This document shows, piece by piece, positions 1 to 64,000 of a DNA stretch of 64,000 nucleotides. The stretch's first letter is position 1, and every line of letters starts with the position of its first letter. Source of the DNA: Planctomycetaceae bacterium (lineage in GTDB: Bacteria > Planctomycetota > Planctomycetia > Planctomycetales > Planctomycetaceae). The stretch spans positions 77,110-141,109 of the forward strand of contig JAWKTX010000014.1 of assembly GCA_041398825.1 (NCBI GenBank), given 5' to 3'. The position numbers and the translations under genes are program-made. The notes below the pieces were generated by a model. That model was not told where the DNA came from, made no database searches, and worked only from the letters and a program-made list of their open reading frames with translations.

Positions 1-968
1 TGCCCTTTGGCGACCAGCGAATAGTCGGCCGCGCCGAGCAGCTGCCGGTATTCCGGCCGGCCATACTTGTGCTGATTGATCACTTCCTGAGGCTGTTCAA
101 TCCGCAAACCCAGCTGAAACGCCTTGGGCTGCAGTGGTAACCCGGCAGCCAGCAGCATCTCGTACGTATCCCGCGCGCTGTGGCCAATGGCCAGAATACA
201 GTGCGATGTCGCCATGAAACCGGACGAGGTCTCAAGCCCGACCAGCTGGTTTCCTTCGAGGCGAATTCCTTCAAGTCGGCATCCGAAACGGTATTCGCCA
301 CCCATCGCCTCAATTCTGCGACGGAAGTTACGGCAAATCATCGGAAGTTTATTGCTTCCGAGGTGCGGCCGGTTTTCATAGACCAGAGACGGCCTGCCTC
401 CGCACTCAACGAATCGTTCCAGAACCCAGTCGACGTCTGGCCCGGTGATTCGGCACGTCAACTTTCCATCGCTGAAGCACCCCGCTCCTCCTTCGCCGAA
501 CAGGTAGTTGTTTTCATTGTCGTGGGCACCACCACGATCGAAGGCTCGAATCGCAGGCACTCGTTCGCGAACAGCCTGACCTCGCTCCAGCACAATCGGC
601 CGAAATCCTCGCAGCGCCAGAAAGTAGCCCGCCAATAGTCCCGCCGGGCCGGACCCCACGACCACAGGCCGGTGGCGCATTGGGTCATTTCCAGGTAAGA
701 CATCTTCGAAGGATGGAGCCTCATAACGTTCTATCCGGACCGGACCGGAATCGCGAAGGGGCACGTTTCTGCCGGCTCCGGGAAGATCGACGACCAGGGT
801 ATAGACAAACTCCAGCCGCTCCCGCTGTCGGGCATCCAGGCTCTTCCTCAGAATTCGTATTCTCTTCAGGTCATCTGGGGAGACCCCGATTGCCCGAGCG
901 ACCAATTTCTGCAGATCTGCCTCGGGCTGCTCAACGCGGCATCGGATATTGGTCAGTCGGATTTGCAT
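1..968 (-). CDS. FAD-dependent dehydrogenase, COG2509-like (3' end outside window)
   Basis: Hand translation of the minus strand from the ATG at 968 stays open to the window edge, so it is absent from the ORF track. It reads MQIRLTNIRCRVEQPEADLQKLVARAIGV...MRHRPVVVGSGPAGLLAGYFLALRGFRPIVLERG...YLFGEGGAGCFSDGKL. A GxGxxG dinucleotide-binding fold follows an ~95-aa N-terminal domain, which is the layout of this family. The listed + strand ORF 180..638 is antisense to it. Confidence 0.7.
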   Translation of the reverse strand, partial: MQIRLTNIRCRVEQPEADLQKLVARAIGVSPDDLKRIRILRKSLDARQRERLEFVYTLVVDLPGAGRNVPLRDSGPVRIERYEAPSFEDVLPGNDPMRHRPVVVGSGPAGLLAGYFLALRGFRPIVLERGQAVRERVPAIRAFDRGGAHDNENNYLFGEGGAGCFSDGKLTCRITGPDVDWVLERFVECGGRPSLVYENRPHLGSNKLPMICRNFRRRIEAMGGEYRFGCRLEGIRLEGNQLVGLETSSGFMATSHCILAIGHSARDTYEMLLAAGLPLQPKAFQLGLRIEQPQEVINQHKYGRPEYRQLLGAADYSLVAKG

Positions 969-1341
969 GGCGAATGGAGCTGAAAGGACTTCCGGGACGA
1001 AATTTGCGCCGCCGGGCAACGGAGATTGGAACAGGAATTTGAGCAGGATACTTTGTGAAGGGGTGATTTTGCCCCGGGCATTCGATATTCCTGCAGATGA
1101 ATCGCACCTGGGCGATCACGATTTCCGATTTTGGAGGCCATTGAGTTAACGTTCGGCGTTCCTGAAAATGGGGGAACCGATCGTGCGGCACTTTTTGCAG
1201 TCTGTGAAGTTGTTTCCCGACGAATTGTGAGACGAAACAGTTGACGTTGTCCGGGAATCTCGCATAATCCGCGAACGTTTGGTTCGAATGAGCCGACAAT
1301 AAAGTGACAATTCGACGCGGTCCGTTCGCGGACTCATTCCT

Positions 1342-1414
1342 GCGGGTGTAGCTCAGTTGGTAGAGCATCACGTTGCCAACGTGAATGTCGACGGTTCGAG
1401 TCCGTTCACCCGCT
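1342..1414 (+). tRNA. tRNA-Gly (anticodon GCC)
   Basis: Cloverleaf read by eye. The acceptor gcgggtg pairs with cacccgc. The D arm is gctc-agttggta-gagc. The anticodon stem tcacg/cgtga carries the loop ttGCCaa. The T arm is gacgg-ttcgagt-ccgtc. Total length is 73 nt, followed by a T-run. Confidence 0.9.
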
Positions 1415-1632
1415 TTTTTTATGGCCTCAAGTTCCTATGGCCAATCTGCGGTCGTATGCTGGCAAGGCTCGGGGAAACATCCGAGCCTGCTTTTTTGGTA
1501 GTCGGCGGGTTTAGGCAGCAAGCCTTGAGCAAGCCGCTCGGCATTTTGCGATTGAGATTGGAAGGGGACAAGGGCGTACCTGATTCTAAGCACGAGTGCC
1601 GCTTGGAATCTTCTAGTGGCTGGTTGTTGTGA

Positions 1633-3096
1633 ATGAGGTTTGTAATGAGTTCAGATGCGGAAGGTGTGCTGACAGAGACTGAAGAGTCGGCCAACCGAAT
1701 GGATTTGAAGGTAGAGATTCGCAACGTCGGTCCATGTAAGAAGCATGTCTCCGTAACCGTTCAGGAAGCGGATATCAATACAATTCGAGAGGATTGTGTT
1801 GGTGAGCTTTCCGACCGTGCACAGGTTCCGGGCTTTCGAACCGGGCGCGTGCCCCGTCAGCTGCTGGTCAAGAAGTTCAAGGACGAAATCTCCGCTCAAA
1901 TCAAGCAGAAGGTTCTGCTGGCCAGCCTGGAGCAGATGTCCGAGGAACATAATCTCGACCCGATCAGTGAACCGAACATTGATGTTGAGAGCTTGGAGAT
2001 CCCGGACGCCGGAGATTTCAGCTATGAATTCGAAGTCGAAGTTCGGCCTGAATTTGACCTTCCGGATTACGCCTCATTTACAATCCGCCGCCCATCCGGT
2101 GATGTTACGGATGAAGAGCTGGCCACCTATCGCGAGCAGTTCCTCAGCTCATACGCCAAGGCAGAAGTTGTAGAGGAGCCTGTTGTTGCTGGTGATGTCA
2201 TTGTTTGTTCCATGACTTTCGAGCACGGCGGGAATCTACTGCGTGAAGTCAAGGGCACCAGTGTTGAAGTCCTGCCGTCTGTCAACTTTCAGGACGCAGC
2301 GCTGGACGGCTTTGACAAGCTGATGGAAGGTGCGAAAGCTGGCGACACTCGAAATGCCACCGTCACCATCTCATTGCAATCGCCTGTTGTGGAAATGCGC
2401 GGCGAGCAGGTGGATCTGAAAATCGAGGTTGAAGAAGTTCGTCGCCGTCAGCCTGTTGTGATCGATCGCGAGTTTCTTGAAAACCTGAGCATCGAGTCTG
2501 AAGAGGATCTGGTTGCTGAACTCAGGTCATCACTCCAGCGTCAGGTGGAGTTTCAGCAGCGACAAACGACGCGTGAACAGGTGCTTGAGAAGATTGTTGA
2601 CGCGGCTGATTGGGATCTTCCGGAAAGCCTGGTCCGCCAGCAGACCGAAAACGCTCTGCGACGTGAGCTGCTCGAAATGGCCCAGGCTGGTTTCACGCGC
2701 GAGCACATTCTTGCTCGGGAAAATGAGCTTCGCCGCAACGCACTGGACACCACACGTCAGGCACTGAAAGAGCATTTCGTTCTGGACCGCATTGCTACCC
2801 AGGAAAACATCGAATGCGAGCCCGGCGATATCGATCGCGAGCTATTGATGATGTCTTTCCAGAGCGGTGAGCCTGTTCGACGAATTCGCGCTCGGCTGGC
2901 GAAAAACGGCATGATCGAGAATCTCGAAGCACAGCTTCGTGAAAGAAAAGCGGTTGACTTCATTCTCAGCAAAGCGACATTTGAAGACGTTGAGCGTGAA
3001 CCCGTTGTTCAGAATAATGCGGCGGGTCTCCGGTTCGCGATCTGCGGCCAGATGAACCCCAGTTTGATTGATGACACCGACGAGACAGAAGAATAG
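1633..3096 (+). CDS. tig: trigger factor (ribosome-associated chaperone / PPIase)
   Basis: The 487-aa ORF carries the N-terminal ribosome-binding signature VPGFRTGRVPRQLLVKKF and has the overall tig length. It sits upstream of clpP in the conserved tig-clpP order. A shorter start at M23 (nt 1699, MDLKVEIRNVG) is possible. Confidence 0.9.
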   Translation: MRFVMSSDAEGVLTETEESANRMDLKVEIRNVGPCKKHVSVTVQEADINTIREDCVGELSDRAQVPGFRTGRVPRQLLVKKFKDEISAQIKQKVLLASLEQMSEEHNLDPISEPNIDVESLEIPDAGDFSYEFEVEVRPEFDLPDYASFTIRRPSGDVTDEELATYREQFLSSYAKAEVVEEPVVAGDVIVCSMTFEHGGNLLREVKGTSVEVLPSVNFQDAALDGFDKLMEGAKAGDTRNATVTISLQSPVVEMRGEQVDLKIEVEEVRRRQPVVIDREFLENLSIESEEDLVAELRSSLQRQVEFQQRQTTREQVLEKIVDAADWDLPESLVRQQTENALRRELLEMAQAGFTREHILARENELRRNALDTTRQALKEHFVLDRIATQENIECEPGDIDRELLMMSFQSGEPVRRIRARLAKNGMIENLEAQLRERKAVDFILSKATFEDVEREPVVQNNAAGLRFAICGQMNPSLIDDTDETEE

Positions 3097-3119
3097 CTGG
3101 CTCGCAAGATGGATGAATG

Positions 3120-3170
3120 AGAACAGGCCGTGCCGGACATCCGTTTCGACACCGCCTGTTCTTTGTGTTT
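3120..3170 (+). terminator. possible terminator/attenuator hairpin between tig and clpP
   Basis: A 9-bp stem (agaacaggc at 3120-3128 pairing with gcctgttct at 3154-3162) encloses a 25-nt loop and is followed by the T-rich ttgtgtttct. The large loop makes it a weak candidate. Confidence 0.35.
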
Positions 3171-3216
3171 CTGATGGAATAGAACTTTGCCCTGCAAGAC
3201 CTAAGAGGAAAAGCGA

Positions 3217-3828
3217 ATGAAGGATCCTCGCACTGATTATATGCCTCTGGCAGCACGTGAGTATTCAGCTCAGCGACAGATGACTGTCGGTGATTTGTTG
3301 CTGGACAACCGGATTATCTTCCTGGATGGTCCAATTCACGACGGCAGCGCGAATCTGATCGTCATGAAGATGCTCTATCTTCAGTCAGAGAATCGCCACC
3401 AGGACATCCATCTGTACATCAACTCACCGGGTGGATCCGTTACGGCGACGCTGGCCATCTACGACATCATGCAGTTCATTGAATGCGATGTCGCGACCTA
3501 CTGCGTTGGCCTCGCCGCAAGCGGTGGTGCGATCCTTGTCGCAGGCGGAACCGCGGGCAAACGATTCGCGCTCAAGCACGCCAAGATGATGATTCACCAG
3601 CCGTATGGTCAAGTCGGTGGACAGGTCTCTGATATTGAAATTCAGGCCAAGGATATTATCGCAACGCGTGAATTGCTCAATGAAATGCTGGCCAGTCACA
3701 CAGGCCAGCCGGTTGAGCGAATTGCAAAGGACACACAACGTGACCATTACCTGACTTCTCTGGAGGCTAAGAACTATGGCCTCGTCGATGAAGTCCTGGA
3801 GCGCCCGGCTAAAGAAAAGAAGAAGTAG
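3217..3828 (+). CDS. clpP: ATP-dependent Clp protease proteolytic subunit, paralog 1
   Basis: The 203-aa ORF contains [10 protein letters not shown]. The Ser-His-Asp triad context is intact: GLAASGG, MMIHQP and DTQRDHYL. Confidence 0.92.
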
Positions 3829-3911
3829 TTTGTCTGGATCGATGCCTGTGGCTCAGATCCGAAACGAATGGATGCCCGACTTCGCTCTCTTTCTTCTTAT
3901 GGAATCAAACG

Positions 3912-4499
3912 ATGACAGTTCTTGTCCCTTATGTTGTTGAAAAAAATGGCCGCGATGAACGGGCCATGGATATCTACAGCCGGCTGCTGAAGGATCGCAT
4001 CGTTATCCTTGGTAGTGGTGTCAATGACGATGTGGCTAACAGCATAGTGGCCCAATTGCTGTTCCTGCAGTTCGATGACCCGAAAGCTGATATCCATTTC
4101 TACATCAATTCACCGGGTGGCTCGATTACCGCTGGTATGGCGATCTACGATACCATGCAGTACATCAGTTGCGATGTTGCCACATACTGCATTGGTCAGG
4201 CCGCATCGATGGGTGCTGTGCTGCTAACCGCGGGGGCGCCAGGCAAACGTCATTCGCTTCCCAACGCCCGGATCATGATTCATCAACCGCTCGCGGGCAT
4301 GGAAGGCACGGCCACAGAGCTGGAGATCCATGCGAAAGAAGTGCTGCGAATTAAGAGAAAGATGAACGAAATCCTTCTGAAGCACACCGGGCAGACTCTG
4401 GAGAAAATTGAAGAAGACACGGATCGGGATAACTTCATGTCAGCAGACGAAGCTCGTTCATACAATTTGATCGATAAGGTTCTGGATCGCCTCGAATAG
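3912..4499 (+). CDS. clpP: ATP-dependent Clp protease proteolytic subunit, paralog 2
   Basis: The 195-aa ORF is canonical ClpP, with [37 protein letters not shown] and DTDRDNFM. Confidence 0.95.
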
Positions 4500-4526
4500 A
4501 CAAACACTTTGCTGCTGCAAAACAAG

Positions 4527-4558
4527 AAGGCCACCGGGGTAACCCGTTGGCCTTTTTC
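4527..4558 (+). terminator. Rho-independent terminator after clpP2
   Basis: An outer 7-bp stem (aaggcca at 4527-4533 pairing with tggcctt at 4548-4554) encloses an inner cggg/cccg stem with a gtaa tetraloop. A T-run follows. It lies 28 nt after the clpP2 stop. Confidence 0.7.
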
Positions 4559-4783
4559 TCGTAGATGCTCCAGCGTCTGATCCCGGTTTGAAAATTCGAT
4601 ACGATCTCTACGGTTGATGCAGGAAAAGGACGATACCACAAAGTGTGGGGAGTCGGCACTTTGCGTTGATCGTAAGTGCTTATGCAGCAGAGGGTTATCG
4701 GCAATTCCTGCTGAATCTGTCCACCTTGACACGGTGAGGCCGAAAACATAACGTTCTGGACCGGCCGCCGCTTCGGCGCCAAT

Positions 4784-6031
4784 TTGAAGCGAATGGAGTC
4801 GCTAATGTCCACACCTCAAACTTCCTCCACTGGCCCCGGGTCAGCGGCGGAATCCAGCCCGGCTGTTCCTTTCATCGATCTTGTCGCACAGTATCAGACG
4901 ATTCGTACGGAAGTGCGAGATGCGGTTGATCACTGCTTCGAAAACCAGTCCTTCATCCTTGGTGATGAAGTTGCTCTGCTCGAGAAGGAGATCGCGGAAT
5001 ACTGCGACTCTCGGTTTGCTATCGGCTGTGCCTCCGGAACAGACGCATTGATCCTCGCGTTGATGGCGCTGGGAGTCGGTCGCGGCGACGAAGTAATCAC
5101 AAGTCCATTCACGTTCTTCGCCTCCGCCAGTTCCATTCATCGCGTTGGGGCCAGACCAGTCCTGGTCGATATTGACCCTGTCACGTTCAATATTTCCCCC
5201 GAGGCGGTGGAACGGGCGATTACGCCCAGAACCAAAGCCATTATGCCGGTCCACATCTTCGGGCAATGTGCTGAGATGGAACCGCTCTGGCGTCTGTCCA
5301 CGCAGTATCAGATTCCAATTGTGGAAGATGCGGCTCAGGCAATTGGTGCTGAGTACCAGGGACGCCGTGCGGGTGTTCTTGGCACGATCGGATGTTTCAG
5401 CTTTTTCCCCACAAAGAATCTCGGCGGTGCCGGCGATGGCGGAATCATGACGACTGATGATCCCGAAATCGCAGCCCGGCTTCGGCGGCTTCGGGTTCAC
5501 GGGGACAAGGGCGGGTATCACCATGTCGAAGTCGGATACAACAGTCGTCTGGACGCAATTCAGGCCGCAGTGCTGCGGGTCAAGCTGAGATATCTGGATT
5601 CGTGGACAGCTGCTCGTAATCAAAATGCTGCCCGTTATGCGGAACTCCTGTCGAATGCTGCAGAGTTACCGGATCTGATTCTGCCGACCGTTCAGCCGGA
5701 TCGACGACACGTTTTCAACCAATACACCACGCGAATCTCAGGCGGCCAGCGTGACCGAGTGATGCAGCATCTGCGATCCCAGCAGATTGGATGTGCCGTC
5801 TATTATCCGGTGCCACTGCATCTGCAGGAGTGTTTCCAGTACCTGGGATACCGCCCGGGAGACTTGCCCGTCGCCGAAAAAGCTGCCGCGGAAGTGCTCT
5901 CATTGCCCATTTACTCTGAACTTCCGGCGGAGCATCTGGAGCGAGTGGTGGGCGGCATCTACGAAGCCATGGCCGTCCGGGGAACCCTTCCGTTTCCACA
6001 AGTGGAAGAGGCGCGCCGCCACGCAGCGTAG
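4784..6031 (+). CDS. DegT/DnrJ/EryC1/StrS-family PLP-dependent sugar aminotransferase
   Basis: The 415-aa ORF contains VPFIDLVAQYQ...ILGDEVALLEKEIAEY...ASGTDAL...ITSPFTFFASA...FSFFPTKNLGGAGDGG (the PLP-Lys region). The track start is TTG; ATG alternatives lie at 4793 and 4805. Confidence 0.88.
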   Translation: MKRMESLMSTPQTSSTGPGSAAESSPAVPFIDLVAQYQTIRTEVRDAVDHCFENQSFILGDEVALLEKEIAEYCDSRFAIGCASGTDALILALMALGVGRGDEVITSPFTFFASASSIHRVGARPVLVDIDPVTFNISPEAVERAITPRTKAIMPVHIFGQCAEMEPLWRLSTQYQIPIVEDAAQAIGAEYQGRRAGVLGTIGCFSFFPTKNLGGAGDGGIMTTDDPEIAARLRRLRVHGDKGGYHHVEVGYNSRLDAIQAAVLRVKLRYLDSWTAARNQNAARYAELLSNAAELPDLILPTVQPDRRHVFNQYTTRISGGQRDRVMQHLRSQQIGCAVYYPVPLHLQECFQYLGYRPGDLPVAEKAAAEVLSLPIYSELPAEHLERVVGGIYEAMAVRGTLPFPQVEEARRHAA

Positions 6032-6142
6032 TTTTTCGGAAGGAAGACCAGTAATAACTATCCGTCGAAGCTGTGTCAGCGACGTTGACACAGCCCCTGC
6101 AACGCCTTAGCATTCGCCACGTCGAAGCTTCGGCTTTGCCCG

Positions 6143-6227
6143 GGAGAGGTGGCAGAGTGGCCGATTGCACCGGTCTTGAAAACCGGCGTCCCGCAAGGGA
6201 CCGTGAGTTCGAATCTCACCCTCTCCG
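6143..6227 (+). tRNA. tRNA-Ser (anticodon UGA)
   Basis: The acceptor ggagagg pairs with cctctcc. The anticodon stem ccggt/accgg carries the loop ctTGAaa. A long variable arm (cgtcccgcaagggaccg) is typical of class II tRNAs. The T arm is gtgag-ttcgaat-ctcac. Total length is 85 nt. Confidence 0.9.
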
Positions 6228-6558
6228 TTTTTGCTCAAATGCACTCAGACAGCCGCAATCCTTATCGAACACAGCGTGTTTAAGCACCGTGTTGATTGGG
6301 GTTGCGGCTGTTGGTGCTTCTACCCCCGAATGATCTGCCAGATCCGGTCGCTCAGTCGCTGGACCGAATGCCGGACGCGGCATGCGGGGGCGTCTTGCGT
6401 CGTCACTGGCGAATCCGGTTATCGTCCAGCAAGCTTTTCACCAACACACTGGGTATCTCTTGCCGTGATTCCATCGCGATGGCGAGGTTTTTTTGCTGCC
6501 ACGGGTTGGTCACTCTCTGACTGATCCTGAATAACCATCTGGACTTCGCAGCTCGGAA

Positions 6559-9153
6559 TCAACCACCTGAATCGATGGCGGCAAAGCTTGTCGACGTTTT
6601 ATGGTCAGCGGCTGAATGCTTCAGTTTCCCGGAATGGAGCAGCCCAATGAGCAGCGACACAATTTTCTGATCTTTTGTGCGTTCATCGGTCGCGGGTCCT
6701 GCTTCAGGGGTACTTTCCGGATTTGCTCCATGCAGTTCGGGTGAAAGGTGTTCCCAGGGAGTAATTTGCCAGCGAGTCTTCCTGAGTTTGCTGTTTGTCT
6801 TGTCGTATCGCCAGCCGCTGATGAGGCGTTCGGCAGTCCAGCGATTGTGCTCCATGATGCGGATCTTTTCACTCGTACTTTCATCGAGCGGCGATAGTGA
6901 ACTGCCTTCGGCGATGTCCTCAGCAACTCCCTCAATTCGATAACCAAGTGCGGCCGCCTTTAACACGGAGTGGATGGCAGCCGATCGGTTGGACGCACGG
7001 TCTTCTTCGGTGATGGTGTTCCAGATGTCGCGAGCAGTCTTCTCGAGGGATTGCCAATCCAGGTGAGAAAATGCCGGTCCCGGATTTGTAGCGCTGCAGG
7101 CTGACTGCAGACTCGCAATGTGAGAGTCAAATCGGCTGTCTGAGCTCTGCATCCAAACCAAATGAATCAGTCTGGCCAGCCAATCGGTCCAGCCCTGTGT
7201 GACTTCCAGGTACGAAACACTGCCGTAGCACTGGCCAAAAGGAAACAGTTCGCATCCTTTACGCGACAGAGTCTGTTCTTTGCTGGTGCGTTGCTCCGTC
7301 AATAACTGAGACAGTTCGCGCTGTCTGGGAATCCAGACGAAAATCGGACAACGTTTTTCTATGGTTCGGAGTTTCGCATTCAGTCGCTCGGCCGTCGCAA
7401 AGTTACGACGATCATCCTCGAAGCAAACCAGAATGACTGGTTTCACTCCTCTTCGTTCAATTGCGGGGACCATCTCACCAAGGAAATTCTCGTCAGTGGC
7501 TTCCGTGTATTTCGCGTAATGGATGTTGCACACATATTCTATTCCCAGCGGAGCATCCTGGTCCGATAGTCGGACGCGTTCCAGGGGTCGATAGATGCGG
7601 GAGGACCAGTGATCTGCATCTTCATTGAAATTCCACTCGCGGATCGCATTCAGGTCGGGACCAAATCGAGGATTCTTTGCGGCGAATTCCTTCGCCTTCT
7701 TTTCGATATCGTCATCAACAACGGTCAGTCTCAGACGCTTGCCGTTCTCAAAATGAGCCAGTTCGCCCAGGTGCAGAGCCAGTGTCTGTCCGAATCGGCC
7801 AAAGCCGAGCATCACAAAATGAGCGACTTCATGCGATTCATTCGGGCGCATTTCATCGCCGAATAATGTTGCGTTCGCGATGTCTGCTAACAGTCGGCGG
7901 GAAGTTCGTTCCAGAGCATTAAAGACCTCGATGTCCATCAGTCGATTCGTGCCGAGTTCGATCGCGTCTGCGCGATTGCGCAATGCAATGGCAAGGTCGC
8001 GATCCATGATGTGAGCGAAGCATCTCAACGGCGCCAGCGTCGATCCATACCAGGTCGTTCTTCTGCCGAATGCGTTCAGGATATCACGAATTTCAACCGT
8101 ACTCTCGATATTGCATTCGTCCCTGCCTGTGACGAGAAATACCTCGGCGGCTCTGGCAACGGCCGATTCGACAAGGTTTTCTCTTTTTGTCGCATCACCG
8201 ACAATGCAAAGGATTCCGTGGTCGCGAGCCCACTTCAGGTTGGGGTTACCCTCGTCCGGTTCGATGACAACAATCAAACGGCGATCTTTCATGTCGATCA
8301 GATCGGCGACCAGTTGACGTCCAATTCGACCGAGCCCGCAGACGATAATATGCCCGGAAACGTTGAGAAGCTGCAACTTCTCCCAGGAGTCATGGAACAA
8401 TACCAGAATACCGCGAGACGCTACGGTGAGCGCCAGCATCATGGCAAATCCAGCTGCCCATTGCAGGCTTTGGTTCGTCAGTCGGCTCGGCTCGACGTTA
8501 AACGCAAAAATCTGAAACGTGTCATAGAGTCCTGCGACGATAGACTCCGCCTTGTACTGATTGTCGGCTGCGAATCCAAAACTGCCAAACGCCAGGACCA
8601 GCAGCCCCAGTGCAATCACGGCAAAGCCACTCCAGCGAATGCACCATGAACTCAGCATTCGATAATGGTAAGGGAACCGTCGGCGCAGAATGGCGATCCC
8701 CATCAACAGCAACAGCACTCCCACAAGGCCATAAAAGTAGAGACTGCTGAAGTAGCCTGAAGCAGTCAGGGGCCGCCCGGTGTTACAGACGGTCGCCTTT
8801 GCAGATTCCGGCATTTGTGATCCCGGCGACCCTCGATCTGGAGATACTTCGGCGGGGCCATCCGTCTTTAAATCACGAGTGTCAGATTTTGCATCCGAAT
8901 GAGTGGTGTCCGGGGGCGGCTGCTTCGTAATTGGCATGCCATCTTCGACCGAACCCTCAGGTTGCTTTGTACGACTCTGCGAAGGTGGTTCGAAGCCGGA
9001 GGCGACAATAACGAACGCCACCACGAAGAGGATCAGTACGCCAATCAGGGCCGACGAGCCGTCTGGGACATTGGCAACAGTCCCGGTGGATTGACGGCCA
9101 TTCGACTGTGAAACGCCACTCTTATCGTTCTCCGGCATGTCCCTTTTCCGCAT
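6559..9153 (-). CDS. polytopic membrane protein with two TrkA-N/RCK-type NAD-binding Rossmann domains and C-terminal RyR-like repeats
   Basis: The 864-aa ORF has about 4-5 N-terminal TM helices, for example LIGVLILFVVAFVIVASGF and WSGFAVIALGLLVLAFGSFGF. The TrkA-N pattern is IIVCGLGRIGRQLVADL...IVGDATKRENLVESAV...EVFLVTGRDECNIES. A second GxGxxG fold begins at FVMLGFGRFGQTLALHL. The C-terminus (KIRIMEHNRWTAERLISGWRYD...ITPWEHLSPE) resembles the RyR domain (Pfam PF02026) consensus. No TVGYG-type K+ selectivity filter is visible. The RyR assignment is from memory of the consensus and needs an HMM check. Confidence 0.6.
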   Translation of the reverse strand: MRKRDMPENDKSGVSQSNGRQSTGTVANVPDGSSALIGVLILFVVAFVIVASGFEPPSQSRTKQPEGSVEDGMPITKQPPPDTTHSDAKSDTRDLKTDGPAEVSPDRGSPGSQMPESAKATVCNTGRPLTASGYFSSLYFYGLVGVLLLLMGIAILRRRFPYHYRMLSSWCIRWSGFAVIALGLLVLAFGSFGFAADNQYKAESIVAGLYDTFQIFAFNVEPSRLTNQSLQWAAGFAMMLALTVASRGILVLFHDSWEKLQLLNVSGHIIVCGLGRIGRQLVADLIDMKDRRLIVVIEPDEGNPNLKWARDHGILCIVGDATKRENLVESAVARAAEVFLVTGRDECNIESTVEIRDILNAFGRRTTWYGSTLAPLRCFAHIMDRDLAIALRNRADAIELGTNRLMDIEVFNALERTSRRLLADIANATLFGDEMRPNESHEVAHFVMLGFGRFGQTLALHLGELAHFENGKRLRLTVVDDDIEKKAKEFAAKNPRFGPDLNAIREWNFNEDADHWSSRIYRPLERVRLSDQDAPLGIEYVCNIHYAKYTEATDENFLGEMVPAIERRGVKPVILVCFEDDRRNFATAERLNAKLRTIEKRCPIFVWIPRQRELSQLLTEQRTSKEQTLSRKGCELFPFGQCYGSVSYLEVTQGWTDWLARLIHLVWMQSSDSRFDSHIASLQSACSATNPGPAFSHLDWQSLEKTARDIWNTITEEDRASNRSAAIHSVLKAAALGYRIEGVAEDIAEGSSLSPLDESTSEKIRIMEHNRWTAERLISGWRYDKTNSKLRKTRWQITPWEHLSPELHGANPESTPEAGPATDERTKDQKIVSLLIGLLHSGKLKHSAADHKTSTSFAAIDSGG

Positions 9154-9655
9154 GACATGGTGAAGTCATCCACCCATCGAAAGCCAATCCAAAACGCTTC
9201 CATATCAACTCGTGGGGGCCATCCGTTCCTTGCGTCACTGAACTCAAGTGAGTCTATTCCGCGCGGATGACTGCCACAAGGGACCCCAGGGAGTTCCAGT
9301 ATCCCCTCTATCAACTCCCGGACACGCAGTGCCAGCGCCACCTGACCTTGCCGTAATCGATTTTCAGGAATCTGTTTGAGATTTGAATACGGGGCTGACA
9401 ACGATGGTGGGTCCGGGAATCAGAAGGTTCAAAGTCCGGCGGAAATTTGCTGTCTGGATGGCTGTGGCAAAGAACCCGGGTCGTGGGTTTCAAACCTGAG
9501 AACAATGGATCAGTATGTGCTCTTCGTGGGGGGAGCGTTGGAGCCAGTGGAATTTGGCACACAGTGCTGGACAAAGCCTGGTTTGTTTCGTTTGATATCA
9601 CGTCATTATTTCTCTCGTGGATCCAGCAGGACGTGAAGATCAAACAGGTCCGGTC

Positions 9656-12600
9656 ATGAAACTGTTTTTCAATTACCGACGCGATGACACAGACGATTTG
9701 GCTGGACGTCTGCATGATCGATTGTCGGTAGAATTCGGCGCGGAGAATATTTTTAAGGACGTCGATTCCATCCGACCGGGCCAAAACTGGCGAGTCGCAC
9801 TGGAGCGGTCGATTGCTTCGTCGGATATCGTTTTGGCGATCATCGGAAAGCAATGGCTGACAATTACGGATGAGTTGGGGCAGCGACGGATCGATGCGGA
9901 AGAGGATTTTGTACGTTTTGAGCTCGAGGCGGCTCGCAGAGCTGGCAAGATCATTTTGCCAGTTGTTGTCAAAGGGGCCAGCATCCCCAATCCGTCGCTG
10001 CTGCCTGAGTCCATCCGGTGGCTTTGTGATTTTCAGCAGTCTGAACTGCGAGCAGATCCATTCTTCAAGGACGATGTTGCCCGACTCCTGGCCGAGCTCG
10101 TGCGAATTCGGGACCGGCTCAAAGATCAGCAGGCTAAAGTCAGTGCTATGCCTGCCGGAAACAGAAATGTCAGCCACGAAGCCGGAGGGATTCTGCGATG
10201 CAGCAGCTGCCATGCCCAGTGTGATCGTTCCAGTCAATACTGTGACGTCTGCGGGGCCGGGTTATGGACGACATGCCCATCGTGCGAATTGCCAGTACCA
10301 CAGAATCAGGTGTTTTGCAGCGGCTGTGGCAGCAATCTTCCAAAGCTGCGAGAGTTGATTGAGTTTACTGAAAAGACCGAAAAGCGGTTTGCAAGAACTC
10401 TGGCGATCGCAGATCCCGGGGAGCGTATGCATTCGATGGCAACCCTGGCTCGTGAGATTGAAGCCGCCATCCGCATTTATCCAAAGCATCAGCCTCTGGC
10501 ACATCTGCATTTTCAGGCGACGGAAGTTCATCGCAGGTCCGCGCGTGACCTGGCGGACGCTGTTTACGAATCCGGAAAGCTGGATCTTGCCCGAGAACAG
10601 TATACCCTGCTCAAGCAAATTGACCCTCTCAGCGAACATGCCAACGTGCAACTCGCGGCAATCGATGCTCGCTTCAAAGCGGACGCGAAAGCCTATCGAG
10701 AGCGGATTGCAAAGGGTGATTTCAAAAGGGCCATCGAAATCATCCTCAAGCTGGTCGATGCTTTCCCGGAGGACAGGCAGCTACGGGAGGACTTGCAGCA
10801 GTGTCAGGCGATACAGGACCGAATTGTTCGACTGATTCCTGAAGGTATCAGAGATCTGAAACGGCGGAAACAGTTTCTGGCGCTGGAGCAGGAGCTGCTG
10901 TGGCTCCGTCAACAAAAGATTCCTGTCAGGAAGCTTGACGAATGGCTTCAGGAAACGAAATCCATCGTTCGGCAGGCAAACCATGAATTCCTGCAGGCAC
11001 AAAGTGAATTGCGAGAGGGCCGCTTTCGACAGACCAGAAAACTTGCAAATGTCGTACTGAATCTTACTGCAGACCACGCAGGTGCCCGGGAACTGCTGGC
11101 TGCAACCAGTGGTACGGAATTAATGATTGCGAAGCTCAACGGATTGCTGCGAAAACAGCAGTACTGTGCGGCTAATCAACTGGTAAAAAAGCTGGCGGAA
11201 GACAACATCTCGGATCCCAGAGTGATACGACTGGCGGCAGCAACAAATGTCGAAATCACGACACTGGATTCGTCGATTCGACTGATACTGATGTTGTTTA
11301 TCGTCGCGTTTGTCCCGGGATATATCATCGGAAACAAAGTCTTTGAACAGCTGCAACTCAGCCCTTCAGCCACTGGTAGTCTTGTACAAACTCTCATCTG
11401 GTTGGCGAGTATTTCTGCGATCCCGGTATTTCTTGCCACTGTGTTGACGTTTGCCTTACCCAATGGCGCAGAAAGAATCTCTCGTTTTGTCTTTGACTGG
11501 CTGCCATTCGGTCGTCTGACAAGAATGAAGAAACCTGCAGGCGAGCAAAATTCCGAATCTGACGAAGAGGAAGAACTGAGCAACACCGCAGAACTGGATT
11601 CACCGGCAATTGAGACGCCCATTCCCGAACATTCCGTTCCCGGACATGATGTCGCCACCGTATCGGATAGTTCTCTGCAGACTTCGCCAGCGGAAGTGCA
11701 GGTCAAAGATGCGGGATCGGTGAACACAACTCGTCTCTCAGGAGACGATCCCCCTGACCCATTGCTGACGGTGGGGGCGGATCGTTCTGCCGGTCTGCTG
11801 GAAATGCTGTCCGTTGGTGTTCTTTTGTATTGCGTGTCCGTCGCGTGCGGAAACAACTTGTGGAACTGGTTACTTGGCCTGCGTTTTGATGCCTCGGTCG
11901 AAACGGATGCCAGGACGGTTGAAATACTCCGTCCGTTTTCAAGCGTCTTTCCATTGCTCGGGGCAGCAGTGATCGCGGTTTTCATCGAATCGGCATCCCG
12001 ATGGCGTCGTATCCTGACCGCTGGTGGAATCGGAATTCTCATCCAACTGCTGACCGCCATCCTTTTTCCGACAGCGGCGAAGTCCATCCAGGCAATCGTT
12101 CTTGGATTGATTCTTCTGTTGGTCATTTCCGAAGTGCGACGCGTATCCGTTGGCCGTGTCCTGCTCGTTCAGTTGGGCGCATTGACTGGAGCAACTTTGG
12201 TGTTTTCGGCAGCAATCCTGCCTCTGTTGCTTGCAGCAATTCTGCTGGGCTTTGAAAGCCGGTCGATTCCAGCGGCGTCTTTTTTGCAGGTGTGCCTGAC
12301 ATCGTTATTAATGTGCCAGATCTACGTTTCTGGTTCTTCTGCTGGTTCACTGCAGATTTCACGACTAGCGGCTGACTATCCGGCAGTTCGCGGCACCATG
12401 TCGATTGGTGCGGGCTGGATCGCTGCGGCAATCATTACGATTTCGGTTAGCTGGCTCACGTCTATTGTCCGTGAAGAATGGCACGGCGTTGCAAAGTGGG
12501 TACTTCTTATCTTCATGCTGCAGATGATACCTTTCGGTTTATCAGGCAGACTCGGACTGCGTTCTCAGCGGCTTTGGTTACTGGTGAGCGTGGTCTGGAC

Positions 12601-12802
12601 CACAACAGTTGCGGCCTTGTGGTGGCTACTGCCGACATCAGCTCTGCTTATGTTCCCCGTCACATTTGCATTCAGTGCGATCAGCCTGCTTCGGCTGGAA
12701 ACCTGCAACGTATTTACTCACTGGAACACTATCTGGCAGCAAATAAGGGTCAGACACTCAAGGCGTATGTTCGTCATCCGGCAAGTTCTTCGCCGCAACT
12801 GA
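9656..12802 (+). CDS. TIR-domain protein fused to a double zinc ribbon, helical repeats and a polytopic membrane domain
   Basis: The N-terminus reads MKLFFNYRRDDTDDLAGRLHDRL...IFKDVDSIRPGQNW...SSDIVLAIIGKQWL...EDFVRFELEAARRAGKIILPVVV, the bacterial TIR_2 pattern. It is followed by CSSC..CDVC..CPSC..CSGC (four CxxC pairs), ~330 aa of helical/TPR-like sequence, 2 TM helices, an acidic linker (SESDEEEELS) and ~8-10 more TM helices. The track ORF starts at GTG 9617. The ATG at 9656 sits directly in front of the TIR core, so it is preferred. Confidence 0.8.
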   Translation: MKLFFNYRRDDTDDLAGRLHDRLSVEFGAENIFKDVDSIRPGQNWRVALERSIASSDIVLAIIGKQWLTITDELGQRRIDAEEDFVRFELEAARRAGKIILPVVVKGASIPNPSLLPESIRWLCDFQQSELRADPFFKDDVARLLAELVRIRDRLKDQQAKVSAMPAGNRNVSHEAGGILRCSSCHAQCDRSSQYCDVCGAGLWTTCPSCELPVPQNQVFCSGCGSNLPKLRELIEFTEKTEKRFARTLAIADPGERMHSMATLAREIEAAIRIYPKHQPLAHLHFQATEVHRRSARDLADAVYESGKLDLAREQYTLLKQIDPLSEHANVQLAAIDARFKADAKAYRERIAKGDFKRAIEIILKLVDAFPEDRQLREDLQQCQAIQDRIVRLIPEGIRDLKRRKQFLALEQELLWLRQQKIPVRKLDEWLQETKSIVRQANHEFLQAQSELREGRFRQTRKLANVVLNLTADHAGARELLAATSGTELMIAKLNGLLRKQQYCAANQLVKKLAEDNISDPRVIRLAAATNVEITTLDSSIRLILMLFIVAFVPGYIIGNKVFEQLQLSPSATGSLVQTLIWLASISAIPVFLATVLTFALPNGAERISRFVFDWLPFGRLTRMKKPAGEQNSESDEEEELSNTAELDSPAIETPIPEHSVPGHDVATVSDSSLQTSPAEVQVKDAGSVNTTRLSGDDPPDPLLTVGADRSAGLLEMLSVGVLLYCVSVACGNNLWNWLLGLRFDASVETDARTVEILRPFSSVFPLLGAAVIAVFIESASRWRRILTAGGIGILIQLLTAILFPTAAKSIQAIVLGLILLLVISEVRRVSVGRVLLVQLGALTGATLVFSAAILPLLLAAILLGFESRSIPAASFLQVCLTSLLMCQIYVSGSSAGSLQISRLAADYPAVRGTMSIGAGWIAAAIITISVSWLTSIVREEWHGVAKWVLLIFMLQMIPFGLSGRLGLRSQRLWLLVSVVWTTTVAALWWLLPTSALLMFPVTFAFSAISLLRLETCNVFTHWNTIWQQIRVRHSRRMFVIRQVLRRN

Positions 12803-13203
12803 GATCAGGGGATCGCTCAGTCGATCGCTGGAATGGATAAGCCTGAGCCATCGCCAGTAATCGAAGGCGACCATCTGCCGCTGTGTCGCGGAAAAGTAAC
12901 CTGCACTGAAGCGGCATTCATTCGTTGCCGCATATTCTGTGACGGGGTGGCGAAGGGTGAGGATTTACTCCGAGGGTTGTGCGACGCCGGACCGCGCTGG
13001 GGGTAGTCGTGTTCCTGACGCCCCGTGATTCTTCAATTTGCTACCGCTTGCCGACAGATCGACAAATGTGGCAGTGTTGAATACCCTTCAAATTTGTGGC
13101 TGATGACACGGCGCGGGCGGCTTCAGCAGAAATCATTTGTGGTGGAACTGGCAACGGCGGAAAAGACCAGAGGGAGTGGACGCTCCTTCGAGGAGACGAT
13201 TTG

Positions 13204-14253
13204 ATGCGGCTACTGGAAGAACTGACACAGGTGCCCTCGGTTCCTGGGCGGGAAGATCGAATTCGAGCCTTTATTCTGGATTACATTCGTGATCGGGAAC
13301 TGTTTGACGAGATCTCGGTCGATCCGATGGGCTCAATCATCGCTTTGCGAAAGGCACGCCCGATTGGCGGAGGGAGACCATCTGAGACTCCCAGGAAAGT
13401 CATGCTGGCAGCCCACATGGATCAAATTGGGTTTCTGGTTCGCCACATTGACGATCAGGGCTATCTGAGAGTCAACCCGGTCGGTGGATTTGACACAAGA
13501 AACCTGTTTGCTCGCCGGGTCAGGGTATGCACATCGAATGGAGATTTCGTTGGGATCATGAATCCGGGTGGCAAGCCGGTTCACATTGCCAGTGAAGCAG
13601 ACAAAAAGAAAGTGCCTGAGATTGGTGAATTCTTTATCGACCTGGGTATGTCCGCCGATGATGTCCGGGCCAACGTAGTTATTGGCGACATGGTTGTGCT
13701 CGATGGACCATTTTCGCACGTTGGACACAGCGTTGTTTCACAGTGCCTGGATAATCGTGTGGGGTGCTGGGCTCAATTGAAGGCCATTGAAAACATCCAG
13801 CACCACAATTGTGACATTTATGCTGTATTCTGTGTGCAGGAAGAAGTTGGCTTGCGTGGCGCACAGCCAGCGGCATTCGAGGTGGCTCCGGATATTGCAA
13901 TTGCCTGTGACACCACATTGTGCTGCAGGACGCCGGGAGTTCCTGAGGAAGATCGGGTTTCAGTAGCGGGTGACGGTGTCGTTCTTCACGTGATGGACTC
14001 GTCGATGATATCGGATATCCGACTCATTGAAGAACTGGAACAAATTGCACGGCAGCATTCGATTCCCTGCCAGCGGGCTATTCTTCCTCGCGGCGGCCAG
14101 GACGGCGCTGTCATCCAGCGAAGTCGTTCGGGAGTCAGAACCTTAGCCATGGCCTGCCCTGTCAAGTACATACATACGGTGACTGAAATGGCGCACAAGC
14201 TCGATCTGGAATCATATCATCAACTGTTGACGCGATGGCTTGAGAGTCTTTGA
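13204..14253 (+). CDS. M42-family metallo-aminopeptidase (FrvX / glutamyl aminopeptidase-like)
   Basis: The ORF contains MRLLEELTQVPSVPGRE...VMLAAHMDQIGFLVRHIDDQGYLRVNPVGG...DNRVGC...VQEEVGLRGA, the typical M42 motifs. The track ORF begins at GTG 13096; the ATG at 13204 matches the usual family N-terminus. Confidence 0.85.
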   Translation: MRLLEELTQVPSVPGREDRIRAFILDYIRDRELFDEISVDPMGSIIALRKARPIGGGRPSETPRKVMLAAHMDQIGFLVRHIDDQGYLRVNPVGGFDTRNLFARRVRVCTSNGDFVGIMNPGGKPVHIASEADKKKVPEIGEFFIDLGMSADDVRANVVIGDMVVLDGPFSHVGHSVVSQCLDNRVGCWAQLKAIENIQHHNCDIYAVFCVQEEVGLRGAQPAAFEVAPDIAIACDTTLCCRTPGVPEEDRVSVAGDGVVLHVMDSSMISDIRLIEELEQIARQHSIPCQRAILPRGGQDGAVIQRSRSGVRTLAMACPVKYIHTVTEMAHKLDLESYHQLLTRWLESL

Positions 14254-14429
14254 CAAGTTACGCAATCAGAATGCGCGATGGGAGGGGGTTCGCAGCCGTA
14301 AGTTCGCAAGGCCACAGGATGCGAAGGCCGCAACCCGGCGTGCCCCGGACTTTCTGAATCTGATCGTTCTGACTCGTTCCTTCCAGGTGTCGGTCATTTA
14401 AGTGGCCTTCTCAAGACAGGACCCGGTGT

Positions 14430-15131
14430 ATGCTGCCAAGAACGCCTGAACCCGAAGTCATGGATACTGTGGACGACGCTGTCGACTACGATCAAATGGA
14501 TCATAGTCATGTCAATCAGTTGTTTGTGGATGATTTTCTGGAGGCCTTGAGGGAATGGGCGGGCGGTGATCTGAACAGCTTATCCGCTTCATTACAAATC
14601 GTGGATCTGGGGACAGGAACGGCGCAGATTCCTGTGCGCCTGCTTCAGTCTTGGCCTCAATGCCGTCCGATCTCCGCCTGCGACCTGTCGGTCGAAATGC
14701 TCCGACTCGCAAAACGCAACATCTGCAACAGTGGATTCGACGGGCATATTCACCCGGTATTTTGCGACGCAAAGCGACTTCCATTCGGGGATCATTCTGT
14801 CGACGTAATTGTGTCGAACAGTATCGTGCACCACATTCCGGAACCCGCAGCGATTTTTGCAGAGGTGGCCCGGTGCCTGGTGAAAGGTGGCCTTTTGTTC
14901 TTCCGTGACCTGCTTCGACCAGCTACCCAGAATCATGTGGAAGAATTGGTGATGCTGTATGCCGCAAACGAAGCGCCTCATGCGCAGACGATGTTTCGGG
15001 AATCGCTCCACGCTGCGCTCACCATCGATGAAGTAAAACAGTTGCTTGCCGATGCCGGACTTCACGGTGCAAAGGTTCACCAGACCAGCGATCGGCACTG
15101 GACAGCGATCGTCGGCAAGGCCAATGCCTGA
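14430..15131 (+). CDS. class I SAM-dependent methyltransferase
   Basis: The 233-aa ORF has motif I IVDLGTGTAQIP and post-I/II elements (DVIVSNSIVHH, LVKGGLLFF). Confidence 0.8.
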   Translation: MLPRTPEPEVMDTVDDAVDYDQMDHSHVNQLFVDDFLEALREWAGGDLNSLSASLQIVDLGTGTAQIPVRLLQSWPQCRPISACDLSVEMLRLAKRNICNSGFDGHIHPVFCDAKRLPFGDHSVDVIVSNSIVHHIPEPAAIFAEVARCLVKGGLLFFRDLLRPATQNHVEELVMLYAANEAPHAQTMFRESLHAALTIDEVKQLLADAGLHGAKVHQTSDRHWTAIVGKANA

Positions 15132-15216
15132 ATGTGATTCACATCCAGTCAGTTGTTGTGGCGCGTGTTCTCCCCGTCGCTGACGGCTGGCTATCACGTA
15201 CGGACGGCAACACTTT

Positions 15217-17565
15217 CTAATTCGTCTTGTCTGCTGTCTGGCTGTATCCGCTTCGAATGAGACGGCGAGTGACGAAGAGTTCGAGCAGCAGAAAGCAGGG
15301 AAACAGGAAAATCAGAATCGCCCACAGTTCTGTGCGCGATTCGTCTCCGTACATCGACTTCGCCAGTTCAAGCACATTATCCACAAAGCGAACACGGTCG
15401 TTGACCCGCAGTCGTCCTCGATCATCCGCAGTGAGTTCCGTAAAGTCGTCTTCAGCGTGATCGTAGTTGACCACGAATCGATCCAGTCGGTCATCGGACA
15501 AGACTTCGGCACCAGTGGCATCTGGCGATGACCGAACGAAATCGTAGACTCCCGGCAGCCATGTTCGGGACAGAAGAAAAGTCGATGGATCGCCGACTTC
15601 GTTTCCTTTGGGAGCCTCAGCGGCGTGAAACTCCCTGGACGGATCGACAAAGCCAGCCAGCGACAGATCAACGGAAATGTTGTCCGTCTGTGGCGGCGCT
15701 GATGCCATCAGTGGTGCGCCGACCTCGACATTGTGGCGGATGCGCGAAGACGCGGACTGAAGGACAGCTTCATACAGGAACGGAACGAAATCGGCGGTGG
15801 TCGGGAGGTTGTTCCATTGACGAGTCAGTGACGAATTAAAAAGCAGCACATTTCCTTCTCCGTGACTGCATTGAAGCAACAGAGGGTCGCCCGTGGTCAG
15901 AGAGATGAGTACGTTAGGGCGTGGATTCACTTCGTCTGGATCCGTCAGGGTCGGACTCAGATCGATGCTGGTCTCGTCCGTGGCATCCGGCGGATCTGAG
16001 GAATTCGTGGCACTGAACAGTGGGTTCGGAATCGGTTCTGTGAGCAACGACAGCCACCATTTTTCGTAACTGGCAGTCAGAAATGAGCGAGCGGTGTCAG
16101 AGCGAAATCGGCTCAACCATCCCGTCTGCAGCGAATTCTGATCGACATGAACCCGTCGAGTATCATCCGGAGGAGCTTCGCGAAGACGATCAAGCTTTAC
16201 TCCGGCCAGTAAGCCGGTCGCCCCGAACAGTTCCTGAAAGTTGTCTGAGTTCGTCTGGGGTCCTGGCGAAATAAAGATACCGTTTCCTCTGCTGGCGTAC
16301 TCTGCCAGATAAGAGGCAATGCCTTCCGGTAGAGAGACCACATCAGCCAGAATCACCATCGCAGCCCGATCGATATCAGCTCGCGTGACGTCATGCTGAT
16401 CAACCGTTTTCGCTGAGATCCAGGGGGTTTCTTCGGACGCCCCGAGTGCGGTTTCCACGAAAAACGTCTCACGTTCGAAAGGATCCAGGGATGGACGACC
16501 ATTGACCAGCAGAACAGGTAATGCGGTGGTTACGACAATCGCGCAATGACTGACGTCATCTGCCTGAATTGCATCGTCTGCAGCGCTGGCGGCAACACTT
16601 AGCACCTGAGTCCCGACCTGGTTCAGGCGGACTTCGAATTCAACCGATGCCGCGCTTTGGCCCGGGATTCGAATCTTCTGCGTATGTTCGGCAAGTGGCT
16701 GGCCATTCAGCAGCAATCGAATGTCTGTATCCCGATCATCCGCTCCACTATTGTGGATCCGGGTATTGAGTCGCACCGGAAAACCGGGAACGGTCAAATC
16801 GCGGGGCAGTTCGATTTTCCCGATGGCGATGTTCTGTCGGACAGGAGCCAGATGCTGTGATACGTCGATGGACCAAAACCTGGGTTTGATGGTCGGGAAA
16901 GTCATGAGGTCTTCTATGCGAGCCCAGCTGGCATCATCTGCTGCATCCCAGCCCGCTCGCTGTCGGTCCGTGAGCAAGACAATCTCGCGAGCCGAGGCGC
17001 TGGACTTTGACAAAACGGCTATTGCCTGTTCCACGGAAGTCCTGACATCGATCGACCCTCCCGCATCGGGAATGGCATCAATTGCTTTTTTCACCAACTG
17101 GAGATCCTGCAGTGGAGATTCAACGACAAGCCTCGGTTGGTCGCGCGCGTCAATGACAGAAACACTGTCTCCTGGACCGAGCGTCTCCAGAAATTCGGCC
17201 GCACGTCGTTTTGCATTCTGGTGCAGTGTGTTTAATCCATCACCTCGCGTCATCGAATTGGAACCGTCAATGACGAGGACGATTGCGCGCGATCCCATGG
17301 ATCGGTAACCCGAAAAAAGGCCGCTTGGCAGCCAGGGCCGTGTAACTGCCATAACAAGCAGCGCAATCATGCTCATACGGATGAGCATCAGCAGCAGTTC
17401 TTCGAGTTTGAGCTTGCGGCGCGTCTTTCGGGCCGGGTTCAGAAACTGCATGGCTCCCCACTGGACAACATCAAACCGTCGGCGACTGATCAGATGGGCA
17501 ATGACGGCCAGGCTTACGCCAAGCAGACCAGTCAGCGCCAGGGGATTCATGAAGTACTGGAGCAT
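15217..17565 (-). CDS. BatA-type N-terminal double-TM protein with a VWA domain
   Basis: The 782-aa ORF has the N-terminus LALTGLLGVSLAVIAHLISRRR, followed by a second TM helix. The VWA MIDAS-like motif is AIVLVIDGSNSMT. A C-terminal TM anchor is also present. This is a common planctomycete architecture. Confidence 0.8.
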   Translation of the reverse strand: MLQYFMNPLALTGLLGVSLAVIAHLISRRRFDVVQWGAMQFLNPARKTRRKLKLEELLLMLIRMSMIALLVMAVTRPWLPSGLFSGYRSMGSRAIVLVIDGSNSMTRGDGLNTLHQNAKRRAAEFLETLGPGDSVSVIDARDQPRLVVESPLQDLQLVKKAIDAIPDAGGSIDVRTSVEQAIAVLSKSSASAREIVLLTDRQRAGWDAADDASWARIEDLMTFPTIKPRFWSIDVSQHLAPVRQNIAIGKIELPRDLTVPGFPVRLNTRIHNSGADDRDTDIRLLLNGQPLAEHTQKIRIPGQSAASVEFEVRLNQVGTQVLSVAASAADDAIQADDVSHCAIVVTTALPVLLVNGRPSLDPFERETFFVETALGASEETPWISAKTVDQHDVTRADIDRAAMVILADVVSLPEGIASYLAEYASRGNGIFISPGPQTNSDNFQELFGATGLLAGVKLDRLREAPPDDTRRVHVDQNSLQTGWLSRFRSDTARSFLTASYEKWWLSLLTEPIPNPLFSATNSSDPPDATDETSIDLSPTLTDPDEVNPRPNVLISLTTGDPLLLQCSHGEGNVLLFNSSLTRQWNNLPTTADFVPFLYEAVLQSASSRIRHNVEVGAPLMASAPPQTDNISVDLSLAGFVDPSREFHAAEAPKGNEVGDPSTFLLSRTWLPGVYDFVRSSPDATGAEVLSDDRLDRFVVNYDHAEDDFTELTADDRGRLRVNDRVRFVDNVLELAKSMYGDESRTELWAILIFLFPCFLLLELFVTRRLIRSGYSQTADKTN

Positions 17566-17752
17566 GATTCAGAAGGGCATCGCCCCTCCCCCGAATTTCG
17601 CGTTCGCCAAAGACAGCGTCAGCATGCAACTGATGCCGAACACTGGTTTGGAAGCAGACATTCTGTGGAAGCAGGAAGTCTCGTCGAACCCATGCAAGGT
17701 CCGGAATCTCATCCGGGACGGCCTGCACTGAGACTAACTTCCCTTCGGGACT

Positions 17753-18346
17753 CTATTGGACGAATGCAACGTAGTAAAACAAAAGCCCCGTGACAGAAGT
17801 CATCGTGATGTCGATTGTCGAAGCCCAGCCGAGTCGTTGATGTAATCGGCTGTGTGGTCCGGGCGACGGAGGATTGGGAAACTTCTTCAGAGCCAGCACA
17901 ATGGTTGCAATCCAAAGCAGCGGTGTGGTTACCGCGAACACCAGATGCAGCCACAGCCACGGCCGTACCTCAGCAATGCGAGCCGCAAATGCTGCGTCGT
18001 CAAGTCCCTGCTTTGCGACAATGTTTTCCCATCCGCCGTGAACGATTTGCAGGTCAATTTCAAAGGCGCCCACAGCCACGAGGAGGACAATTCCCAACAG
18101 CAATTGCATCGTTCGATGGAGGCCGTAGTTCTTGCGGACACGCACCATCCACAGGCTGTACAGCAGACAGGGAACAATAACCACCAAAGCTGTGACCACG
18201 AAGTCCAGCATGAATGATGTCTTGTATCCCAGAAATCCATCATTCAGCATGATTCGAGTTCTTCCCGTCGGTTCCCTGGAGGCAAACAGTGCATTTCGGC
18301 ATTTGATCCGATTGAGAATCTGCCTGGAAGCTTTCGGCATATTCAC
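17753..18346 (-). CDS. DUF420-like four-TM membrane protein
   Basis: The 197-aa ORF has 4 predicted TM helices. The His-containing segment before the last helix (HSRLHQRLGWASTIDITMTSVTGLLFY) resembles the DUF420/YozB family layout. The assignment is from memory. Confidence 0.55.
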   Translation of the reverse strand: MNMPKASRQILNRIKCRNALFASREPTGRTRIMLNDGFLGYKTSFMLDFVVTALVVIVPCLLYSLWMVRVRKNYGLHRTMQLLLGIVLLVAVGAFEIDLQIVHGGWENIVAKQGLDDAAFAARIAEVRPWLWLHLVFAVTTPLLWIATIVLALKKFPNPPSPGPHSRLHQRLGWASTIDITMTSVTGLLFYYVAFVQ

Positions 18347-18479
18347 GTCGGGGTTATAGCGATGCGACCGAGGCGTTCAAACAGGCATACAGCGAACTGG
18401 TGCATTTTCCACTCTCCGACAAACTCCCCCCCGAACAGCATCCGGTTTCGGAGGTAAAACCAGCGGATGAGATGTTTGG

Positions 18480-18851
18480 TCAGGATTCACTGGTGTTCAG
18501 GGCGGCATCCATCGCGGGGAAGCGGTTGCGGTGCCACCATCGCTCCCACCAGGTTGCCTTTCGCAGTAACGGGTCGCTCGCCGGGACGCTCCGCGTTTTC
18601 CCGCGTCGAGTCTTCAGATGGATGGTTCCATCATCTCCAACCGCATCAACAACCCAGAATTTGTCCACCACGTACGCGTAATCGTCTCCCATCTGCGCAG
18701 GGTGAATGGACCGGGCCCGAGGCCCCGGATGCCGACTGCGCTTGGGCATGGTGTAGATGACCAGGTCGCCTGGCCGGAATGAGATGTGCGGTTCCAAATC
18801 CGTTTTCCTTCGATCGGCGGAAATGAGCACGTCTTTCCGCCAACGGTCCAT
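18480..18851 (-). CDS. hypothetical small basic protein
   Basis: The 123-aa ORF lies on the same strand as, and upstream of, the DUF420 gene. Its composition is non-repetitive. No family was recognised. Confidence 0.4.
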   Translation of the reverse strand: MDRWRKDVLISADRRKTDLEPHISFRPGDLVIYTMPKRSRHPGPRARSIHPAQMGDDYAYVVDKFWVVDAVGDDGTIHLKTRRGKTRSVPASDPLLRKATWWERWWHRNRFPAMDAALNTSES

Positions 18852-19133
18852 TGAAGAATGGGTCTGACGCTCAGGAGCTGCCAGTGCGGGTCAGAACTCT
18901 TGTTTCAACAGCCTGCCGACCCATCTTTCAAACTGGTTTTATCCATGTGAATGTCACTGCACAACACGAATTCTCTCGTTTGTCACCCAAATTGCGACTG
19001 CGGGAGTTTCGGCAATTGCTGCTGCACGGGGATTTTCGGTCTGTATCGTTTTTCATCAGGAGTAGGGCACAGGTCGAACAACTTCTGGCCGATACTCAGG
19101 ATGTACCAGGTTCCTTAAAGTCTGCTGAGTTGA

Positions 19134-20477
19134 GTGATCGCAATGTCTTCAAACTCCACCATTGCCGGATTCTCCCGCCTTCGAATTCTTGCACTGCTCG
19201 CCGCGTTACTCGTGGCCAGCAACCAGGCCAGCGCGGACGAATTGCCCTGGTCGACAGACATCGAAGGGGCACTGCAACAGGCAGCTTCGACTGGCCGGCC
19301 TGTCCTGATGGAATTTACGGCAGAATGGTGCGTCTATTGTAAGCGAATGGAGAAAAACACTTTTACCGATCCTGCTGTGGCGCAGGCGATCCGAAGTTCG
19401 TTTATCCCTGTTCGGGTGGATGCAGACCAGTACAAAGATCTGGTCAAGCAACTGCAGATTAAAGGACTCCCCGCGATTCTGGTGGTGGCTCCTGACCTCG
19501 CTATTCTGGAACGTATTTCGGGCTTTCAGACTCCCGAAGCACTCATCAAAAAACTGGCTCGGTTTCAGCAACCCCTGAATAGTGCTGCCCCATCTGCTCA
19601 ATTCGCTTCGGCAAATCCTGCCGCTGCCGCACAGCCAACACACCGCGTTTCCAGTACAAACGGTTTCAATGCGGTCCCGGCCTCTCAGCCGGAGCCTGTG
19701 CGTTCGCCGTCCCCACAGCAGTTCGCCGCCCAAACCGCTGCACCGCAGCCACAACAATCGAATAATGAACTGCCCAATTTCGATTTGTTCGCGGGCGTTC
19801 CTCAGGCGGAATCAGGTATGCGACCTGGGGTGCCGCAGCCAGCTATTCAGGCTGCCGAGCAACCAAATCCTTTCTCACAGGAAAGCTTCGATGCTTTTGT
19901 AGACAGTCAGCAAACCAGCGCTCCGCAGCCGTCGGCCACCGTTAGCGCGAGTGCGGCCACAACACCCGCTCCTCAGAATGCCTTTGAGGATGCGACGTTT
20001 CAATGGAATACTCCGGCAGCCAACCCCTCAGCTCAGAATGGCGCAACGGGTACGCTGGCCTCGGACGAACGGGCTCAGGTTTCCGCGAATCCGTTTCAGT
20101 TGTCGAGCCAGACCCGTGAGCAGACGGACCGGCTGATACGGCCATCATTTGGGGGTATTTGCCTGGTCAGCGCACTGGATGACCGAGCTATCGTTCAGGG
20201 GCAATTGAAGGTTGGGACGGTTTATCGAAACAAGAGAATCGTGTTTCACTCCCCCGAGTACCGGGATCGTTTCCTTGCGAATCCCGAAAAATACTGGCCT
20301 ATGCTGGACGGTATTTGCAGCGTCACACTCGCACAAAGCGGTAAGCAGATCGAGGGACGCTTTGAGTATGCATCCGTGTTCCGAAATCGGGTCTGGCTGT
20401 TCACGAACGAGCAGAACATGAATCTGTTTCTGGAAGAACCGGCTGAAGTTGTCGAAGAGGCGCTTGAGCAGCTGTGA
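19134..20477 (+). CDS. secreted thioredoxin-fold protein with a Q/P/A-rich linker and two C-terminal YHS-like repeats
   Basis: The signal peptide is RILALLAALLVASNQASA. The thioredoxin-like region is GRPVLMEFTAEWCVYCKRME...GLPAILVV (a CxxC motif). A ~200-aa low-complexity linker follows. Two repeats of the form C.V....G.......Y...(V/I).F.......F...P..Y (YHS/TRASH-like) close the protein. Confidence 0.75.
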   Translation: MIAMSSNSTIAGFSRLRILALLAALLVASNQASADELPWSTDIEGALQQAASTGRPVLMEFTAEWCVYCKRMEKNTFTDPAVAQAIRSSFIPVRVDADQYKDLVKQLQIKGLPAILVVAPDLAILERISGFQTPEALIKKLARFQQPLNSAAPSAQFASANPAAAAQPTHRVSSTNGFNAVPASQPEPVRSPSPQQFAAQTAAPQPQQSNNELPNFDLFAGVPQAESGMRPGVPQPAIQAAEQPNPFSQESFDAFVDSQQTSAPQPSATVSASAATTPAPQNAFEDATFQWNTPAANPSAQNGATGTLASDERAQVSANPFQLSSQTREQTDRLIRPSFGGICLVSALDDRAIVQGQLKVGTVYRNKRIVFHSPEYRDRFLANPEKYWPMLDGICSVTLAQSGKQIEGRFEYASVFRNRVWLFTNEQNMNLFLEEPAEVVEEALEQL

Positions 20478-20713
20478 TCGACGCAGTTGCTGGTTCTCTG
20501 GGCCGGCCGAACTCTTTCTGCCTGCCGCCTGCCGCTGTAAGAATGAGATGCAACCCGACACTTGTGAGGGATAAATTCTCTGGTCTTCAAGGGCCAGCAA
20601 TCCCCTGACGCATCGGGTTCCTTGTTCGCTGTCTGTTGAAAATCGGGACAGGCACGCTGGACGGTTGTAAGCCGTCAAGTTTTCAGGTCTCCCGCTCGAG
20701 CCAGTCCCGGTTT

Positions 20714-21517
20714 TCAACGGGCTGTCCAGCCCCCATCGACAGTGAGCATGCTACCGGTCATATAGCTGCTGGCGGGACTGGCAAGCAGCAGTGCTGCCCC
20801 CTGAATCTCGTTCAGATAGCCCCATCGCTCCAGTGCGACGGCTCCAACGATGGATTTCTTTGCTTCCTCTGTGTCTGCGATGGGAATGTTCATCGGTGTG
20901 AGGAAGGGACCCGGACAAATGGCATTGCACGTAATTCCGAAGGGGGCCAGTTCCAGTCCAAGGGCTCTTGTGAGCTGAACAACGGCCCCTTTGCTGGTGG
21001 TGTAGGGCGTTCGATTTGAAAGTCCAACAAGCCCAAGAGTACTTGCAAGGTTCACAATACGACCATAACCCCTCGACTTCATATGGGGAATCACAGCTTT
21101 GCAGCAGAGCCAGGTGCCATCGACATTGGTTTTTTGCACCTGCTGAAACTGCTCGTAAGTAATCTCTTCAATGCTGCCACGGATGTTGATGCCAGCGCTG
21201 TTGATCAATGCGTCAATGCGTCCGAATTGCTTGAGTGTCTGATCAACCATCTCTCGAGCATCTGCCGGCTTTGTCACGTCGGCGGCCAGCGCCAGCGTCT
21301 GAACGTCAAATCCACTGGCGATCTCATCAGCAACAGCCTGACCTTCCGTCTGATCCCGGCTGACCAGCACTACGGTGGCTCCGGCAGATGCCAGACCGGC
21401 GGCCATCGCTGCACCAAGGCCTTTCGAGCCTCCTGTGATGATGGCAACGTGTTCGTCCAGGCGGAACTGTTTGATGCCCGGCAGAGATTTCAGATCCGTG
21501 CTGGTAGGGTTGGTCAT
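20714..21517 (-). CDS. SDR-family oxidoreductase (FabG / gluconate-5-dehydrogenase-like)
   Basis: The 267-aa ORF contains ITGGSKGLGAAMA (TGxxxGxG), NSAG and the YTTSKGAV (YxxxK) catalytic motif. Confidence 0.9.
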   Translation of the reverse strand: MTNPTSTDLKSLPGIKQFRLDEHVAIITGGSKGLGAAMAAGLASAGATVVLVSRDQTEGQAVADEIASGFDVQTLALAADVTKPADAREMVDQTLKQFGRIDALINSAGINIRGSIEEITYEQFQQVQKTNVDGTWLCCKAVIPHMKSRGYGRIVNLASTLGLVGLSNRTPYTTSKGAVVQLTRALGLELAPFGITCNAICPGPFLTPMNIPIADTEEAKKSIVGAVALERWGYLNEIQGAALLLASPASSYMTGSMLTVDGGWTAR

Positions 21518-21922
21518 GCGCTGACGATTTCTATACAGACGATTTTAAACAAGATGAGTCGGGTGTCAGGATTCCGCTGAAACAGCGGCTTCAGCAGAAA
21601 CTCGTGGAACATAGCTCGGTTGCAGCAGCAGCTCAATGCCACCGCATCATCACGCGGCTTGTGCGTGGAGATTTTCGGCTTGGAAGGACGGCAGAATCGC
21701 ATTTGTCACCGGAGAGCTCGGCTTCAGCAAAGCCATGGGACCCGTTGGATGGTTTGCCGATGGACCTGGCAAATACACGTCGTTCTATGGTTCCCTTTCG
21801 GATGGCGGAAGCAAATAATAGCATCAGCCATCATCTGACGCCTGCAGCAGTCTGAGGCGATGTCGGTGGAGAACCATTCCATCGCGTTCTTCCGTTTTCC
21901 AAAAACAAAGGAGTACTCAATC

Positions 21923-23020
21923 ATGCGCAAGTGGGTTTTGGTAACTGGTGCCGTTGTTCTTCAAATGGCTGCGACCGCACAGGCAGCGGATGTCTGGGGG
22001 CTTGACAGAGGCACTCCCGAACTGAAGTCTGCGACCTGTCTGGCGTTTGGGCCGGATGACATTCTTTTTGTCGGCGATGCGAAGGCGGCAACTGTTTACG
22101 CAATCGCGACCGGCAACAAGGAAGGTGACGCAGCAAAGGCCCAGATCAACATCCAGGATCTGGATGCCGCATTGTCAGAAACACTTGGCGCTACGACTGT
22201 CAAGGTCAACGATGTGGCTGTAAATCCGGATACGGGCTGTGCATTTCTGGCGGTGACGGCCGATGAAAAACCGTGCCTTGTTCAGGTTGATAGTGATGGT
22301 AAGCGTCTGACAAGGATGGACCTGAAAGACGTACGATGCGCCAAAGTCGACCTGGCGGATGCACCTGAAGACAAGGTTACCGGGGAGGGGCGTCGTGCGA
22401 GGAATAATCGTGGAGATTCCATTACAGACCTCGCTTATTTCGAAGGCAAGCTTCTGGTCTCTGGCTTGAGTTCTTCTCAGTCTCCATCGGCGTTGCGAGA
22501 GCTGAATTTTCCTTTCGCTGCTGCTGACAAGGGAATCAGCGTGGAAATCTACCATGCTGCTCACGGACGAAGCGAAGACTATGCCGCGATGCGAACTTTT
22601 GTTCCGATGATGATTGATGGCGAGCCTAACATTCTTGGCGCTTATGTCTGCACGCCATTGGTGCGAATTCCTGTGAAGGATTTGTCTGCGGCAGGCGACA
22701 AAGTCAAGGCAACCACTGTTGCAGAACTTGGCAATCGCAACCAGCCGCTTGACATGATCACGTACGAAAAGAATGGTCAGGAGTTTCTGTTACTCAGCAA
22801 TAGTGCTCGCGGTGTCATGAAAATTACGACTGCCGGGCTCCGCAGCAACAAAGGACTGACAGAACCTGTCAAAGGCGGTGGAACGGCCGGACAGAGTTAC
22901 GAAAGCGTTGACTCCTTCCAGGGAGTTGCTCAGATGGATAAGTTGAACGAGACATCCGCCCTGATCCTCGCTCAGGCAGAAAGCGGTAAGCTTTCTCTGA
23001 AAACGATTGCCCTTCCATAA
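21923..23020 (+). CDS. hypothetical secreted protein (beta-rich)
   Basis: The ATG at 21923 is preceded by a strong SD (aaaggag at 21907-21913). The signal peptide is MRKWVLVTGAVVLQMAATAQA. No family was recognised. The track ORF starts earlier, at 21860. Confidence 0.6.
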   Translation: MRKWVLVTGAVVLQMAATAQAADVWGLDRGTPELKSATCLAFGPDDILFVGDAKAATVYAIATGNKEGDAAKAQINIQDLDAALSETLGATTVKVNDVAVNPDTGCAFLAVTADEKPCLVQVDSDGKRLTRMDLKDVRCAKVDLADAPEDKVTGEGRRARNNRGDSITDLAYFEGKLLVSGLSSSQSPSALRELNFPFAAADKGISVEIYHAAHGRSEDYAAMRTFVPMMIDGEPNILGAYVCTPLVRIPVKDLSAAGDKVKATTVAELGNRNQPLDMITYEKNGQEFLLLSNSARGVMKITTAGLRSNKGLTEPVKGGGTAGQSYESVDSFQGVAQMDKLNETSALILAQAESGKLSLKTIALP

Positions 23021-23442
23021 GGCTTGTTTCAGGTCGCAACAGGGACAGCCAGCTTCATTCGGGTCTGCTTCGACAGTTGTCGAAGTGGCCTGACTGAAGC
23101 TTTTTTGTTGTTTTGCGCAACGGGGCTGATCCGGGCGGGCGAACCGCCAGGTCGTTGCCTGGTGGAAACACTTGTTGTCGCAAGTCATCAACAGGCGTCT
23201 TGGTGTCAAGAACATTGAGCGCAAGACCGTCTACTTCAGAATTGCTGTTGTCTGCTTCCTCGCCGGTTTTCTGTGTGAATGTGTCCCGGCAGAGGGCTGT
23301 TGTTCGTCCATCAGGATGAGTTCGCTGTCTGTTTGGGTCCGGTGATGGCATGGGTTGTGCAACGTTCGGCATTGTGGCACTTGTTCGCGATTGATGTTGC
23401 GAAATATCACCACACCAAATCTTACCCGTTGCGAGTGAACTG

Positions 23443-24018
23443 ATGCCCATCTTAACTTCGCGCAGATTGTTCTACACGGCTGCGGCCATCGGCCTGTTGA
23501 TCATTTCGTCACTAAATGCCTCGGGCATGGATGACAAAAGCACGGGCAACCAGCATGGGTTACGACGTGCTTCGTTGCGTGACCGATTGCAGGGGCTTGA
23601 TTCCGGACTGTGGAAGACCGTTTTCGGCACAAGAAACGAAATATCTGATTCGTCCGATCAGGGCGGCGAAAGTACGGACGCGGATTCCACCGGGGAACCA
23701 TCTGTTTCGATCGTGCTGCCCAATCCCGAACTGACTGAACAAACCACGGGACTGGCAGACCTGAGTACCGGGCAATTGCCCGCCGTATTAAAGAATGATT
23801 CAAACGCGACGGATCGTCTGGTGAACACTGCCATCAATGGCGAATCGGATGGTGGTAGTTCGGACGAGATTCCGATGAATAATCTGGAGATAGCGTCAAC
23901 AACTCAGATGCAGGCCGATCCATTCGCGAATTATGGCGGGCCTTCGCTCACAACGCTTCTTGTTGCTTTTGTCGCTGTCATCGTTGTTGCAGGTGCGTTA
24001 CTGTCGCCCAAGAAATGA
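23443..24018 (+). CDS. hypothetical protein with an N-terminal signal/anchor and a C-terminal TM anchor
   Basis: The 191-aa ORF has an N-terminal hydrophobic segment (LFYTAAAIGLLIISSLNASG), a Ser/Asp/Glu-rich middle and the C-terminal LTTLLVAFVAVIVVAGALLSPKK. Confidence 0.5.
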   Translation: MPILTSRRLFYTAAAIGLLIISSLNASGMDDKSTGNQHGLRRASLRDRLQGLDSGLWKTVFGTRNEISDSSDQGGESTDADSTGEPSVSIVLPNPELTEQTTGLADLSTGQLPAVLKNDSNATDRLVNTAINGESDGGSSDEIPMNNLEIASTTQMQADPFANYGGPSLTTLLVAFVAVIVVAGALLSPKK

Positions 24019-24026
24019 GTTGTTTG

Positions 24027-24959
24027 CTACGACGGCACCGGGAAACTGTCCAGCATCGCTCGGATGATCTGACCAGCGCGGTGTCGATGTCCTTCCCGGA
24101 TAGCACCTTTGCAGACAACACGGTGGGCGAGCACAGGAATGGCGACTTCTTTCACGTCGTCAGGGATAACGAAACTTCGTCCTTCCGCCATGGCGAGGGC
24201 CTGAGCAGCACGGTAAAACGTCAATGCCCCGCGGGTGCTGACACCCAGCACCAATTCGCTGTGATTGCGTGTCTTCGTCACCAGGTCGAGCATGTAATCG
24301 GCAACGGAATCTTCAACGGTGATGGCGGTGACGTCTTTTTGTAATGCGACCACTTGTTCGGCATCGACGACAGCCTGCAGAGTATCGACAGGCTGCCCTT
24401 CACGGTGTTGTGTCAGAATCTGTCGTTCCACGCTGCGTTCCGGGTAGCCCAGATCCAGACACATCATGAATCGGTCCAGTTGGTTTTCGGGCAAAGGATA
24501 AGTTCCCTCAAACTCAAACGGATTCTGAGTCGCGATGACTAAGAACGGCGTCCCGAGCTTATGGGTAACCCCTTCTATCGACGCCTGATTTTCACTCATC
24601 GCTTCCAGCAATGCGCTTTGAGTCCTGGGTGTCGTACGATTAATTTCGTCTGCAAGCAGGACGTTGGTAAAGACGGGACCGGGTCGGAATTCGAACTCAC
24701 CAGTCCCTGGTCGGTAGACGTTGGCCCCCAGGATATCACTGGGAAGGAGATCCGGCGTAAACTGCAGACGACTGAACTGACAACCGAGGGTTTTTGCCAG
24801 CGCGCGGGCCAGCGACGTTTTTCCGAGCCCCGGCGCATCTTCCAGCAGAATATGGCCACCTGCCAGAAGTGCAACCACCGACAATTTAATCGTCTTTTCC
24901 TTGCCGAGTACCGCCGATTCAACATTCGCGCGGATCTTTCCAATCACTTCGTGGCCCAC
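24027..24959 (-). CDS. MoxR-family AAA+ ATPase
   Basis: The 310-aa ORF has Walker A APGLGKTS, Walker B VLLADEINR and the typical MoxR (AAA_3) length and C-terminal lid. Confidence 0.92.
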   Translation of the reverse strand: MGHEVIGKIRANVESAVLGKEKTIKLSVVALLAGGHILLEDAPGLGKTSLARALAKTLGCQFSRLQFTPDLLPSDILGANVYRPGTGEFEFRPGPVFTNVLLADEINRTTPRTQSALLEAMSENQASIEGVTHKLGTPFLVIATQNPFEFEGTYPLPENQLDRFMMCLDLGYPERSVERQILTQHREGQPVDTLQAVVDAEQVVALQKDVTAITVEDSVADYMLDLVTKTRNHSELVLGVSTRGALTFYRAAQALAMAEGRSFVIPDDVKEVAIPVLAHRVVCKGAIREGHRHRAGQIIRAMLDSFPVPS

Positions 24960-25054
24960 TCGGCTTTCCTCTCACTGATTGAGTTACAATTCTGTTCAAA
25001 ACCGCTGAAGGGTAGAGTCTGACGGGATAAAGATGAACCCACACCACACTCATC

Positions 25055-25095
25055 TTTGACAAAGCGACCCACAGTTTTGACAAAGCGACCCACAG
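25055..25095. repeat. two tandem copies of tttgacaaagcgacccacag (21-bp period) in the moxR/bioF divergent intergenic region
   Basis: Exact 20-nt copies lie at 25055-25074 and 25076-25095, separated by one T. Each contains TTGACA. The second copy is ~100 nt upstream of the bioF ATG. Confidence 0.9.
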
Positions 25096-25194
25096 CTGCC
25101 GATTCCCTTCTGCGATACTCTCATACCTGCCCAACTCGTTGCTGCAGGACTGCAACCTGGTTGATGCAGATTCGACTGCCCGATTCAAATCTTC

Positions 25195-26367
25195 ATGCTA
25201 CCCTCAGAATTTCAACGCCGCCTTCATAAAAAGCTGGATTCGCTTACGGATGAACACCGTCTGCGCCCGCGCCGAACAGTAATCGCTCAGGATTCTACGA
25301 CGTGCACTGTCGATGGCCAGATCTGTGTCAATTTTGCCTCCAACGATTATCTTGGCCTGGCGTTCCATCCCGAAACGACTGCCGCATTTGCCGAAGCTGC
25401 TGGGACGCAGGCCGGTTCGACAGCCAGCGCACTGGTCGCTGGTCGGACAGACTGGCATTGTCGCCTGGAAACCGAACTGCGCTGCTTTGAAGAGGCCGAA
25501 GGAGTCTTATTGTTTCCATCGGGGTTCGCTGCCAATCTCGGTACACTGACAAGTCTTGTCACTGCAAACGACGCGGTCTTCTGTGATCGCGACAATCACG
25601 CCAGCATCATCGATGGTTGTCGAGCCGCGGATGGCAGAATGTTTGTCTACCATCGAGACTCTCTTGACCATCTTGCTGCTTCCCTGGAACGCCGCCGAAA
25701 CGAATACGACCAGCTGTTTATCGTCACGGATACTGTTTTCAGCATGGACGGTGTTCTTGCTCCGCTGCCCCGGTTGTGTGACATTGCGGAATCGACGGGA
25801 GCGGTCCTGATCGTTGACGAAGCCCATGGGACCGGCATCTTCGGGAGCCGGGGACAAGGTGTTTGCGAACTCATGGGGGTTCACAACCGTGTCCCCGTTC
25901 GCATCGGGACTCTCAGCAAAGCGGTCGGCGCGATGGGAGGATTTGTCGCGGGGGACAGCAACCTGATCGATGTTCTCTGGAATACGGCTCGTACCCAGTT
26001 TTTCAGCACGGCATTGCCGCCTGCGGTTTGTGCGGCCGCCGTGGCTTCTCTTCGGGTGATGCGGCGAGATCAGGATCGTCTCCGGCGACTGCACGATCGC
26101 TGCCAACTGGCTCGCCAGATTGTTGCGGATCGAGGGCTTGTGAGCATTGATGGCAGCCAGGGGCCAATTGTCCCCATTGTGACAGGGGCTGACGATTTGG
26201 CGGTAGAAGCCAGCCAGAAACTCATGAACGCGGGATTCTTCGTTCCGGCGATTCGACCTCCCACCGTGCCAACCGGGACAGCTCGCCTGCGAATGTCCAT
26301 CAACTGCGAGCATTCTGAGTCTCAAATTGAACAGGCCGTCTCCGAAATCTGCAAAGCTGTGAACTGA
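25195..26367 (+). CDS. bioF: 8-amino-7-oxononanoate synthase (alpha-oxoamine synthase family)
   Basis: The 390-aa ORF contains FASNDYLGL, SGFAANLG, VDEAHGTG and the PLP-Lys motif GTLSKAVGAMGG. Other alpha-oxoamine synthases (KBL, SPT-like) cannot be excluded by eye. Confidence 0.8.
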   Translation: MLPSEFQRRLHKKLDSLTDEHRLRPRRTVIAQDSTTCTVDGQICVNFASNDYLGLAFHPETTAAFAEAAGTQAGSTASALVAGRTDWHCRLETELRCFEEAEGVLLFPSGFAANLGTLTSLVTANDAVFCDRDNHASIIDGCRAADGRMFVYHRDSLDHLAASLERRRNEYDQLFIVTDTVFSMDGVLAPLPRLCDIAESTGAVLIVDEAHGTGIFGSRGQGVCELMGVHNRVPVRIGTLSKAVGAMGGFVAGDSNLIDVLWNTARTQFFSTALPPAVCAAAVASLRVMRRDQDRLRRLHDRCQLARQIVADRGLVSIDGSQGPIVPIVTGADDLAVEASQKLMNAGFFVPAIRPPTVPTGTARLRMSINCEHSESQIEQAVSEICKAVN

Positions 26368-26515
26368 GCCGTTCGCGTTTGCTGGAACCCGGCGTCGCGC
26401 CAACATACCCTCCGCCCGCCACCGGATTACCTTTCTCCACCGTTGGCTGAAAATCGGACACCTCTTTCAGTTTCGTTTGCCATTGAAACAGTGATTCCAC
26501 GAAAACAGTGATTCC

Positions 26516-27457
26516 ATGAATACTGATCGTTCGGTGCCAGCTACACTCCTCAGCTCTGATGAAGTTGATTCGACTCTTCGCGCTCGTGCGGCCCGCCGTG
26601 ACGGCTTTGCGGATCAGTATCCTTTTGAATCCCACTGGTTCGCAACGGAAGGAAATGTGCAGCACTATGTGGACGAAGGCACCGGGCCAGTGCTGTTGAT
26701 GGTCCACGGAAACCCCACCTGGAGCTTTGCCTGGCGGAGGCTGGTTTCGGAACTGTCACGCGATCATCGTGTCATCGCCATCGACCATCTTGGCTGTGGG
26801 TTTTCCGCAAAACCACAGAATCCAGATCTTTACACTCTGGACGGCCACATCCGCCGCCTTGCTTCTCTGGTTGAGGCGCTGGACCTTCAGAAGATCACAC
26901 TGTTTGGTCATGACTGGGGTGGAGCCATCGGGATGGGATGTGCAGGTCGACTGGCCAGTCGGTTCAAACAGTTCGTGCTGATGAATACCGGGGCATTTCG
27001 AAGTCAGGCGATCCCATTTCGTATTTCTCTTTGCCGAATTCCGCTTCTCGGGCAAATCGGAGATCAGGCGTTCAATCTGTTTGCCCGGGCTGCTTTGACG
27101 ATGGCGGTGGAGAGGCCACTGGAATCGCAGGCCCGCGCTGGAATGATTGCTCCGTATGATTCCTGGGCGAATCGAATTGCTGTGCATCAGTTTGTGCAGG
27201 ACATTCCGCTCCATTCTTCTCATCGAAGCTACAGGACGCTGCTGGAAGTTGAGAACGGTTTAATGCAATTCGCCAGACATCCCATGTTGTTGATTTGGGG
27301 GATGAAGGACTGGTGTTTTACGCCGGCGTTCTACGATGAATTCCGCGAACGATTCCCGGACGCAGAGACGATGCCCATCGACGATGCGGGGCACTATGTT
27401 TTCGAAGACGCCTACGAACAAATGCTGCCACGTATCCGGACCTTTCTGGGAAGGTAG
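26516..27457 (+). CDS. alpha/beta hydrolase of the haloalkane-dehalogenase-like subfamily (Asp nucleophile)
   Basis: The 313-aa ORF contains VHGNPTWSFAWRRL and LFGHDWGGAIG. The latter is a GHDWG nucleophile elbow carrying Asp rather than Ser, which is the hallmark of HLD/OleB-type enzymes. Confidence 0.85.
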   Translation: MNTDRSVPATLLSSDEVDSTLRARAARRDGFADQYPFESHWFATEGNVQHYVDEGTGPVLLMVHGNPTWSFAWRRLVSELSRDHRVIAIDHLGCGFSAKPQNPDLYTLDGHIRRLASLVEALDLQKITLFGHDWGGAIGMGCAGRLASRFKQFVLMNTGAFRSQAIPFRISLCRIPLLGQIGDQAFNLFARAALTMAVERPLESQARAGMIAPYDSWANRIAVHQFVQDIPLHSSHRSYRTLLEVENGLMQFARHPMLLIWGMKDWCFTPAFYDEFRERFPDAETMPIDDAGHYVFEDAYEQMLPRIRTFLGR

Positions 27458-27763
27458 ACTGTCGTTCCACAGGACAACAATCACTTCGATTTCTGGTGCC
27501 GTCTGTTTTGCGTCTGCATGGTGTGGTGAGTGGCTGTCGGGGCGGCGACGAGTACCGCATCGATGAATCTGCACCCTGCGTAAACGCTGATGTTGCTGTG
27601 CCACTCCGGTTTCCGGCTTGCGGTGTGAACTCACTGCGAAAATTGGTAACGCAAAAATCCACACTGTGTTGACGCGGCCTCCCCTGCCTTGTCCAATGCG
27701 GTTTCCCTCCAGCAGCGAAGGCTGATTTCGACAGTCTTCGCCCGTTCACAGGAACCCGCCCTG

Positions 27764-29284
27764 ATGAAGTCTCGCCCTCGTGTCCTGGTTGCCGCGATCT
27801 TTCACGAAACGCATACGTTTCTGGAAGGCGTTACAAAGTGGTCGGATTTTCAGGTGATGATCGGGCAGCAAATGCTGTCGATTGCCGGCGACAGCAGTCC
27901 ACTTGGAGGCGCGTTAGAGGCTGGTGATGAACTGGGTTGGGAGATTTGTCCTGCGCTGGCGGCGACGGCGTCCCCGAGCGCAATTGTTTCGGACGAAGTG
28001 TATCAGCTTTATCTGCAGCGTCTGTTGATGGCTCTGGAGATGCACCGGCAGCAGGGACCACTGGATGCTGTCTTTCTGGTGCTGCACGGGGCCATGGTTT
28101 GCGAATCGATTGAAGATGTCGAAGGGCAATTGCTGGAAGACCTCGCCGCGCATCTTGGACCGTTAGAGCTCCCTGTATTTGGTGTTTACGATCTGCATGC
28201 GAATTTCACGCAGCGAATGGCGCAATTTGCCGACTGTCTGGTGGCCTATCGTCAGAATCCTCATGCTGACGCGCGTGAATCTGCTGTCCGCGCGGTTCGA
28301 TTGCTCGACGATTGTCTGAAAAGCAAGACCAGGCCTCGCATGCTGTTGTCTCAACCCAGCCTGATGTGGCCGCCCACGGGGACAGGAACAGCAACCGAGC
28401 CAATGGCGTCTCTGCTGGAAAAGGCTCGGCATCTGCAGCTTCGTTACCCGGAATTTCTCGAAGTCAATGTCAATGCGGGCTTCAGCTTTGCGGACACGCC
28501 TGAAACCGGAGTCAGTTTTTCGATTGCAACAACCGGCGACGATGCCTCCGCAGAATCAGCCCTGCAGGAATTGACCCAGATGGCTGTTGAGCTTGCAGAA
28601 AAAGGAAATGTCCTGGAACGACCCGTTGATAATGTGTTGGCAGAACTCCCCCGGGATCAAGCCGGTTTATTGGTTGTTGTCGAACCGTCGGACAATATCG
28701 GCGGCGGAGCTCCCGGCGATTGCACCGGCTTGCTGCGGGCATTTCTCAGGCACGGTTTCAGGAACACGGCCATCTGCATCAATGATCCGGAGGTTGTGGG
28801 TGCGTTACAAAAGCATACAACGGGAGATCAGATTCGGATCCAGCTGGGCGGTAAAGGAAGTCAACTTGATCCGGGCCCGGTCGAGCTGGAGGTGGTGCTG
28901 GTGAGCCTGCATGCGGGGAAATTTGAACTGGTGGACAAGCAAAGCCACCTCGCTTCGATGGTTGGCGATTTCTTCGATATGGGCGACTGTGCCGTTATCA
29001 GAGTGGAAGGTATTACCATCCTGGTCACGAGCAATAAGACACCGCCGATGGATCTTGGTCAATGGCTGCACGTGGGCCTGGATCCGTCCCGGTTCTCATT
29101 CGTTGGCGTCAAGGCTGCTGTCGCTCATCGAAAAGCGTGGGACACAATATCTGTGGGAAACGTCTGGGTCGGCACACCAGGGCCATGTTCGAGTGATCTG
29201 GCACAGTTGCCTTACCGCAGGATTCGACGGCCCATTTTTCCGTTAGACGACTGTCTGAAACCAGACTGTCTGAAGTCTGACTGA
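27764..29284 (+). CDS. M81-family metallopeptidase (MlrC-like)
   Basis: The N-terminus PRVLVAAIFHETHTF (DUF1485/MlrC N-domain signature) and a length of ~506 aa fit the family. The ATG at 27764 is preferred over the longer track ORF that starts at 27689. Confidence 0.8.
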   Translation: MKSRPRVLVAAIFHETHTFLEGVTKWSDFQVMIGQQMLSIAGDSSPLGGALEAGDELGWEICPALAATASPSAIVSDEVYQLYLQRLLMALEMHRQQGPLDAVFLVLHGAMVCESIEDVEGQLLEDLAAHLGPLELPVFGVYDLHANFTQRMAQFADCLVAYRQNPHADARESAVRAVRLLDDCLKSKTRPRMLLSQPSLMWPPTGTGTATEPMASLLEKARHLQLRYPEFLEVNVNAGFSFADTPETGVSFSIATTGDDASAESALQELTQMAVELAEKGNVLERPVDNVLAELPRDQAGLLVVVEPSDNIGGGAPGDCTGLLRAFLRHGFRNTAICINDPEVVGALQKHTTGDQIRIQLGGKGSQLDPGPVELEVVLVSLHAGKFELVDKQSHLASMVGDFFDMGDCAVIRVEGITILVTSNKTPPMDLGQWLHVGLDPSRFSFVGVKAAVAHRKAWDTISVGNVWVGTPGPCSSDLAQLPYRRIRRPIFPLDDCLKPDCLKSD

Positions 29285-29397
29285 TTCTTGCGGGACCACC
29301 CGATTGGTTTCACGCAACAGCCCAATCATTCGTCCCTTGGCTGCCGCAACTTATTCAACAACCAGTTTACGACGAACCGCAACCGAGGCACTGTTCT

Positions 29398-30768
29398 ATG
29401 TCCGGCGACTCTAACGACAATCAGGTGCCGAGTCCGTATGTCTCTCCCCTGCCATCGGATCCTTCCACGCGGCCCACAGTGGTGCGTTATCAGATCGTTG
29501 CGATCAGTGTTCTGATGGCTTTTATTCTGTACCTCGATCGCATCTGTCTGGGAGAGATCGTAAAAACGGATGCCTTTATTGAAGACATGAATCTTCCGCC
29601 GGAAGAGGCGAAGAGTCGGATCGGCAGTATTCTGGGAGCCTTCTTTTTTACCTACGCCCTTTTTCAGGTGCCGGCAGGATGGATGAGTGATCGGCTGGGG
29701 GCGAGGAAGGTTCTGGCATTCTATATCTTCCTCTGGTCGCTGCTGACAGGTCTCACAGGATTTGTGGCGGGGACAGCCGGATTGTTGGTCATGCGTCTGG
29801 GTGTGGGTGTCGCTCAGGCTGGCGCGTACCCGACGAGCAGTGCGATTGTGCGACGCTGGGTACCACTGAATGGCCGGGGTCTGGCGAGTTCCCTTGTGTC
29901 ATTTGGTGGCCGCCTCGGTGGAGCAGCCGCACCCTATCTGACCATGTTCTTGATTTTAACTGTCGGCGGGTGGCGGCAGACTCTCTGGATATATGGCGGG
30001 GCAGGGATCGGCATTTCGCTGATCTATTTCCTGGTGGTTCGGGATCGACCGTCCGAACATGGCTCATGCAACGAAGCGGAGAAGAATCTGATCGGTCAAC
30101 CAGTGGATGATCGCAAACCGGAACTGAGTGATGTTCTGAAGATGATTCTGGCGTTTTGCAGAAGTCGTAGTCTCTGGCTGAATTCACTGGGCCAGTTCTG
30201 CATCAACGTCGGCTGGGCTTTTCTGATCACCTGGCTTCCGACGTATTTGAAGGAAGTACACAAAGTGTCGGACGCGGAAGGCGCAAAAATGGTGTCGATC
30301 GTGCTTTCGACCGGTATGCTGGGGCAGTTAATCGGCGGGCGGGCAACGGACTGGAGCGTTCGGCGATTTGGACTTCGTTTTGGTCGTGTTCTACCGATCA
30401 CAGTGGCTAATTTTGTCGCCGGAGGGGCGTATCTGATGTGTATGACGCTCGATTCGCCGTGGGCCATTGTCGCGTGCTGCTCCATGGTTTCAATGATGAC
30501 CGATGTCGGTAATCCATCCATTTGGGCATTCATGCAGGATGTGGGTGGGCGCAATACGGGGGCCATCTTCGGATGGGCAAACATGTGGGGAAATTTTGGT
30601 GCAGCAGCCAGCGCGAAAATGGTGCCATTGTTAGTGGCAGCCGGTGCTGCTAACGGATCTGGCCAGAATCTGGTCTTCATCGCCTGTGCAAGTGCATTCT
30701 TTATTGCAGGAACTGCCGCATTGGGAATGGACGCGACGAAGCCACTAAAAGCGACCTCCGGCGATTAA
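29398..30768 (+). CDS. MFS transporter (anion:cation symporter-like)
   Basis: The 456-aa ORF has ~12 TM helices. MFS motif A (GWMSDRLGARKV) lies between TM2 and TM3. Confidence 0.88.
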   Translation: MSGDSNDNQVPSPYVSPLPSDPSTRPTVVRYQIVAISVLMAFILYLDRICLGEIVKTDAFIEDMNLPPEEAKSRIGSILGAFFFTYALFQVPAGWMSDRLGARKVLAFYIFLWSLLTGLTGFVAGTAGLLVMRLGVGVAQAGAYPTSSAIVRRWVPLNGRGLASSLVSFGGRLGGAAAPYLTMFLILTVGGWRQTLWIYGGAGIGISLIYFLVVRDRPSEHGSCNEAEKNLIGQPVDDRKPELSDVLKMILAFCRSRSLWLNSLGQFCINVGWAFLITWLPTYLKEVHKVSDAEGAKMVSIVLSTGMLGQLIGGRATDWSVRRFGLRFGRVLPITVANFVAGGAYLMCMTLDSPWAIVACCSMVSMMTDVGNPSIWAFMQDVGGRNTGAIFGWANMWGNFGAAASAKMVPLLVAAGAANGSGQNLVFIACASAFFIAGTAALGMDATKPLKATSGD

Positions 30769-30923
30769 TTGCACACAACGTCCGCTGAATAGAAAACTTG
30801 TTTCAACGATTGTGAATCGGTAGCCTTTGTCCGCAGCAAGCGAGATTCAAGACACCCGGACTGCCGCACCTGTCTGTTGCAGAAAAGGCGTCCATGTAAC
30901 GACCTCGGGAAGTTAGTCCCCCC

Positions 30924-31304
30924 ATGAATTCACCGAAGAATGTTTTTGAGTTTGACCAGCAAGGGAATGTCCTGGTTGTCACACCGAATGGGCCATTCAT
31001 GGAATTCCGCGACAATGATATTCGCAATGCCTACAACGATGCCTACCGACTCTTGTGTGCAGAAGACGTGAAGCACCTGCTGATCGATTTTTCTCGTCTG
31101 GATTATTTTGGTTCTACCTTTGTAGGAATACTGATTCGGCTGTCAAAGAAAGTTCGTGGCGATGGAGGTGAGGCGTATCTCTGCCATCTGACCGACAACA
31201 TGCGACAGATGATGAAAACTTTGATGTTGCTTGAAAACACGAAGACAGACTTCTTCTGGCGGCAGTGTGGGTCTCTGGAAGAAGGCCTGGCTTCGCTGAA
31301 ATGA
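30924..31304 (+). CDS. STAS-domain protein (anti-sigma-factor antagonist-like)
   Basis: The 126-aa ORF reads VLVVTPNGPF...LLIDFSRLDYFGSTFVGILIRLSKKV...MMKTLML, the typical SpoIIAA/STAS layout. Confidence 0.75.
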   Translation: MNSPKNVFEFDQQGNVLVVTPNGPFMEFRDNDIRNAYNDAYRLLCAEDVKHLLIDFSRLDYFGSTFVGILIRLSKKVRGDGGEAYLCHLTDNMRQMMKTLMLLENTKTDFFWRQCGSLEEGLASLK

Positions 31305-31397
31305 CAGCCTGCGGGTCAGCCAGGTCAGACTGTTTTCCAGCCCATAACTGTTTGCAGGGCTCCATTCCGCAGATGGGCTGCAGCCGCTCTTATGGCA

Positions 31398-33731
31398 TCA
31401 CGTTTTCTGTTCGCGCCGGGCAATCAGAATTGCCGGCAATAACAGCAGATCGCCGACCAGAGCCAGCAGGAGCAGAGTGACCATCAGGATCGCAAAGCGA
31501 CTGGTAGGTACAAAATCACTGAATGAGAAGATGAACAGGCCCAGCCCGCACGAGACAGATGTCTGTATCATGGCAGCGCCGCAGTGCTGCAGGGCGTAAA
31601 GTGTGGCGTGTTTTCGATCGTAACCTTGTGCGGAACCGCGACGAAAAAACGTGAGGAAATGAAGTGTGTCGTCGACGGCCACTCCGAGGGCCACACTTGC
31701 TGTCATGACGGAGCCAATATCCAGCGGCTGATTCAGCCATCCCATCATTCCAAACGCAACAACAATAGGAAAGACATTTGAAACCATGGCGACGAGACCA
31801 TTGATGATTCCTGCTTCGACGATTGTCATGGTCAGAGTAATAACCGCCAGTGCCGACAGCAGACTAGAGAACAGGTCCTTTAGTAACCGCCCCTGAATCT
31901 CGTGTACGAGCGGCATGATGCCGGATGTCGAAACCGAGACCGAAGAATACTTGTCGGCATTCTGGATCAGGAATTCCTGCGATGCCTGATCTACCTCCCG
32001 CAACAGTTGACCGTAATCGACCGGATGAAGTGCGCTTGTGCGGGCCGTCATTCGCCAGTATTCGCCGTTTTCGTCAACCCGAAGCATGTCCGCCTGCTGG
32101 AATCCGGCTTTCGACAAAGCGATGGCACGGTTCAGAGCATTGATGCGCATGACTCGTGGAAGATTGCTTTCTTCCGGGATGGGAGGGAAGAAGGCCAGTG
32201 CAGAGGTTGTGCGCGAGAGTGATGGCCGTTTTGAAAGGGATCGATCAATTTCGTATAACAATTCCATACGCTGGCGGTCGTGCAGCCTGCAGTCTTTTTG
32301 AAATGTGACCAGGATTTCGATGGGAACCAGCGGTCCGATATGATCTTCGAGCCATTGGTAATCCTGCAGAATTCGGCTGTCGCCTGGAAACAGCGTCTCA
32401 ACACGGATTGAGGTTTTCACACGCGGCAGACCACAGGCACAGATGATCATGAACAGAATCAGAATGACCAAAGGTAACCGTGTTCGCTGAAGCAGACCGG
32501 CCAGAAATCGCCATGCGTCTGTGTGTTGTTTTGTCTGATCATGGGCAGTCTCCAAACGTGCAGATGCTGTGTTCAGGCTCGAAGTTCTCTTCACGGGAAA
32601 CAGCAGCAGCAATCCCGGGACGAGTGTGAGTACAACGGCGGCGGTGAGAATGACTCCGATAGTCGCATAGATGCCGAACTGTCGAATGGGGGTCAATTCG
32701 CTGACGATCAGAGAAGCACTGCCCATTGCGGTTGTGAGAGCAGAAAGCACACAGGGAAGCCAGCCCTTTTGAATTGCGGCTATAGCCGGGGAAGATGGAT
32801 GGGTTTCGCTGGCAAGTGATTCGAAGTAATAGTTGGACAGATGAATTCCGCCCGCGACGGCAAGGACCTGAATCAGTGGCGGAAGAATAATCAACAGGGC
32901 CGACAGGGTTTCGCCGGTGTAGTAGATCACTGCCAAAGTTGCTCCCTGGCAGAACGTTGCACATCCAAACACAATCAGTGCCGCACGAAATGACCGAAGC
33001 GACAGCCAGCAGAGCAGCATGATCATCAGTGACGAAGGGGCTGCGAATGTCGCGAGAGATTTTTGCGAGGCTTCATCAACCGTGAGTCCGTCAATGACCG
33101 GCCCGGCAAGCTTCAGCTCGGACTCTGCCTGACCTGTGATGCTGGTGCAGATTGTTTTGAGTTCAGCGACCAGTTCGGCACGGTGCCGAAGTCCTTCTTT
33201 TGTGACCGTGACAATCAGGCAGGTCGTCAATCCGTCCGGCCCGATCAGGAAACCCTGCATTCTCTGGACCGCAACATCCGCGGGAATGGCTCGTTGAGAC
33301 GAAGGCGAGTCTATTGCGTCGGAATCAGAATCGATCACACCGGACACAGATGAAGAACGACCGGTTCCGCCCCTGGTCATTTGGAGGAGAGTTTCTCGTC
33401 CGCTCAGTACAGAATATATCCAGGGTTTGGGGTCTGCATTATGCAATGCGGATTCGCTGCGCAGCTGTGCGAGAAGTTCGTCGAGAACGGGGTTCTTCCA
33501 GGTGCAGCCTTTCCAACTGAGCACGACGACATCACCGGGGCCAAACTGTTCCACGAACGCATCGTATTTCATTCGAGGTGCGAATGAATGCCCCACCCAG
33601 TCCAGCGGTGAATTGTTGTTTGATTGCAGTGCCTGGCTGGCGCCATAAACGACAAAGGGAACAAGGATGCCCGTATAAATCAGGAGCAGGCGCAATCTTG
33701 CAGTCAACGCAGGAGCCAGCTGTGTGTTCAT
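31398..33731 (-). CDS. MMPL/RND-superfamily (sterol-sensing-domain type) lipid exporter
   Basis: The ~777-aa ORF has two 6-TM bundles, each preceded by a large loop; this is the HpnN/MmpL-like topology. The start at 33731 gives an ATGA overlap with the stop of the upstream ICMT-like gene. The track start is 33746. Confidence 0.8.
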   Translation of the reverse strand: MNTQLAPALTARLRLLLIYTGILVPFVVYGASQALQSNNNSPLDWVGHSFAPRMKYDAFVEQFGPGDVVVLSWKGCTWKNPVLDELLAQLRSESALHNADPKPWIYSVLSGRETLLQMTRGGTGRSSSVSGVIDSDSDAIDSPSSQRAIPADVAVQRMQGFLIGPDGLTTCLIVTVTKEGLRHRAELVAELKTICTSITGQAESELKLAGPVIDGLTVDEASQKSLATFAAPSSLMIMLLCWLSLRSFRAALIVFGCATFCQGATLAVIYYTGETLSALLIILPPLIQVLAVAGGIHLSNYYFESLASETHPSSPAIAAIQKGWLPCVLSALTTAMGSASLIVSELTPIRQFGIYATIGVILTAAVVLTLVPGLLLLFPVKRTSSLNTASARLETAHDQTKQHTDAWRFLAGLLQRTRLPLVILILFMIICACGLPRVKTSIRVETLFPGDSRILQDYQWLEDHIGPLVPIEILVTFQKDCRLHDRQRMELLYEIDRSLSKRPSLSRTTSALAFFPPIPEESNLPRVMRINALNRAIALSKAGFQQADMLRVDENGEYWRMTARTSALHPVDYGQLLREVDQASQEFLIQNADKYSSVSVSTSGIMPLVHEIQGRLLKDLFSSLLSALAVITLTMTIVEAGIINGLVAMVSNVFPIVVAFGMMGWLNQPLDIGSVMTASVALGVAVDDTLHFLTFFRRGSAQGYDRKHATLYALQHCGAAMIQTSVSCGLGLFIFSFSDFVPTSRFAILMVTLLLLALVGDLLLLPAILIARREQKT

Positions 33732-34777
33732 GACGCGCGACGCCATGCGATGGCTTCGTCATTCCCGATCTGATCTTCCGTTTCCGCATTCCCAGCTTGC
33801 GATGCATTTTCAGAATCACTGCACGCTTCCGCAAACGAGAGTATTCTGCAGGAGGGATTGGTGAGTGAGTTGCTGGCCGGCATGGTGTTGGCTGCCGTCT
33901 GCCGGCGCCCGAGAGCTGCCAGGGGAAAGAAGGGGTAGCCAGGGACGTCTTCACAATATGTCTGGTACGATCGGCCCAGATAGAACTCGAGTCGCCGATC
34001 TTTGAGCACACTGCCGACAAAGATGTAGATGGTCCATGTGCCGGTTAGCAGAGCATGGTCGAAGGACATCCGGGGAGTAAACCAAATCAGCCCAAGGAAA
34101 CTCAGGTAAACGGGATGCCGAAGTATGAGGTACAGGCTGGTTGGCACAAAATCGCGTCGTGGTTGTCGGGTTCCGTTCCACCAATGCATCCATTGTGTCC
34201 AGCCTGTCTGATAACCGAGTCCCGTAAGACTGATACTGTAAAGAAGTGAGATCCATGACAACAGAAATGCCGCAAGCATGAGATTGGCCGGGAGCCCGGA
34301 CAGATCCCAGATCAAATGGGGAGTGGATTTCCAGAATCCAAACATCAGCATCAGACTCGCGCAGGTCGCCAGACAGAAGAAGGCTCCATAGAACTCCGGG
34401 GATATCCATTTACGGAGGCGATTCCGTGTAAACGGGTGAAGCAGGATGCTGTGCGGAATTGCGAACTGCAAAGCCAGCAGGGCATCAGTCAGAACCCAAT
34501 GACTGCTGTCTCTGAATGCGCCAAATCGCAGAAACGAAAACAGATAGACAACGGTCAGGGCAAACACGGCCTGGGTACCGACGCCAACGACGAGCCCGAC
34601 GGTTCTCTGCCATTGCTGCCCGTCCCCTGTCCTGTCAACGGAAGGGTTTTTCAGCAGATCAGGGTGTCCTGTCAGCTCGTTCGGTTCCTTCCGGGCTGCG
34701 GGGCGCATCTGTTCGTCAGGGCCCGTTTCCGCTGGTTCTGGTGTTGGTAGCTGATTGTTGATGGAAAGATGATTCAA
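33728..34777 (-). CDS. membrane-embedded ICMT/PEMT-family methyltransferase
   Basis: The 349-aa polytopic ORF has the C-terminal motif LYLILRHPVYLSFLGLIWFTP, typical of the isoprenylcysteine carboxyl / phospholipid methyltransferase family. Confidence 0.65.
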   Translation of the reverse strand: MNHLSINNQLPTPEPAETGPDEQMRPAARKEPNELTGHPDLLKNPSVDRTGDGQQWQRTVGLVVGVGTQAVFALTVVYLFSFLRFGAFRDSSHWVLTDALLALQFAIPHSILLHPFTRNRLRKWISPEFYGAFFCLATCASLMLMFGFWKSTPHLIWDLSGLPANLMLAAFLLSWISLLYSISLTGLGYQTGWTQWMHWWNGTRQPRRDFVPTSLYLILRHPVYLSFLGLIWFTPRMSFDHALLTGTWTIYIFVGSVLKDRRLEFYLGRSYQTYCEDVPGYPFFPLAALGRRQTAANTMPASNSLTNPSCRILSFAEACSDSENASQAGNAETEDQIGNDEAIAWRRAS

Positions 34778-34792
34778 GAACGGATCACCTGA

Positions 34793-35635
34793 TCACAGGG
34801 ACGATTGTTTTTCGGCGATGAAGCATCCGTACTTCATCGCTCTCGTCTGATAGGCATCCAGAATCGTCTGGAACCGATCAAGAAAAATAAGCTGGCCCCG
34901 ATCTACGATTTTGGCAACCGATCGCATGGCTGTCCTGTTCACTCGGTCACGGCAGATTTCCCAGGTGCGGTACACCTGATCGGTCCAGTCGAAGACCTTC
35001 GTAACGGTGAGACCTGAATCGCTCAGCCATTGCACATAGTCTGCTTCATTGCCAAGAGATGGACAAAAGAAGCCTTCGCAGACATCGTAGACTTGTTGTC
35101 GTCCCACGTCGGTCAGCGGATCATCGCCAGCAAGCCACGCGCAAATTCCAACCCGTCCGTCGGGGCGCAACCAGTTCGTCATTCTCCTGAAGAAAGCTGG
35201 CTTGTCGAACAGATGTTCGGTGCACTCAATGCTCCAGGCAACATCGAAAGAGTTGTCTGCGAATTCCACAGTCTCAGCATCGTGGCAAATAAATTTTGTA
35301 CGACTGGAGGTCCGATGCCATCGGGATGACAGGGATGCCCAGTTTCGCTGAAAGGGGCTGAGGGTCACGCCGGTCACACGGCACTGGTGGTGTTTTGCCA
35401 GATGGATCGAGGATCCTCCCATGCCACATCCAATGTCGATCACGTCTGACTGATCGCGAATGTCGATCTCTTGAATCATTCTTTCTGTAAGCTGCCGGGC
35501 CGCAATATCAGGTGCTTCGTCTGCTTCCCACAGACCGTGGTGAATGTGTTGTCCCCACAGCAGTCTGTAGAACAACGTCGAAACGTTGTAATGGGAACGG
35601 ATAACCTTCTTCTGGACATCAGGGCACGAGATCAT
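34793..35635 (-). CDS. class I SAM-dependent methyltransferase (tocopherol/CFA-synthase-like N-terminus)
   Basis: The 280-aa ORF reads HYNVSTLFYRLLWGQHIHHGLW...VIDIGCGMGGSS...RPDGRVGI. Confidence 0.8.
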   Translation of the reverse strand: MISCPDVQKKVIRSHYNVSTLFYRLLWGQHIHHGLWEADEAPDIAARQLTERMIQEIDIRDQSDVIDIGCGMGGSSIHLAKHHQCRVTGVTLSPFQRNWASLSSRWHRTSSRTKFICHDAETVEFADNSFDVAWSIECTEHLFDKPAFFRRMTNWLRPDGRVGICAWLAGDDPLTDVGRQQVYDVCEGFFCPSLGNEADYVQWLSDSGLTVTKVFDWTDQVYRTWEICRDRVNRTAMRSVAKIVDRGQLIFLDRFQTILDAYQTRAMKYGCFIAEKQSSL

Positions 35636-35688
35636 GAAAGGTCTTCGACATGAAGGGGGCAGACGGGTCGATCAGGAGGCTGCTGTCA

Positions 35689-36486
35689 CTATGGAGTCAC
35701 GGAAAGGACACCATGAATTGTCAGTTGGTCGGTGACACCAACTGCGCCGAATGCCTTTGAAAATGGGCGAATGCCATACTGGGTCTGCAGGATCGCGAAG
35801 CGAGTTCGCAGCAGGTGCTTGCCATCCTTCTCTTCAAGTTCCGCGTTCAGCTGAAGTGGCCGTGTGACGCCATGCAGAGTAAACTTTCCGTTAAGAACGT
35901 ACTGCGGAAGTCCCCGGCGACTTTTCTGTGATGATGCCTTTGATGAATCGATTTGGAACGTTGCCGTCGGAAAGCGCTGAACATCCAGTACTCCTGAACC
36001 TTTCATATTTGCGTTCACCTGCTGTCGGGTCGAGGCGTCTGTGGAACCGGACAGCCCTACTGCGCGTCGGGCGGCGTTCGTATCTGCGTCAAACGAACGC
36101 ATATCGAATACCACGGAGCCCGCGTTCTGATCGGTATCCAGTTTGACAGAACCGCTTTTAATTCGTCCTTCGACGCCGTGATCGTGCCCCAATCCTGTTT
36201 TACCAACAAAGATATAGACGCGACTGGCGACCGTGTCGATATCACCGGACTGTGCTGCGGGTTGCTGGCTGGTTTCAGGTTGCTGTCCGGGGGCAGTTGT
36301 CTGAGGATTCGCCGGGTCGACGACCACTGTGCCTGCGGGATTGCCGAACACCGCTGTCACAAGTGAGGTCATGGCCAACATCATCACGCTCAGACCGATC
36401 AACCATGGGTTGATGACTGGGCGGAATGTGTCGTGCACGACGTTTGTTGAATCGAGGTCTGTGAATTGACTGGCTGGTATCGACAA
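35689..36486 (-). CDS. YceI-family (polyisoprenoid/lipid-binding) periplasmic protein
   Basis: The 265-aa ORF has an N-terminal TM/signal segment. YceI motifs are RVYIFVGKTGLGHDHGVEG..., MRSFDADT and LNGKFTLHGVTRPLQL. The TTG start is preceded by a strong SD (gggaggaag). Confidence 0.8.
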   Translation of the reverse strand: MSIPASQFTDLDSTNVVHDTFRPVINPWLIGLSVMMLAMTSLVTAVFGNPAGTVVVDPANPQTTAPGQQPETSQQPAAQSGDIDTVASRVYIFVGKTGLGHDHGVEGRIKSGSVKLDTDQNAGSVVFDMRSFDADTNAARRAVGLSGSTDASTRQQVNANMKGSGVLDVQRFPTATFQIDSSKASSQKSRRGLPQYVLNGKFTLHGVTRPLQLNAELEEKDGKHLLRTRFAILQTQYGIRPFSKAFGAVGVTDQLTIHGVLSVTP

Positions 36487-36571
36487 AGTCTTCCTCCCTG
36501 AATTGATCCTGGCAGTTGCCGACAGCTATGTCTGGTTTTGAAACATCCTGAGCATTACGCGAAAGACGTGC

Positions 36572-36589
36572 CACAATCTGTGGATTGTG
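36572..36589. repeat. 18-bp palindrome CACAATC-tgtg-GATTGTG in the divergent promoter region of the PKS cluster
   Basis: Perfect 7-bp inverted arms with a 4-nt spacer, read directly from the sequence. It lies 86-103 nt upstream of the yceI-like start and ~325 nt upstream of the methyltransferase ATG. Confidence 0.6.
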
Positions 36590-36914
36590 CCCATGGAACA
36601 CCTGGTCTCAATTGCGTCTCTCGCAGGCTGTGCAACAACTGCGTCTGTCGAACGTTGAACAACAATTGAGAAGATGCCATCAAAGTCAACGGATCAGCCA
36701 ACCAGTTGTTTTCACGCCTTTTCGCATTGCGTTGGATACTATAAAAGGCCTCCGCACGTCGATGTGAATTCCAATCGGAACTCAGGAAACTTTGATTCCT
36801 TCTTGTTTTTCCCGAGTATCTGGTCAAGCGTTGGCCACTTTGGCATTCTCTTCTCCATGGAAAAGATTGCGCTAACCGTTTCCCGCTTAGCGCTTGAAGC
36901 AGAAGGACGCCCGG

Positions 36915-37649
36915 ATGGCCTTTTTGCGCGATCGCAATCGTCAGCCAGAATTGATGGATCAGCCGGAACTGGATGACGATCAGCATCGCGCGGCATTGGC
37001 GGGGCTTGGGCGGGTCAACAAATTCAGTCGAACGGATGCCGTGTTGTGGAGTGTGTTGAGACCCCTTGCGGAATCACAGCCGCATCCTCTGCGAATTCTG
37101 GACGTAGCCTGTGGAGGAGGCGATCTGGCAATTCGGCTGGCTCGCCGGTCACGTCGAACGGGCTTGCAGCTGCAGATTGAAGGCTGTGATATGAGCGCCA
37201 CGGCGATTCAGTTCGCATCGGAAAACGCCGCTCATCATGGCCTGACATCTCTGCGATTTACACAACGCAATATTCTTGCGGAACCGCTGGATCATGGCGC
37301 CTATGATATCGTCATGTGTACGTTGTTTCTTCATCACCTGGACGAGGACGATGCTGTCAAAGTTCTGCAAACGATGCAGAACGGAGCGTGTCGGATGGTT
37401 GTCGTTGATGATTTGCTTCGCACGCAGTTCGGGTACTGGCTTGCGTGGCTGGGAACGCGGCTGCTTACGCGATGCCATGTGGTGCATGTTGACGGGCCGA
37501 TGTCAGTCGAGGGCGCGTTCACGTGGAATGAGGCGAAGAATCTTGCTCGCAAGGCCGGTTTGAGTAACGTTCGACTCTCAACACACTGGCCACAGCGGTT
37601 TCTGCTCACCGCAGCGGTTCAAAACGAAGCTTCCCGCGATGAATCATGA
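36915..37649 (+). CDS. class I SAM-dependent methyltransferase (type III PKS-associated type)
   Basis: The ORF reads MAFLRDRNRQPELMDQPELD...LRILDVACGGGDLAIRLA...DIVMCTLFLHHL. The ATG at 36915 has the SD aagga upstream. The track start is TTG 36894. Confidence 0.8.
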   Translation: MAFLRDRNRQPELMDQPELDDDQHRAALAGLGRVNKFSRTDAVLWSVLRPLAESQPHPLRILDVACGGGDLAIRLARRSRRTGLQLQIEGCDMSATAIQFASENAAHHGLTSLRFTQRNILAEPLDHGAYDIVMCTLFLHHLDEDDAVKVLQTMQNGACRMVVVDDLLRTQFGYWLAWLGTRLLTRCHVVHVDGPMSVEGAFTWNEAKNLARKAGLSNVRLSTHWPQRFLLTAAVQNEASRDES

Positions 37650-38916
37650 ATCGAACGGTGTGTACGATGTCATCGTCATTGGAGCCGGAGTTGCCGGTTG
37701 TTTTTCCGCTGCTCTGGCAGCGCGCAGCGGTCTGAGAGTTGCTCTGCTTGAAAAAGAAATCATGCCCCGCCCCAAAGTGTGCGGCGGATGTCTGAACCGG
37801 CGTGCGACGCAGTTGCTGCGTCAGGCAGGAGCCGGAAAGGTTCTGGAACAATCGGATGCGAAGCCATTGCGAAATATGGTGATCTGCCTTGCTGGACGCA
37901 GAGCGACCCTTGCGATGAACGATTCTGTTGTTATCGGTCGGGAACAGTTTGACTTCGCACTGATGAAGCTGGCAGTGGAGGCTGGCGTAGACTTCAGGCA
38001 GGGAGTCATTGCGGAAGTGCTCCCCGAAGAACAGGGCTCGTCCGGGAAGTCTGATCAGGCGATTTCCACCCGATGCGTTCGTATTGTTGCAACTGAACTG
38101 GCGCATCTCCCTTTGCCTGATGGTGGGGACTGTGGCCGGGAAACATCGCTTCGAGGACGAGTTGTGCTTGTCTGTGACGGGCTAAGCCAGTCTTCACTTG
38201 GCAGACTCACGGAATTCCGAACGGATGTCCGTCGCGGATCTCGGATTGGCGCATCCATCGTGTGTGATGCGACGCCGGCGGACGGGCATTTGATGAATGC
38301 AGATTTGCTGATGGCTGTCTGCAGTTCGGGCTACGCAGGAAGTGTCTTTCGAAGCGATGGCCGGGTGAATCTGGCTGTCTCCATGGATGCGGAATTCCTC
38401 CGGCAGCAATCATCCATAGCGCATGCTGCTGCCGCGATCCTGAAGAGCGCCGGAGTTCGCCCACCGGAACGACTGAGTGAGCTGATTAGAAGTCGGGAGA
38501 ACGCGGCGAGCCATGCTGCATGCGATGGCATCTGGGTCAAAGGGACTCCGCCTTTAACACGAAGCAGTCCGCGTCTTTCTGCGGATCGTGTTTTTTTGCT
38601 CGGTGACAGTACAGGCTATGTCGAACCGTTTACGGGCGAAGGGATGGCGTGGGCACTTACAGCCGCATCAGCGGTCCAGCCGGTCATTGCAGACGTCGTT
38701 GCATTTGGCTGGACCCCTCAATCTGAACAACGGTGGAACACCATCTTCTCTGCGTCCGTCGGGCGTTCCCAGAGCCTATGCCGCTCACTTTCGAACAACC
38801 TGCGTCGAAAATGGCTTCTGCACCCGATGATGACGCTGTGCCAGTTATTTCCGTTTGCCGCTCAGTCACTTGTCAAGAGAATGAACCGCATGCCTGCCAT
38901 GCTGGAGCAATCATGA
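37639..38916 (+). CDS. FAD-dependent oxidoreductase/monooxygenase (geranylgeranyl-reductase-like fold)
   Basis: The 425-aa ORF has the N-terminal dinucleotide fold YDVIVIGAGVAGCFSAALAARSGLRVALLEKE and a later GD motif (FLLGDSTGYVEPFTGEGM). It overlaps the upstream gene by 11 nt. Confidence 0.85.
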   Translation: MNHESNGVYDVIVIGAGVAGCFSAALAARSGLRVALLEKEIMPRPKVCGGCLNRRATQLLRQAGAGKVLEQSDAKPLRNMVICLAGRRATLAMNDSVVIGREQFDFALMKLAVEAGVDFRQGVIAEVLPEEQGSSGKSDQAISTRCVRIVATELAHLPLPDGGDCGRETSLRGRVVLVCDGLSQSSLGRLTEFRTDVRRGSRIGASIVCDATPADGHLMNADLLMAVCSSGYAGSVFRSDGRVNLAVSMDAEFLRQQSSIAHAAAAILKSAGVRPPERLSELIRSRENAASHAACDGIWVKGTPPLTRSSPRLSADRVFLLGDSTGYVEPFTGEGMAWALTAASAVQPVIADVVAFGWTPQSEQRWNTIFSASVGRSQSLCRSLSNNLRRKWLLHPMMTLCQLFPFAAQSLVKRMNRMPAMLEQS

Positions 38917-40073
38917 ACAGACCCTTCCGGATTCTTGGTCTCGGAACCGCACTGCCAACCCACCATATTGTTCAGACAGAGGCTGCTTCGTTTGCGGAAA
39001 CGTGCCTTGCGGGTCAGGGGGGCGAGGCCCGACGATCATCCACTCTGGTTCAGGCGTTGTACCGTCGCTCGGGTGTAAAGACGCGACACAGCGTCGTTTT
39101 GAATTCGTCCACAAACGGCACCGCTGCGACCCAGGATTTTTACTGGCCGTCAGACACGGAACAGGACCTGGGGCCGGGGACCGCGGCACGTATGTTGCGG
39201 TACGAAACCGAATCTCCACTCCTGGCCCACGATGCAGCATCGCGTGCGATGGAAGAAAGCGGCGTTCGTGCAGATCAGGTAACCCACCTGGTCACGGTTT
39301 CGTGCAGTGGATTTTCGGCGCCAGGTTTTGATTTATCGCTCATCGATTCGCTTGGTTTGTCGCCGCGCACTGCGCGTACACATGTTGGCTTCATGGGATG
39401 CCATGGAGCGTTGAATGGCCTTCGTGTGGCCGCGGCGTTTGCCAGTTCTGATCCGAATGCTGTCGTTCTGGTTTGTGCGGTAGAGATTTGCACACTGCAC
39501 CATCAGTACGGATGGGACCCTCAACGTATCGTTGCAAATTCGCTGTTTGCAGATGGTGCCGCAGCCGTTGTGGGTCGTGCCGCAGACAGTAAACATACGT
39601 CTTCGTCGGACGAGACATCCGAATCAGGGGGACACGCGACAGGGCCATCCCTCGCGGTGATCGCGCATGACTGTTGCGTGATCCCTGACACTCGGGAAAT
39701 GATGACCTGGCGCATTGCCGATCATGGGTTTCAGATGTCGCTTTCTCCGGAAGTGCCCGATGTTATTACTCGCCAGTTGGCTCCCGTACTGATCGCTTTT
39801 CTGGCCAGGCACCAACTGACGATCGAGCAGGTAGGAAGCTGGGCAGTTCATCCAGGTGGGCCGCGAATCCTGAAGGCTGTTGCAGATGTGGCTGGGCTGA
39901 CCGATGAGCAGCTGGCCCCTTCACTGGGAATTCTGGAGCGATGCGGCAACATGAGTTCGCCCACCGTTCTGTTTATCATTGACGAATTGCGTCGTCGGTC
40001 CGCGCCAATGCCCTGCGTTGTGATGGGATTTGGTCCGGGACTGAACGTCGAAATCGCCCTGATCAACCACTGA
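38913..40073 (+). CDS. type III polyketide synthase (chalcone-synthase-like)
   Basis: The N-terminus MNRPFRILGLGTALP is present. The Cys-His-Asn triad contexts are VSCSGFSAPG, WAVHPGGPRIL and CGNMSSPTVLF. The ATG at 38913 overlaps the upstream stop (ATGA). The longer track ORF from 38733 is an out-of-gene extension. Confidence 0.9.
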   Translation: MNRPFRILGLGTALPTHHIVQTEAASFAETCLAGQGGEARRSSTLVQALYRRSGVKTRHSVVLNSSTNGTAATQDFYWPSDTEQDLGPGTAARMLRYETESPLLAHDAASRAMEESGVRADQVTHLVTVSCSGFSAPGFDLSLIDSLGLSPRTARTHVGFMGCHGALNGLRVAAAFASSDPNAVVLVCAVEICTLHHQYGWDPQRIVANSLFADGAAAVVGRAADSKHTSSSDETSESGGHATGPSLAVIAHDCCVIPDTREMMTWRIADHGFQMSLSPEVPDVITRQLAPVLIAFLARHQLTIEQVGSWAVHPGGPRILKAVADVAGLTDEQLAPSLGILERCGNMSSPTVLFIIDELRRRSAPMPCVVMGFGPGLNVEIALINH

Positions 40074-40138
40074 GATCAACCACTGAGATCAACCACTGAG
40101 ATCAACCACTGAGATCAACCGCTGAGATCAACCGCTGA
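40061..40138. repeat. 13-bp tandem repeat x6 (4x gatcaaccactga + 2x gatcaaccgctga)
   Basis: Read directly from the sequence. Unit boundaries are 40061, 40074, 40087, 40100, 40113 and 40126. The first unit supplies the PKS stop codon and the last unit supplies the stop of the convergent SLC13 gene. Confidence 0.95.
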
Positions 40139-42014
40139 ATGGGAACAACATCGGAATCAGGATTGTGGCGGTTAGCCACAGCAGAGTGTTCAGTGGCAGT
40201 CCGACTCGCAGGAAGTCGCTGAAACGGTAACCGCCGGGCCCGTAAACCATCATGTTTGTCTGATAGCCGATCGGCGTTGCGAAACTGGCAGACGCCGCAA
40301 ACATCAGAGCGATCAGGAAAGGCCGCGGGCTGACTTCCAGCAGTCTGGCAGTTTCCAGGCAAAGTGGAAACATCAGTGAAGCGACCGCATTGTTGGAAAC
40401 CATTTCCGTCAGGATGGATGCGATCAGATAGAAACAGATGAGCGCCGCTACGGGCCCGAATGATTCGGTGGCTTTGACCAGGGTTTGAGCGACCGCCGCA
40501 GCGGCCCCGGAATTTCGCAGTGCGTCGCCCACGGCAAATGAAGCAGCAATGGTGATCAGTACCTGCCACTCGACACTTCGTCGAGCATCGCCCGATGAAA
40601 GACAGCCGGTCACTACAACCGCGCTTGCGATCAGCAGAGCGGCAACGGCCGTGTCAACCAGTCCGGTCGTCATCAGAATCAAAAGAATGGCAAACAGGCT
40701 GAGCGCGATCCAGGCGCGATCGCTTCGAAGTGGCCGCCAGTCTTCCACGCTGCTGACCAGATAGAAATCCGTACTGTTTCGGTTCGCTCGAATGAAGTGG
40801 GGACGCGTTTGCATGAGCAGTGTATCGCCCGGGCGCAGTTCGATGTCGCCCACTTTGTTTGTCAGGCGAGCTGCGTTTCGATGGACGGCAAGCACCGCTG
40901 CATTGTAGGTCGCCCGGAAATCCGCTTCCCGAATCGTCTTGCCCACCAGCGGCGACGTTTCGGAGACGACGGCTTCCACCAGTTGCCGTCGGCGTTGCTG
41001 ACCGGGAGAAACCTGATACTCAGGATCCGCCGCAGGCAACAGGCCACCGATCCGTTCAAGTTCAACAATGCTCGAGACGACTCCTGTAAAGACCAGCCTG
41101 TCACCAGCGACCAGCATTTCTTCCGGACTCACCGGTGCGATGATGCGACCTTCCCGATCGATCTCAATCAGAAACAGTCCTGGCAGGTGACGGAGGTTGG
41201 CCTGTTCGACGGATTGCCCAATCAATCTGCATTCGGGCTGGACCATCATTTCGACGAGGTATTCGCGACGCGAATCGCCCAGTTGTTCCAGCAGTTCCTT
41301 TCGCTCGGGCAGCAGGCGTGTTCCCAGCAGCAGCAGATATCCCATGCCAATCAAAGCATAGGGGATCCCAATCACAGAGATCTCGAACAAGCCCAGTGGT
41401 TTCAGTCCTTCGCGGAATCGCTTTGCTGCAATGGACTCAGGGGCGGGTTGTGAATCCGATGACTGTGTGTCTGAGTTGATCTGATCTGGCTGCTGTTCCT
41501 GCAGCAATGCATATTCGTCCCGAATCTTCCCATCGATCAACAGATTTGTACTGGTGCCAATCAGAGTGCAGGTACCACCAAGGATTGCCATGTAAGAAAT
41601 AGGGATCAGCAGTTTTGATGGAGAGATGTTTCGGCGGCGACACCATTCGATCACGATGGGCATCATCATCGCAACGATGGGGGTGTTGTTCAGAAACCCG
41701 GACAGCGGCACAATCAGGAAAGACAGACGCGCGATCGCGCGGCGCTGTGAACGAACGCTGCCCAGTACTCGCTGACCGATAAAGTCAAGAAGTCCGGTTT
41801 CCCGCAAAGCAGCCGAAATGATGAACATTCCTGCGACCGTCAACATGCCGGGGTTCGCAAATCCTTTGGTAACCTCAGCCGGCGAAATGATGCCAGCTAC
41901 GGAAAGCACGGCCGCCGCAAATACAAAAACAACATCCGGCGTAGCCCAGTCCCGTACAAGCGCGATAAATACCATCAGTGTGGTAATGAGCGTGAACCAA
42001 GCTTCCCAACCCAT
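40128..42014 (-). CDS. SLC13/DASS-family anion permease with two central TrkA-C (RCK_C) domains
   Basis: The 628-aa ORF has polytopic N- and C-terminal halves flanking two RCK_C-like repeats (...VQPECRLIGQSVEQANLR...VAGDRLVFTG and ...VSETSPLVGKTIREADFR...RPGDTLLMQ). Confidence 0.85.
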   Translation of the reverse strand: MGWEAWFTLITTLMVFIALVRDWATPDVVFVFAAAVLSVAGIISPAEVTKGFANPGMLTVAGMFIISAALRETGLLDFIGQRVLGSVRSQRRAIARLSFLIVPLSGFLNNTPIVAMMMPIVIEWCRRRNISPSKLLIPISYMAILGGTCTLIGTSTNLLIDGKIRDEYALLQEQQPDQINSDTQSSDSQPAPESIAAKRFREGLKPLGLFEISVIGIPYALIGMGYLLLLGTRLLPERKELLEQLGDSRREYLVEMMVQPECRLIGQSVEQANLRHLPGLFLIEIDREGRIIAPVSPEEMLVAGDRLVFTGVVSSIVELERIGGLLPAADPEYQVSPGQQRRRQLVEAVVSETSPLVGKTIREADFRATYNAAVLAVHRNAARLTNKVGDIELRPGDTLLMQTRPHFIRANRNSTDFYLVSSVEDWRPLRSDRAWIALSLFAILLILMTTGLVDTAVAALLIASAVVVTGCLSSGDARRSVEWQVLITIAASFAVGDALRNSGAAAAVAQTLVKATESFGPVAALICFYLIASILTEMVSNNAVASLMFPLCLETARLLEVSPRPFLIALMFAASASFATPIGYQTNMMVYGPGGYRFSDFLRVGLPLNTLLWLTATILIPMLFPFSG

Positions 42015-42533
42015 GATGAATTCTCTTCTTCCCTGTTGGTCAGGGATGCCCGAAACTTTTTCTTGCTGTCGTTCGTGTTAAGCAGGTTGATTCACATCGG
42101 AACACATTCAGGTTCGAGTGAGCAATTGTAAGAATACAGTCCCTGCTCTCTCAGACGTCGGATTACCCGGATTTGTTCTTCACGCCAGCTAGGCACTACC
42201 TGCCCGTGCTGCCAGCGTGGTGAAGCCCCACGATGCCTGCCAAAGCCCTCAATGCAGAGTTCCAAGTGCGGAGATTCACGGAGAACGTCTCCCGGTTTGT
42301 GGTTTCAGATTGTACGACAGGTGTTCATTAGAAGGGAATTGGCCTCATGGGCGGTATCCAATTCGGGATTCGAACCGGGAATTCTACCTGCTGACACAGG
42401 GAGGCGTTGGGGTTAAGATGGCCGGACCTGCCATTACGTCGTGTCTGGCGATGGCAGGAAGATACGACTGATTCGTCCTGTTGTTTCCAGCGGTTGGGAT
42501 GAGTTCATCAATCCGCATTGCGAGAATTCAATC

Positions 42534-43973
42534 ATGTTCCCCAGCTTCATGAACCGCCGCACGTTTCTGGGCCAGGCAGGATTAAGCCCCGGAGCTGCTG
42601 CTCTGGCGGCAATGATGGCCGCAGATTCAAACGTCGGCAAAGGAGCGACCCCCGAATCAGCCGGGTCAGCTGTGGTCGGCCATCAATCGGGATCTCATTT
42701 TCGGGCCCGGGTGAAGCGAGTCATCTTTCTGTGTATGGCAGGTGGTCCGTCGCACCTGGAGACTTTTGACCCAAAGCCGGCACTGGCGAAACTGGATGGT
42801 CAGCCAATGCCCGAATCCTACACGGCAGGCCAGCCTATCGCTCAGTTGCAGGGCCAGGCACTCAAGTGTCTGGGACCTCAGACCCGATTCCGTTCGTGCG
42901 GCCAGAACGGCCTGGAGATCAGTGAATTTCTGCCGTGGCATCAGAAGATGGCAGATGACATTTGCGTCCTGCGGTCGCTGGTGACTGAGCAAATCAACCA
43001 CGACCCGGCCCACACATTCATGAATACCGGGACGGCCATCAGTGGTCGCCCCTCTATGGGATCGTGGGTGAACTACGGACTTGGAAGTGAGGCACAGAAT
43101 CTTCCGGGGTTTGTTGTTATGACCAGTGTTGGAGGGCGAAATCCGCAGCCGATCGCATCACGACAATGGTCTGCTGGATTTCTTCCGGGCCGTTTTCAGG
43201 GTGTGGAGTTCAATTCTACGGGTTCTCCCGTGCACTATCTTGACACGCCCCCGGGTGTCAGCATGGAAAGTCAGCGAAGACTGCTGGATACGGTTCGCGA
43301 GCTCAACCTGCATCGCAATCGCAGCCATCCCAATCCTGAACTGGAAACTCGCGTGAGCGCATACGAGATGGCATTTCAGATGCAGATGTCGGTGCCAGAA
43401 CTGGTTGATATGTCAGATGAACCGAGGCATATTCTGGAAATGTACGGGGCAACTCCAGGAGACGGATCGTATGCATCCAACTGTTTGCTTGCCCGTCGAA
43501 TGGCAGAACGCGGGGTGCGGTTTATTCATCTTTATCATCGCGGCTGGGACCATCACGGAGGATTAGTCCAATACATGAATACCTGTTGCGGCCTGACGGA
43601 TCGACCCACCTGGGCTTTGATTCAGGACTTAAAACAACGCGGCCTGCTCGATGACACTCTGGTTATCTGGGGTGGAGAATTCGGTCGTACACCAATGTTC
43701 CAGGGAAAAGGCGGAGCGGGTCGGGACCATCACATTAAAGGGTTTTCGATGTGGATGGCAGGTGGTGGCATCAAAGGCGGGACCTCTTACGGGGCGACAG
43801 ACGAATTGGGATACAACGCTGTTTCGGATGTTGTACATGTGCGTGATTTACATGCGACAATGCTGTACATGCTTGGCCTGCAGCATGACCGACTGTCTCT
43901 GAAGTATCAGGGGTTGGACATGCGGTTGACAGGTGTCGAACCGGCACGCGTGATTCATGACATTCTGACATAG
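42534..43973 (+). CDS. DUF1501-domain (sulfatase-like) protein with a Tat signal
   Basis: The ORF begins MFPSFMNRRTFLGQAGL with a twin-Arg motif. It contains MAGGPSHLETFDPKP, RGWDHH and WGGEFGRTP, the hallmark DUF1501 motifs. The ATG at 42534 is preferred over the track start at 42441. Confidence 0.88.
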   Translation: MFPSFMNRRTFLGQAGLSPGAAALAAMMAADSNVGKGATPESAGSAVVGHQSGSHFRARVKRVIFLCMAGGPSHLETFDPKPALAKLDGQPMPESYTAGQPIAQLQGQALKCLGPQTRFRSCGQNGLEISEFLPWHQKMADDICVLRSLVTEQINHDPAHTFMNTGTAISGRPSMGSWVNYGLGSEAQNLPGFVVMTSVGGRNPQPIASRQWSAGFLPGRFQGVEFNSTGSPVHYLDTPPGVSMESQRRLLDTVRELNLHRNRSHPNPELETRVSAYEMAFQMQMSVPELVDMSDEPRHILEMYGATPGDGSYASNCLLARRMAERGVRFIHLYHRGWDHHGGLVQYMNTCCGLTDRPTWALIQDLKQRGLLDDTLVIWGGEFGRTPMFQGKGGAGRDHHIKGFSMWMAGGGIKGGTSYGATDELGYNAVSDVVHVRDLHATMLYMLGLQHDRLSLKYQGLDMRLTGVEPARVIHDILT

Positions 43974-43987
43974 ACGTAGTGGAATGA

Positions 43988-45520
43988 ATGAACGGAAGCG
44001 TTGATGTCATGGAATTCTATCCCGTAGCTTTCAGGCATTTTCTCATGACACCTGTTTCTCGCCGCAGCGTTCTGAAATCGGCCATTCAATCCATGACGAC
44101 CGCTGCATCTCTGCCTGCTCTTGCTGTTGCGGGTTCAGGGGTACCTCGAATGCTGTCATCATCGTCGGCCATATCGGCCGTGGTTACAGAAGACGGGATG
44201 GCGGGAGAACGTCCGATGCAGGATGCGGCTGTGTCGGTCATCAATCCACGTGCTCGAGTTCCCGTGTCTTTTATCATTGACGACTCGACGTGCCTGGTAA
44301 ATCTCGCTCATTACGCGATGCCTCAGTTTGCCGAAACGTGGCCTGATCGAAAAGACTATCAAAAGCCATGGTGGACATGGCCTCGTGAAATTCCCGACGC
44401 TTTTGTTCGTAAATTCGGAGAATGGTGCGCGGAGCGAGAGATTAAAGGCAAATACAGCATTGTGCCTCAGCCGGCCTGTGTGGGATGGGTGGATCGTGAA
44501 TTGCCCGGCTGGTCTCACAAGCAGCTCGAATCCAGCCTGGATCTTGTCCGGACGCTGATGCTGCCCAACTGGGATATTCATCCGGAAATGGCTACCCATA
44601 CCCGAGTGATTGACGTGAGGACAGGCCGACCGTTTCCGGATCGCGGCGAGAACTGGATGGAGAACTGGGGCTGGACCACGGGGAAGTCCGTGGAGCAGTT
44701 GACAGAGTACCTTGCCTATTCCCTGAATATTCTGAAAGAGGCGGGGCTGCCATGCGAAGGTGTAACAACGCCTGGTGGATTTGCTGGTCGTGTGGTTTCC
44801 GAGTTGTCGCAGGCAACATTACGTTCTGTTCGCGAAGTCTTTCGTGCAGAGATTCCGCACTATTTCAAGTTTCTCTACACGGGCGAACAGAGTGTTGTAC
44901 CTCGCGTTGAGTATGCAGCCGGGTTGAATTCGGAGAGACCGGAGTGTGTTGTTTCGGTCATCGGCTGCACGGGTGACTGGTTCGGAGGCTGGGATGGCGA
45001 CGAAGCGGGCGACCCCGACAGATTCATCACTGAGGACTTGCAGACCGGCCGTATGGTGGAAGTCATCGATCGTGGCGAACCGGCGATCATGGTCTGCCAT
45101 TGGCCCGGCATTTATTTCAACGGAACGGAGCACGGATTCAACGTGTTCAGGACCGTGGTCGAACGGATGCATGCTCGATACGACCACCTGCTTTGGATGA
45201 AGCTCAGCGAGATTTCACGCTACTGGGCAGCCAAAGAACTCACCGCGATTCACTTTCAGCAGGAAGAGAACATCACCGCCGGATCGACCCTTCAGTTTCG
45301 TGCTCCTTTTTCCTGCCCGGATTTTACCGTTCAGTGGAAGAGGGACGCGGCATCAACGGTTGGCCGACTGATAGTTCGGACGGACGATTCGAATGTCGAA
45401 CTTCAGCCTGTCAGTGGCCTCCTGAATCTGAGGGCTGGAACGTACCACCAGCATGGTGAAACAGTAACGGCCTGCTTCAACCTGTTCAGGGGGCCGTCAA
45501 CATTGGTCTGTCAGACATAG
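43988..45520 (+). CDS. hypothetical Tat-signal protein (possibly deacetylase/glycoside-hydrolase-like fold)
   Basis: The 510-aa ORF carries the twin-Arg signal TPVSRRSVLKSAI...ALAVAG. It lies 14 nt downstream of the DUF1501 gene. The fold suggestion is weak. An alternative start is M20 at 44045. Confidence 0.55.
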   Translation: MNGSVDVMEFYPVAFRHFLMTPVSRRSVLKSAIQSMTTAASLPALAVAGSGVPRMLSSSSAISAVVTEDGMAGERPMQDAAVSVINPRARVPVSFIIDDSTCLVNLAHYAMPQFAETWPDRKDYQKPWWTWPREIPDAFVRKFGEWCAEREIKGKYSIVPQPACVGWVDRELPGWSHKQLESSLDLVRTLMLPNWDIHPEMATHTRVIDVRTGRPFPDRGENWMENWGWTTGKSVEQLTEYLAYSLNILKEAGLPCEGVTTPGGFAGRVVSELSQATLRSVREVFRAEIPHYFKFLYTGEQSVVPRVEYAAGLNSERPECVVSVIGCTGDWFGGWDGDEAGDPDRFITEDLQTGRMVEVIDRGEPAIMVCHWPGIYFNGTEHGFNVFRTVVERMHARYDHLLWMKLSEISRYWAAKELTAIHFQQEENITAGSTLQFRAPFSCPDFTVQWKRDAASTVGRLIVRTDDSNVELQPVSGLLNLRAGTYHQHGETVTACFNLFRGPSTLVCQT

Positions 45521-45828
45521 TCCATCCGCCGGGAACGTTCGCTTCCCGAGGGATGTCCCGCCGGATGTTCAGGCATCGAAATCGGGCCTTCGGATTTAGC
45601 CTGTTGCCTGCGGCTCAAAGAACGCACCATTTTGAATTCCGGGCGTGTGTGGGTGGGACGAACAGAGTCTCAGTTCACCAAACTCCGGCCTTCGTGGCAG
45701 TCTGCGGACAACGTCGGTTGAGTTAAGAACGAGCGACGGTAAGATCTCGCGGGTCGCAGTTTTCGAGCTTTCTGCCGCCCGAAACGGCCCGGAGTTACAG
45801 TGGACGGGCCAAAGGATCTTACTCGTTC

Positions 45829-46845
45829 ATGAATTCTGACTCTGCCTCTGCTGGCAACCGCCCTGGCCCACGCCTCCAGCATTTTCAGGCTCCTCAGGGT
45901 GATTTGGCAATTCTGCCGGGTTCCGGGAACCCAGTCTTCGCCGGGAAAATTGCGGAAGAACTGGGCGTCAAACTCGTGCCGTGTGAAGCCCAGATTTTCA
46001 GTGAAGGAAACGTCTTCGTTCGAATTCTCGAAAACGTGCGTGGGCGAGATACCTTTGTCATCCAGGGTGTACATCGACCTGTCAATGATAACTTTGTAGA
46101 GCTGCTGTTCTGGATCGACGCGCTCAAGCGGGCCAGCGCGCAGCACATTACCGCGGTCATTCCGTATTTCAGCTATGCGAAGGGGGATAAGAAAGACGAG
46201 CCACGTGTGTCGATCCGCGCTCGTGTTTGTGCCGATGCACTTGAAGCTGCCGGAGCGGATCGGGTGCTCACCATGGATTTACACAGTCCGCAGATTCAGG
46301 GATTCTTTAGCGTGCCTGTTGATCACTTGTACGCTCGCGCTGTGATCTGTGAACATGTGCAAACGCTGGGCATCGATAACCTTGTCGTCTGCAGCCCTGA
46401 TGTTGGCTTTGCAAAATCTGCGTCGGCCTATGCGAAGATTCTGGGTGTGCCGGTTGTCATTGGCAACAAAGAACGCAAGGATCACAGTGAACGAGCGGAA
46501 GTGCTGGAAGTAATCGGTTCGGTCGAAGGACGCAATGTGCTGATGGTGGATGATTTTACCATCACAGGCGGCTCGCTCTGCAGTATGGCGGGCGTCCTGA
46601 AAGCACGGGGGGCGAAAGACATTTACGCTGCCGTTTCACACGGAGTGCTTTCGAAAGGAGCGGTTGCCCGCATTGAGGCCAGTGAAATTCGAAAGCTGTT
46701 CATGACGGACACGATCGAGCCCAGCGACGAGCCACTTGGCGATCGCATTGAAATTATCAGTGTCGCACCGCTGTTCGCGCAGGCGATTCGATCGATTCAC
46801 GATCGAACAAGCGTCAGCATGCTGTTTCCGGATGGAACCAGCTAA
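45829..46845 (+). CDS. prs: ribose-phosphate pyrophosphokinase
   Basis: The 338-aa ORF contains GSGNPVFAGKIAEELGV, DLHSPQIQGFF and the PRPP-binding loop LMVDDFTITGGSL. Confidence 0.92.
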   Translation: MNSDSASAGNRPGPRLQHFQAPQGDLAILPGSGNPVFAGKIAEELGVKLVPCEAQIFSEGNVFVRILENVRGRDTFVIQGVHRPVNDNFVELLFWIDALKRASAQHITAVIPYFSYAKGDKKDEPRVSIRARVCADALEAAGADRVLTMDLHSPQIQGFFSVPVDHLYARAVICEHVQTLGIDNLVVCSPDVGFAKSASAYAKILGVPVVIGNKERKDHSERAEVLEVIGSVEGRNVLMVDDFTITGGSLCSMAGVLKARGAKDIYAAVSHGVLSKGAVARIEASEIRKLFMTDTIEPSDEPLGDRIEIISVAPLFAQAIRSIHDRTSVSMLFPDGTS

Positions 46846-46905
46846 CGGCGTGTTGCAGGACGTTCTCCCCTCCCACTGGCATTTGTTTACATGTGATCTT
46901 CTGTT

Positions 46906-49542
<2,637 letters not shown>

Positions 49543-49722
49543 CAGGAAAGAACACCCACACCCCAAGGTACACTGGACGTGCCAGTGGGATTCGGCGAGT
49601 TGCACCAGCAAATCGCAGTTGATGCATCCTCAGGCAGATCCAGATCATCACCACCGAACGTATCCGTAATGTGGACCGACCGCCCAGTGTTGGAGACCAT
49701 CGCAGGAATTGTCTGTTGGGAA

Positions 49723-52167
49723 TCAGTGCTGGAAAAGGAATTCCTTGCTGTTGATGATGGCCCATGCAATGTCTTCCAGAGCGCGGGTGCGGTCGTCATT
49801 GGCGGCAATGTGGGCTGCGGCAATTTCCTGTTCGCGCGGAGAAGCTTCTCGACTGAGTGCAGCCAGGTAGAGAGAGTTGATGATCTCCGCGTCCGATTTT
49901 CCTGCCGTGATCATTTGATGGACAACCCCGGCATCGGATCGGAGTTTGTTATGGACAGTTGGCCCATTGATCAGCTGGAGAGCCTGGCTGAGGTTGCTGT
50001 CCGTACTGCGTTCGCATTCACAGGGTAGTTCGCGTTGTGGCTGCCCGAAGACCTGAAGAAACTTATGGCCTTCCGGCGGGTCAACCAGATCGACAGCACA
50101 TGTGCCTGCCGGCATTCCCGGGAATTCTTCCTGAAGGCCGGTGACGGTGCAAATTGCATCGAGCAGTTGTTCTGCGGTTAACATCCGTGTTGTTGCATGG
50201 CTGAAATAAATTTCGTCGTCTTCATTGAACTGATTTCGCCGGGAACTGAGCTGGTAGACGCGGCTTGCCATGATTGTGCGAATCAGGTGCTTTGCGGAGA
50301 ACCCGCTCTTGACAAGTTCGTCGGCAAGATAGTTCAGCAGTTCCGGGTTGGAAGGTGGATTAGAATCGCGGAAATCATCGACGGGATCAACAATTCCCCT
50401 GCCAACGACGTGTCCCCAGATGCGATTGGCAACGGATTTTGCGAAGAAGGGATTCTTCGGGCCGGTTAACCAGTTGGCAAAGATGACTCGACGATCCTGA
50501 TCAGCAGGAACATCAACGTCGCCTTCCAGTAGAAGTCGCGTCTTCATGACCTGGCCGGTCCGTGGCTGAGTCACCTCACCACCTCCGCTCACGAAGATGA
50601 ATTCATCATCCGGTAGTCCGGTTTCTTTTCGTCCAACTCGTTTGAACGCTGCTGCCAGGCCGTAATAGTCGTCCTGTGTCCATTTTTCGAAAGGATGATT
50701 GTGACACTTGGCACACTGGATACGAACGCCCATAAACAGCTGGGCAGTTGTCTCTGTCGCATCGATTTCGTCACGGCTGGCCTTCCAGTAATAGGCAGCG
50801 GGGTTGGCTTGGGTGCTTCCGGTGGCGGTCAGGAGTTCTCGCGTGAACTGATCCAGCGGGGTATCCTGATTGACCACATCAAATAACCACCGTCGGAACT
50901 TATGAACGCCGGTCGCGGACATCTTGCGGCTGTTGCTGCGAAGAAGGTCGGCCCATTTCATGGACCAGAAGCGAGCGTAGTCGTCGCTTGCCAGCAGACG
51001 CTCGACCAGTTGTGCTCGCTTGTCCGGGGATGCATCCGAAATGAACTGCAGAGTTTCATTTGTGTTCGGCAGGCGTCCGGCAAGGTCCAGTGTGGCCCGT
51101 CGAAGGTAGTCTGTATCACTGCATAATTCGGAGGGCTGAATCTGAAGTTGCTGCAGTTTTCCAAAGACGAGCTCGTCGATCCGATTGTTTGGTGATGGGT
51201 TGGGCCACTGAAAATCCGGTCGGTCGGTCAGGAATGTAATCATGGTGGTCGACATGCGATCCAGGTACCGGGCCAGAATAGTTGCTTCACCGCGCCCTTC
51301 TCGCCGAACGACTCCGGCAGCCGAAATCGTAGCAATGTTTTCGTCAGAAGAATCGAAAGCGGTCAGGGCAGTCACGTCGCGGATGGTGCCATCGCTGTAG
51401 TAGCCGTTTACGACCAGTTGCTGGCGGTCTGCCCCATCCCGCAAAACGCGAGGCGATGGCAGCAGTTCGATGCGATCCAGCGTCGGAGTTCCTTCTGGTT
51501 CGGTTCGCATTCCTTCCGCAATCCATTGCCGCAGGACAACGTGGCTGGCATCGTTAGCGTCGAGTCGACGACCACCACCATGCGCGACTTCCATCAGCGG
51601 CTTTCTCAGCAACAGACTTTCATCCGGTTGAAGCACATTGGAACGACGATTGAAGAACTCACCGCGAAGAGTGACCAGATCCAGTTCCGGATCGTACCCA
51701 CGCAGCGACAGGCGAAAACCGCCTTTTCCAGACGGTGAACCATGGCAAGCTCCCATGTTGCAACCAGACTTTGTCAGCGCAGCGAGAACTTCCGTGTGAA
51801 ACAGAACAGGGCTCGATTGTTCAAAGCCAGTCACAGTCACGGTTGCGGAAGACTCTTTACCATCGACGACGGCTTTGATGGTGGCGGTTCCGTTGCCCGT
51901 CGCTTTCGCGATTCCATGGTCAACAGTGACAACGGCCGGGTTATCCGATTCGATGGTGACTTCGTGAGTCATGTCGCGAATGGTCAGGGTGTCCGGGTTG
52001 GCGGTCACCATCAGTTGTTGGGTTGCACGCGGCCCCTGCAGTACGAATTCTGCTGGTTGAAGTTGCACACTGTCAGCAGTTGGGGCGTCTTCGGCAGCAG
52101 CGAATGCCGAAGTGATGCTCAGGCAAACGATTGCGACGCATCGAGATTTGAAAACGGTCGTCATCAT
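49723..52167 (-). CDS. DUF1549/DUF1553 protein with Big_2 domains (planctomycete PSD family)
   Basis: The signal peptide is MMTTVFKSRCVAIVCLSITSAFAAA, with GAGG 7 nt upstream of the ATG at 52167. Big_2-like sequence is present (NGTATIKAVVDG). DUF1549 is represented by CAKCHNHPFEKWTQDDYY and DUF1553 by FAKSVANRIWGHVVGRGIVDPVDDF. The track ORF extends to 52434. Confidence 0.85.
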   Translation of the reverse strand: MMTTVFKSRCVAIVCLSITSAFAAAEDAPTADSVQLQPAEFVLQGPRATQQLMVTANPDTLTIRDMTHEVTIESDNPAVVTVDHGIAKATGNGTATIKAVVDGKESSATVTVTGFEQSSPVLFHTEVLAALTKSGCNMGACHGSPSGKGGFRLSLRGYDPELDLVTLRGEFFNRRSNVLQPDESLLLRKPLMEVAHGGGRRLDANDASHVVLRQWIAEGMRTEPEGTPTLDRIELLPSPRVLRDGADRQQLVVNGYYSDGTIRDVTALTAFDSSDENIATISAAGVVRREGRGEATILARYLDRMSTTMITFLTDRPDFQWPNPSPNNRIDELVFGKLQQLQIQPSELCSDTDYLRRATLDLAGRLPNTNETLQFISDASPDKRAQLVERLLASDDYARFWSMKWADLLRSNSRKMSATGVHKFRRWLFDVVNQDTPLDQFTRELLTATGSTQANPAAYYWKASRDEIDATETTAQLFMGVRIQCAKCHNHPFEKWTQDDYYGLAAAFKRVGRKETGLPDDEFIFVSGGGEVTQPRTGQVMKTRLLLEGDVDVPADQDRRVIFANWLTGPKNPFFAKSVANRIWGHVVGRGIVDPVDDFRDSNPPSNPELLNYLADELVKSGFSAKHLIRTIMASRVYQLSSRRNQFNEDDEIYFSHATTRMLTAEQLLDAICTVTGLQEEFPGMPAGTCAVDLVDPPEGHKFLQVFGQPQRELPCECERSTDSNLSQALQLINGPTVHNKLRSDAGVVHQMITAGKSDAEIINSLYLAALSREASPREQEIAAAHIAANDDRTRALEDIAWAIINSKEFLFQH

Positions 52168-52336
52168 GATGGAACCTCGGATTACGATTTGTTCGCTTTT
52201 CGGCGAGCAACAGGCGAGTCGTCGTTTCGGAGCTGTTGGCACAAGTCTGTGACAAGTTTGCAAAGACTCTTTCGACTTCTCCAGAGACACGAGATTCTCA
52301 CGAATCCCGTAACCGTGACGCTTTACAATGGGTCTT

Positions 52337-54232
52337 CTATTCAACGATTTCCACCGTAATCGGTGGAAGAGGGTAGGTGGCTGTTTCCTTGTCTTTCCTG
52401 GCTGTTCCCTGCACGAAGACGGAGCACTTGCCAACGGCGGCGTCAGCGGCCGCAGTGACCGTCAGTATGGCTTCGGACTTCTCATTTTCGAACTTGATGT
52501 TCGGCACAGTGAGACCTGGCAACAATTGATCTGCTGGCGCTGCGAGGGCGATTTCTATCTCCATTTTCCAGTCATTGTTTCGTACGGCTTTCAATGCAAC
52601 TGTCGAGGATTCTCCTCGCTTGAGTGTGACGACTGCAGGATCCGGCGTGATGGAAAACTGAGCCGCAGGACGGATCGCAGCAAAGACGTCGGATCGAGCC
52701 AGGATTGATTGAAACCGTTCCCCGGCTTTGGCCTTTGTCGGTGGTGGTGCCGTTCGGGTGAAGACCAACGGGGGAGTTTCCCGCCCAGGCGACGTGAGCT
52801 GAAACTGAAGAGCTCCAAATTCTGTGGTAACGTCTTCACTGGCTGCATTCGTCGCGGTCAGTGTGATGGGGACCACGGATTGCTTTGGACCCAGGAAGAT
52901 CGGCATCATCACCAGGGCATCTGGTAAATTCACGGGCTCCAGGACCAGTGGTCCGTCAAAGTGAATTCGTTTGACCGTCGCTGCCAGCGAAAGGCTGCCT
53001 CCCCGCGGGACATTCATTCGGTCTGAAGGGATGGTCAGCTCAATTCGACCTTCGCCTCGGTTCAGCTGCAGTTCGTACGTCCATTCAGGTCCACCCCGCC
53101 CGGCCAGCTCCTTCACCAGAAGCAGATACTCACCAGCTGCCGGAAGCGACGTGATCAGCTGGGCATCCAGCGGACCGTTGTCGTCTGCCTCTGCCAGCTT
53201 CTTTCCATCGGACGACCACAACTGCAATACCAGGTCTGCTGCGCTGCCAATGTCACGCGTGGATGACGTGACGCAGAGTGGCGATGCGTCAGTGGCCTGA
53301 ATGCGATACCAGTCAATATCTCCCGGTTCCTGAAGTGAGCCGGTGATGAACTGAGTCTCAGCGGACACCAGCGAGGCCGACTCCTGATTGTTGTTGGGTT
53401 CGGCGTCGTTGGCAGCTTCGGACTGCTGCCAGGGGTGCATGCGGGCATCGATGGACTTCAATGGAAAATCACCGATGCGAAGATGGAAGAAGTGCCTCCC
53501 GCCTCCCGTGTATTTGACATCACGAAGTTCGATGTTGTATTCCCCCGATGCCGGCGCCTCAAAGCGAAGGGCAGCGTCTCCCTGTAAACCGGGGACATCG
53601 TCAGAGAATCCCACTTCTCTCCCTTGTGGATCTGTGATTCGCAGGACGGGATCCAGGTCCGATCCAAGCCGTCTGGCCAGCACTTCCAGCGACAGCCCCT
53701 GGCCCTGTTGCAGCGGGATCCTGAAGAAACGTGACTTGACCGGATTCAGCTGCCCGACCACAAACGCGGACTCCGGAATCAATTGTGGAGTGGTGGAAAC
53801 TTCAGACTCCGCTGCCAGTTGAACTCCGGGAAGGACATCAACCACCAGAAGCTGCGAAGCTGACGAACCCTGGTCGGTGATAACCCGTGCCGAATAAACA
53901 TCCGGTTCAACGTCTTTCGGGACATCGCCTTCAAAAACCACCAGATTGTCCACATTTTGGTCGTGCCCTGCTGTCGGGGACATGACTCCGAAGGGTAGCC
54001 ACAGTCGGCGAACGTTCTTCAGGCCTTTTCCGTAAACCGCCAATGTCGAGTGGCTTCCGGGCTGGAGAGACGAATACTCAATCCGGTCAATCGTCGGTTC
54101 CTGCGATCGTGCATCGATGCCGGGGAAAACGGAGACGGCAAGGACCGACAACCAAATGCAGGTGCGAATGGTGGCAGCAAGACGAGGATTGTTAGTGAGT
54201 TCAGCCATGGAAGGCAGGTTTTCGAAGAACAA
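52337..54232 (-). CDS. secreted protein with pre-peptidase C-terminal (PPC)-like domains
   Basis: The 631-aa ORF has an N-terminal signal/anchor. Repeated beta-rich modules carry PPC-type motifs (EPGDIDWYRIQAT, SGEYNIELRD). It lies upstream of, and on the same strand as, the DUF1553 gene. Confidence 0.6.
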   Translation of the reverse strand: MFFENLPSMAELTNNPRLAATIRTCIWLSVLAVSVFPGIDARSQEPTIDRIEYSSLQPGSHSTLAVYGKGLKNVRRLWLPFGVMSPTAGHDQNVDNLVVFEGDVPKDVEPDVYSARVITDQGSSASQLLVVDVLPGVQLAAESEVSTTPQLIPESAFVVGQLNPVKSRFFRIPLQQGQGLSLEVLARRLGSDLDPVLRITDPQGREVGFSDDVPGLQGDAALRFEAPASGEYNIELRDVKYTGGGRHFFHLRIGDFPLKSIDARMHPWQQSEAANDAEPNNNQESASLVSAETQFITGSLQEPGDIDWYRIQATDASPLCVTSSTRDIGSAADLVLQLWSSDGKKLAEADDNGPLDAQLITSLPAAGEYLLLVKELAGRGGPEWTYELQLNRGEGRIELTIPSDRMNVPRGGSLSLAATVKRIHFDGPLVLEPVNLPDALVMMPIFLGPKQSVVPITLTATNAASEDVTTEFGALQFQLTSPGRETPPLVFTRTAPPPTKAKAGERFQSILARSDVFAAIRPAAQFSITPDPAVVTLKRGESSTVALKAVRNNDWKMEIEIALAAPADQLLPGLTVPNIKFENEKSEAILTVTAAADAAVGKCSVFVQGTARKDKETATYPLPPITVEIVE

Positions 54233-54594
54233 ATGGCTGGGGTGGGCGCGTAGGAAGAGTGCCAGTCTACGCAGCTGACAGCGGCTTCGTCAAAGCGAAA
54301 GCCCCTTCTGAGGGAGTTGCCGGCTGTTTTGATTCGGGCATTCGTCACATTCGAACGGGATCAAACCACAGTCCCCGGAGAATGACGAAACCATAGGAAG
54401 GACGGTTTTGACAACTGGGCGCAAAACGGTCATTCTTAAAACAGCGGCAGGGGATTTGCCCCTGTCAGATCAGATTTCAGACCGAGAAGAACTGCTGCCT
54501 GAGCCGCCGGGCTGTTTCCCTTGATGGCCCGTCCTGAGCTTTGTGGTGTGATTTGGCAGCGACCGGCTCGGAGGGATTTCGCAGGGTGAGATCG

Positions 54595-56436
54595 ATGAAG
54601 ACTGTCTTTGCGTTCGCATTAATTCTGGTGTTCTGCTGCACGCTTATTTTTAGTGGCCCGGCGGTTCTTAGTGGCCCGACTGTGTCTGCAGCATTGCCAC
54701 CTGAAGTCCGGAAGGAACTGGCCAGTCTGCAGAAGGACCTGCGATCCGTGACGACGCTGGTGCGAAAAAAAGAAGTGGATGAAGCCAAGGCCTTGATTCG
54801 GAAAGTCGAAGATCGACTCGCCGAATTGGCGATCAGCGACGACGAAAAGGACCGGAGCTTCACAGCGCTCAAAAGCACTTTGGAGCGGTCGAAGCTCCTG
54901 ATTCCGGTGAGTTTCGAACAGCAGGTGGCCCCGATATTGAAGGACAATTGTGTGAGTTGCCACGACGCCGATAGTGCTGGAGGCATGCTGCGTCTGGATA
55001 CCTATACAAATATGACGCGCGGAAGCCGAAGTGGTCCCCTGGCAATTCCCGGGCGTCCACTGAATAGTTTGATTATGGCTAAAATCATGACGCCGGATAT
55101 GCGGCAACGAATGCCCAGGAACGCGGCGAAACTGTCAGACGAAGACATCAGCTTGATCGGCCGGTGGATTGAGCAGGGTGCGGAATTTGATGGCGAAGAC
55201 AAGGACGCCATGATTGGCGAATCCACAACTCCGAAAAAGCCACCTGTTAAAGTTGTCATGGCCGATGGATCCGAAACCGTATCCTTTATGAAGGATGTTG
55301 CCCCGTTCCTGGTCACAATCTGTCTGGGCTGTCATTCAGGAAACAACCCTCGGGGCGGTTACAACGTGACCACATTCGAACAGTTACTTTCGGATGGCGA
55401 CACCGGCAGCACGATTGTCCCTGGCAATCCGGACGAGAGTTACATTGTCGATCTTGTCCTTCGACAGGACCCATTGAAGATGCCGGCGGGCCAGGCCCGA
55501 ATCAAGCAGTCGCAGGCTCTGGCGCTGGAAAAGTGGATCCGTGAAGGTGCCCATTTCGATGGTCGGGATCCGAAAGCACCATTGCGAAGTCTGGTGCCCA
55601 CCGATGCAGAAATCGAAGCGGCCCGTCTGGCTGCGATGTCCGACGAAGACTTCAGCAAACGCAGAATCGATCAGGCTGCCAGCATTTGGAAGCAGGTTTC
55701 ACCAAGAGCCGAAGGCGTGACTCATACAACTGATAATCTTGTCGTTCATGGTAACGTCACGGACGCTCGATTGAAGCAGTTCGGCGAATGGGGCGAATCG
55801 CACCTGGCTGGCCTGATGGAGAAATACAAGCTTCCGTCCGGTAGTCAGCCATGGCGTGGACGGTTGATCGTATTTGTCACGAAGGATCGTTTCGACTACG
55901 AAGAATTCAATACTGTCTTAATGGATGGCAGAAGGACGCCCAAAAGTATTTCGGGACACGCATTCCTGACGCCTCGCTTCGAAACGATGTATGTTGCGAT
56001 GCATGACGTGGGCGATACTGAATCCGCAAATTCCATGTCTGCACAGCAATTGCTGAATTCACTGCTCAGCGAAGCCTATCTGAATCGTAGTGGTGCAAGT
56101 CTTCCGGACTGGCTGCGACAGGGTTTTGGGATGATGGAATCCGGCATGGCGCCCGGTTCTGAGTTTGCAAAGGCGCTGCCAGGCCGCGCGATTCAGGCTT
56201 TATCGACCATCACAGACGCCAGCAGAATCTTCGAAAACAATACGTTCGCTCCGGATGAAGTGGGCCCCGTTGGTTATCTGCTGGTCCGGTTTTTGATTTC
56301 GAACGGAGGTGTCGGAAAGATTCAGCAACTGATCGGCTCGCTCAGCACAAATCCGAATGTTGGCCAGGCGATCCAGCAGGCTTATGGAACATCGGCTGCG
56401 AATCTGGGGCAGGCATTCATGAAAAATGGCCGTTGA
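54595..56436 (+). CDS. PSCyt1-type protein with two CxxCH motifs
   Basis: The signal peptide is MKTVFAFALILVFCCTLIF. Two planctomycete cytochrome-c-like motifs are present: CVSCHDADSAGGMLRLDTY and CLGCHSGNNPRGGYNVTTFEQL. The C-terminal ~250 aa are unassigned. The ATG at 54595 is preferred over the track start at 54541. Confidence 0.7.
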   Translation: MKTVFAFALILVFCCTLIFSGPAVLSGPTVSAALPPEVRKELASLQKDLRSVTTLVRKKEVDEAKALIRKVEDRLAELAISDDEKDRSFTALKSTLERSKLLIPVSFEQQVAPILKDNCVSCHDADSAGGMLRLDTYTNMTRGSRSGPLAIPGRPLNSLIMAKIMTPDMRQRMPRNAAKLSDEDISLIGRWIEQGAEFDGEDKDAMIGESTTPKKPPVKVVMADGSETVSFMKDVAPFLVTICLGCHSGNNPRGGYNVTTFEQLLSDGDTGSTIVPGNPDESYIVDLVLRQDPLKMPAGQARIKQSQALALEKWIREGAHFDGRDPKAPLRSLVPTDAEIEAARLAAMSDEDFSKRRIDQAASIWKQVSPRAEGVTHTTDNLVVHGNVTDARLKQFGEWGESHLAGLMEKYKLPSGSQPWRGRLIVFVTKDRFDYEEFNTVLMDGRRTPKSISGHAFLTPRFETMYVAMHDVGDTESANSMSAQQLLNSLLSEAYLNRSGASLPDWLRQGFGMMESGMAPGSEFAKALPGRAIQALSTITDASRIFENNTFAPDEVGPVGYLLVRFLISNGGVGKIQQLIGSLSTNPNVGQAIQQAYGTSAANLGQAFMKNGR

Positions 56437-56545
56437 AAACGCTGCCCGCCAGACAGATCAGCAGTTCTCACCGAGCCTGATGGTTCGGTTGAGTGGTAAA
56501 CACGACTCTACTGGTGTTGAAGGTGTTGAATTGAAGGTGCAGAAA

Positions 56546-57361
56546 ATGAATCGGATTGTCGTGGCGTTGCTTTGGCACCTTCTGTTCGTGCCTGTGGTCT
56601 GTGGTCAAAGTTCGGAGTATTCCCTGGAAGAGAATGTCCCGTATCGATCGGGCGATGAGCTGACCGACTACATGAGGGAACGTTGCCGGCTGGACGTGTA
56701 CTACCCCCGAAACAAGACTCAGTTTTCCACCGTGGTGTGGTTTCACGGCGGCGGAATCAGTGCCGGAGAAAAGTCGATACCGCCGGGGTTAAAAGAAAAA
56801 GGGATTGCGGTTGTCGCCGTCAACTATCGATTGAGCCCCCATGTTCGGGCTCCGGCCTATCTGGAAGATGCCGCAGCGGCCGTTGCATGGACCTTCCGTA
56901 ATATTGAGCGATTCGGGGGCTCCCGAGCCAGGATCTTTGTCAGTGGGCATTCTGCAGGCGGCTACCTGACCAGCATGATTGGGCTGGATAAGTCGTGGCT
57001 GCAGGCGGAGGGCGTGGATGCTGATGATATTGCCGGGTTAATTCCGTACAGCGGTCACACCATCACTCACTTTACCATTCGAAGTGAGATGGGGCTGAGC
57101 AGGACCCAGCCGCTGGTCGACCGGTATGCCCCCCTGTTTCATGTCAGGGACGATGCGCCGCCGCTGTTGCTGATCACGGGGGATCGAGACATGGAGATGC
57201 TGGGGCGGTATGAAGAAAACGCTTATCTTTGGAGGATGATGAAGGAAGCCGGGCATGCGAAAACTGAATTGTTTGAGCTGGAAGGGTACGATCACGGTGG
57301 AATGGCCGAGCCCTCTCACCCACTGCTGCTGAAGTTCATTCGACAGCACGCGTCCCGCTGA
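56546..57361 (+). CDS. secreted alpha/beta-hydrolase esterase/lipase
   Basis: The signal peptide is MNRIVVALLWHLLFVPVVCG. The HGG oxyanion motif is VVWFHGGG and the GxSxG nucleophile is SGHSAGGY. A C-terminal DHG supplies the catalytic His. The track ORF starts at 56426. Confidence 0.85.
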   Translation: MNRIVVALLWHLLFVPVVCGQSSEYSLEENVPYRSGDELTDYMRERCRLDVYYPRNKTQFSTVVWFHGGGISAGEKSIPPGLKEKGIAVVAVNYRLSPHVRAPAYLEDAAAAVAWTFRNIERFGGSRARIFVSGHSAGGYLTSMIGLDKSWLQAEGVDADDIAGLIPYSGHTITHFTIRSEMGLSRTQPLVDRYAPLFHVRDDAPPLLLITGDRDMEMLGRYEENAYLWRMMKEAGHAKTELFELEGYDHGGMAEPSHPLLLKFIRQHASR

Positions 57362-57850
57362 CCTTGACGTAGGAACTGTTCCAGAAACCTGGAATTGGTT
57401 GTGCATGAACAGCAACAGGAGTTTGCACATCCTTCAGGCCGGTCTATGAGGCGGTTTACCTTGTGAAAGGCCCGGAACTTGTTCTCTGGCTTTCGGAATA
57501 TCGGATAAGGGAACGGTATCTGGTGTTGAATGGCGGCAGTATCGTCGGTATTCTCCCGCGTTTCCGCGATTTTTGCCGTGTCTGGGATCACCATCGTACG
57601 GCTTGATGGAATCACTTGAAGAGAATCTCTGGTCGGTGTGTACGCAAAGCGGGCGTGCCGGAGCTGAGATTCTTCCTGTTTGATGTCTGGAATTCTTTCC
57701 GGCGGAGACCTGATTCCAGTTTGCGGGCCGAAATGGCCGAAACAACGCTGCATCCACCCATTTGGTTACAGGACGCGTTTGTTGGTGGCGTTTTGTCGGT
57801 ATACCCGACTTGTGAATACATTTGACAGAATTTGAATTGGGATATCCTCG

Positions 57851-58405
57851 ATGTCCGAAGATCTTCGACTTCCAGTGGAACGCCGCGGTAAGCTGGGTTC
57901 AGCAGAAAGCCGGCGCCTGCGAATTGCTGGTCGTACGCCTGCAAATCTTTACGGAATGGGTAAATCGCCCGAATCCGTGACTGTTTGTTCAGAGCTTGTT
58001 GAAAAGCTTGTCGCGACTCGATCATCTGTTGTTGATGTCGAGCTGGACGGGCAGACTGAAAAGGCTGTGGTGCAGGAGCTGCAGTGGGATGTCTTCAGTA
58101 CGCATGTTCATCACCTGGACCTGAAGCGGGTCGATCCTGATGGTGTGGCGACTCTGGATGTTCCTATTGAGCTGCGTGGTGAGGCGGTTGGTTTGAAGGA
58201 CGGCGGTGCAATTCGCCAGTTGTCCAAAACCATCCGAATTACTTGTCCGGATTACCGGATACCTCGGTCAATCGTAGTTCGAACAGGGGCTTTGCGGATT
58301 GGCGATTCTGTGAAAGCGGGCGATGTTCAGTTGCCTGAGCACGCGACCCTGGCAGGTGATGCAGGGGCCGTTCTTGTTGAATTGTACGACCCCCGAAAGG
58401 TTTGA
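57851..58405 (+). CDS. rplY: 50S ribosomal protein L25 / general stress protein Ctc
   Basis: The 184-aa ORF contains RGKLGSAESRRLRIAGRTPANLYG. It sits directly upstream of pth, the conserved order. Confidence 0.88.
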   Translation: MSEDLRLPVERRGKLGSAESRRLRIAGRTPANLYGMGKSPESVTVCSELVEKLVATRSSVVDVELDGQTEKAVVQELQWDVFSTHVHHLDLKRVDPDGVATLDVPIELRGEAVGLKDGGAIRQLSKTIRITCPDYRIPRSIVVRTGALRIGDSVKAGDVQLPEHATLAGDAGAVLVELYDPRKV

Positions 58406-58434
58406 TCGTCGCTTGTGTCGGGTTGTGCAGACTG

Positions 58435-59007
58435 ATGAAATTAATCGTAGGCCTCGGGAATCCCGGGGCGCAGTATGCAGGTACTCGGCACAACGTTGGG
58501 TTTGATGTGATTTCGGATCTGTGCCAGCGATGGCAGGTTGGGAAATCACAGCTGAAATATCAGTCAGAGATGTGGGAGTCTTTTCAGGGGGGCCAAAAGG
58601 TCCTTCTGGTAGCCCCTCAGACATACATGAATCGAAGCGGAGAATCTGTTCAGCAGATTGCCCGCTTTTTTCAGGTTCCGTCGGAGCAGGTTCTTGTGAT
58701 CTGCGACGATATGAATCTGCCGGTGGGGCAGCTCCGATGGCGGGCTGCGGGATCGGCTGGTGGTCAAAAAGGATTGGCGGACATCATTCTTCGTTTGGCA
58801 ACGGAGCAAGTTCCCCGGTTGCGGATCGGGGTTGGTCGGCCACCCGGAAGAATGGACGCAAGTTCATGGGTTCTGGGGCGATTTCGCCCTGATGAACAGG
58901 ATGTGATAGGCGTTGCCCTGAAAAGAGCTGCAGATTCTGTGGAAACAGCGGTCTGTGAATCGGTAGTGGCAGCGATGAATAAGTACAATCGTGCTGACGA
59001 AGGCTGA
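58435..59007 (+). CDS. pth: peptidyl-tRNA hydrolase
   Basis: The ORF begins MKLIVGLGNPGAQYAGTRHNVGFDV and contains TYMNRSGESV. The track ORF starts earlier, at 58402. Confidence 0.92.
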   Translation: MKLIVGLGNPGAQYAGTRHNVGFDVISDLCQRWQVGKSQLKYQSEMWESFQGGQKVLLVAPQTYMNRSGESVQQIARFFQVPSEQVLVICDDMNLPVGQLRWRAAGSAGGQKGLADIILRLATEQVPRLRIGVGRPPGRMDASSWVLGRFRPDEQDVIGVALKRAADSVETAVCESVVAAMNKYNRADEG

Positions 59008-59082
59008 CCCCGTTCTTCCGAGCGGGGGTGGCAGATAGAATTTGCCCTGGTTTGTAACCTGTTGTTGAGGAGCGTGAGTTAG

Positions 59083-59508
59083 GTGTCTGTTGCAGAAGCA
59101 AAACCGGTTCGAGAGAACCAATACGAAGGCATGTTCCTTGTTGACAGTGGCAAGTTCGCCATGGATTCAGAAGGCGTCGTGGCCCAGATCATGGCGGTTC
59201 TGAAGCGTGCGGGGGCCAATGTTGTGGCTCATCGTCCCTGGCAGGACGGAAAGCTGGCCTATGAAATTGAAGGCATGAAAAAGGGCCTGCATTACATCGT
59301 CTGCTTTACCATGCCAAGTCAGGGGATGACGGTCCTCAACCGTCAGGCACATTTGAACGAAACAATCGTTCGGCACATGGTTATTCGCCATCCGAAAGAA
59401 GTGTTCGAAGCAACTGTGGCTGCAATCACTGGTTCCGGTGCGAGCGAAGAATCGGCCGAAGAAGGTGAATCTGCCCCTACTGACGAAGGCTCTGAAGCAG
59501 CAGAATGA
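59083..59508 (+). CDS. rpsF: 30S ribosomal protein S6
   Basis: The 141-aa ORF reads YEGMFLVDS...WQDGKLAYEIEGMKKGLHYIVCF and ends in an acidic C-terminal tail. Confidence 0.9.
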   Translation: MSVAEAKPVRENQYEGMFLVDSGKFAMDSEGVVAQIMAVLKRAGANVVAHRPWQDGKLAYEIEGMKKGLHYIVCFTMPSQGMTVLNRQAHLNETIVRHMVIRHPKEVFEATVAAITGSGASEESAEEGESAPTDEGSEAAE

Positions 59509-59593
59509 TGCTGCACCTCCGTCCAGAGTTTCCGTCCCGTACACGTGGCGTTGTGGCTCTGTCTGAGGATCATCAACCGCGGAGTGTCCTGCG

Positions 59594-60097
59594 ATGGCAT
59601 CGTTCAACAAGGTGATTTTGGTCGGAAACCTGACTCGTGACCCCGAAGTTCGCTACACAACCGGCGGAACAGCGGTAACTGAGCTGGGGATGGCCGTGAG
59701 TCGTCAGTGGACCGATAAAGGTTCGAATGAACGAAAAGAGGAAACCACGTTTGTCGACGTGACACTCTGGGGCCGAACTGCAGAGATTGCAGGAGAGTAC
59801 CTTTCGAAGGGGCGACCCGTCCTGATCGAGGGTCGATTGCAACTGGATCAGTGGGAAGACCGGGAAACGGGTCAAAAACGATCGAAGCTGAAGGTGGTTG
59901 GTGAGTCCATGCACATGCTTGGTGGGCGCAATGACAGCGGATCTGGCGGAGCTCCCCAGTCAGCTGGTCAGGGGCGACCTGCCAGCAATCGTTCATCGAT
60001 TGGAGCAGGCGGAGACGAAGATCACAGCGGCGGGCGATCACCGGATCAAACGTTTTACGACGACGTACCGAGTTCGGATGACGACGTGCCGTTCTAG
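59594..60097 (+). CDS. ssb: single-stranded DNA-binding protein
   Basis: The ORF begins MASFNKVILVGNLTRDPEVRYT, has a Gly/Ser-rich linker and ends in the acidic tip DDDVPF. Confidence 0.93.
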   Translation: MASFNKVILVGNLTRDPEVRYTTGGTAVTELGMAVSRQWTDKGSNERKEETTFVDVTLWGRTAEIAGEYLSKGRPVLIEGRLQLDQWEDRETGQKRSKLKVVGESMHMLGGRNDSGSGGAPQSAGQGRPASNRSSIGAGGDEDHSGGRSPDQTFYDDVPSSDDDVPF

Positions 60098-60161
60098 CAT
60101 TGTTTGGAATCAAAAGGCTGAGGTCATAGCCTCGTTTAAGATTTAAGGAATTGGTGATTCA

Positions 60162-60650
60162 ATGGTTGGTCAGTCTTCATCTGCTTCCCGCTCAATCGAA
60201 GTGTTGCTGGTTCACGACGTTAACAATCTTGGCCACCGGGGCGAAATTGTCCGAGTGAAGCCGGGCTACGCCCGTAACTATCTGCTGCCGCAGGGCAAGG
60301 CAACTGTGGCCACGGCTCAGAATAAGCGTTTGGTCGAGCGCCACAAAGAGCAACTGGCTGCTCTGGAAGCTGATCGTATTCGCAGCTTCGTCAAGATCGC
60401 TGAAGCTGTTGGCAAATACAGTGCAACGATTGAAGCTAATGCAACCGCAGACAACCATCTTTATGGTTCTGTTGTTGCCAAGGATATCAGTGAAGCTCTG
60501 AAGGCTGCAGGCCACCCTGTTGAGGCAGAACATGTTCGCCTCGAAGGACCAATCAAGGAACTGGGTATGTACACAGTGAAGCTGAAGTTTCACGAGAAGG
60601 TACAAGCCGAAGTCAAAGTCTGGGTCGTTCCATCAGCAACCAGTGCATAA
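60162..60650 (+). CDS. rplI: 50S ribosomal protein L9
   Basis: The ORF contains IEVLLVHDVNNLGHRGEIVRVKPGYARNYLLPQGKA. An ~11-aa N-terminal extension precedes the usual start. Confidence 0.92.
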   Translation: MVGQSSSASRSIEVLLVHDVNNLGHRGEIVRVKPGYARNYLLPQGKATVATAQNKRLVERHKEQLAALEADRIRSFVKIAEAVGKYSATIEANATADNHLYGSVVAKDISEALKAAGHPVEAEHVRLEGPIKELGMYTVKLKFHEKVQAEVKVWVVPSATSA

Positions 60651-60700
60651 ACAATCACTCTGGTGAACGGACTTTGTCTGTCACTCCCCAAAAGACTCTG

Positions 60701-60736
60701 ATCCTCAGCTGGTGCAAACCGGCTGAGGATTTTTTC
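60701..60736 (+). terminator. Rho-independent terminator after rplI
   Basis: A perfect 9-bp stem (atcctcagc at 60701-60709 pairing with gctgaggat at 60722-60730) encloses a 12-nt loop and is followed by TTTTT. Confidence 0.8.
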
Positions 60737-60749
60737 TCGGATTCGTGCA

Positions 60750-62171
60750 ATGGCTGAACGCTTCGATTCCTCTTCCCGAGGCCGCAGAAAACGCTTTGAC
60801 CGATCTCGGAGCGAAGACGATGCAGCGATCGATCCTGTTCGATTACCGCCTCAGAATCTGGATGCCGAACGTGGTGTGCTCGGTAGTATATTGCTCATCA
60901 ATGAAGCGATTGACGAAATCGGTGAAGCGCTTCGCGCAGAACACTTCTATGTGGACGCTCATCAAAAGATCTTTGCCGCAATCATCCGAATGTACGAGGA
61001 AGGCGTTCGTGGTATCGATGGTGTGACACTGGCGGAAGAGCTCCAGCGGCACGGTCATCTTGAAGAGATCGGTGGCACTGCGTACCTGGCTGAGATTCTG
61101 GAAGCCGTACCCCACGCTGCCCACGTCCGTTATTACGCGAAAATCGTGCGTGAAAAGTGGATGTTGCGAACGCTCATTTACAACTGTACGGAAATCCTGG
61201 CGGACAGCTATGCGCTCACTGAAGATGTCGAAGAGCTTCTTCAGTCCGCTGAGAAGCGGATTTTCAGCATTATGGAGCAGCAAACGAATACTGGTAATAT
61301 CGCCATCAGTGATATTCTGATCGAAACGTTCAATCGCCTGGATGAACGGATGAAGACAGAAGGCGACGTGACCGGTATTACCACCGGGTTCGCTGACCTC
61401 GACCAACAGACCACCGGGCTTCAGCCAACCGAGTTAATCATTCTGGCGGCTCGTCCTTCCATGGGGAAAACGGCGTTGGTTTGTAATGTTGCAGAAGCTG
61501 TGGCGAGGCGTTCAGGAAAGGGCGTCCTGCTGTTCAGTCTTGAACAGTCTAATCTGGAGCTTGCCGAAAGGTTTCTTGCGATCACCGCTCGAATCAATGG
61601 TCACGATTTGCGGTCGGGCAATCTGACTGACGAACAACGTGATCTGCTCTACCAGGCATCTGATGAATTATCCCGCATGCCGTTGTTTATTGACGACAAA
61701 CCCGGGAGAACGATGACGCAGGTGGCCGCCATTTCCCGGCGTCTGCATCGCAAGAGCCCCCTTGGCGTGATCATCATCGACTACCTTCAGCTGATTGAAC
61801 CGGATGAAAAAGGCATTCCGCGTGAACAGCAGATTGCTCAGATTTCACGTCGCCTGAAGTTTCTTGCGAAGGAGCTGAGAGTTCCCGTGATTGCACTGGC
61901 CCAGCTGAATCGTGGTGTTGAGCTGCGCGAAGACAAACGACCACGTCTGGCGGACCTCCGCGAGAGTGGTTCCATCGAGCAGGACGCCGACATGGTGATG
62001 TTTCTGCACCGGCCTGATGCTTATGATCCGGAAGATCGTCCCGGGGAAGCTGAAATTGTTGTCGCCAAACACAGAAGCGGTCCCACAGGTATCGTCCGAT
62101 TGACCTGGCGAAAAGAGTACATGCGATTTGAAAACTACAGCCCAGTCGCCGACATCGATATTGATATCTGA
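60750..62171 (+). CDS. dnaB: replicative DNA helicase DnaB
   Basis: The 473-aa ORF contains PPQNLDAERGVLGSILL, Walker A ARPSMGKTA, IIDYLQLI and SGSIEQDADMVMFLHR. No intein insertion is visible. Confidence 0.95.
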   Translation: MAERFDSSSRGRRKRFDRSRSEDDAAIDPVRLPPQNLDAERGVLGSILLINEAIDEIGEALRAEHFYVDAHQKIFAAIIRMYEEGVRGIDGVTLAEELQRHGHLEEIGGTAYLAEILEAVPHAAHVRYYAKIVREKWMLRTLIYNCTEILADSYALTEDVEELLQSAEKRIFSIMEQQTNTGNIAISDILIETFNRLDERMKTEGDVTGITTGFADLDQQTTGLQPTELIILAARPSMGKTALVCNVAEAVARRSGKGVLLFSLEQSNLELAERFLAITARINGHDLRSGNLTDEQRDLLYQASDELSRMPLFIDDKPGRTMTQVAAISRRLHRKSPLGVIIIDYLQLIEPDEKGIPREQQIAQISRRLKFLAKELRVPVIALAQLNRGVELREDKRPRLADLRESGSIEQDADMVMFLHRPDAYDPEDRPGEAEIVVAKHRSGPTGIVRLTWRKEYMRFENYSPVADIDIDI

Positions 62172-62381
62172 ATCATCGTTTTCAGTGATGTTTCAATTGA
62201 TTTCAGAGGTACAGAACTGCCCTGAATCCACCTTAAACTGAGCTGTTGACCTGAGCAGAATGACATGTTGATCTGTGGGTGAGGATTGACACTCTTCGCA
62301 CTTGTGTCAGCACCAGCCATTGATATACCAATCCATTCCGAATGAACATCGTAAACTCCACCGGATGTCTGGTTAGGACCA

Positions 62382-63017
62382 ATGTCAATGCAGGCAATCA
62401 TTGATGCAATAAACGATCTTATCACCGATCACTGGGTGAAGTTTGTTTCCGCCGCCGCATTCACCATTGTGGGATGGATGGTGGCGCGCTGGCGAGCAGA
62501 CCGCGAATGGCGAAAGCGGGAATTCTTTAACCGACTCAATATCTCATTGAATTCGATTGTGGATGGTAAACTCAGGATCCGGACTGTCAGTGAAAAACTA
62601 TGCTCTGAAATCTTTCTTAATCGCGTGGCGGTTGATCGACTGATATCCACAGCTCAGGCAACAACCAAAGAGAACCCGATTATTCCCATCCCTCGGGATG
62701 ACTGCTGGTTCTATCTGAATTCGGTCCTCAATGAACTCTCAGAGCAGTTTGCTGATGGGCTTTTTCGGCGCGAAGCCGGACTCAATCACACGTCAGTGAC
62801 ATACCTGATCTGCCTGACAAATGAATGTGACGGTGAAGTTCGAACTCGAAAAGTTCGGGCAATGGTGATTCGGAAAGAACTACTGGAGACACTGCCGGAA
62901 GAATCGCCGGAGCTGGAAAGTCCGAACCACGCCATCCGATGGAAGACCATTCAGAAGATGCAGGCAGTCTGGAAATCCGAGCCCTGGAAGTTTCTGCAGG
63001 CGGAAATCGTCGTCTGA
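62382..63017 (+). CDS. hypothetical N-terminally anchored protein
   Basis: The 211-aa ORF has one N-terminal TM helix (FVSAAAFTIVGWMVARW) followed by a soluble domain with no recognisable motif. The local sequence is noticeably AT-richer than its neighbours. Confidence 0.5.
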   Translation: MSMQAIIDAINDLITDHWVKFVSAAAFTIVGWMVARWRADREWRKREFFNRLNISLNSIVDGKLRIRTVSEKLCSEIFLNRVAVDRLISTAQATTKENPIIPIPRDDCWFYLNSVLNELSEQFADGLFRREAGLNHTSVTYLICLTNECDGEVRTRKVRAMVIRKELLETLPEESPELESPNHAIRWKTIQKMQAVWKSEPWKFLQAEIVV

Positions 63018-63080
63018 TTGCTGCTGTCCTTCAGGGACGCTCACCATCCCTGCAAATAGCCTGCCGCGCGGATTTGTATT

Positions 63081-64000
63081 ATGTCCGACTGCATCATCGT
63101 GATGTCGCGCTATCCGGTGCCGGGTTTGGCCAAGACGCGGTTGATCCCCGCCATAGGTGCCATGCGCGCTGCAGCACTTCATGAACGCATGGTTCGGCAC
63201 ACCCTGAACACTGTGGATGAATTTCGTCGAAGCAGAAGCGTCGACGCATGTGTTTGTTATACAGGCGGAACAGCCGAGCAGATGCGTGAGCGATTCGGGA
63301 GCCATTTCCGGTACGAGAAGCAATCCGAAGGCGACCTCGGCCATCGAATGCATAGGGCGATCATCCAGGCGATTCAATCGGGGGCCACTCGTGTCGTGGT
63401 CATTGGAACGGATTGTCCCAGCCTGAATACGTCATTCATTGAACTCGCTTTTGATCGCCTCATGGATGCAGATCTGGTTTGGGGGCCCGCCAGGGACGGC
63501 GGATATTACCTGCTGGGATGTCGTCGCGTCCATGAAGTGATTTTCAACGACATCCATTGGGGTACTGCAGGCGTGCTGTCTCAATCGATCCGAAGCGCAG
63601 AATCGGCCGGACTGATTTCGGCCAGATTGCCTGCACTTTCAGATGTTGATTTTGCAGAAGACCTGGTGAGTTGTCGGAGACTGTTCGTCGATGCGAGCGA
63701 CGTATTCCCGCCGTGTATTCAGGACCGGCTGTCGGTAATTATTCCAACGCTTAACGAAGAATCATGCCTGCCTCGCACCCTGAAACAATTCTCGTCTTTG
63801 CCTGACGACAGTTCACTTGAAGTAATTGTGGCTGACGGAGGGAGCTGCGATAAAACGATCTCAATTGCTGAAAGTTTTGGCGCACGCGTGGTTTCGTGCA
63901 ACAGTGGACGTGGGCCTCAACTCAATTCCGGGGCCTGTATCAGTACCGGAGAATGGTTGCTGTTTCTGCATGCTGACACGCTTCTTCCGCCAGACTACCG
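63081..64000 (+). CDS. fusion of a DUF2064 (TIGR04282-like) domain and a family-2 glycosyltransferase (TIGR04283-like) domain; 3' end outside window
   Basis: Hand translation from the ATG at 63081 is open to the window end, so the ORF is not in the track. It reads MSDCIIVMSRYPVPGLAKTRLIPAIG...VVVIGTDCPSL...ARDGGYYLLG (DUF2064 motifs), then RLSVIIPTLNEE...VIVADGGSCDKT...WLLFLHADT (a GT2 DxD-type core). Confidence 0.75.
   Translation, partial: MSDCIIVMSRYPVPGLAKTRLIPAIGAMRAAALHERMVRHTLNTVDEFRRSRSVDACVCYTGGTAEQMRERFGSHFRYEKQSEGDLGHRMHRAIIQAIQSGATRVVVIGTDCPSLNTSFIELAFDRLMDADLVWGPARDGGYYLLGCRRVHEVIFNDIHWGTAGVLSQSIRSAESAGLISARLPALSDVDFAEDLVSCRRLFVDASDVFPPCIQDRLSVIIPTLNEESCLPRTLKQFSSLPDDSSLEVIVADGGSCDKTISIAESFGARVVSCNSGRGPQLNSGACISTGEWLLFLHADTLLPPDY

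Follow-up and report, generated by a model that had tools for sequence, protein, structure and literature searches.

The window analysed here, a 64-kb stretch of planctomycetal DNA, contains at positions 31398-40073 seven genes that, on the basis of the open reading frame list and family searches, form two tightly packed divergent operons (Table 1). These seven genes had been described in the initial annotation, and all of them are present with strong family matches. On the plus strand, genes for a SAM methyltransferase (MT1), an FAD-dependent oxidoreductase and a type III polyketide synthase (PKS) follow one another, and the minus strand carries a module of four genes for a YceI-family protein, a second soluble SAM methyltransferase (MT2), a membrane methyltransferase and an RND transporter. 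The host of the window is a member of the Planctomycetaceae, and of the relatives found, a Fuerstiella MAG is the nearest.

Table 1. Features of the type III PKS locus in window coordinates
Feature	Coordinates	Strand	Family match or remark
MMPL/HAE3-type RND transporter, 782-aa ORF	31398..33746	-	Pfam MMPL E 1.6e-19, 70.5 bits (cut-off 20.5)
Integral-membrane SAM methyltransferase, MddA/NnrU-like, ICMT superfamily	33728..34777	-	NCBIfam MddA, Pfam NnrU, both below cut-off
MT2, soluble class-I SAM methyltransferase, Methyltransf_11/CMAS-like	34793..35635	-	Pfam E 1.8e-18
YceI-family lipid-binding protein (predicted)	35689..36486	-	Pfam YceI E 8.8e-20, 72 bits (cut-off 23.7)
Divergent intergenic region	36487..36893	.	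407 bp, separates plus and minus operons
SAM methyltransferase MT1, HidA/Mtr counterpart	36894..37649	+	NCBIfam PRK06202, Pfam Methyltransf_31/25
FAD-dependent oxidoreductase, geranylgeranyl-reductase superfamily, HidB/Fdo counterpart	37639..38916	+	TIGR02032, Pfam FAD_binding_3
Type III PKS, 386 aa, predicted long-chain alkylresorcinol synthase, HidC counterpart	38913..40073	+	Pfam Chal_sti_synt_N/C

In the intergenic region, scans for consensus promoters and terminators stayed at chance level, and there is no Rfam match. The equivalent position in several relatives is occupied by BlaI-like, BlaR1-like and DUF1559 genes, unlike the window cluster, in which neither the BlaI/BlaR1-like pair nor the DUF1559 gene is found. 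The presence of such a sensor-repressor pair suggests that expression of the cluster in those relatives is induced by a signal.

The plus-strand operon and its published counterparts

The order MT > FAD oxidoreductase > PKS is the same in nearly all of the 80 related, PKS-anchored loci, with the MT1 gene directly 5' of the FAD gene. MT1 matches NCBIfam PRK06202 with 224 bits (E 1.4e-66), and the ATG at 36915 is its likely start. The FAD oxidoreductase matches TIGR02032 (E 4.4e-31), a model for the QhpG monooxygenase (E 3.9e-20) and Pfam FAD_binding_3, and its PRxK-CG..C segment and GD..GY.EPFTGEG motif are largely conserved among 88 homologues. Its gene overlaps that of MT1 by 11 nt and that of the PKS by an ATGA stop/start; this overlap and the homologues place the PKS start at 38913, so that the ORF as listed from 38733 is over-extended. 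The PKS matches Pfam Chal_sti_synt_N and Chal_sti_synt_C (E 2.5e-24 and 2.7e-19), and its catalytic triad, C163 (within FMGCHGA), H313 and N346, is intact as originally noted and invariant in 101 homologues, as is W266.

The PKS is 44-72% identical to type III PKSs of Planctomycetota, 55% to that of Gimesia panareensis, where the context is likewise MT-FAD-PKS, and about 50% to those of loci labelled Cyanobium or Synechococcus. A single neighbor-joining tree, which contains neither outgroups nor the characterised HidC, G. maris, ArsB, SrsA, BpsA and RppA sequences, holds the window PKS together with the Cyanobium/Synechococcus-labelled loci. The best solved relatives are 4B0N (Ectocarpus PKS1) and PKS18. 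The initial assignment of this PKS to the lipid type rather than the THN/RppA type is favored by the G. panareensis enzyme, by the shared operon and by the 4B0N and PKS18 relatives.

Judged by its family matches and gene order, the plus-strand operon is the hidABC-like “three-gene BGC” already published for Planctomycetota and picocyanobacteria, and it is not new. In hidABC of Cyanobium sp. LEGE 06113, which is responsible for the hierridins, and in the planctomycetal BGC, overlapping genes are arranged in the same MT > FAD > PKS order, and for them as for the window the cellular acyl-CoA pool is the expected source of the starter. These systems were published as three-gene clusters, whereas the window and many of its relatives add the four-gene module; the genes adjoining the three-gene BGC were reported not to be conserved (Milke 2024, PMC10896814). 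The comparison with the srs and bpsAB systems that had been drawn at first missed this published family, which is closer to the window than either of them. The alkylquinone clusters srsABC of Streptomyces griseus and pkqABC of Mycobacterium smegmatis and Streptomyces direct the same enzyme set, the tailoring enzymes being compared by description, at a long-chain phenolic lipid (PMC9927152). Their PKS gene comes first, whereas that of the window comes last, and no transporter or lipid carrier has been described for them, whereas the window has both.

The minus-strand module

The YceI protein heads a conserved string, YceI > MT2 > MddA-like methyltransferase. Hydropathy shows a single hydrophobic stretch near its N-terminus (residues 24-42), followed by a Pro/Gln-rich linker and the YceI domain at residues 83-257, and the protein weakly matches PDB 3HPE, which was deposited as a ‘conserved hypothetical secreted protein’. 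With a domain score above threshold and a hydrophobic segment that may serve as an export signal, it belongs to the YceI family, and lipid binding is predicted for it. Known YceI ligands are polyisoprenoids and fatty amides and not alkylresorcinols. MT2 is the most conserved protein of the module, with 52-74% identity across loci, and among solved structures it comes closest to 3BUS, phosphoethanolamine N-methyltransferase and MitM.

The membrane methyltransferase aligns with positions 2-234 of the 238 in the NCBIfam MddA profile (NF045656, an equivalog model), with E 2.3e-25 and 89.3 bits, and since the cut-off is 270, the score indicates a related subfamily of MddA rather than the equivalog. 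The match to Pfam NnrU is also below the cut-off (E 1e-4, 22.3 bits versus 24.7), and Pfam ICMT (PF04140) is unmatched, appearing only for a single homologue (P0234, E 0.012). The core at about residues 57-290 is conserved and the N- and C-terminal tails are variable, with the RHPxYLSFLGL and KDxRL motifs invariant in 20 homologues. An AF2 model predicts an all-helical membrane bundle (pLDDT 73), for which Foldseek found no match in the PDB at E below 0.001, and a profile search of PDB sequences likewise gave no solved relative. The designation ‘ICMT-family’ used at first holds at the superfamily level only; the protein is MddA/NnrU-like and is not demonstrably an ICMT of the BpsB type. In bpsA-bpsB of Bacillus subtilis and dquA-dquB of Sporomusaceae, a type III PKS for long-chain phenolic lipids, a product type predicted for the window too, likewise has a polytopic ICMT-superfamily methyltransferase as its partner (PMC9827899). 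In contrast to BpsB and DquB, which are shorter, the window enzyme has a core of about 250 aa and fits the MddA/NnrU models and not Pfam ICMT, and whereas the bps and dqu methyltransferase genes lie directly behind the PKS gene, that of the window lies about 4 kb from it in a divergent operon with YceI, MT2 and MMPL.

The start of the MMPL gene is probably the ATG at 33731, since this gives an ATGA overlap with the stop of the upstream membrane methyltransferase gene. Its hydropathy profile (TM1, a large loop, TM2-6, TM7, a large loop, TM8-12) is that of the RND topology. The match to NCBIfam HAE3 (E 8.9e-37) is below the cut-off, and those to the MmpL3 and HpnN models are weak, at 17.7 and 47 bits with cut-offs of 1400 and 752, respectively. 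Orthologues with 43-59% identity adjoin the PKS operon or the module in many loci. Mycobacterial MmpL proteins, which serve polyketide-derived lipids, and HpnN, which serves hopanoids, are pumps encoded beside lipid biosynthesis genes and presumed to export from the inner membrane. The partner of the window pump differs from theirs in being a YceI barrel, and the lipid that the pump would carry is one made by a type III PKS.

Linkage of the module to PKS operons

Genes of the module are found in 34 of 79 non-redundant PKS loci (about 40%), spread over the whole PKS tree, and in 19 of the 38 PKS-anchored loci with enough flanking sequence for assessment. The module-bearing loci show eleven gene layouts, and their PKSs are 44-68% identical to that of the window. 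In the cultured G. panareensis the module is convergent and directly 3' of the PKS, and in L055 and L100 the membrane methyltransferase gene lies 3' of the PKS in convergent orientation. In another two (L057 and L112), the PKS operon and the module are fused into a co-directional single operon in which genes overlap or are separated by gaps of about 60 nt. A MacB-type ABC/FtsX system stands in place of MMPL in L132 and L163. In the reverse direction, the MddA-like methyltransferase led to 13 metagenome loci that have 7 kb or more of flanking sequence on either side, and 9 of these carry the PKS. Synteny of the minus-strand genes with the PKS in related genomes, on which the initial proposal depended, is thus seen in many of them and survives repeated rearrangement. 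By comparison, the STAS and CitMHS genes that flank the cluster in the window are absent from all 80 PKS-anchored loci, matches to MFS amount to two weak ones, and a multi-copy DUF1501 homologue takes varying positions.

Half of the 38 assessable PKS loci, including that of the cultured Polystyrenella longa, have no module gene, as is the case for the picocyanobacteria-like loci L065 and L066, and no PKS lies within 7-10 kb of the module in L122, L124/L156, L132 and L164. Neither the PKS operon nor the module strictly requires the other in cis, therefore. The linkage of the minus-strand module to an alkylresorcinol operon appears to be previously undescribed.

Could the module be an independent methylation and trafficking system for some other lipid, such as a polyisoprenoid quinone, a hopanoid or a carotenoid derivative, that lies near the PKS because of a shared role in the envelope or shared regulation? 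That it stands alone in L122, L124/L156 and L164 and has its own FAD enzyme in L132, together with the many PKS operons that are without it, is what such a system would lead one to expect, as are the weak matches of the MMPL protein to HpnN and to Patched-type sterol/hopanoid transporters and the polyisoprenoids that YceI proteins characteristically bind. We nevertheless regard it as unlikely, given that the linkage persists through the eleven layouts and across divergent PKS lineages while the other window neighbors are essentially unconserved, that two loci merge everything into one operon, and that an isoprenoid biosynthesis gene is never consistently nearby.

Proposed pathway and its alternatives

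We propose that the region is probably one functional unit, in which a hierridin-type pathway to an alkylresorcinol lipid is joined to a tailoring-and-export module. Since there is no dedicated acyl-AMP ligase or ACP, in keeping with the initial observation and now extended to the whole 64-kb window, the starter would be a C16 or C18 acyl-CoA from primary metabolism, which the PKS would extend with three malonyl-CoA and close by aldol cyclisation to 5-pentadecyl- or 5-heptadecylresorcinol (step 1), as shown for related enzymes. Specifically, enzymes of the three-gene family from Gimesia maris, Rhodopirellula baltica and Stieleria maiorica gave C15/C17 alkylresorcinols (Milke 2024, PMC10896814). 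MT1 would then methylate the ring (step 2), which is partly shown for related enzymes, in that co-expression of the G. maris methyltransferase and oxidoreductase genes added one methyl group (PMC10896814); C-methylation is reported in G. maris and O-methylation by Cyanobium HidA. In step 3, the flavoprotein would hydroxylate the ring to give a hydroxyquinol or quinone-type head group, against which it counts that no hydroxylation was detectable with the G. maris oxidoreductase in a heterologous host (PMC10896814). Gene linkage points to MT2 and the MddA-like methyltransferase as the enzymes that would add further methyl groups (step 4), the latter acting on the membrane-resident lipid like BpsB in Bacillus, and BpsB and DquB are a precedent for membrane methyltransferases that act on type III PKS lipids (PMC9827899). 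Finally, the proton-driven MMPL pump would extract the completed lipid from the cytoplasmic membrane. Its acceptor in the periplasm would be the signal-anchored YceI barrel, which would ferry the lipid through this compartment as far as the outer membrane or into the medium (step 5). It is from gene linkage and family membership only that we infer triple methylation and envelope export.

A comparable published operon is the pentacistronic one of ‘Saltatorellus ferox’, which encodes a lipoprotein, a lipid/isoprenoid-binding protein, two methyltransferases and a type III PKS (PMC10896814). Likened by description, the two share a lipid-binding protein, two methyltransferases and an alkylresorcinol-forming PKS. 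The ‘Saltatorellus ferox’ PKS, however, belongs to a methylmalonyl-CoA-incorporating clade, and neither an oxidoreductase nor an RND pump is reported (PMC10896814).

The product might instead be an alkyl-benzoquinone that serves as an alternative electron carrier in the cytoplasmic membrane, comparable to the polyketide quinones of actinobacterial pkqABC and srsABC, with MMPL and YceI used for quinone distribution or homeostasis and not for surface export. The pkq and srs systems share the enzyme logic of a resorcinol-forming PKS with a methyltransferase and a flavin oxidoreductase (PMC9927152), and three methyltransferases with a hydroxylase could yield a fully substituted, ubiquinone-like ring. 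We think this improbable, as an RND pump, or a MacB-type ABC exporter, with a periplasmic carrier is the usual kit for moving lipids from the inner membrane, the pkq/srs gene order is unlike that of the window, and the products of the closest characterised operon, the hierridins, are methoxyphenols rather than quinones (PMC10896814). It is very improbable indeed that the membrane methyltransferase is a true MddA, making dimethylsulfide from methanethiol and unrelated to the polyketide, for while the MddA equivalog is its best curated family match over the full profile and some homologues are labelled ‘methanethiol S-methyltransferase’ by JGI, its score is far under the cut-off and its gene sits in a near-invariant string with YceI and MT2, often overlapping MMPL and frequently beside the PKS operon.

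With the three-gene set alone, the products were limited to the core and a form bearing one methyl group (Milke 2024, PMC10896814). The linkage names four additional candidate genes, which encode two methyltransferases, a pump and a lipid carrier, and in some lineages a candidate regulator pair; the lipid it predicts would carry more methyl groups and would not stay in the cytoplasmic membrane. The identity and destination of the planctomycetal compound thereby become a defined experimental question, because the cultured genus Gimesia carries the module, as shown for G. panareensis. The cluster also offers a defined setting in which to study what a YceI protein binds and how an RND exporter is exchanged for an ABC one. 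More tentatively, and as a possibility on which we would not rely, the seven genes, or up to ten in relatives that have BlaI, BlaR1 and DUF1559 as well, may represent an old and conserved planctomycetal system that converts an alkylresorcinol to a fully substituted methyl/methoxy alkyl-(hydro)quinone-type lipid and hands it from the RND pump to a dedicated YceI chaperone, with which it would traverse the unusually wide planctomycetal periplasm and reach the outer membrane or leave the cell, with a BlaR1-type envelope sensor as the switch in many lineages. Were that so, a lipid made by a type III PKS would for the first time have been shown to have a trafficking route of its own.

Gene organization and the type III PKS core

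Seven genes lie between 31398 and 40073 in two divergent operons, as the initial annotation had described; within each operon the genes are closely packed. This layout is confirmed, with the start sites corrected. The longest open reading frame of the PKS begins at 38733, yet its homologues begin at MNRPF, which corresponds to the start codon at 38913, where the gene overlaps the stop of the FAD gene as ATGA; the same type of overlap joins the MMPL gene to that of the membrane methyltransferase at 33731. Neither an acyl-AMP ligase nor an ACP had been seen in the cluster, and our search of the whole window for a starter-activating enzyme (FAAL or ACP) found none. Scanning 30800-40400 for consensus promoters and terminators gave no more matches than expected from shuffled sequence, and hence no information on the operon ends; an Rfam search of the cluster returned no riboswitch or other RNA.

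Positions of the cluster genes and of other genes in the window
Feature	Position	Strand	Family match	Place in operon
YceI protein	35689-36486	-	Pfam YceI, E 8.8e-20	first transcribed, minus-strand operon
MT2, class-I SAM methyltransferase	34793-35635	-	Methyltransf_11/CMAS	second transcribed
Polytopic membrane methyltransferase	33728-34777	-		third transcribed
MMPL-family RND transporter	31398-33746	-	Pfam MMPL, E 1.6e-19	fourth transcribed
MT1, SAM methyltransferase	36894-37649	+	NCBIfam PRK06202, E 1.4e-66	plus-strand operon
FAD oxidoreductase	37639-38916	+	geranylgeranyl-reductase superfamily	plus-strand operon
Type III PKS	38913-40073	+		last gene of plus-strand operon
CitMHS/DASS-type anion transporter	40128-42014	-		
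TIR_2-domain ORF	9617-12802	+		
BatA/VWA protein	15217-17565	-		
MoxR-type AAA_3 ATPase	24027-24959	-		
DUF1501 protein	42441-43973			
PSCyt2 with PSD1	49723-52434			
PSCyt1	54541-56436			

The catalytic triad of the PKS (C163, within FMGCHGA, H313, and N346) is invariant in 101 homologues, and so is W266, in a column that holds a leucine in the pyrone synthase PKS18. We suspect that this column is that of Trp281 in ArsB, a residue reported to favor resorcinol formation (PMC9927152). The homologues are nearly all from Planctomycetota, the top one, from a Fuerstiella MAG, being 68% identical; the enzyme of Gimesia panareensis, which sits in the same type of operon, is 55% identical, and the window PKS falls in one tree with loci labelled Cyanobium or Synechococcus. 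The closest solved structures are Ectocarpus PKS1 (4B0N) and PKS18, and none of the 60 best PDB matches is a chain named THN synthase. A survey of 131 planctomycetal genomes reported 96 type III PKS genes, 58 of them in a methyltransferase, oxidoreductase, PKS operon that shares its gene order with hidABC of Cyanobium, the hierridin B operon, the encoded proteins being 48-55% identical (Milke et al., 2024; PMC10896814). In that study the PKSs of Gimesia maris, Rhodopirellula baltica, and Stieleria maiorica yielded 5-pentadecyl- and 5-heptadecylresorcinols in Corynebacterium glutamicum, and addition of the G. maris methyltransferase and oxidoreductase led to a single additional methylation, probably C-methylation (PMC10896814). 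Based on this family chemistry, together with the sequence identity, tree position, and solved relatives of the window PKS, the initial reading of the locus as a phenolic-lipid cluster is correct. As a whole that interpretation stands in part: the phenolic-lipid core and the synteny of the accessory genes are upheld, but the core operon is already published, and the plus-strand half is a new member of this known family.

Linkage of the accessory module to the PKS operon

What appears to be new is the conserved accessory module, meaning the minus-strand set of YceI, MT2, the MddA-like membrane methyltransferase, and the MMPL pump, plus a regulator pair in relatives. The minus-strand genes had been joined with the PKS into one cluster, and their synteny in relatives was tested from both sides. 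In 80 loci from GTDB species genomes, anchored on the PKS, the MT1-FAD-PKS arrangement is almost universal and 25 have two or all three of the YceI, MT2, and MddA-like genes; for loci with at least 4 kb on both sides the count is 19 of 38. The window neighbors STAS and CitMHS recur in none of these 80 loci, and MFS gives two weak matches only. For the converse set, a single MddA-like protein as query returned no loci, and an alignment as query returned 80 metagenome loci, in which the string YceI, MT2, MddA-like is nearly invariant and mostly followed by the MMPL gene; among the 13 loci with flanks of 7 kb or more on either side, 9 have the PKS operon. Co-occurrence of module and operon is far above what chance would give.

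When PKSs more than 90% identical were merged, 79 lineages remained, of which 34 carry module genes; their PKSs are 44-68% identical to that of the window, and they are scattered over the whole NJ tree, its deepest branches included. Eleven gene layouts occur among them. The divergent layout of the window is the commonest (13 lineages) and is also found without the MMPL gene (7 lineages), the module is convergent and 3' of the PKS in 4 lineages, cultured G. panareensis among them, and further layouts have the MMPL gene relocated to the 3' side of the PKS or are smaller variants; in two related loci, L057 and L112, all genes are co-directional in a single operon. Linkage that outlasts so much rearrangement classically marks functionally coupled genes; we favor a coupled pathway formed by the PKS operon and the module, and regard this as reasonably probable. 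The module might instead act on another lipid: half of the assessable PKS operons have no module nearby (that of Polystyrenella longa, for example), the picocyanobacteria-like loci L065 and L066 also lack it, and some modules have no PKS within 7-10 kb (L122, L124/L156, and L164). Set against the retained linkage, we consider this improbable.

Milke et al. described the genes adjacent to the planctomycetal operon as not conserved (PMC10896814), and a 2025 review still terms it a three-gene BGC. In our literature search YceI was unmentioned together with a type III PKS, and MMPL appeared with alkylresorcinol only in two unrelated Mycobacterium avium genome studies; the sole literature glimpse of such genes comes from the 'S. 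ferox' operon, which encodes two methyltransferases along with a lipoprotein and a lipid/isoprenoid-binding protein (PMC10896814). The main use of the present finding is that it identifies genes missing from the three-gene reconstitution.

Proposed pathway, export and regulation

In the coupled pathway that we propose, the PKS would use cellular C16/C18 acyl-CoA and three malonyl-CoA to form a 5-alkylresorcinol and MT1 would methylate the ring, both as shown for related enzymes, while the flavoprotein would hydroxylate the ring. As their linkage suggests, MT2 and the membrane methyltransferase would add further methyl groups, the MMPL pump would move the lipid out of the inner membrane, and YceI would carry it through the periplasm. 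The FAD enzyme is assigned to the geranylgeranyl-reductase superfamily from its two largely conserved motifs, PRxK-CG..C and GD..GY.EPFTGEG, and its top family matches, the superfamily model (TIGR02032) and the QhpG monooxygenase model. Ring hydroxylation is plausible by analogy with the role proposed for HidB; it was not detected in the heterologous host with the G. maris oxidoreductase (PMC10896814). The best PDB match, the flavin-dependent halogenase 5BVA, covers the N-terminal FAD-binding part only, and a halogenase role was rejected as the leading idea, no WxWxIP-type motif being visible by eye.

The MMPL protein has the usual RND layout in its hydropathy profile, and in YceI a lone hydrophobic anchor at the N terminus leads into a linker rich in Pro and Gln. 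In L132, a related locus with the order YceI, MacB-type ABC ATPase, FtsX permease, MT2, MddA-like, and a separate FAD enzyme, the ATPase and permease (4220-7529) occupy the usual position of the MMPL pump, and in L163 two FtsX/MacB_PCD permease genes (14241-17114) lie at that position beside a fragmented PKS operon. The arrangement resembles a non-orthologous exporter swap. An ABC exporter standing in for an RND pump supports the export role, and shows the transporter to be the variable part and the YceI-MT2-MddA-like trio the core. A product that stays in the membrane as a quinone electron carrier, as in pkq/srs, is unlikely beside these signs of export.

The membrane methyltransferase matches NCBIfam MddA over its full length (E 2.3e-25) at 89 bits versus a cut-off of 270, falls just under threshold for Pfam NnrU, and has no match to Pfam ICMT; its motifs RHPxYLSFLGL and KDxRL are invariant. 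AF2 models it as a membrane bundle of helices (pLDDT 73), and neither phmmer, a profile search, nor Foldseek on the model gave a significant match in the PDB, so its placement in the ICMT/NnrU/MddA superfamily comes from the NCBIfam and Pfam matches and the motifs. The earlier label of an ICMT-family enzyme thus holds at the level of the superfamily, the protein not being demonstrably BpsB-type. Given its bit score it was rejected as an MddA equivalog, and despite the full-length match it is very unlikely to be a true methanethiol methyltransferase. The best solved relatives of MT2 (3BUS, phosphoethanolamine N-methyltransferase, MitM) do not fix its substrate.

In several relatives YceI has divergent neighbors, genes for a BlaI-like repressor (Penicillinase_R) and for a BlaR1-like sensor of the M56 peptidase family, and immediately upstream of MT1 the same loci have a DUF1559/SBP_bac_10 gene. 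The set is found in L001 (the closest relative; 5280-7863), L010, L034, L053, L091, L081 (Gimesia), L105, and L144, and in part in L103 and L107, loci that differ in overall layout. BlaI is 59-71% identical across the loci that bear it and stays beside YceI even with module and PKS operon convergent. The window has no copy of BlaI, BlaR1, or DUF1559, and a 407-bp intergenic region lies at that position; when the DNA upstream of YceI was searched by k-mer for an operator common to the loci, only words resembling conserved coding sequence came up.

Other genes in the window and in related loci

The CitMHS/DASS-type transporter, with two internal TrkA_C domains, is convergent to the PKS, 55 nt past its stop, and its place beside the cluster is conserved in no related locus. 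The TIR_2 ORF encodes 1061 aa, with the TIR_2 domain N-terminal and a double zinc ribbon as well; it is possibly a defence or signalling protein, and a 308-aa ORF on the opposite strand overlaps part of it. The BatA/VWA and MoxR-type AAA_3 proteins, encoded ~6.5 kb apart, are components of Bat/aerotolerance-like systems. DUF1501, PSCyt2 with PSD1, and PSCyt1 are planctomycete-specific families, and their presence confirms the phylum of the window; DUF1501 homologues occur in several related loci at varying positions, as expected of a multi-copy family. The apparently fragmented PKS operon of L163 (10873-13737) includes a 131-aa C-terminal piece of the PKS and a 193-aa methyltransferase, and the fragments are either pseudogenes or long-read assembly frameshifts.

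Three MAG contigs, L065, L066, and L079, are labelled Acidovorax caeni, Synechococcus sp. UW140, and Cyanobium sp.; L065 and L066 hold a full MT-FAD-PKS operon and L079 (2.2 kb) the PKS only. Their PKSs are ~50% identical to that of the window and, because the three group together in the tree, the contig called Acidovorax is probably from a picocyanobacterium and was misbinned or misnamed.
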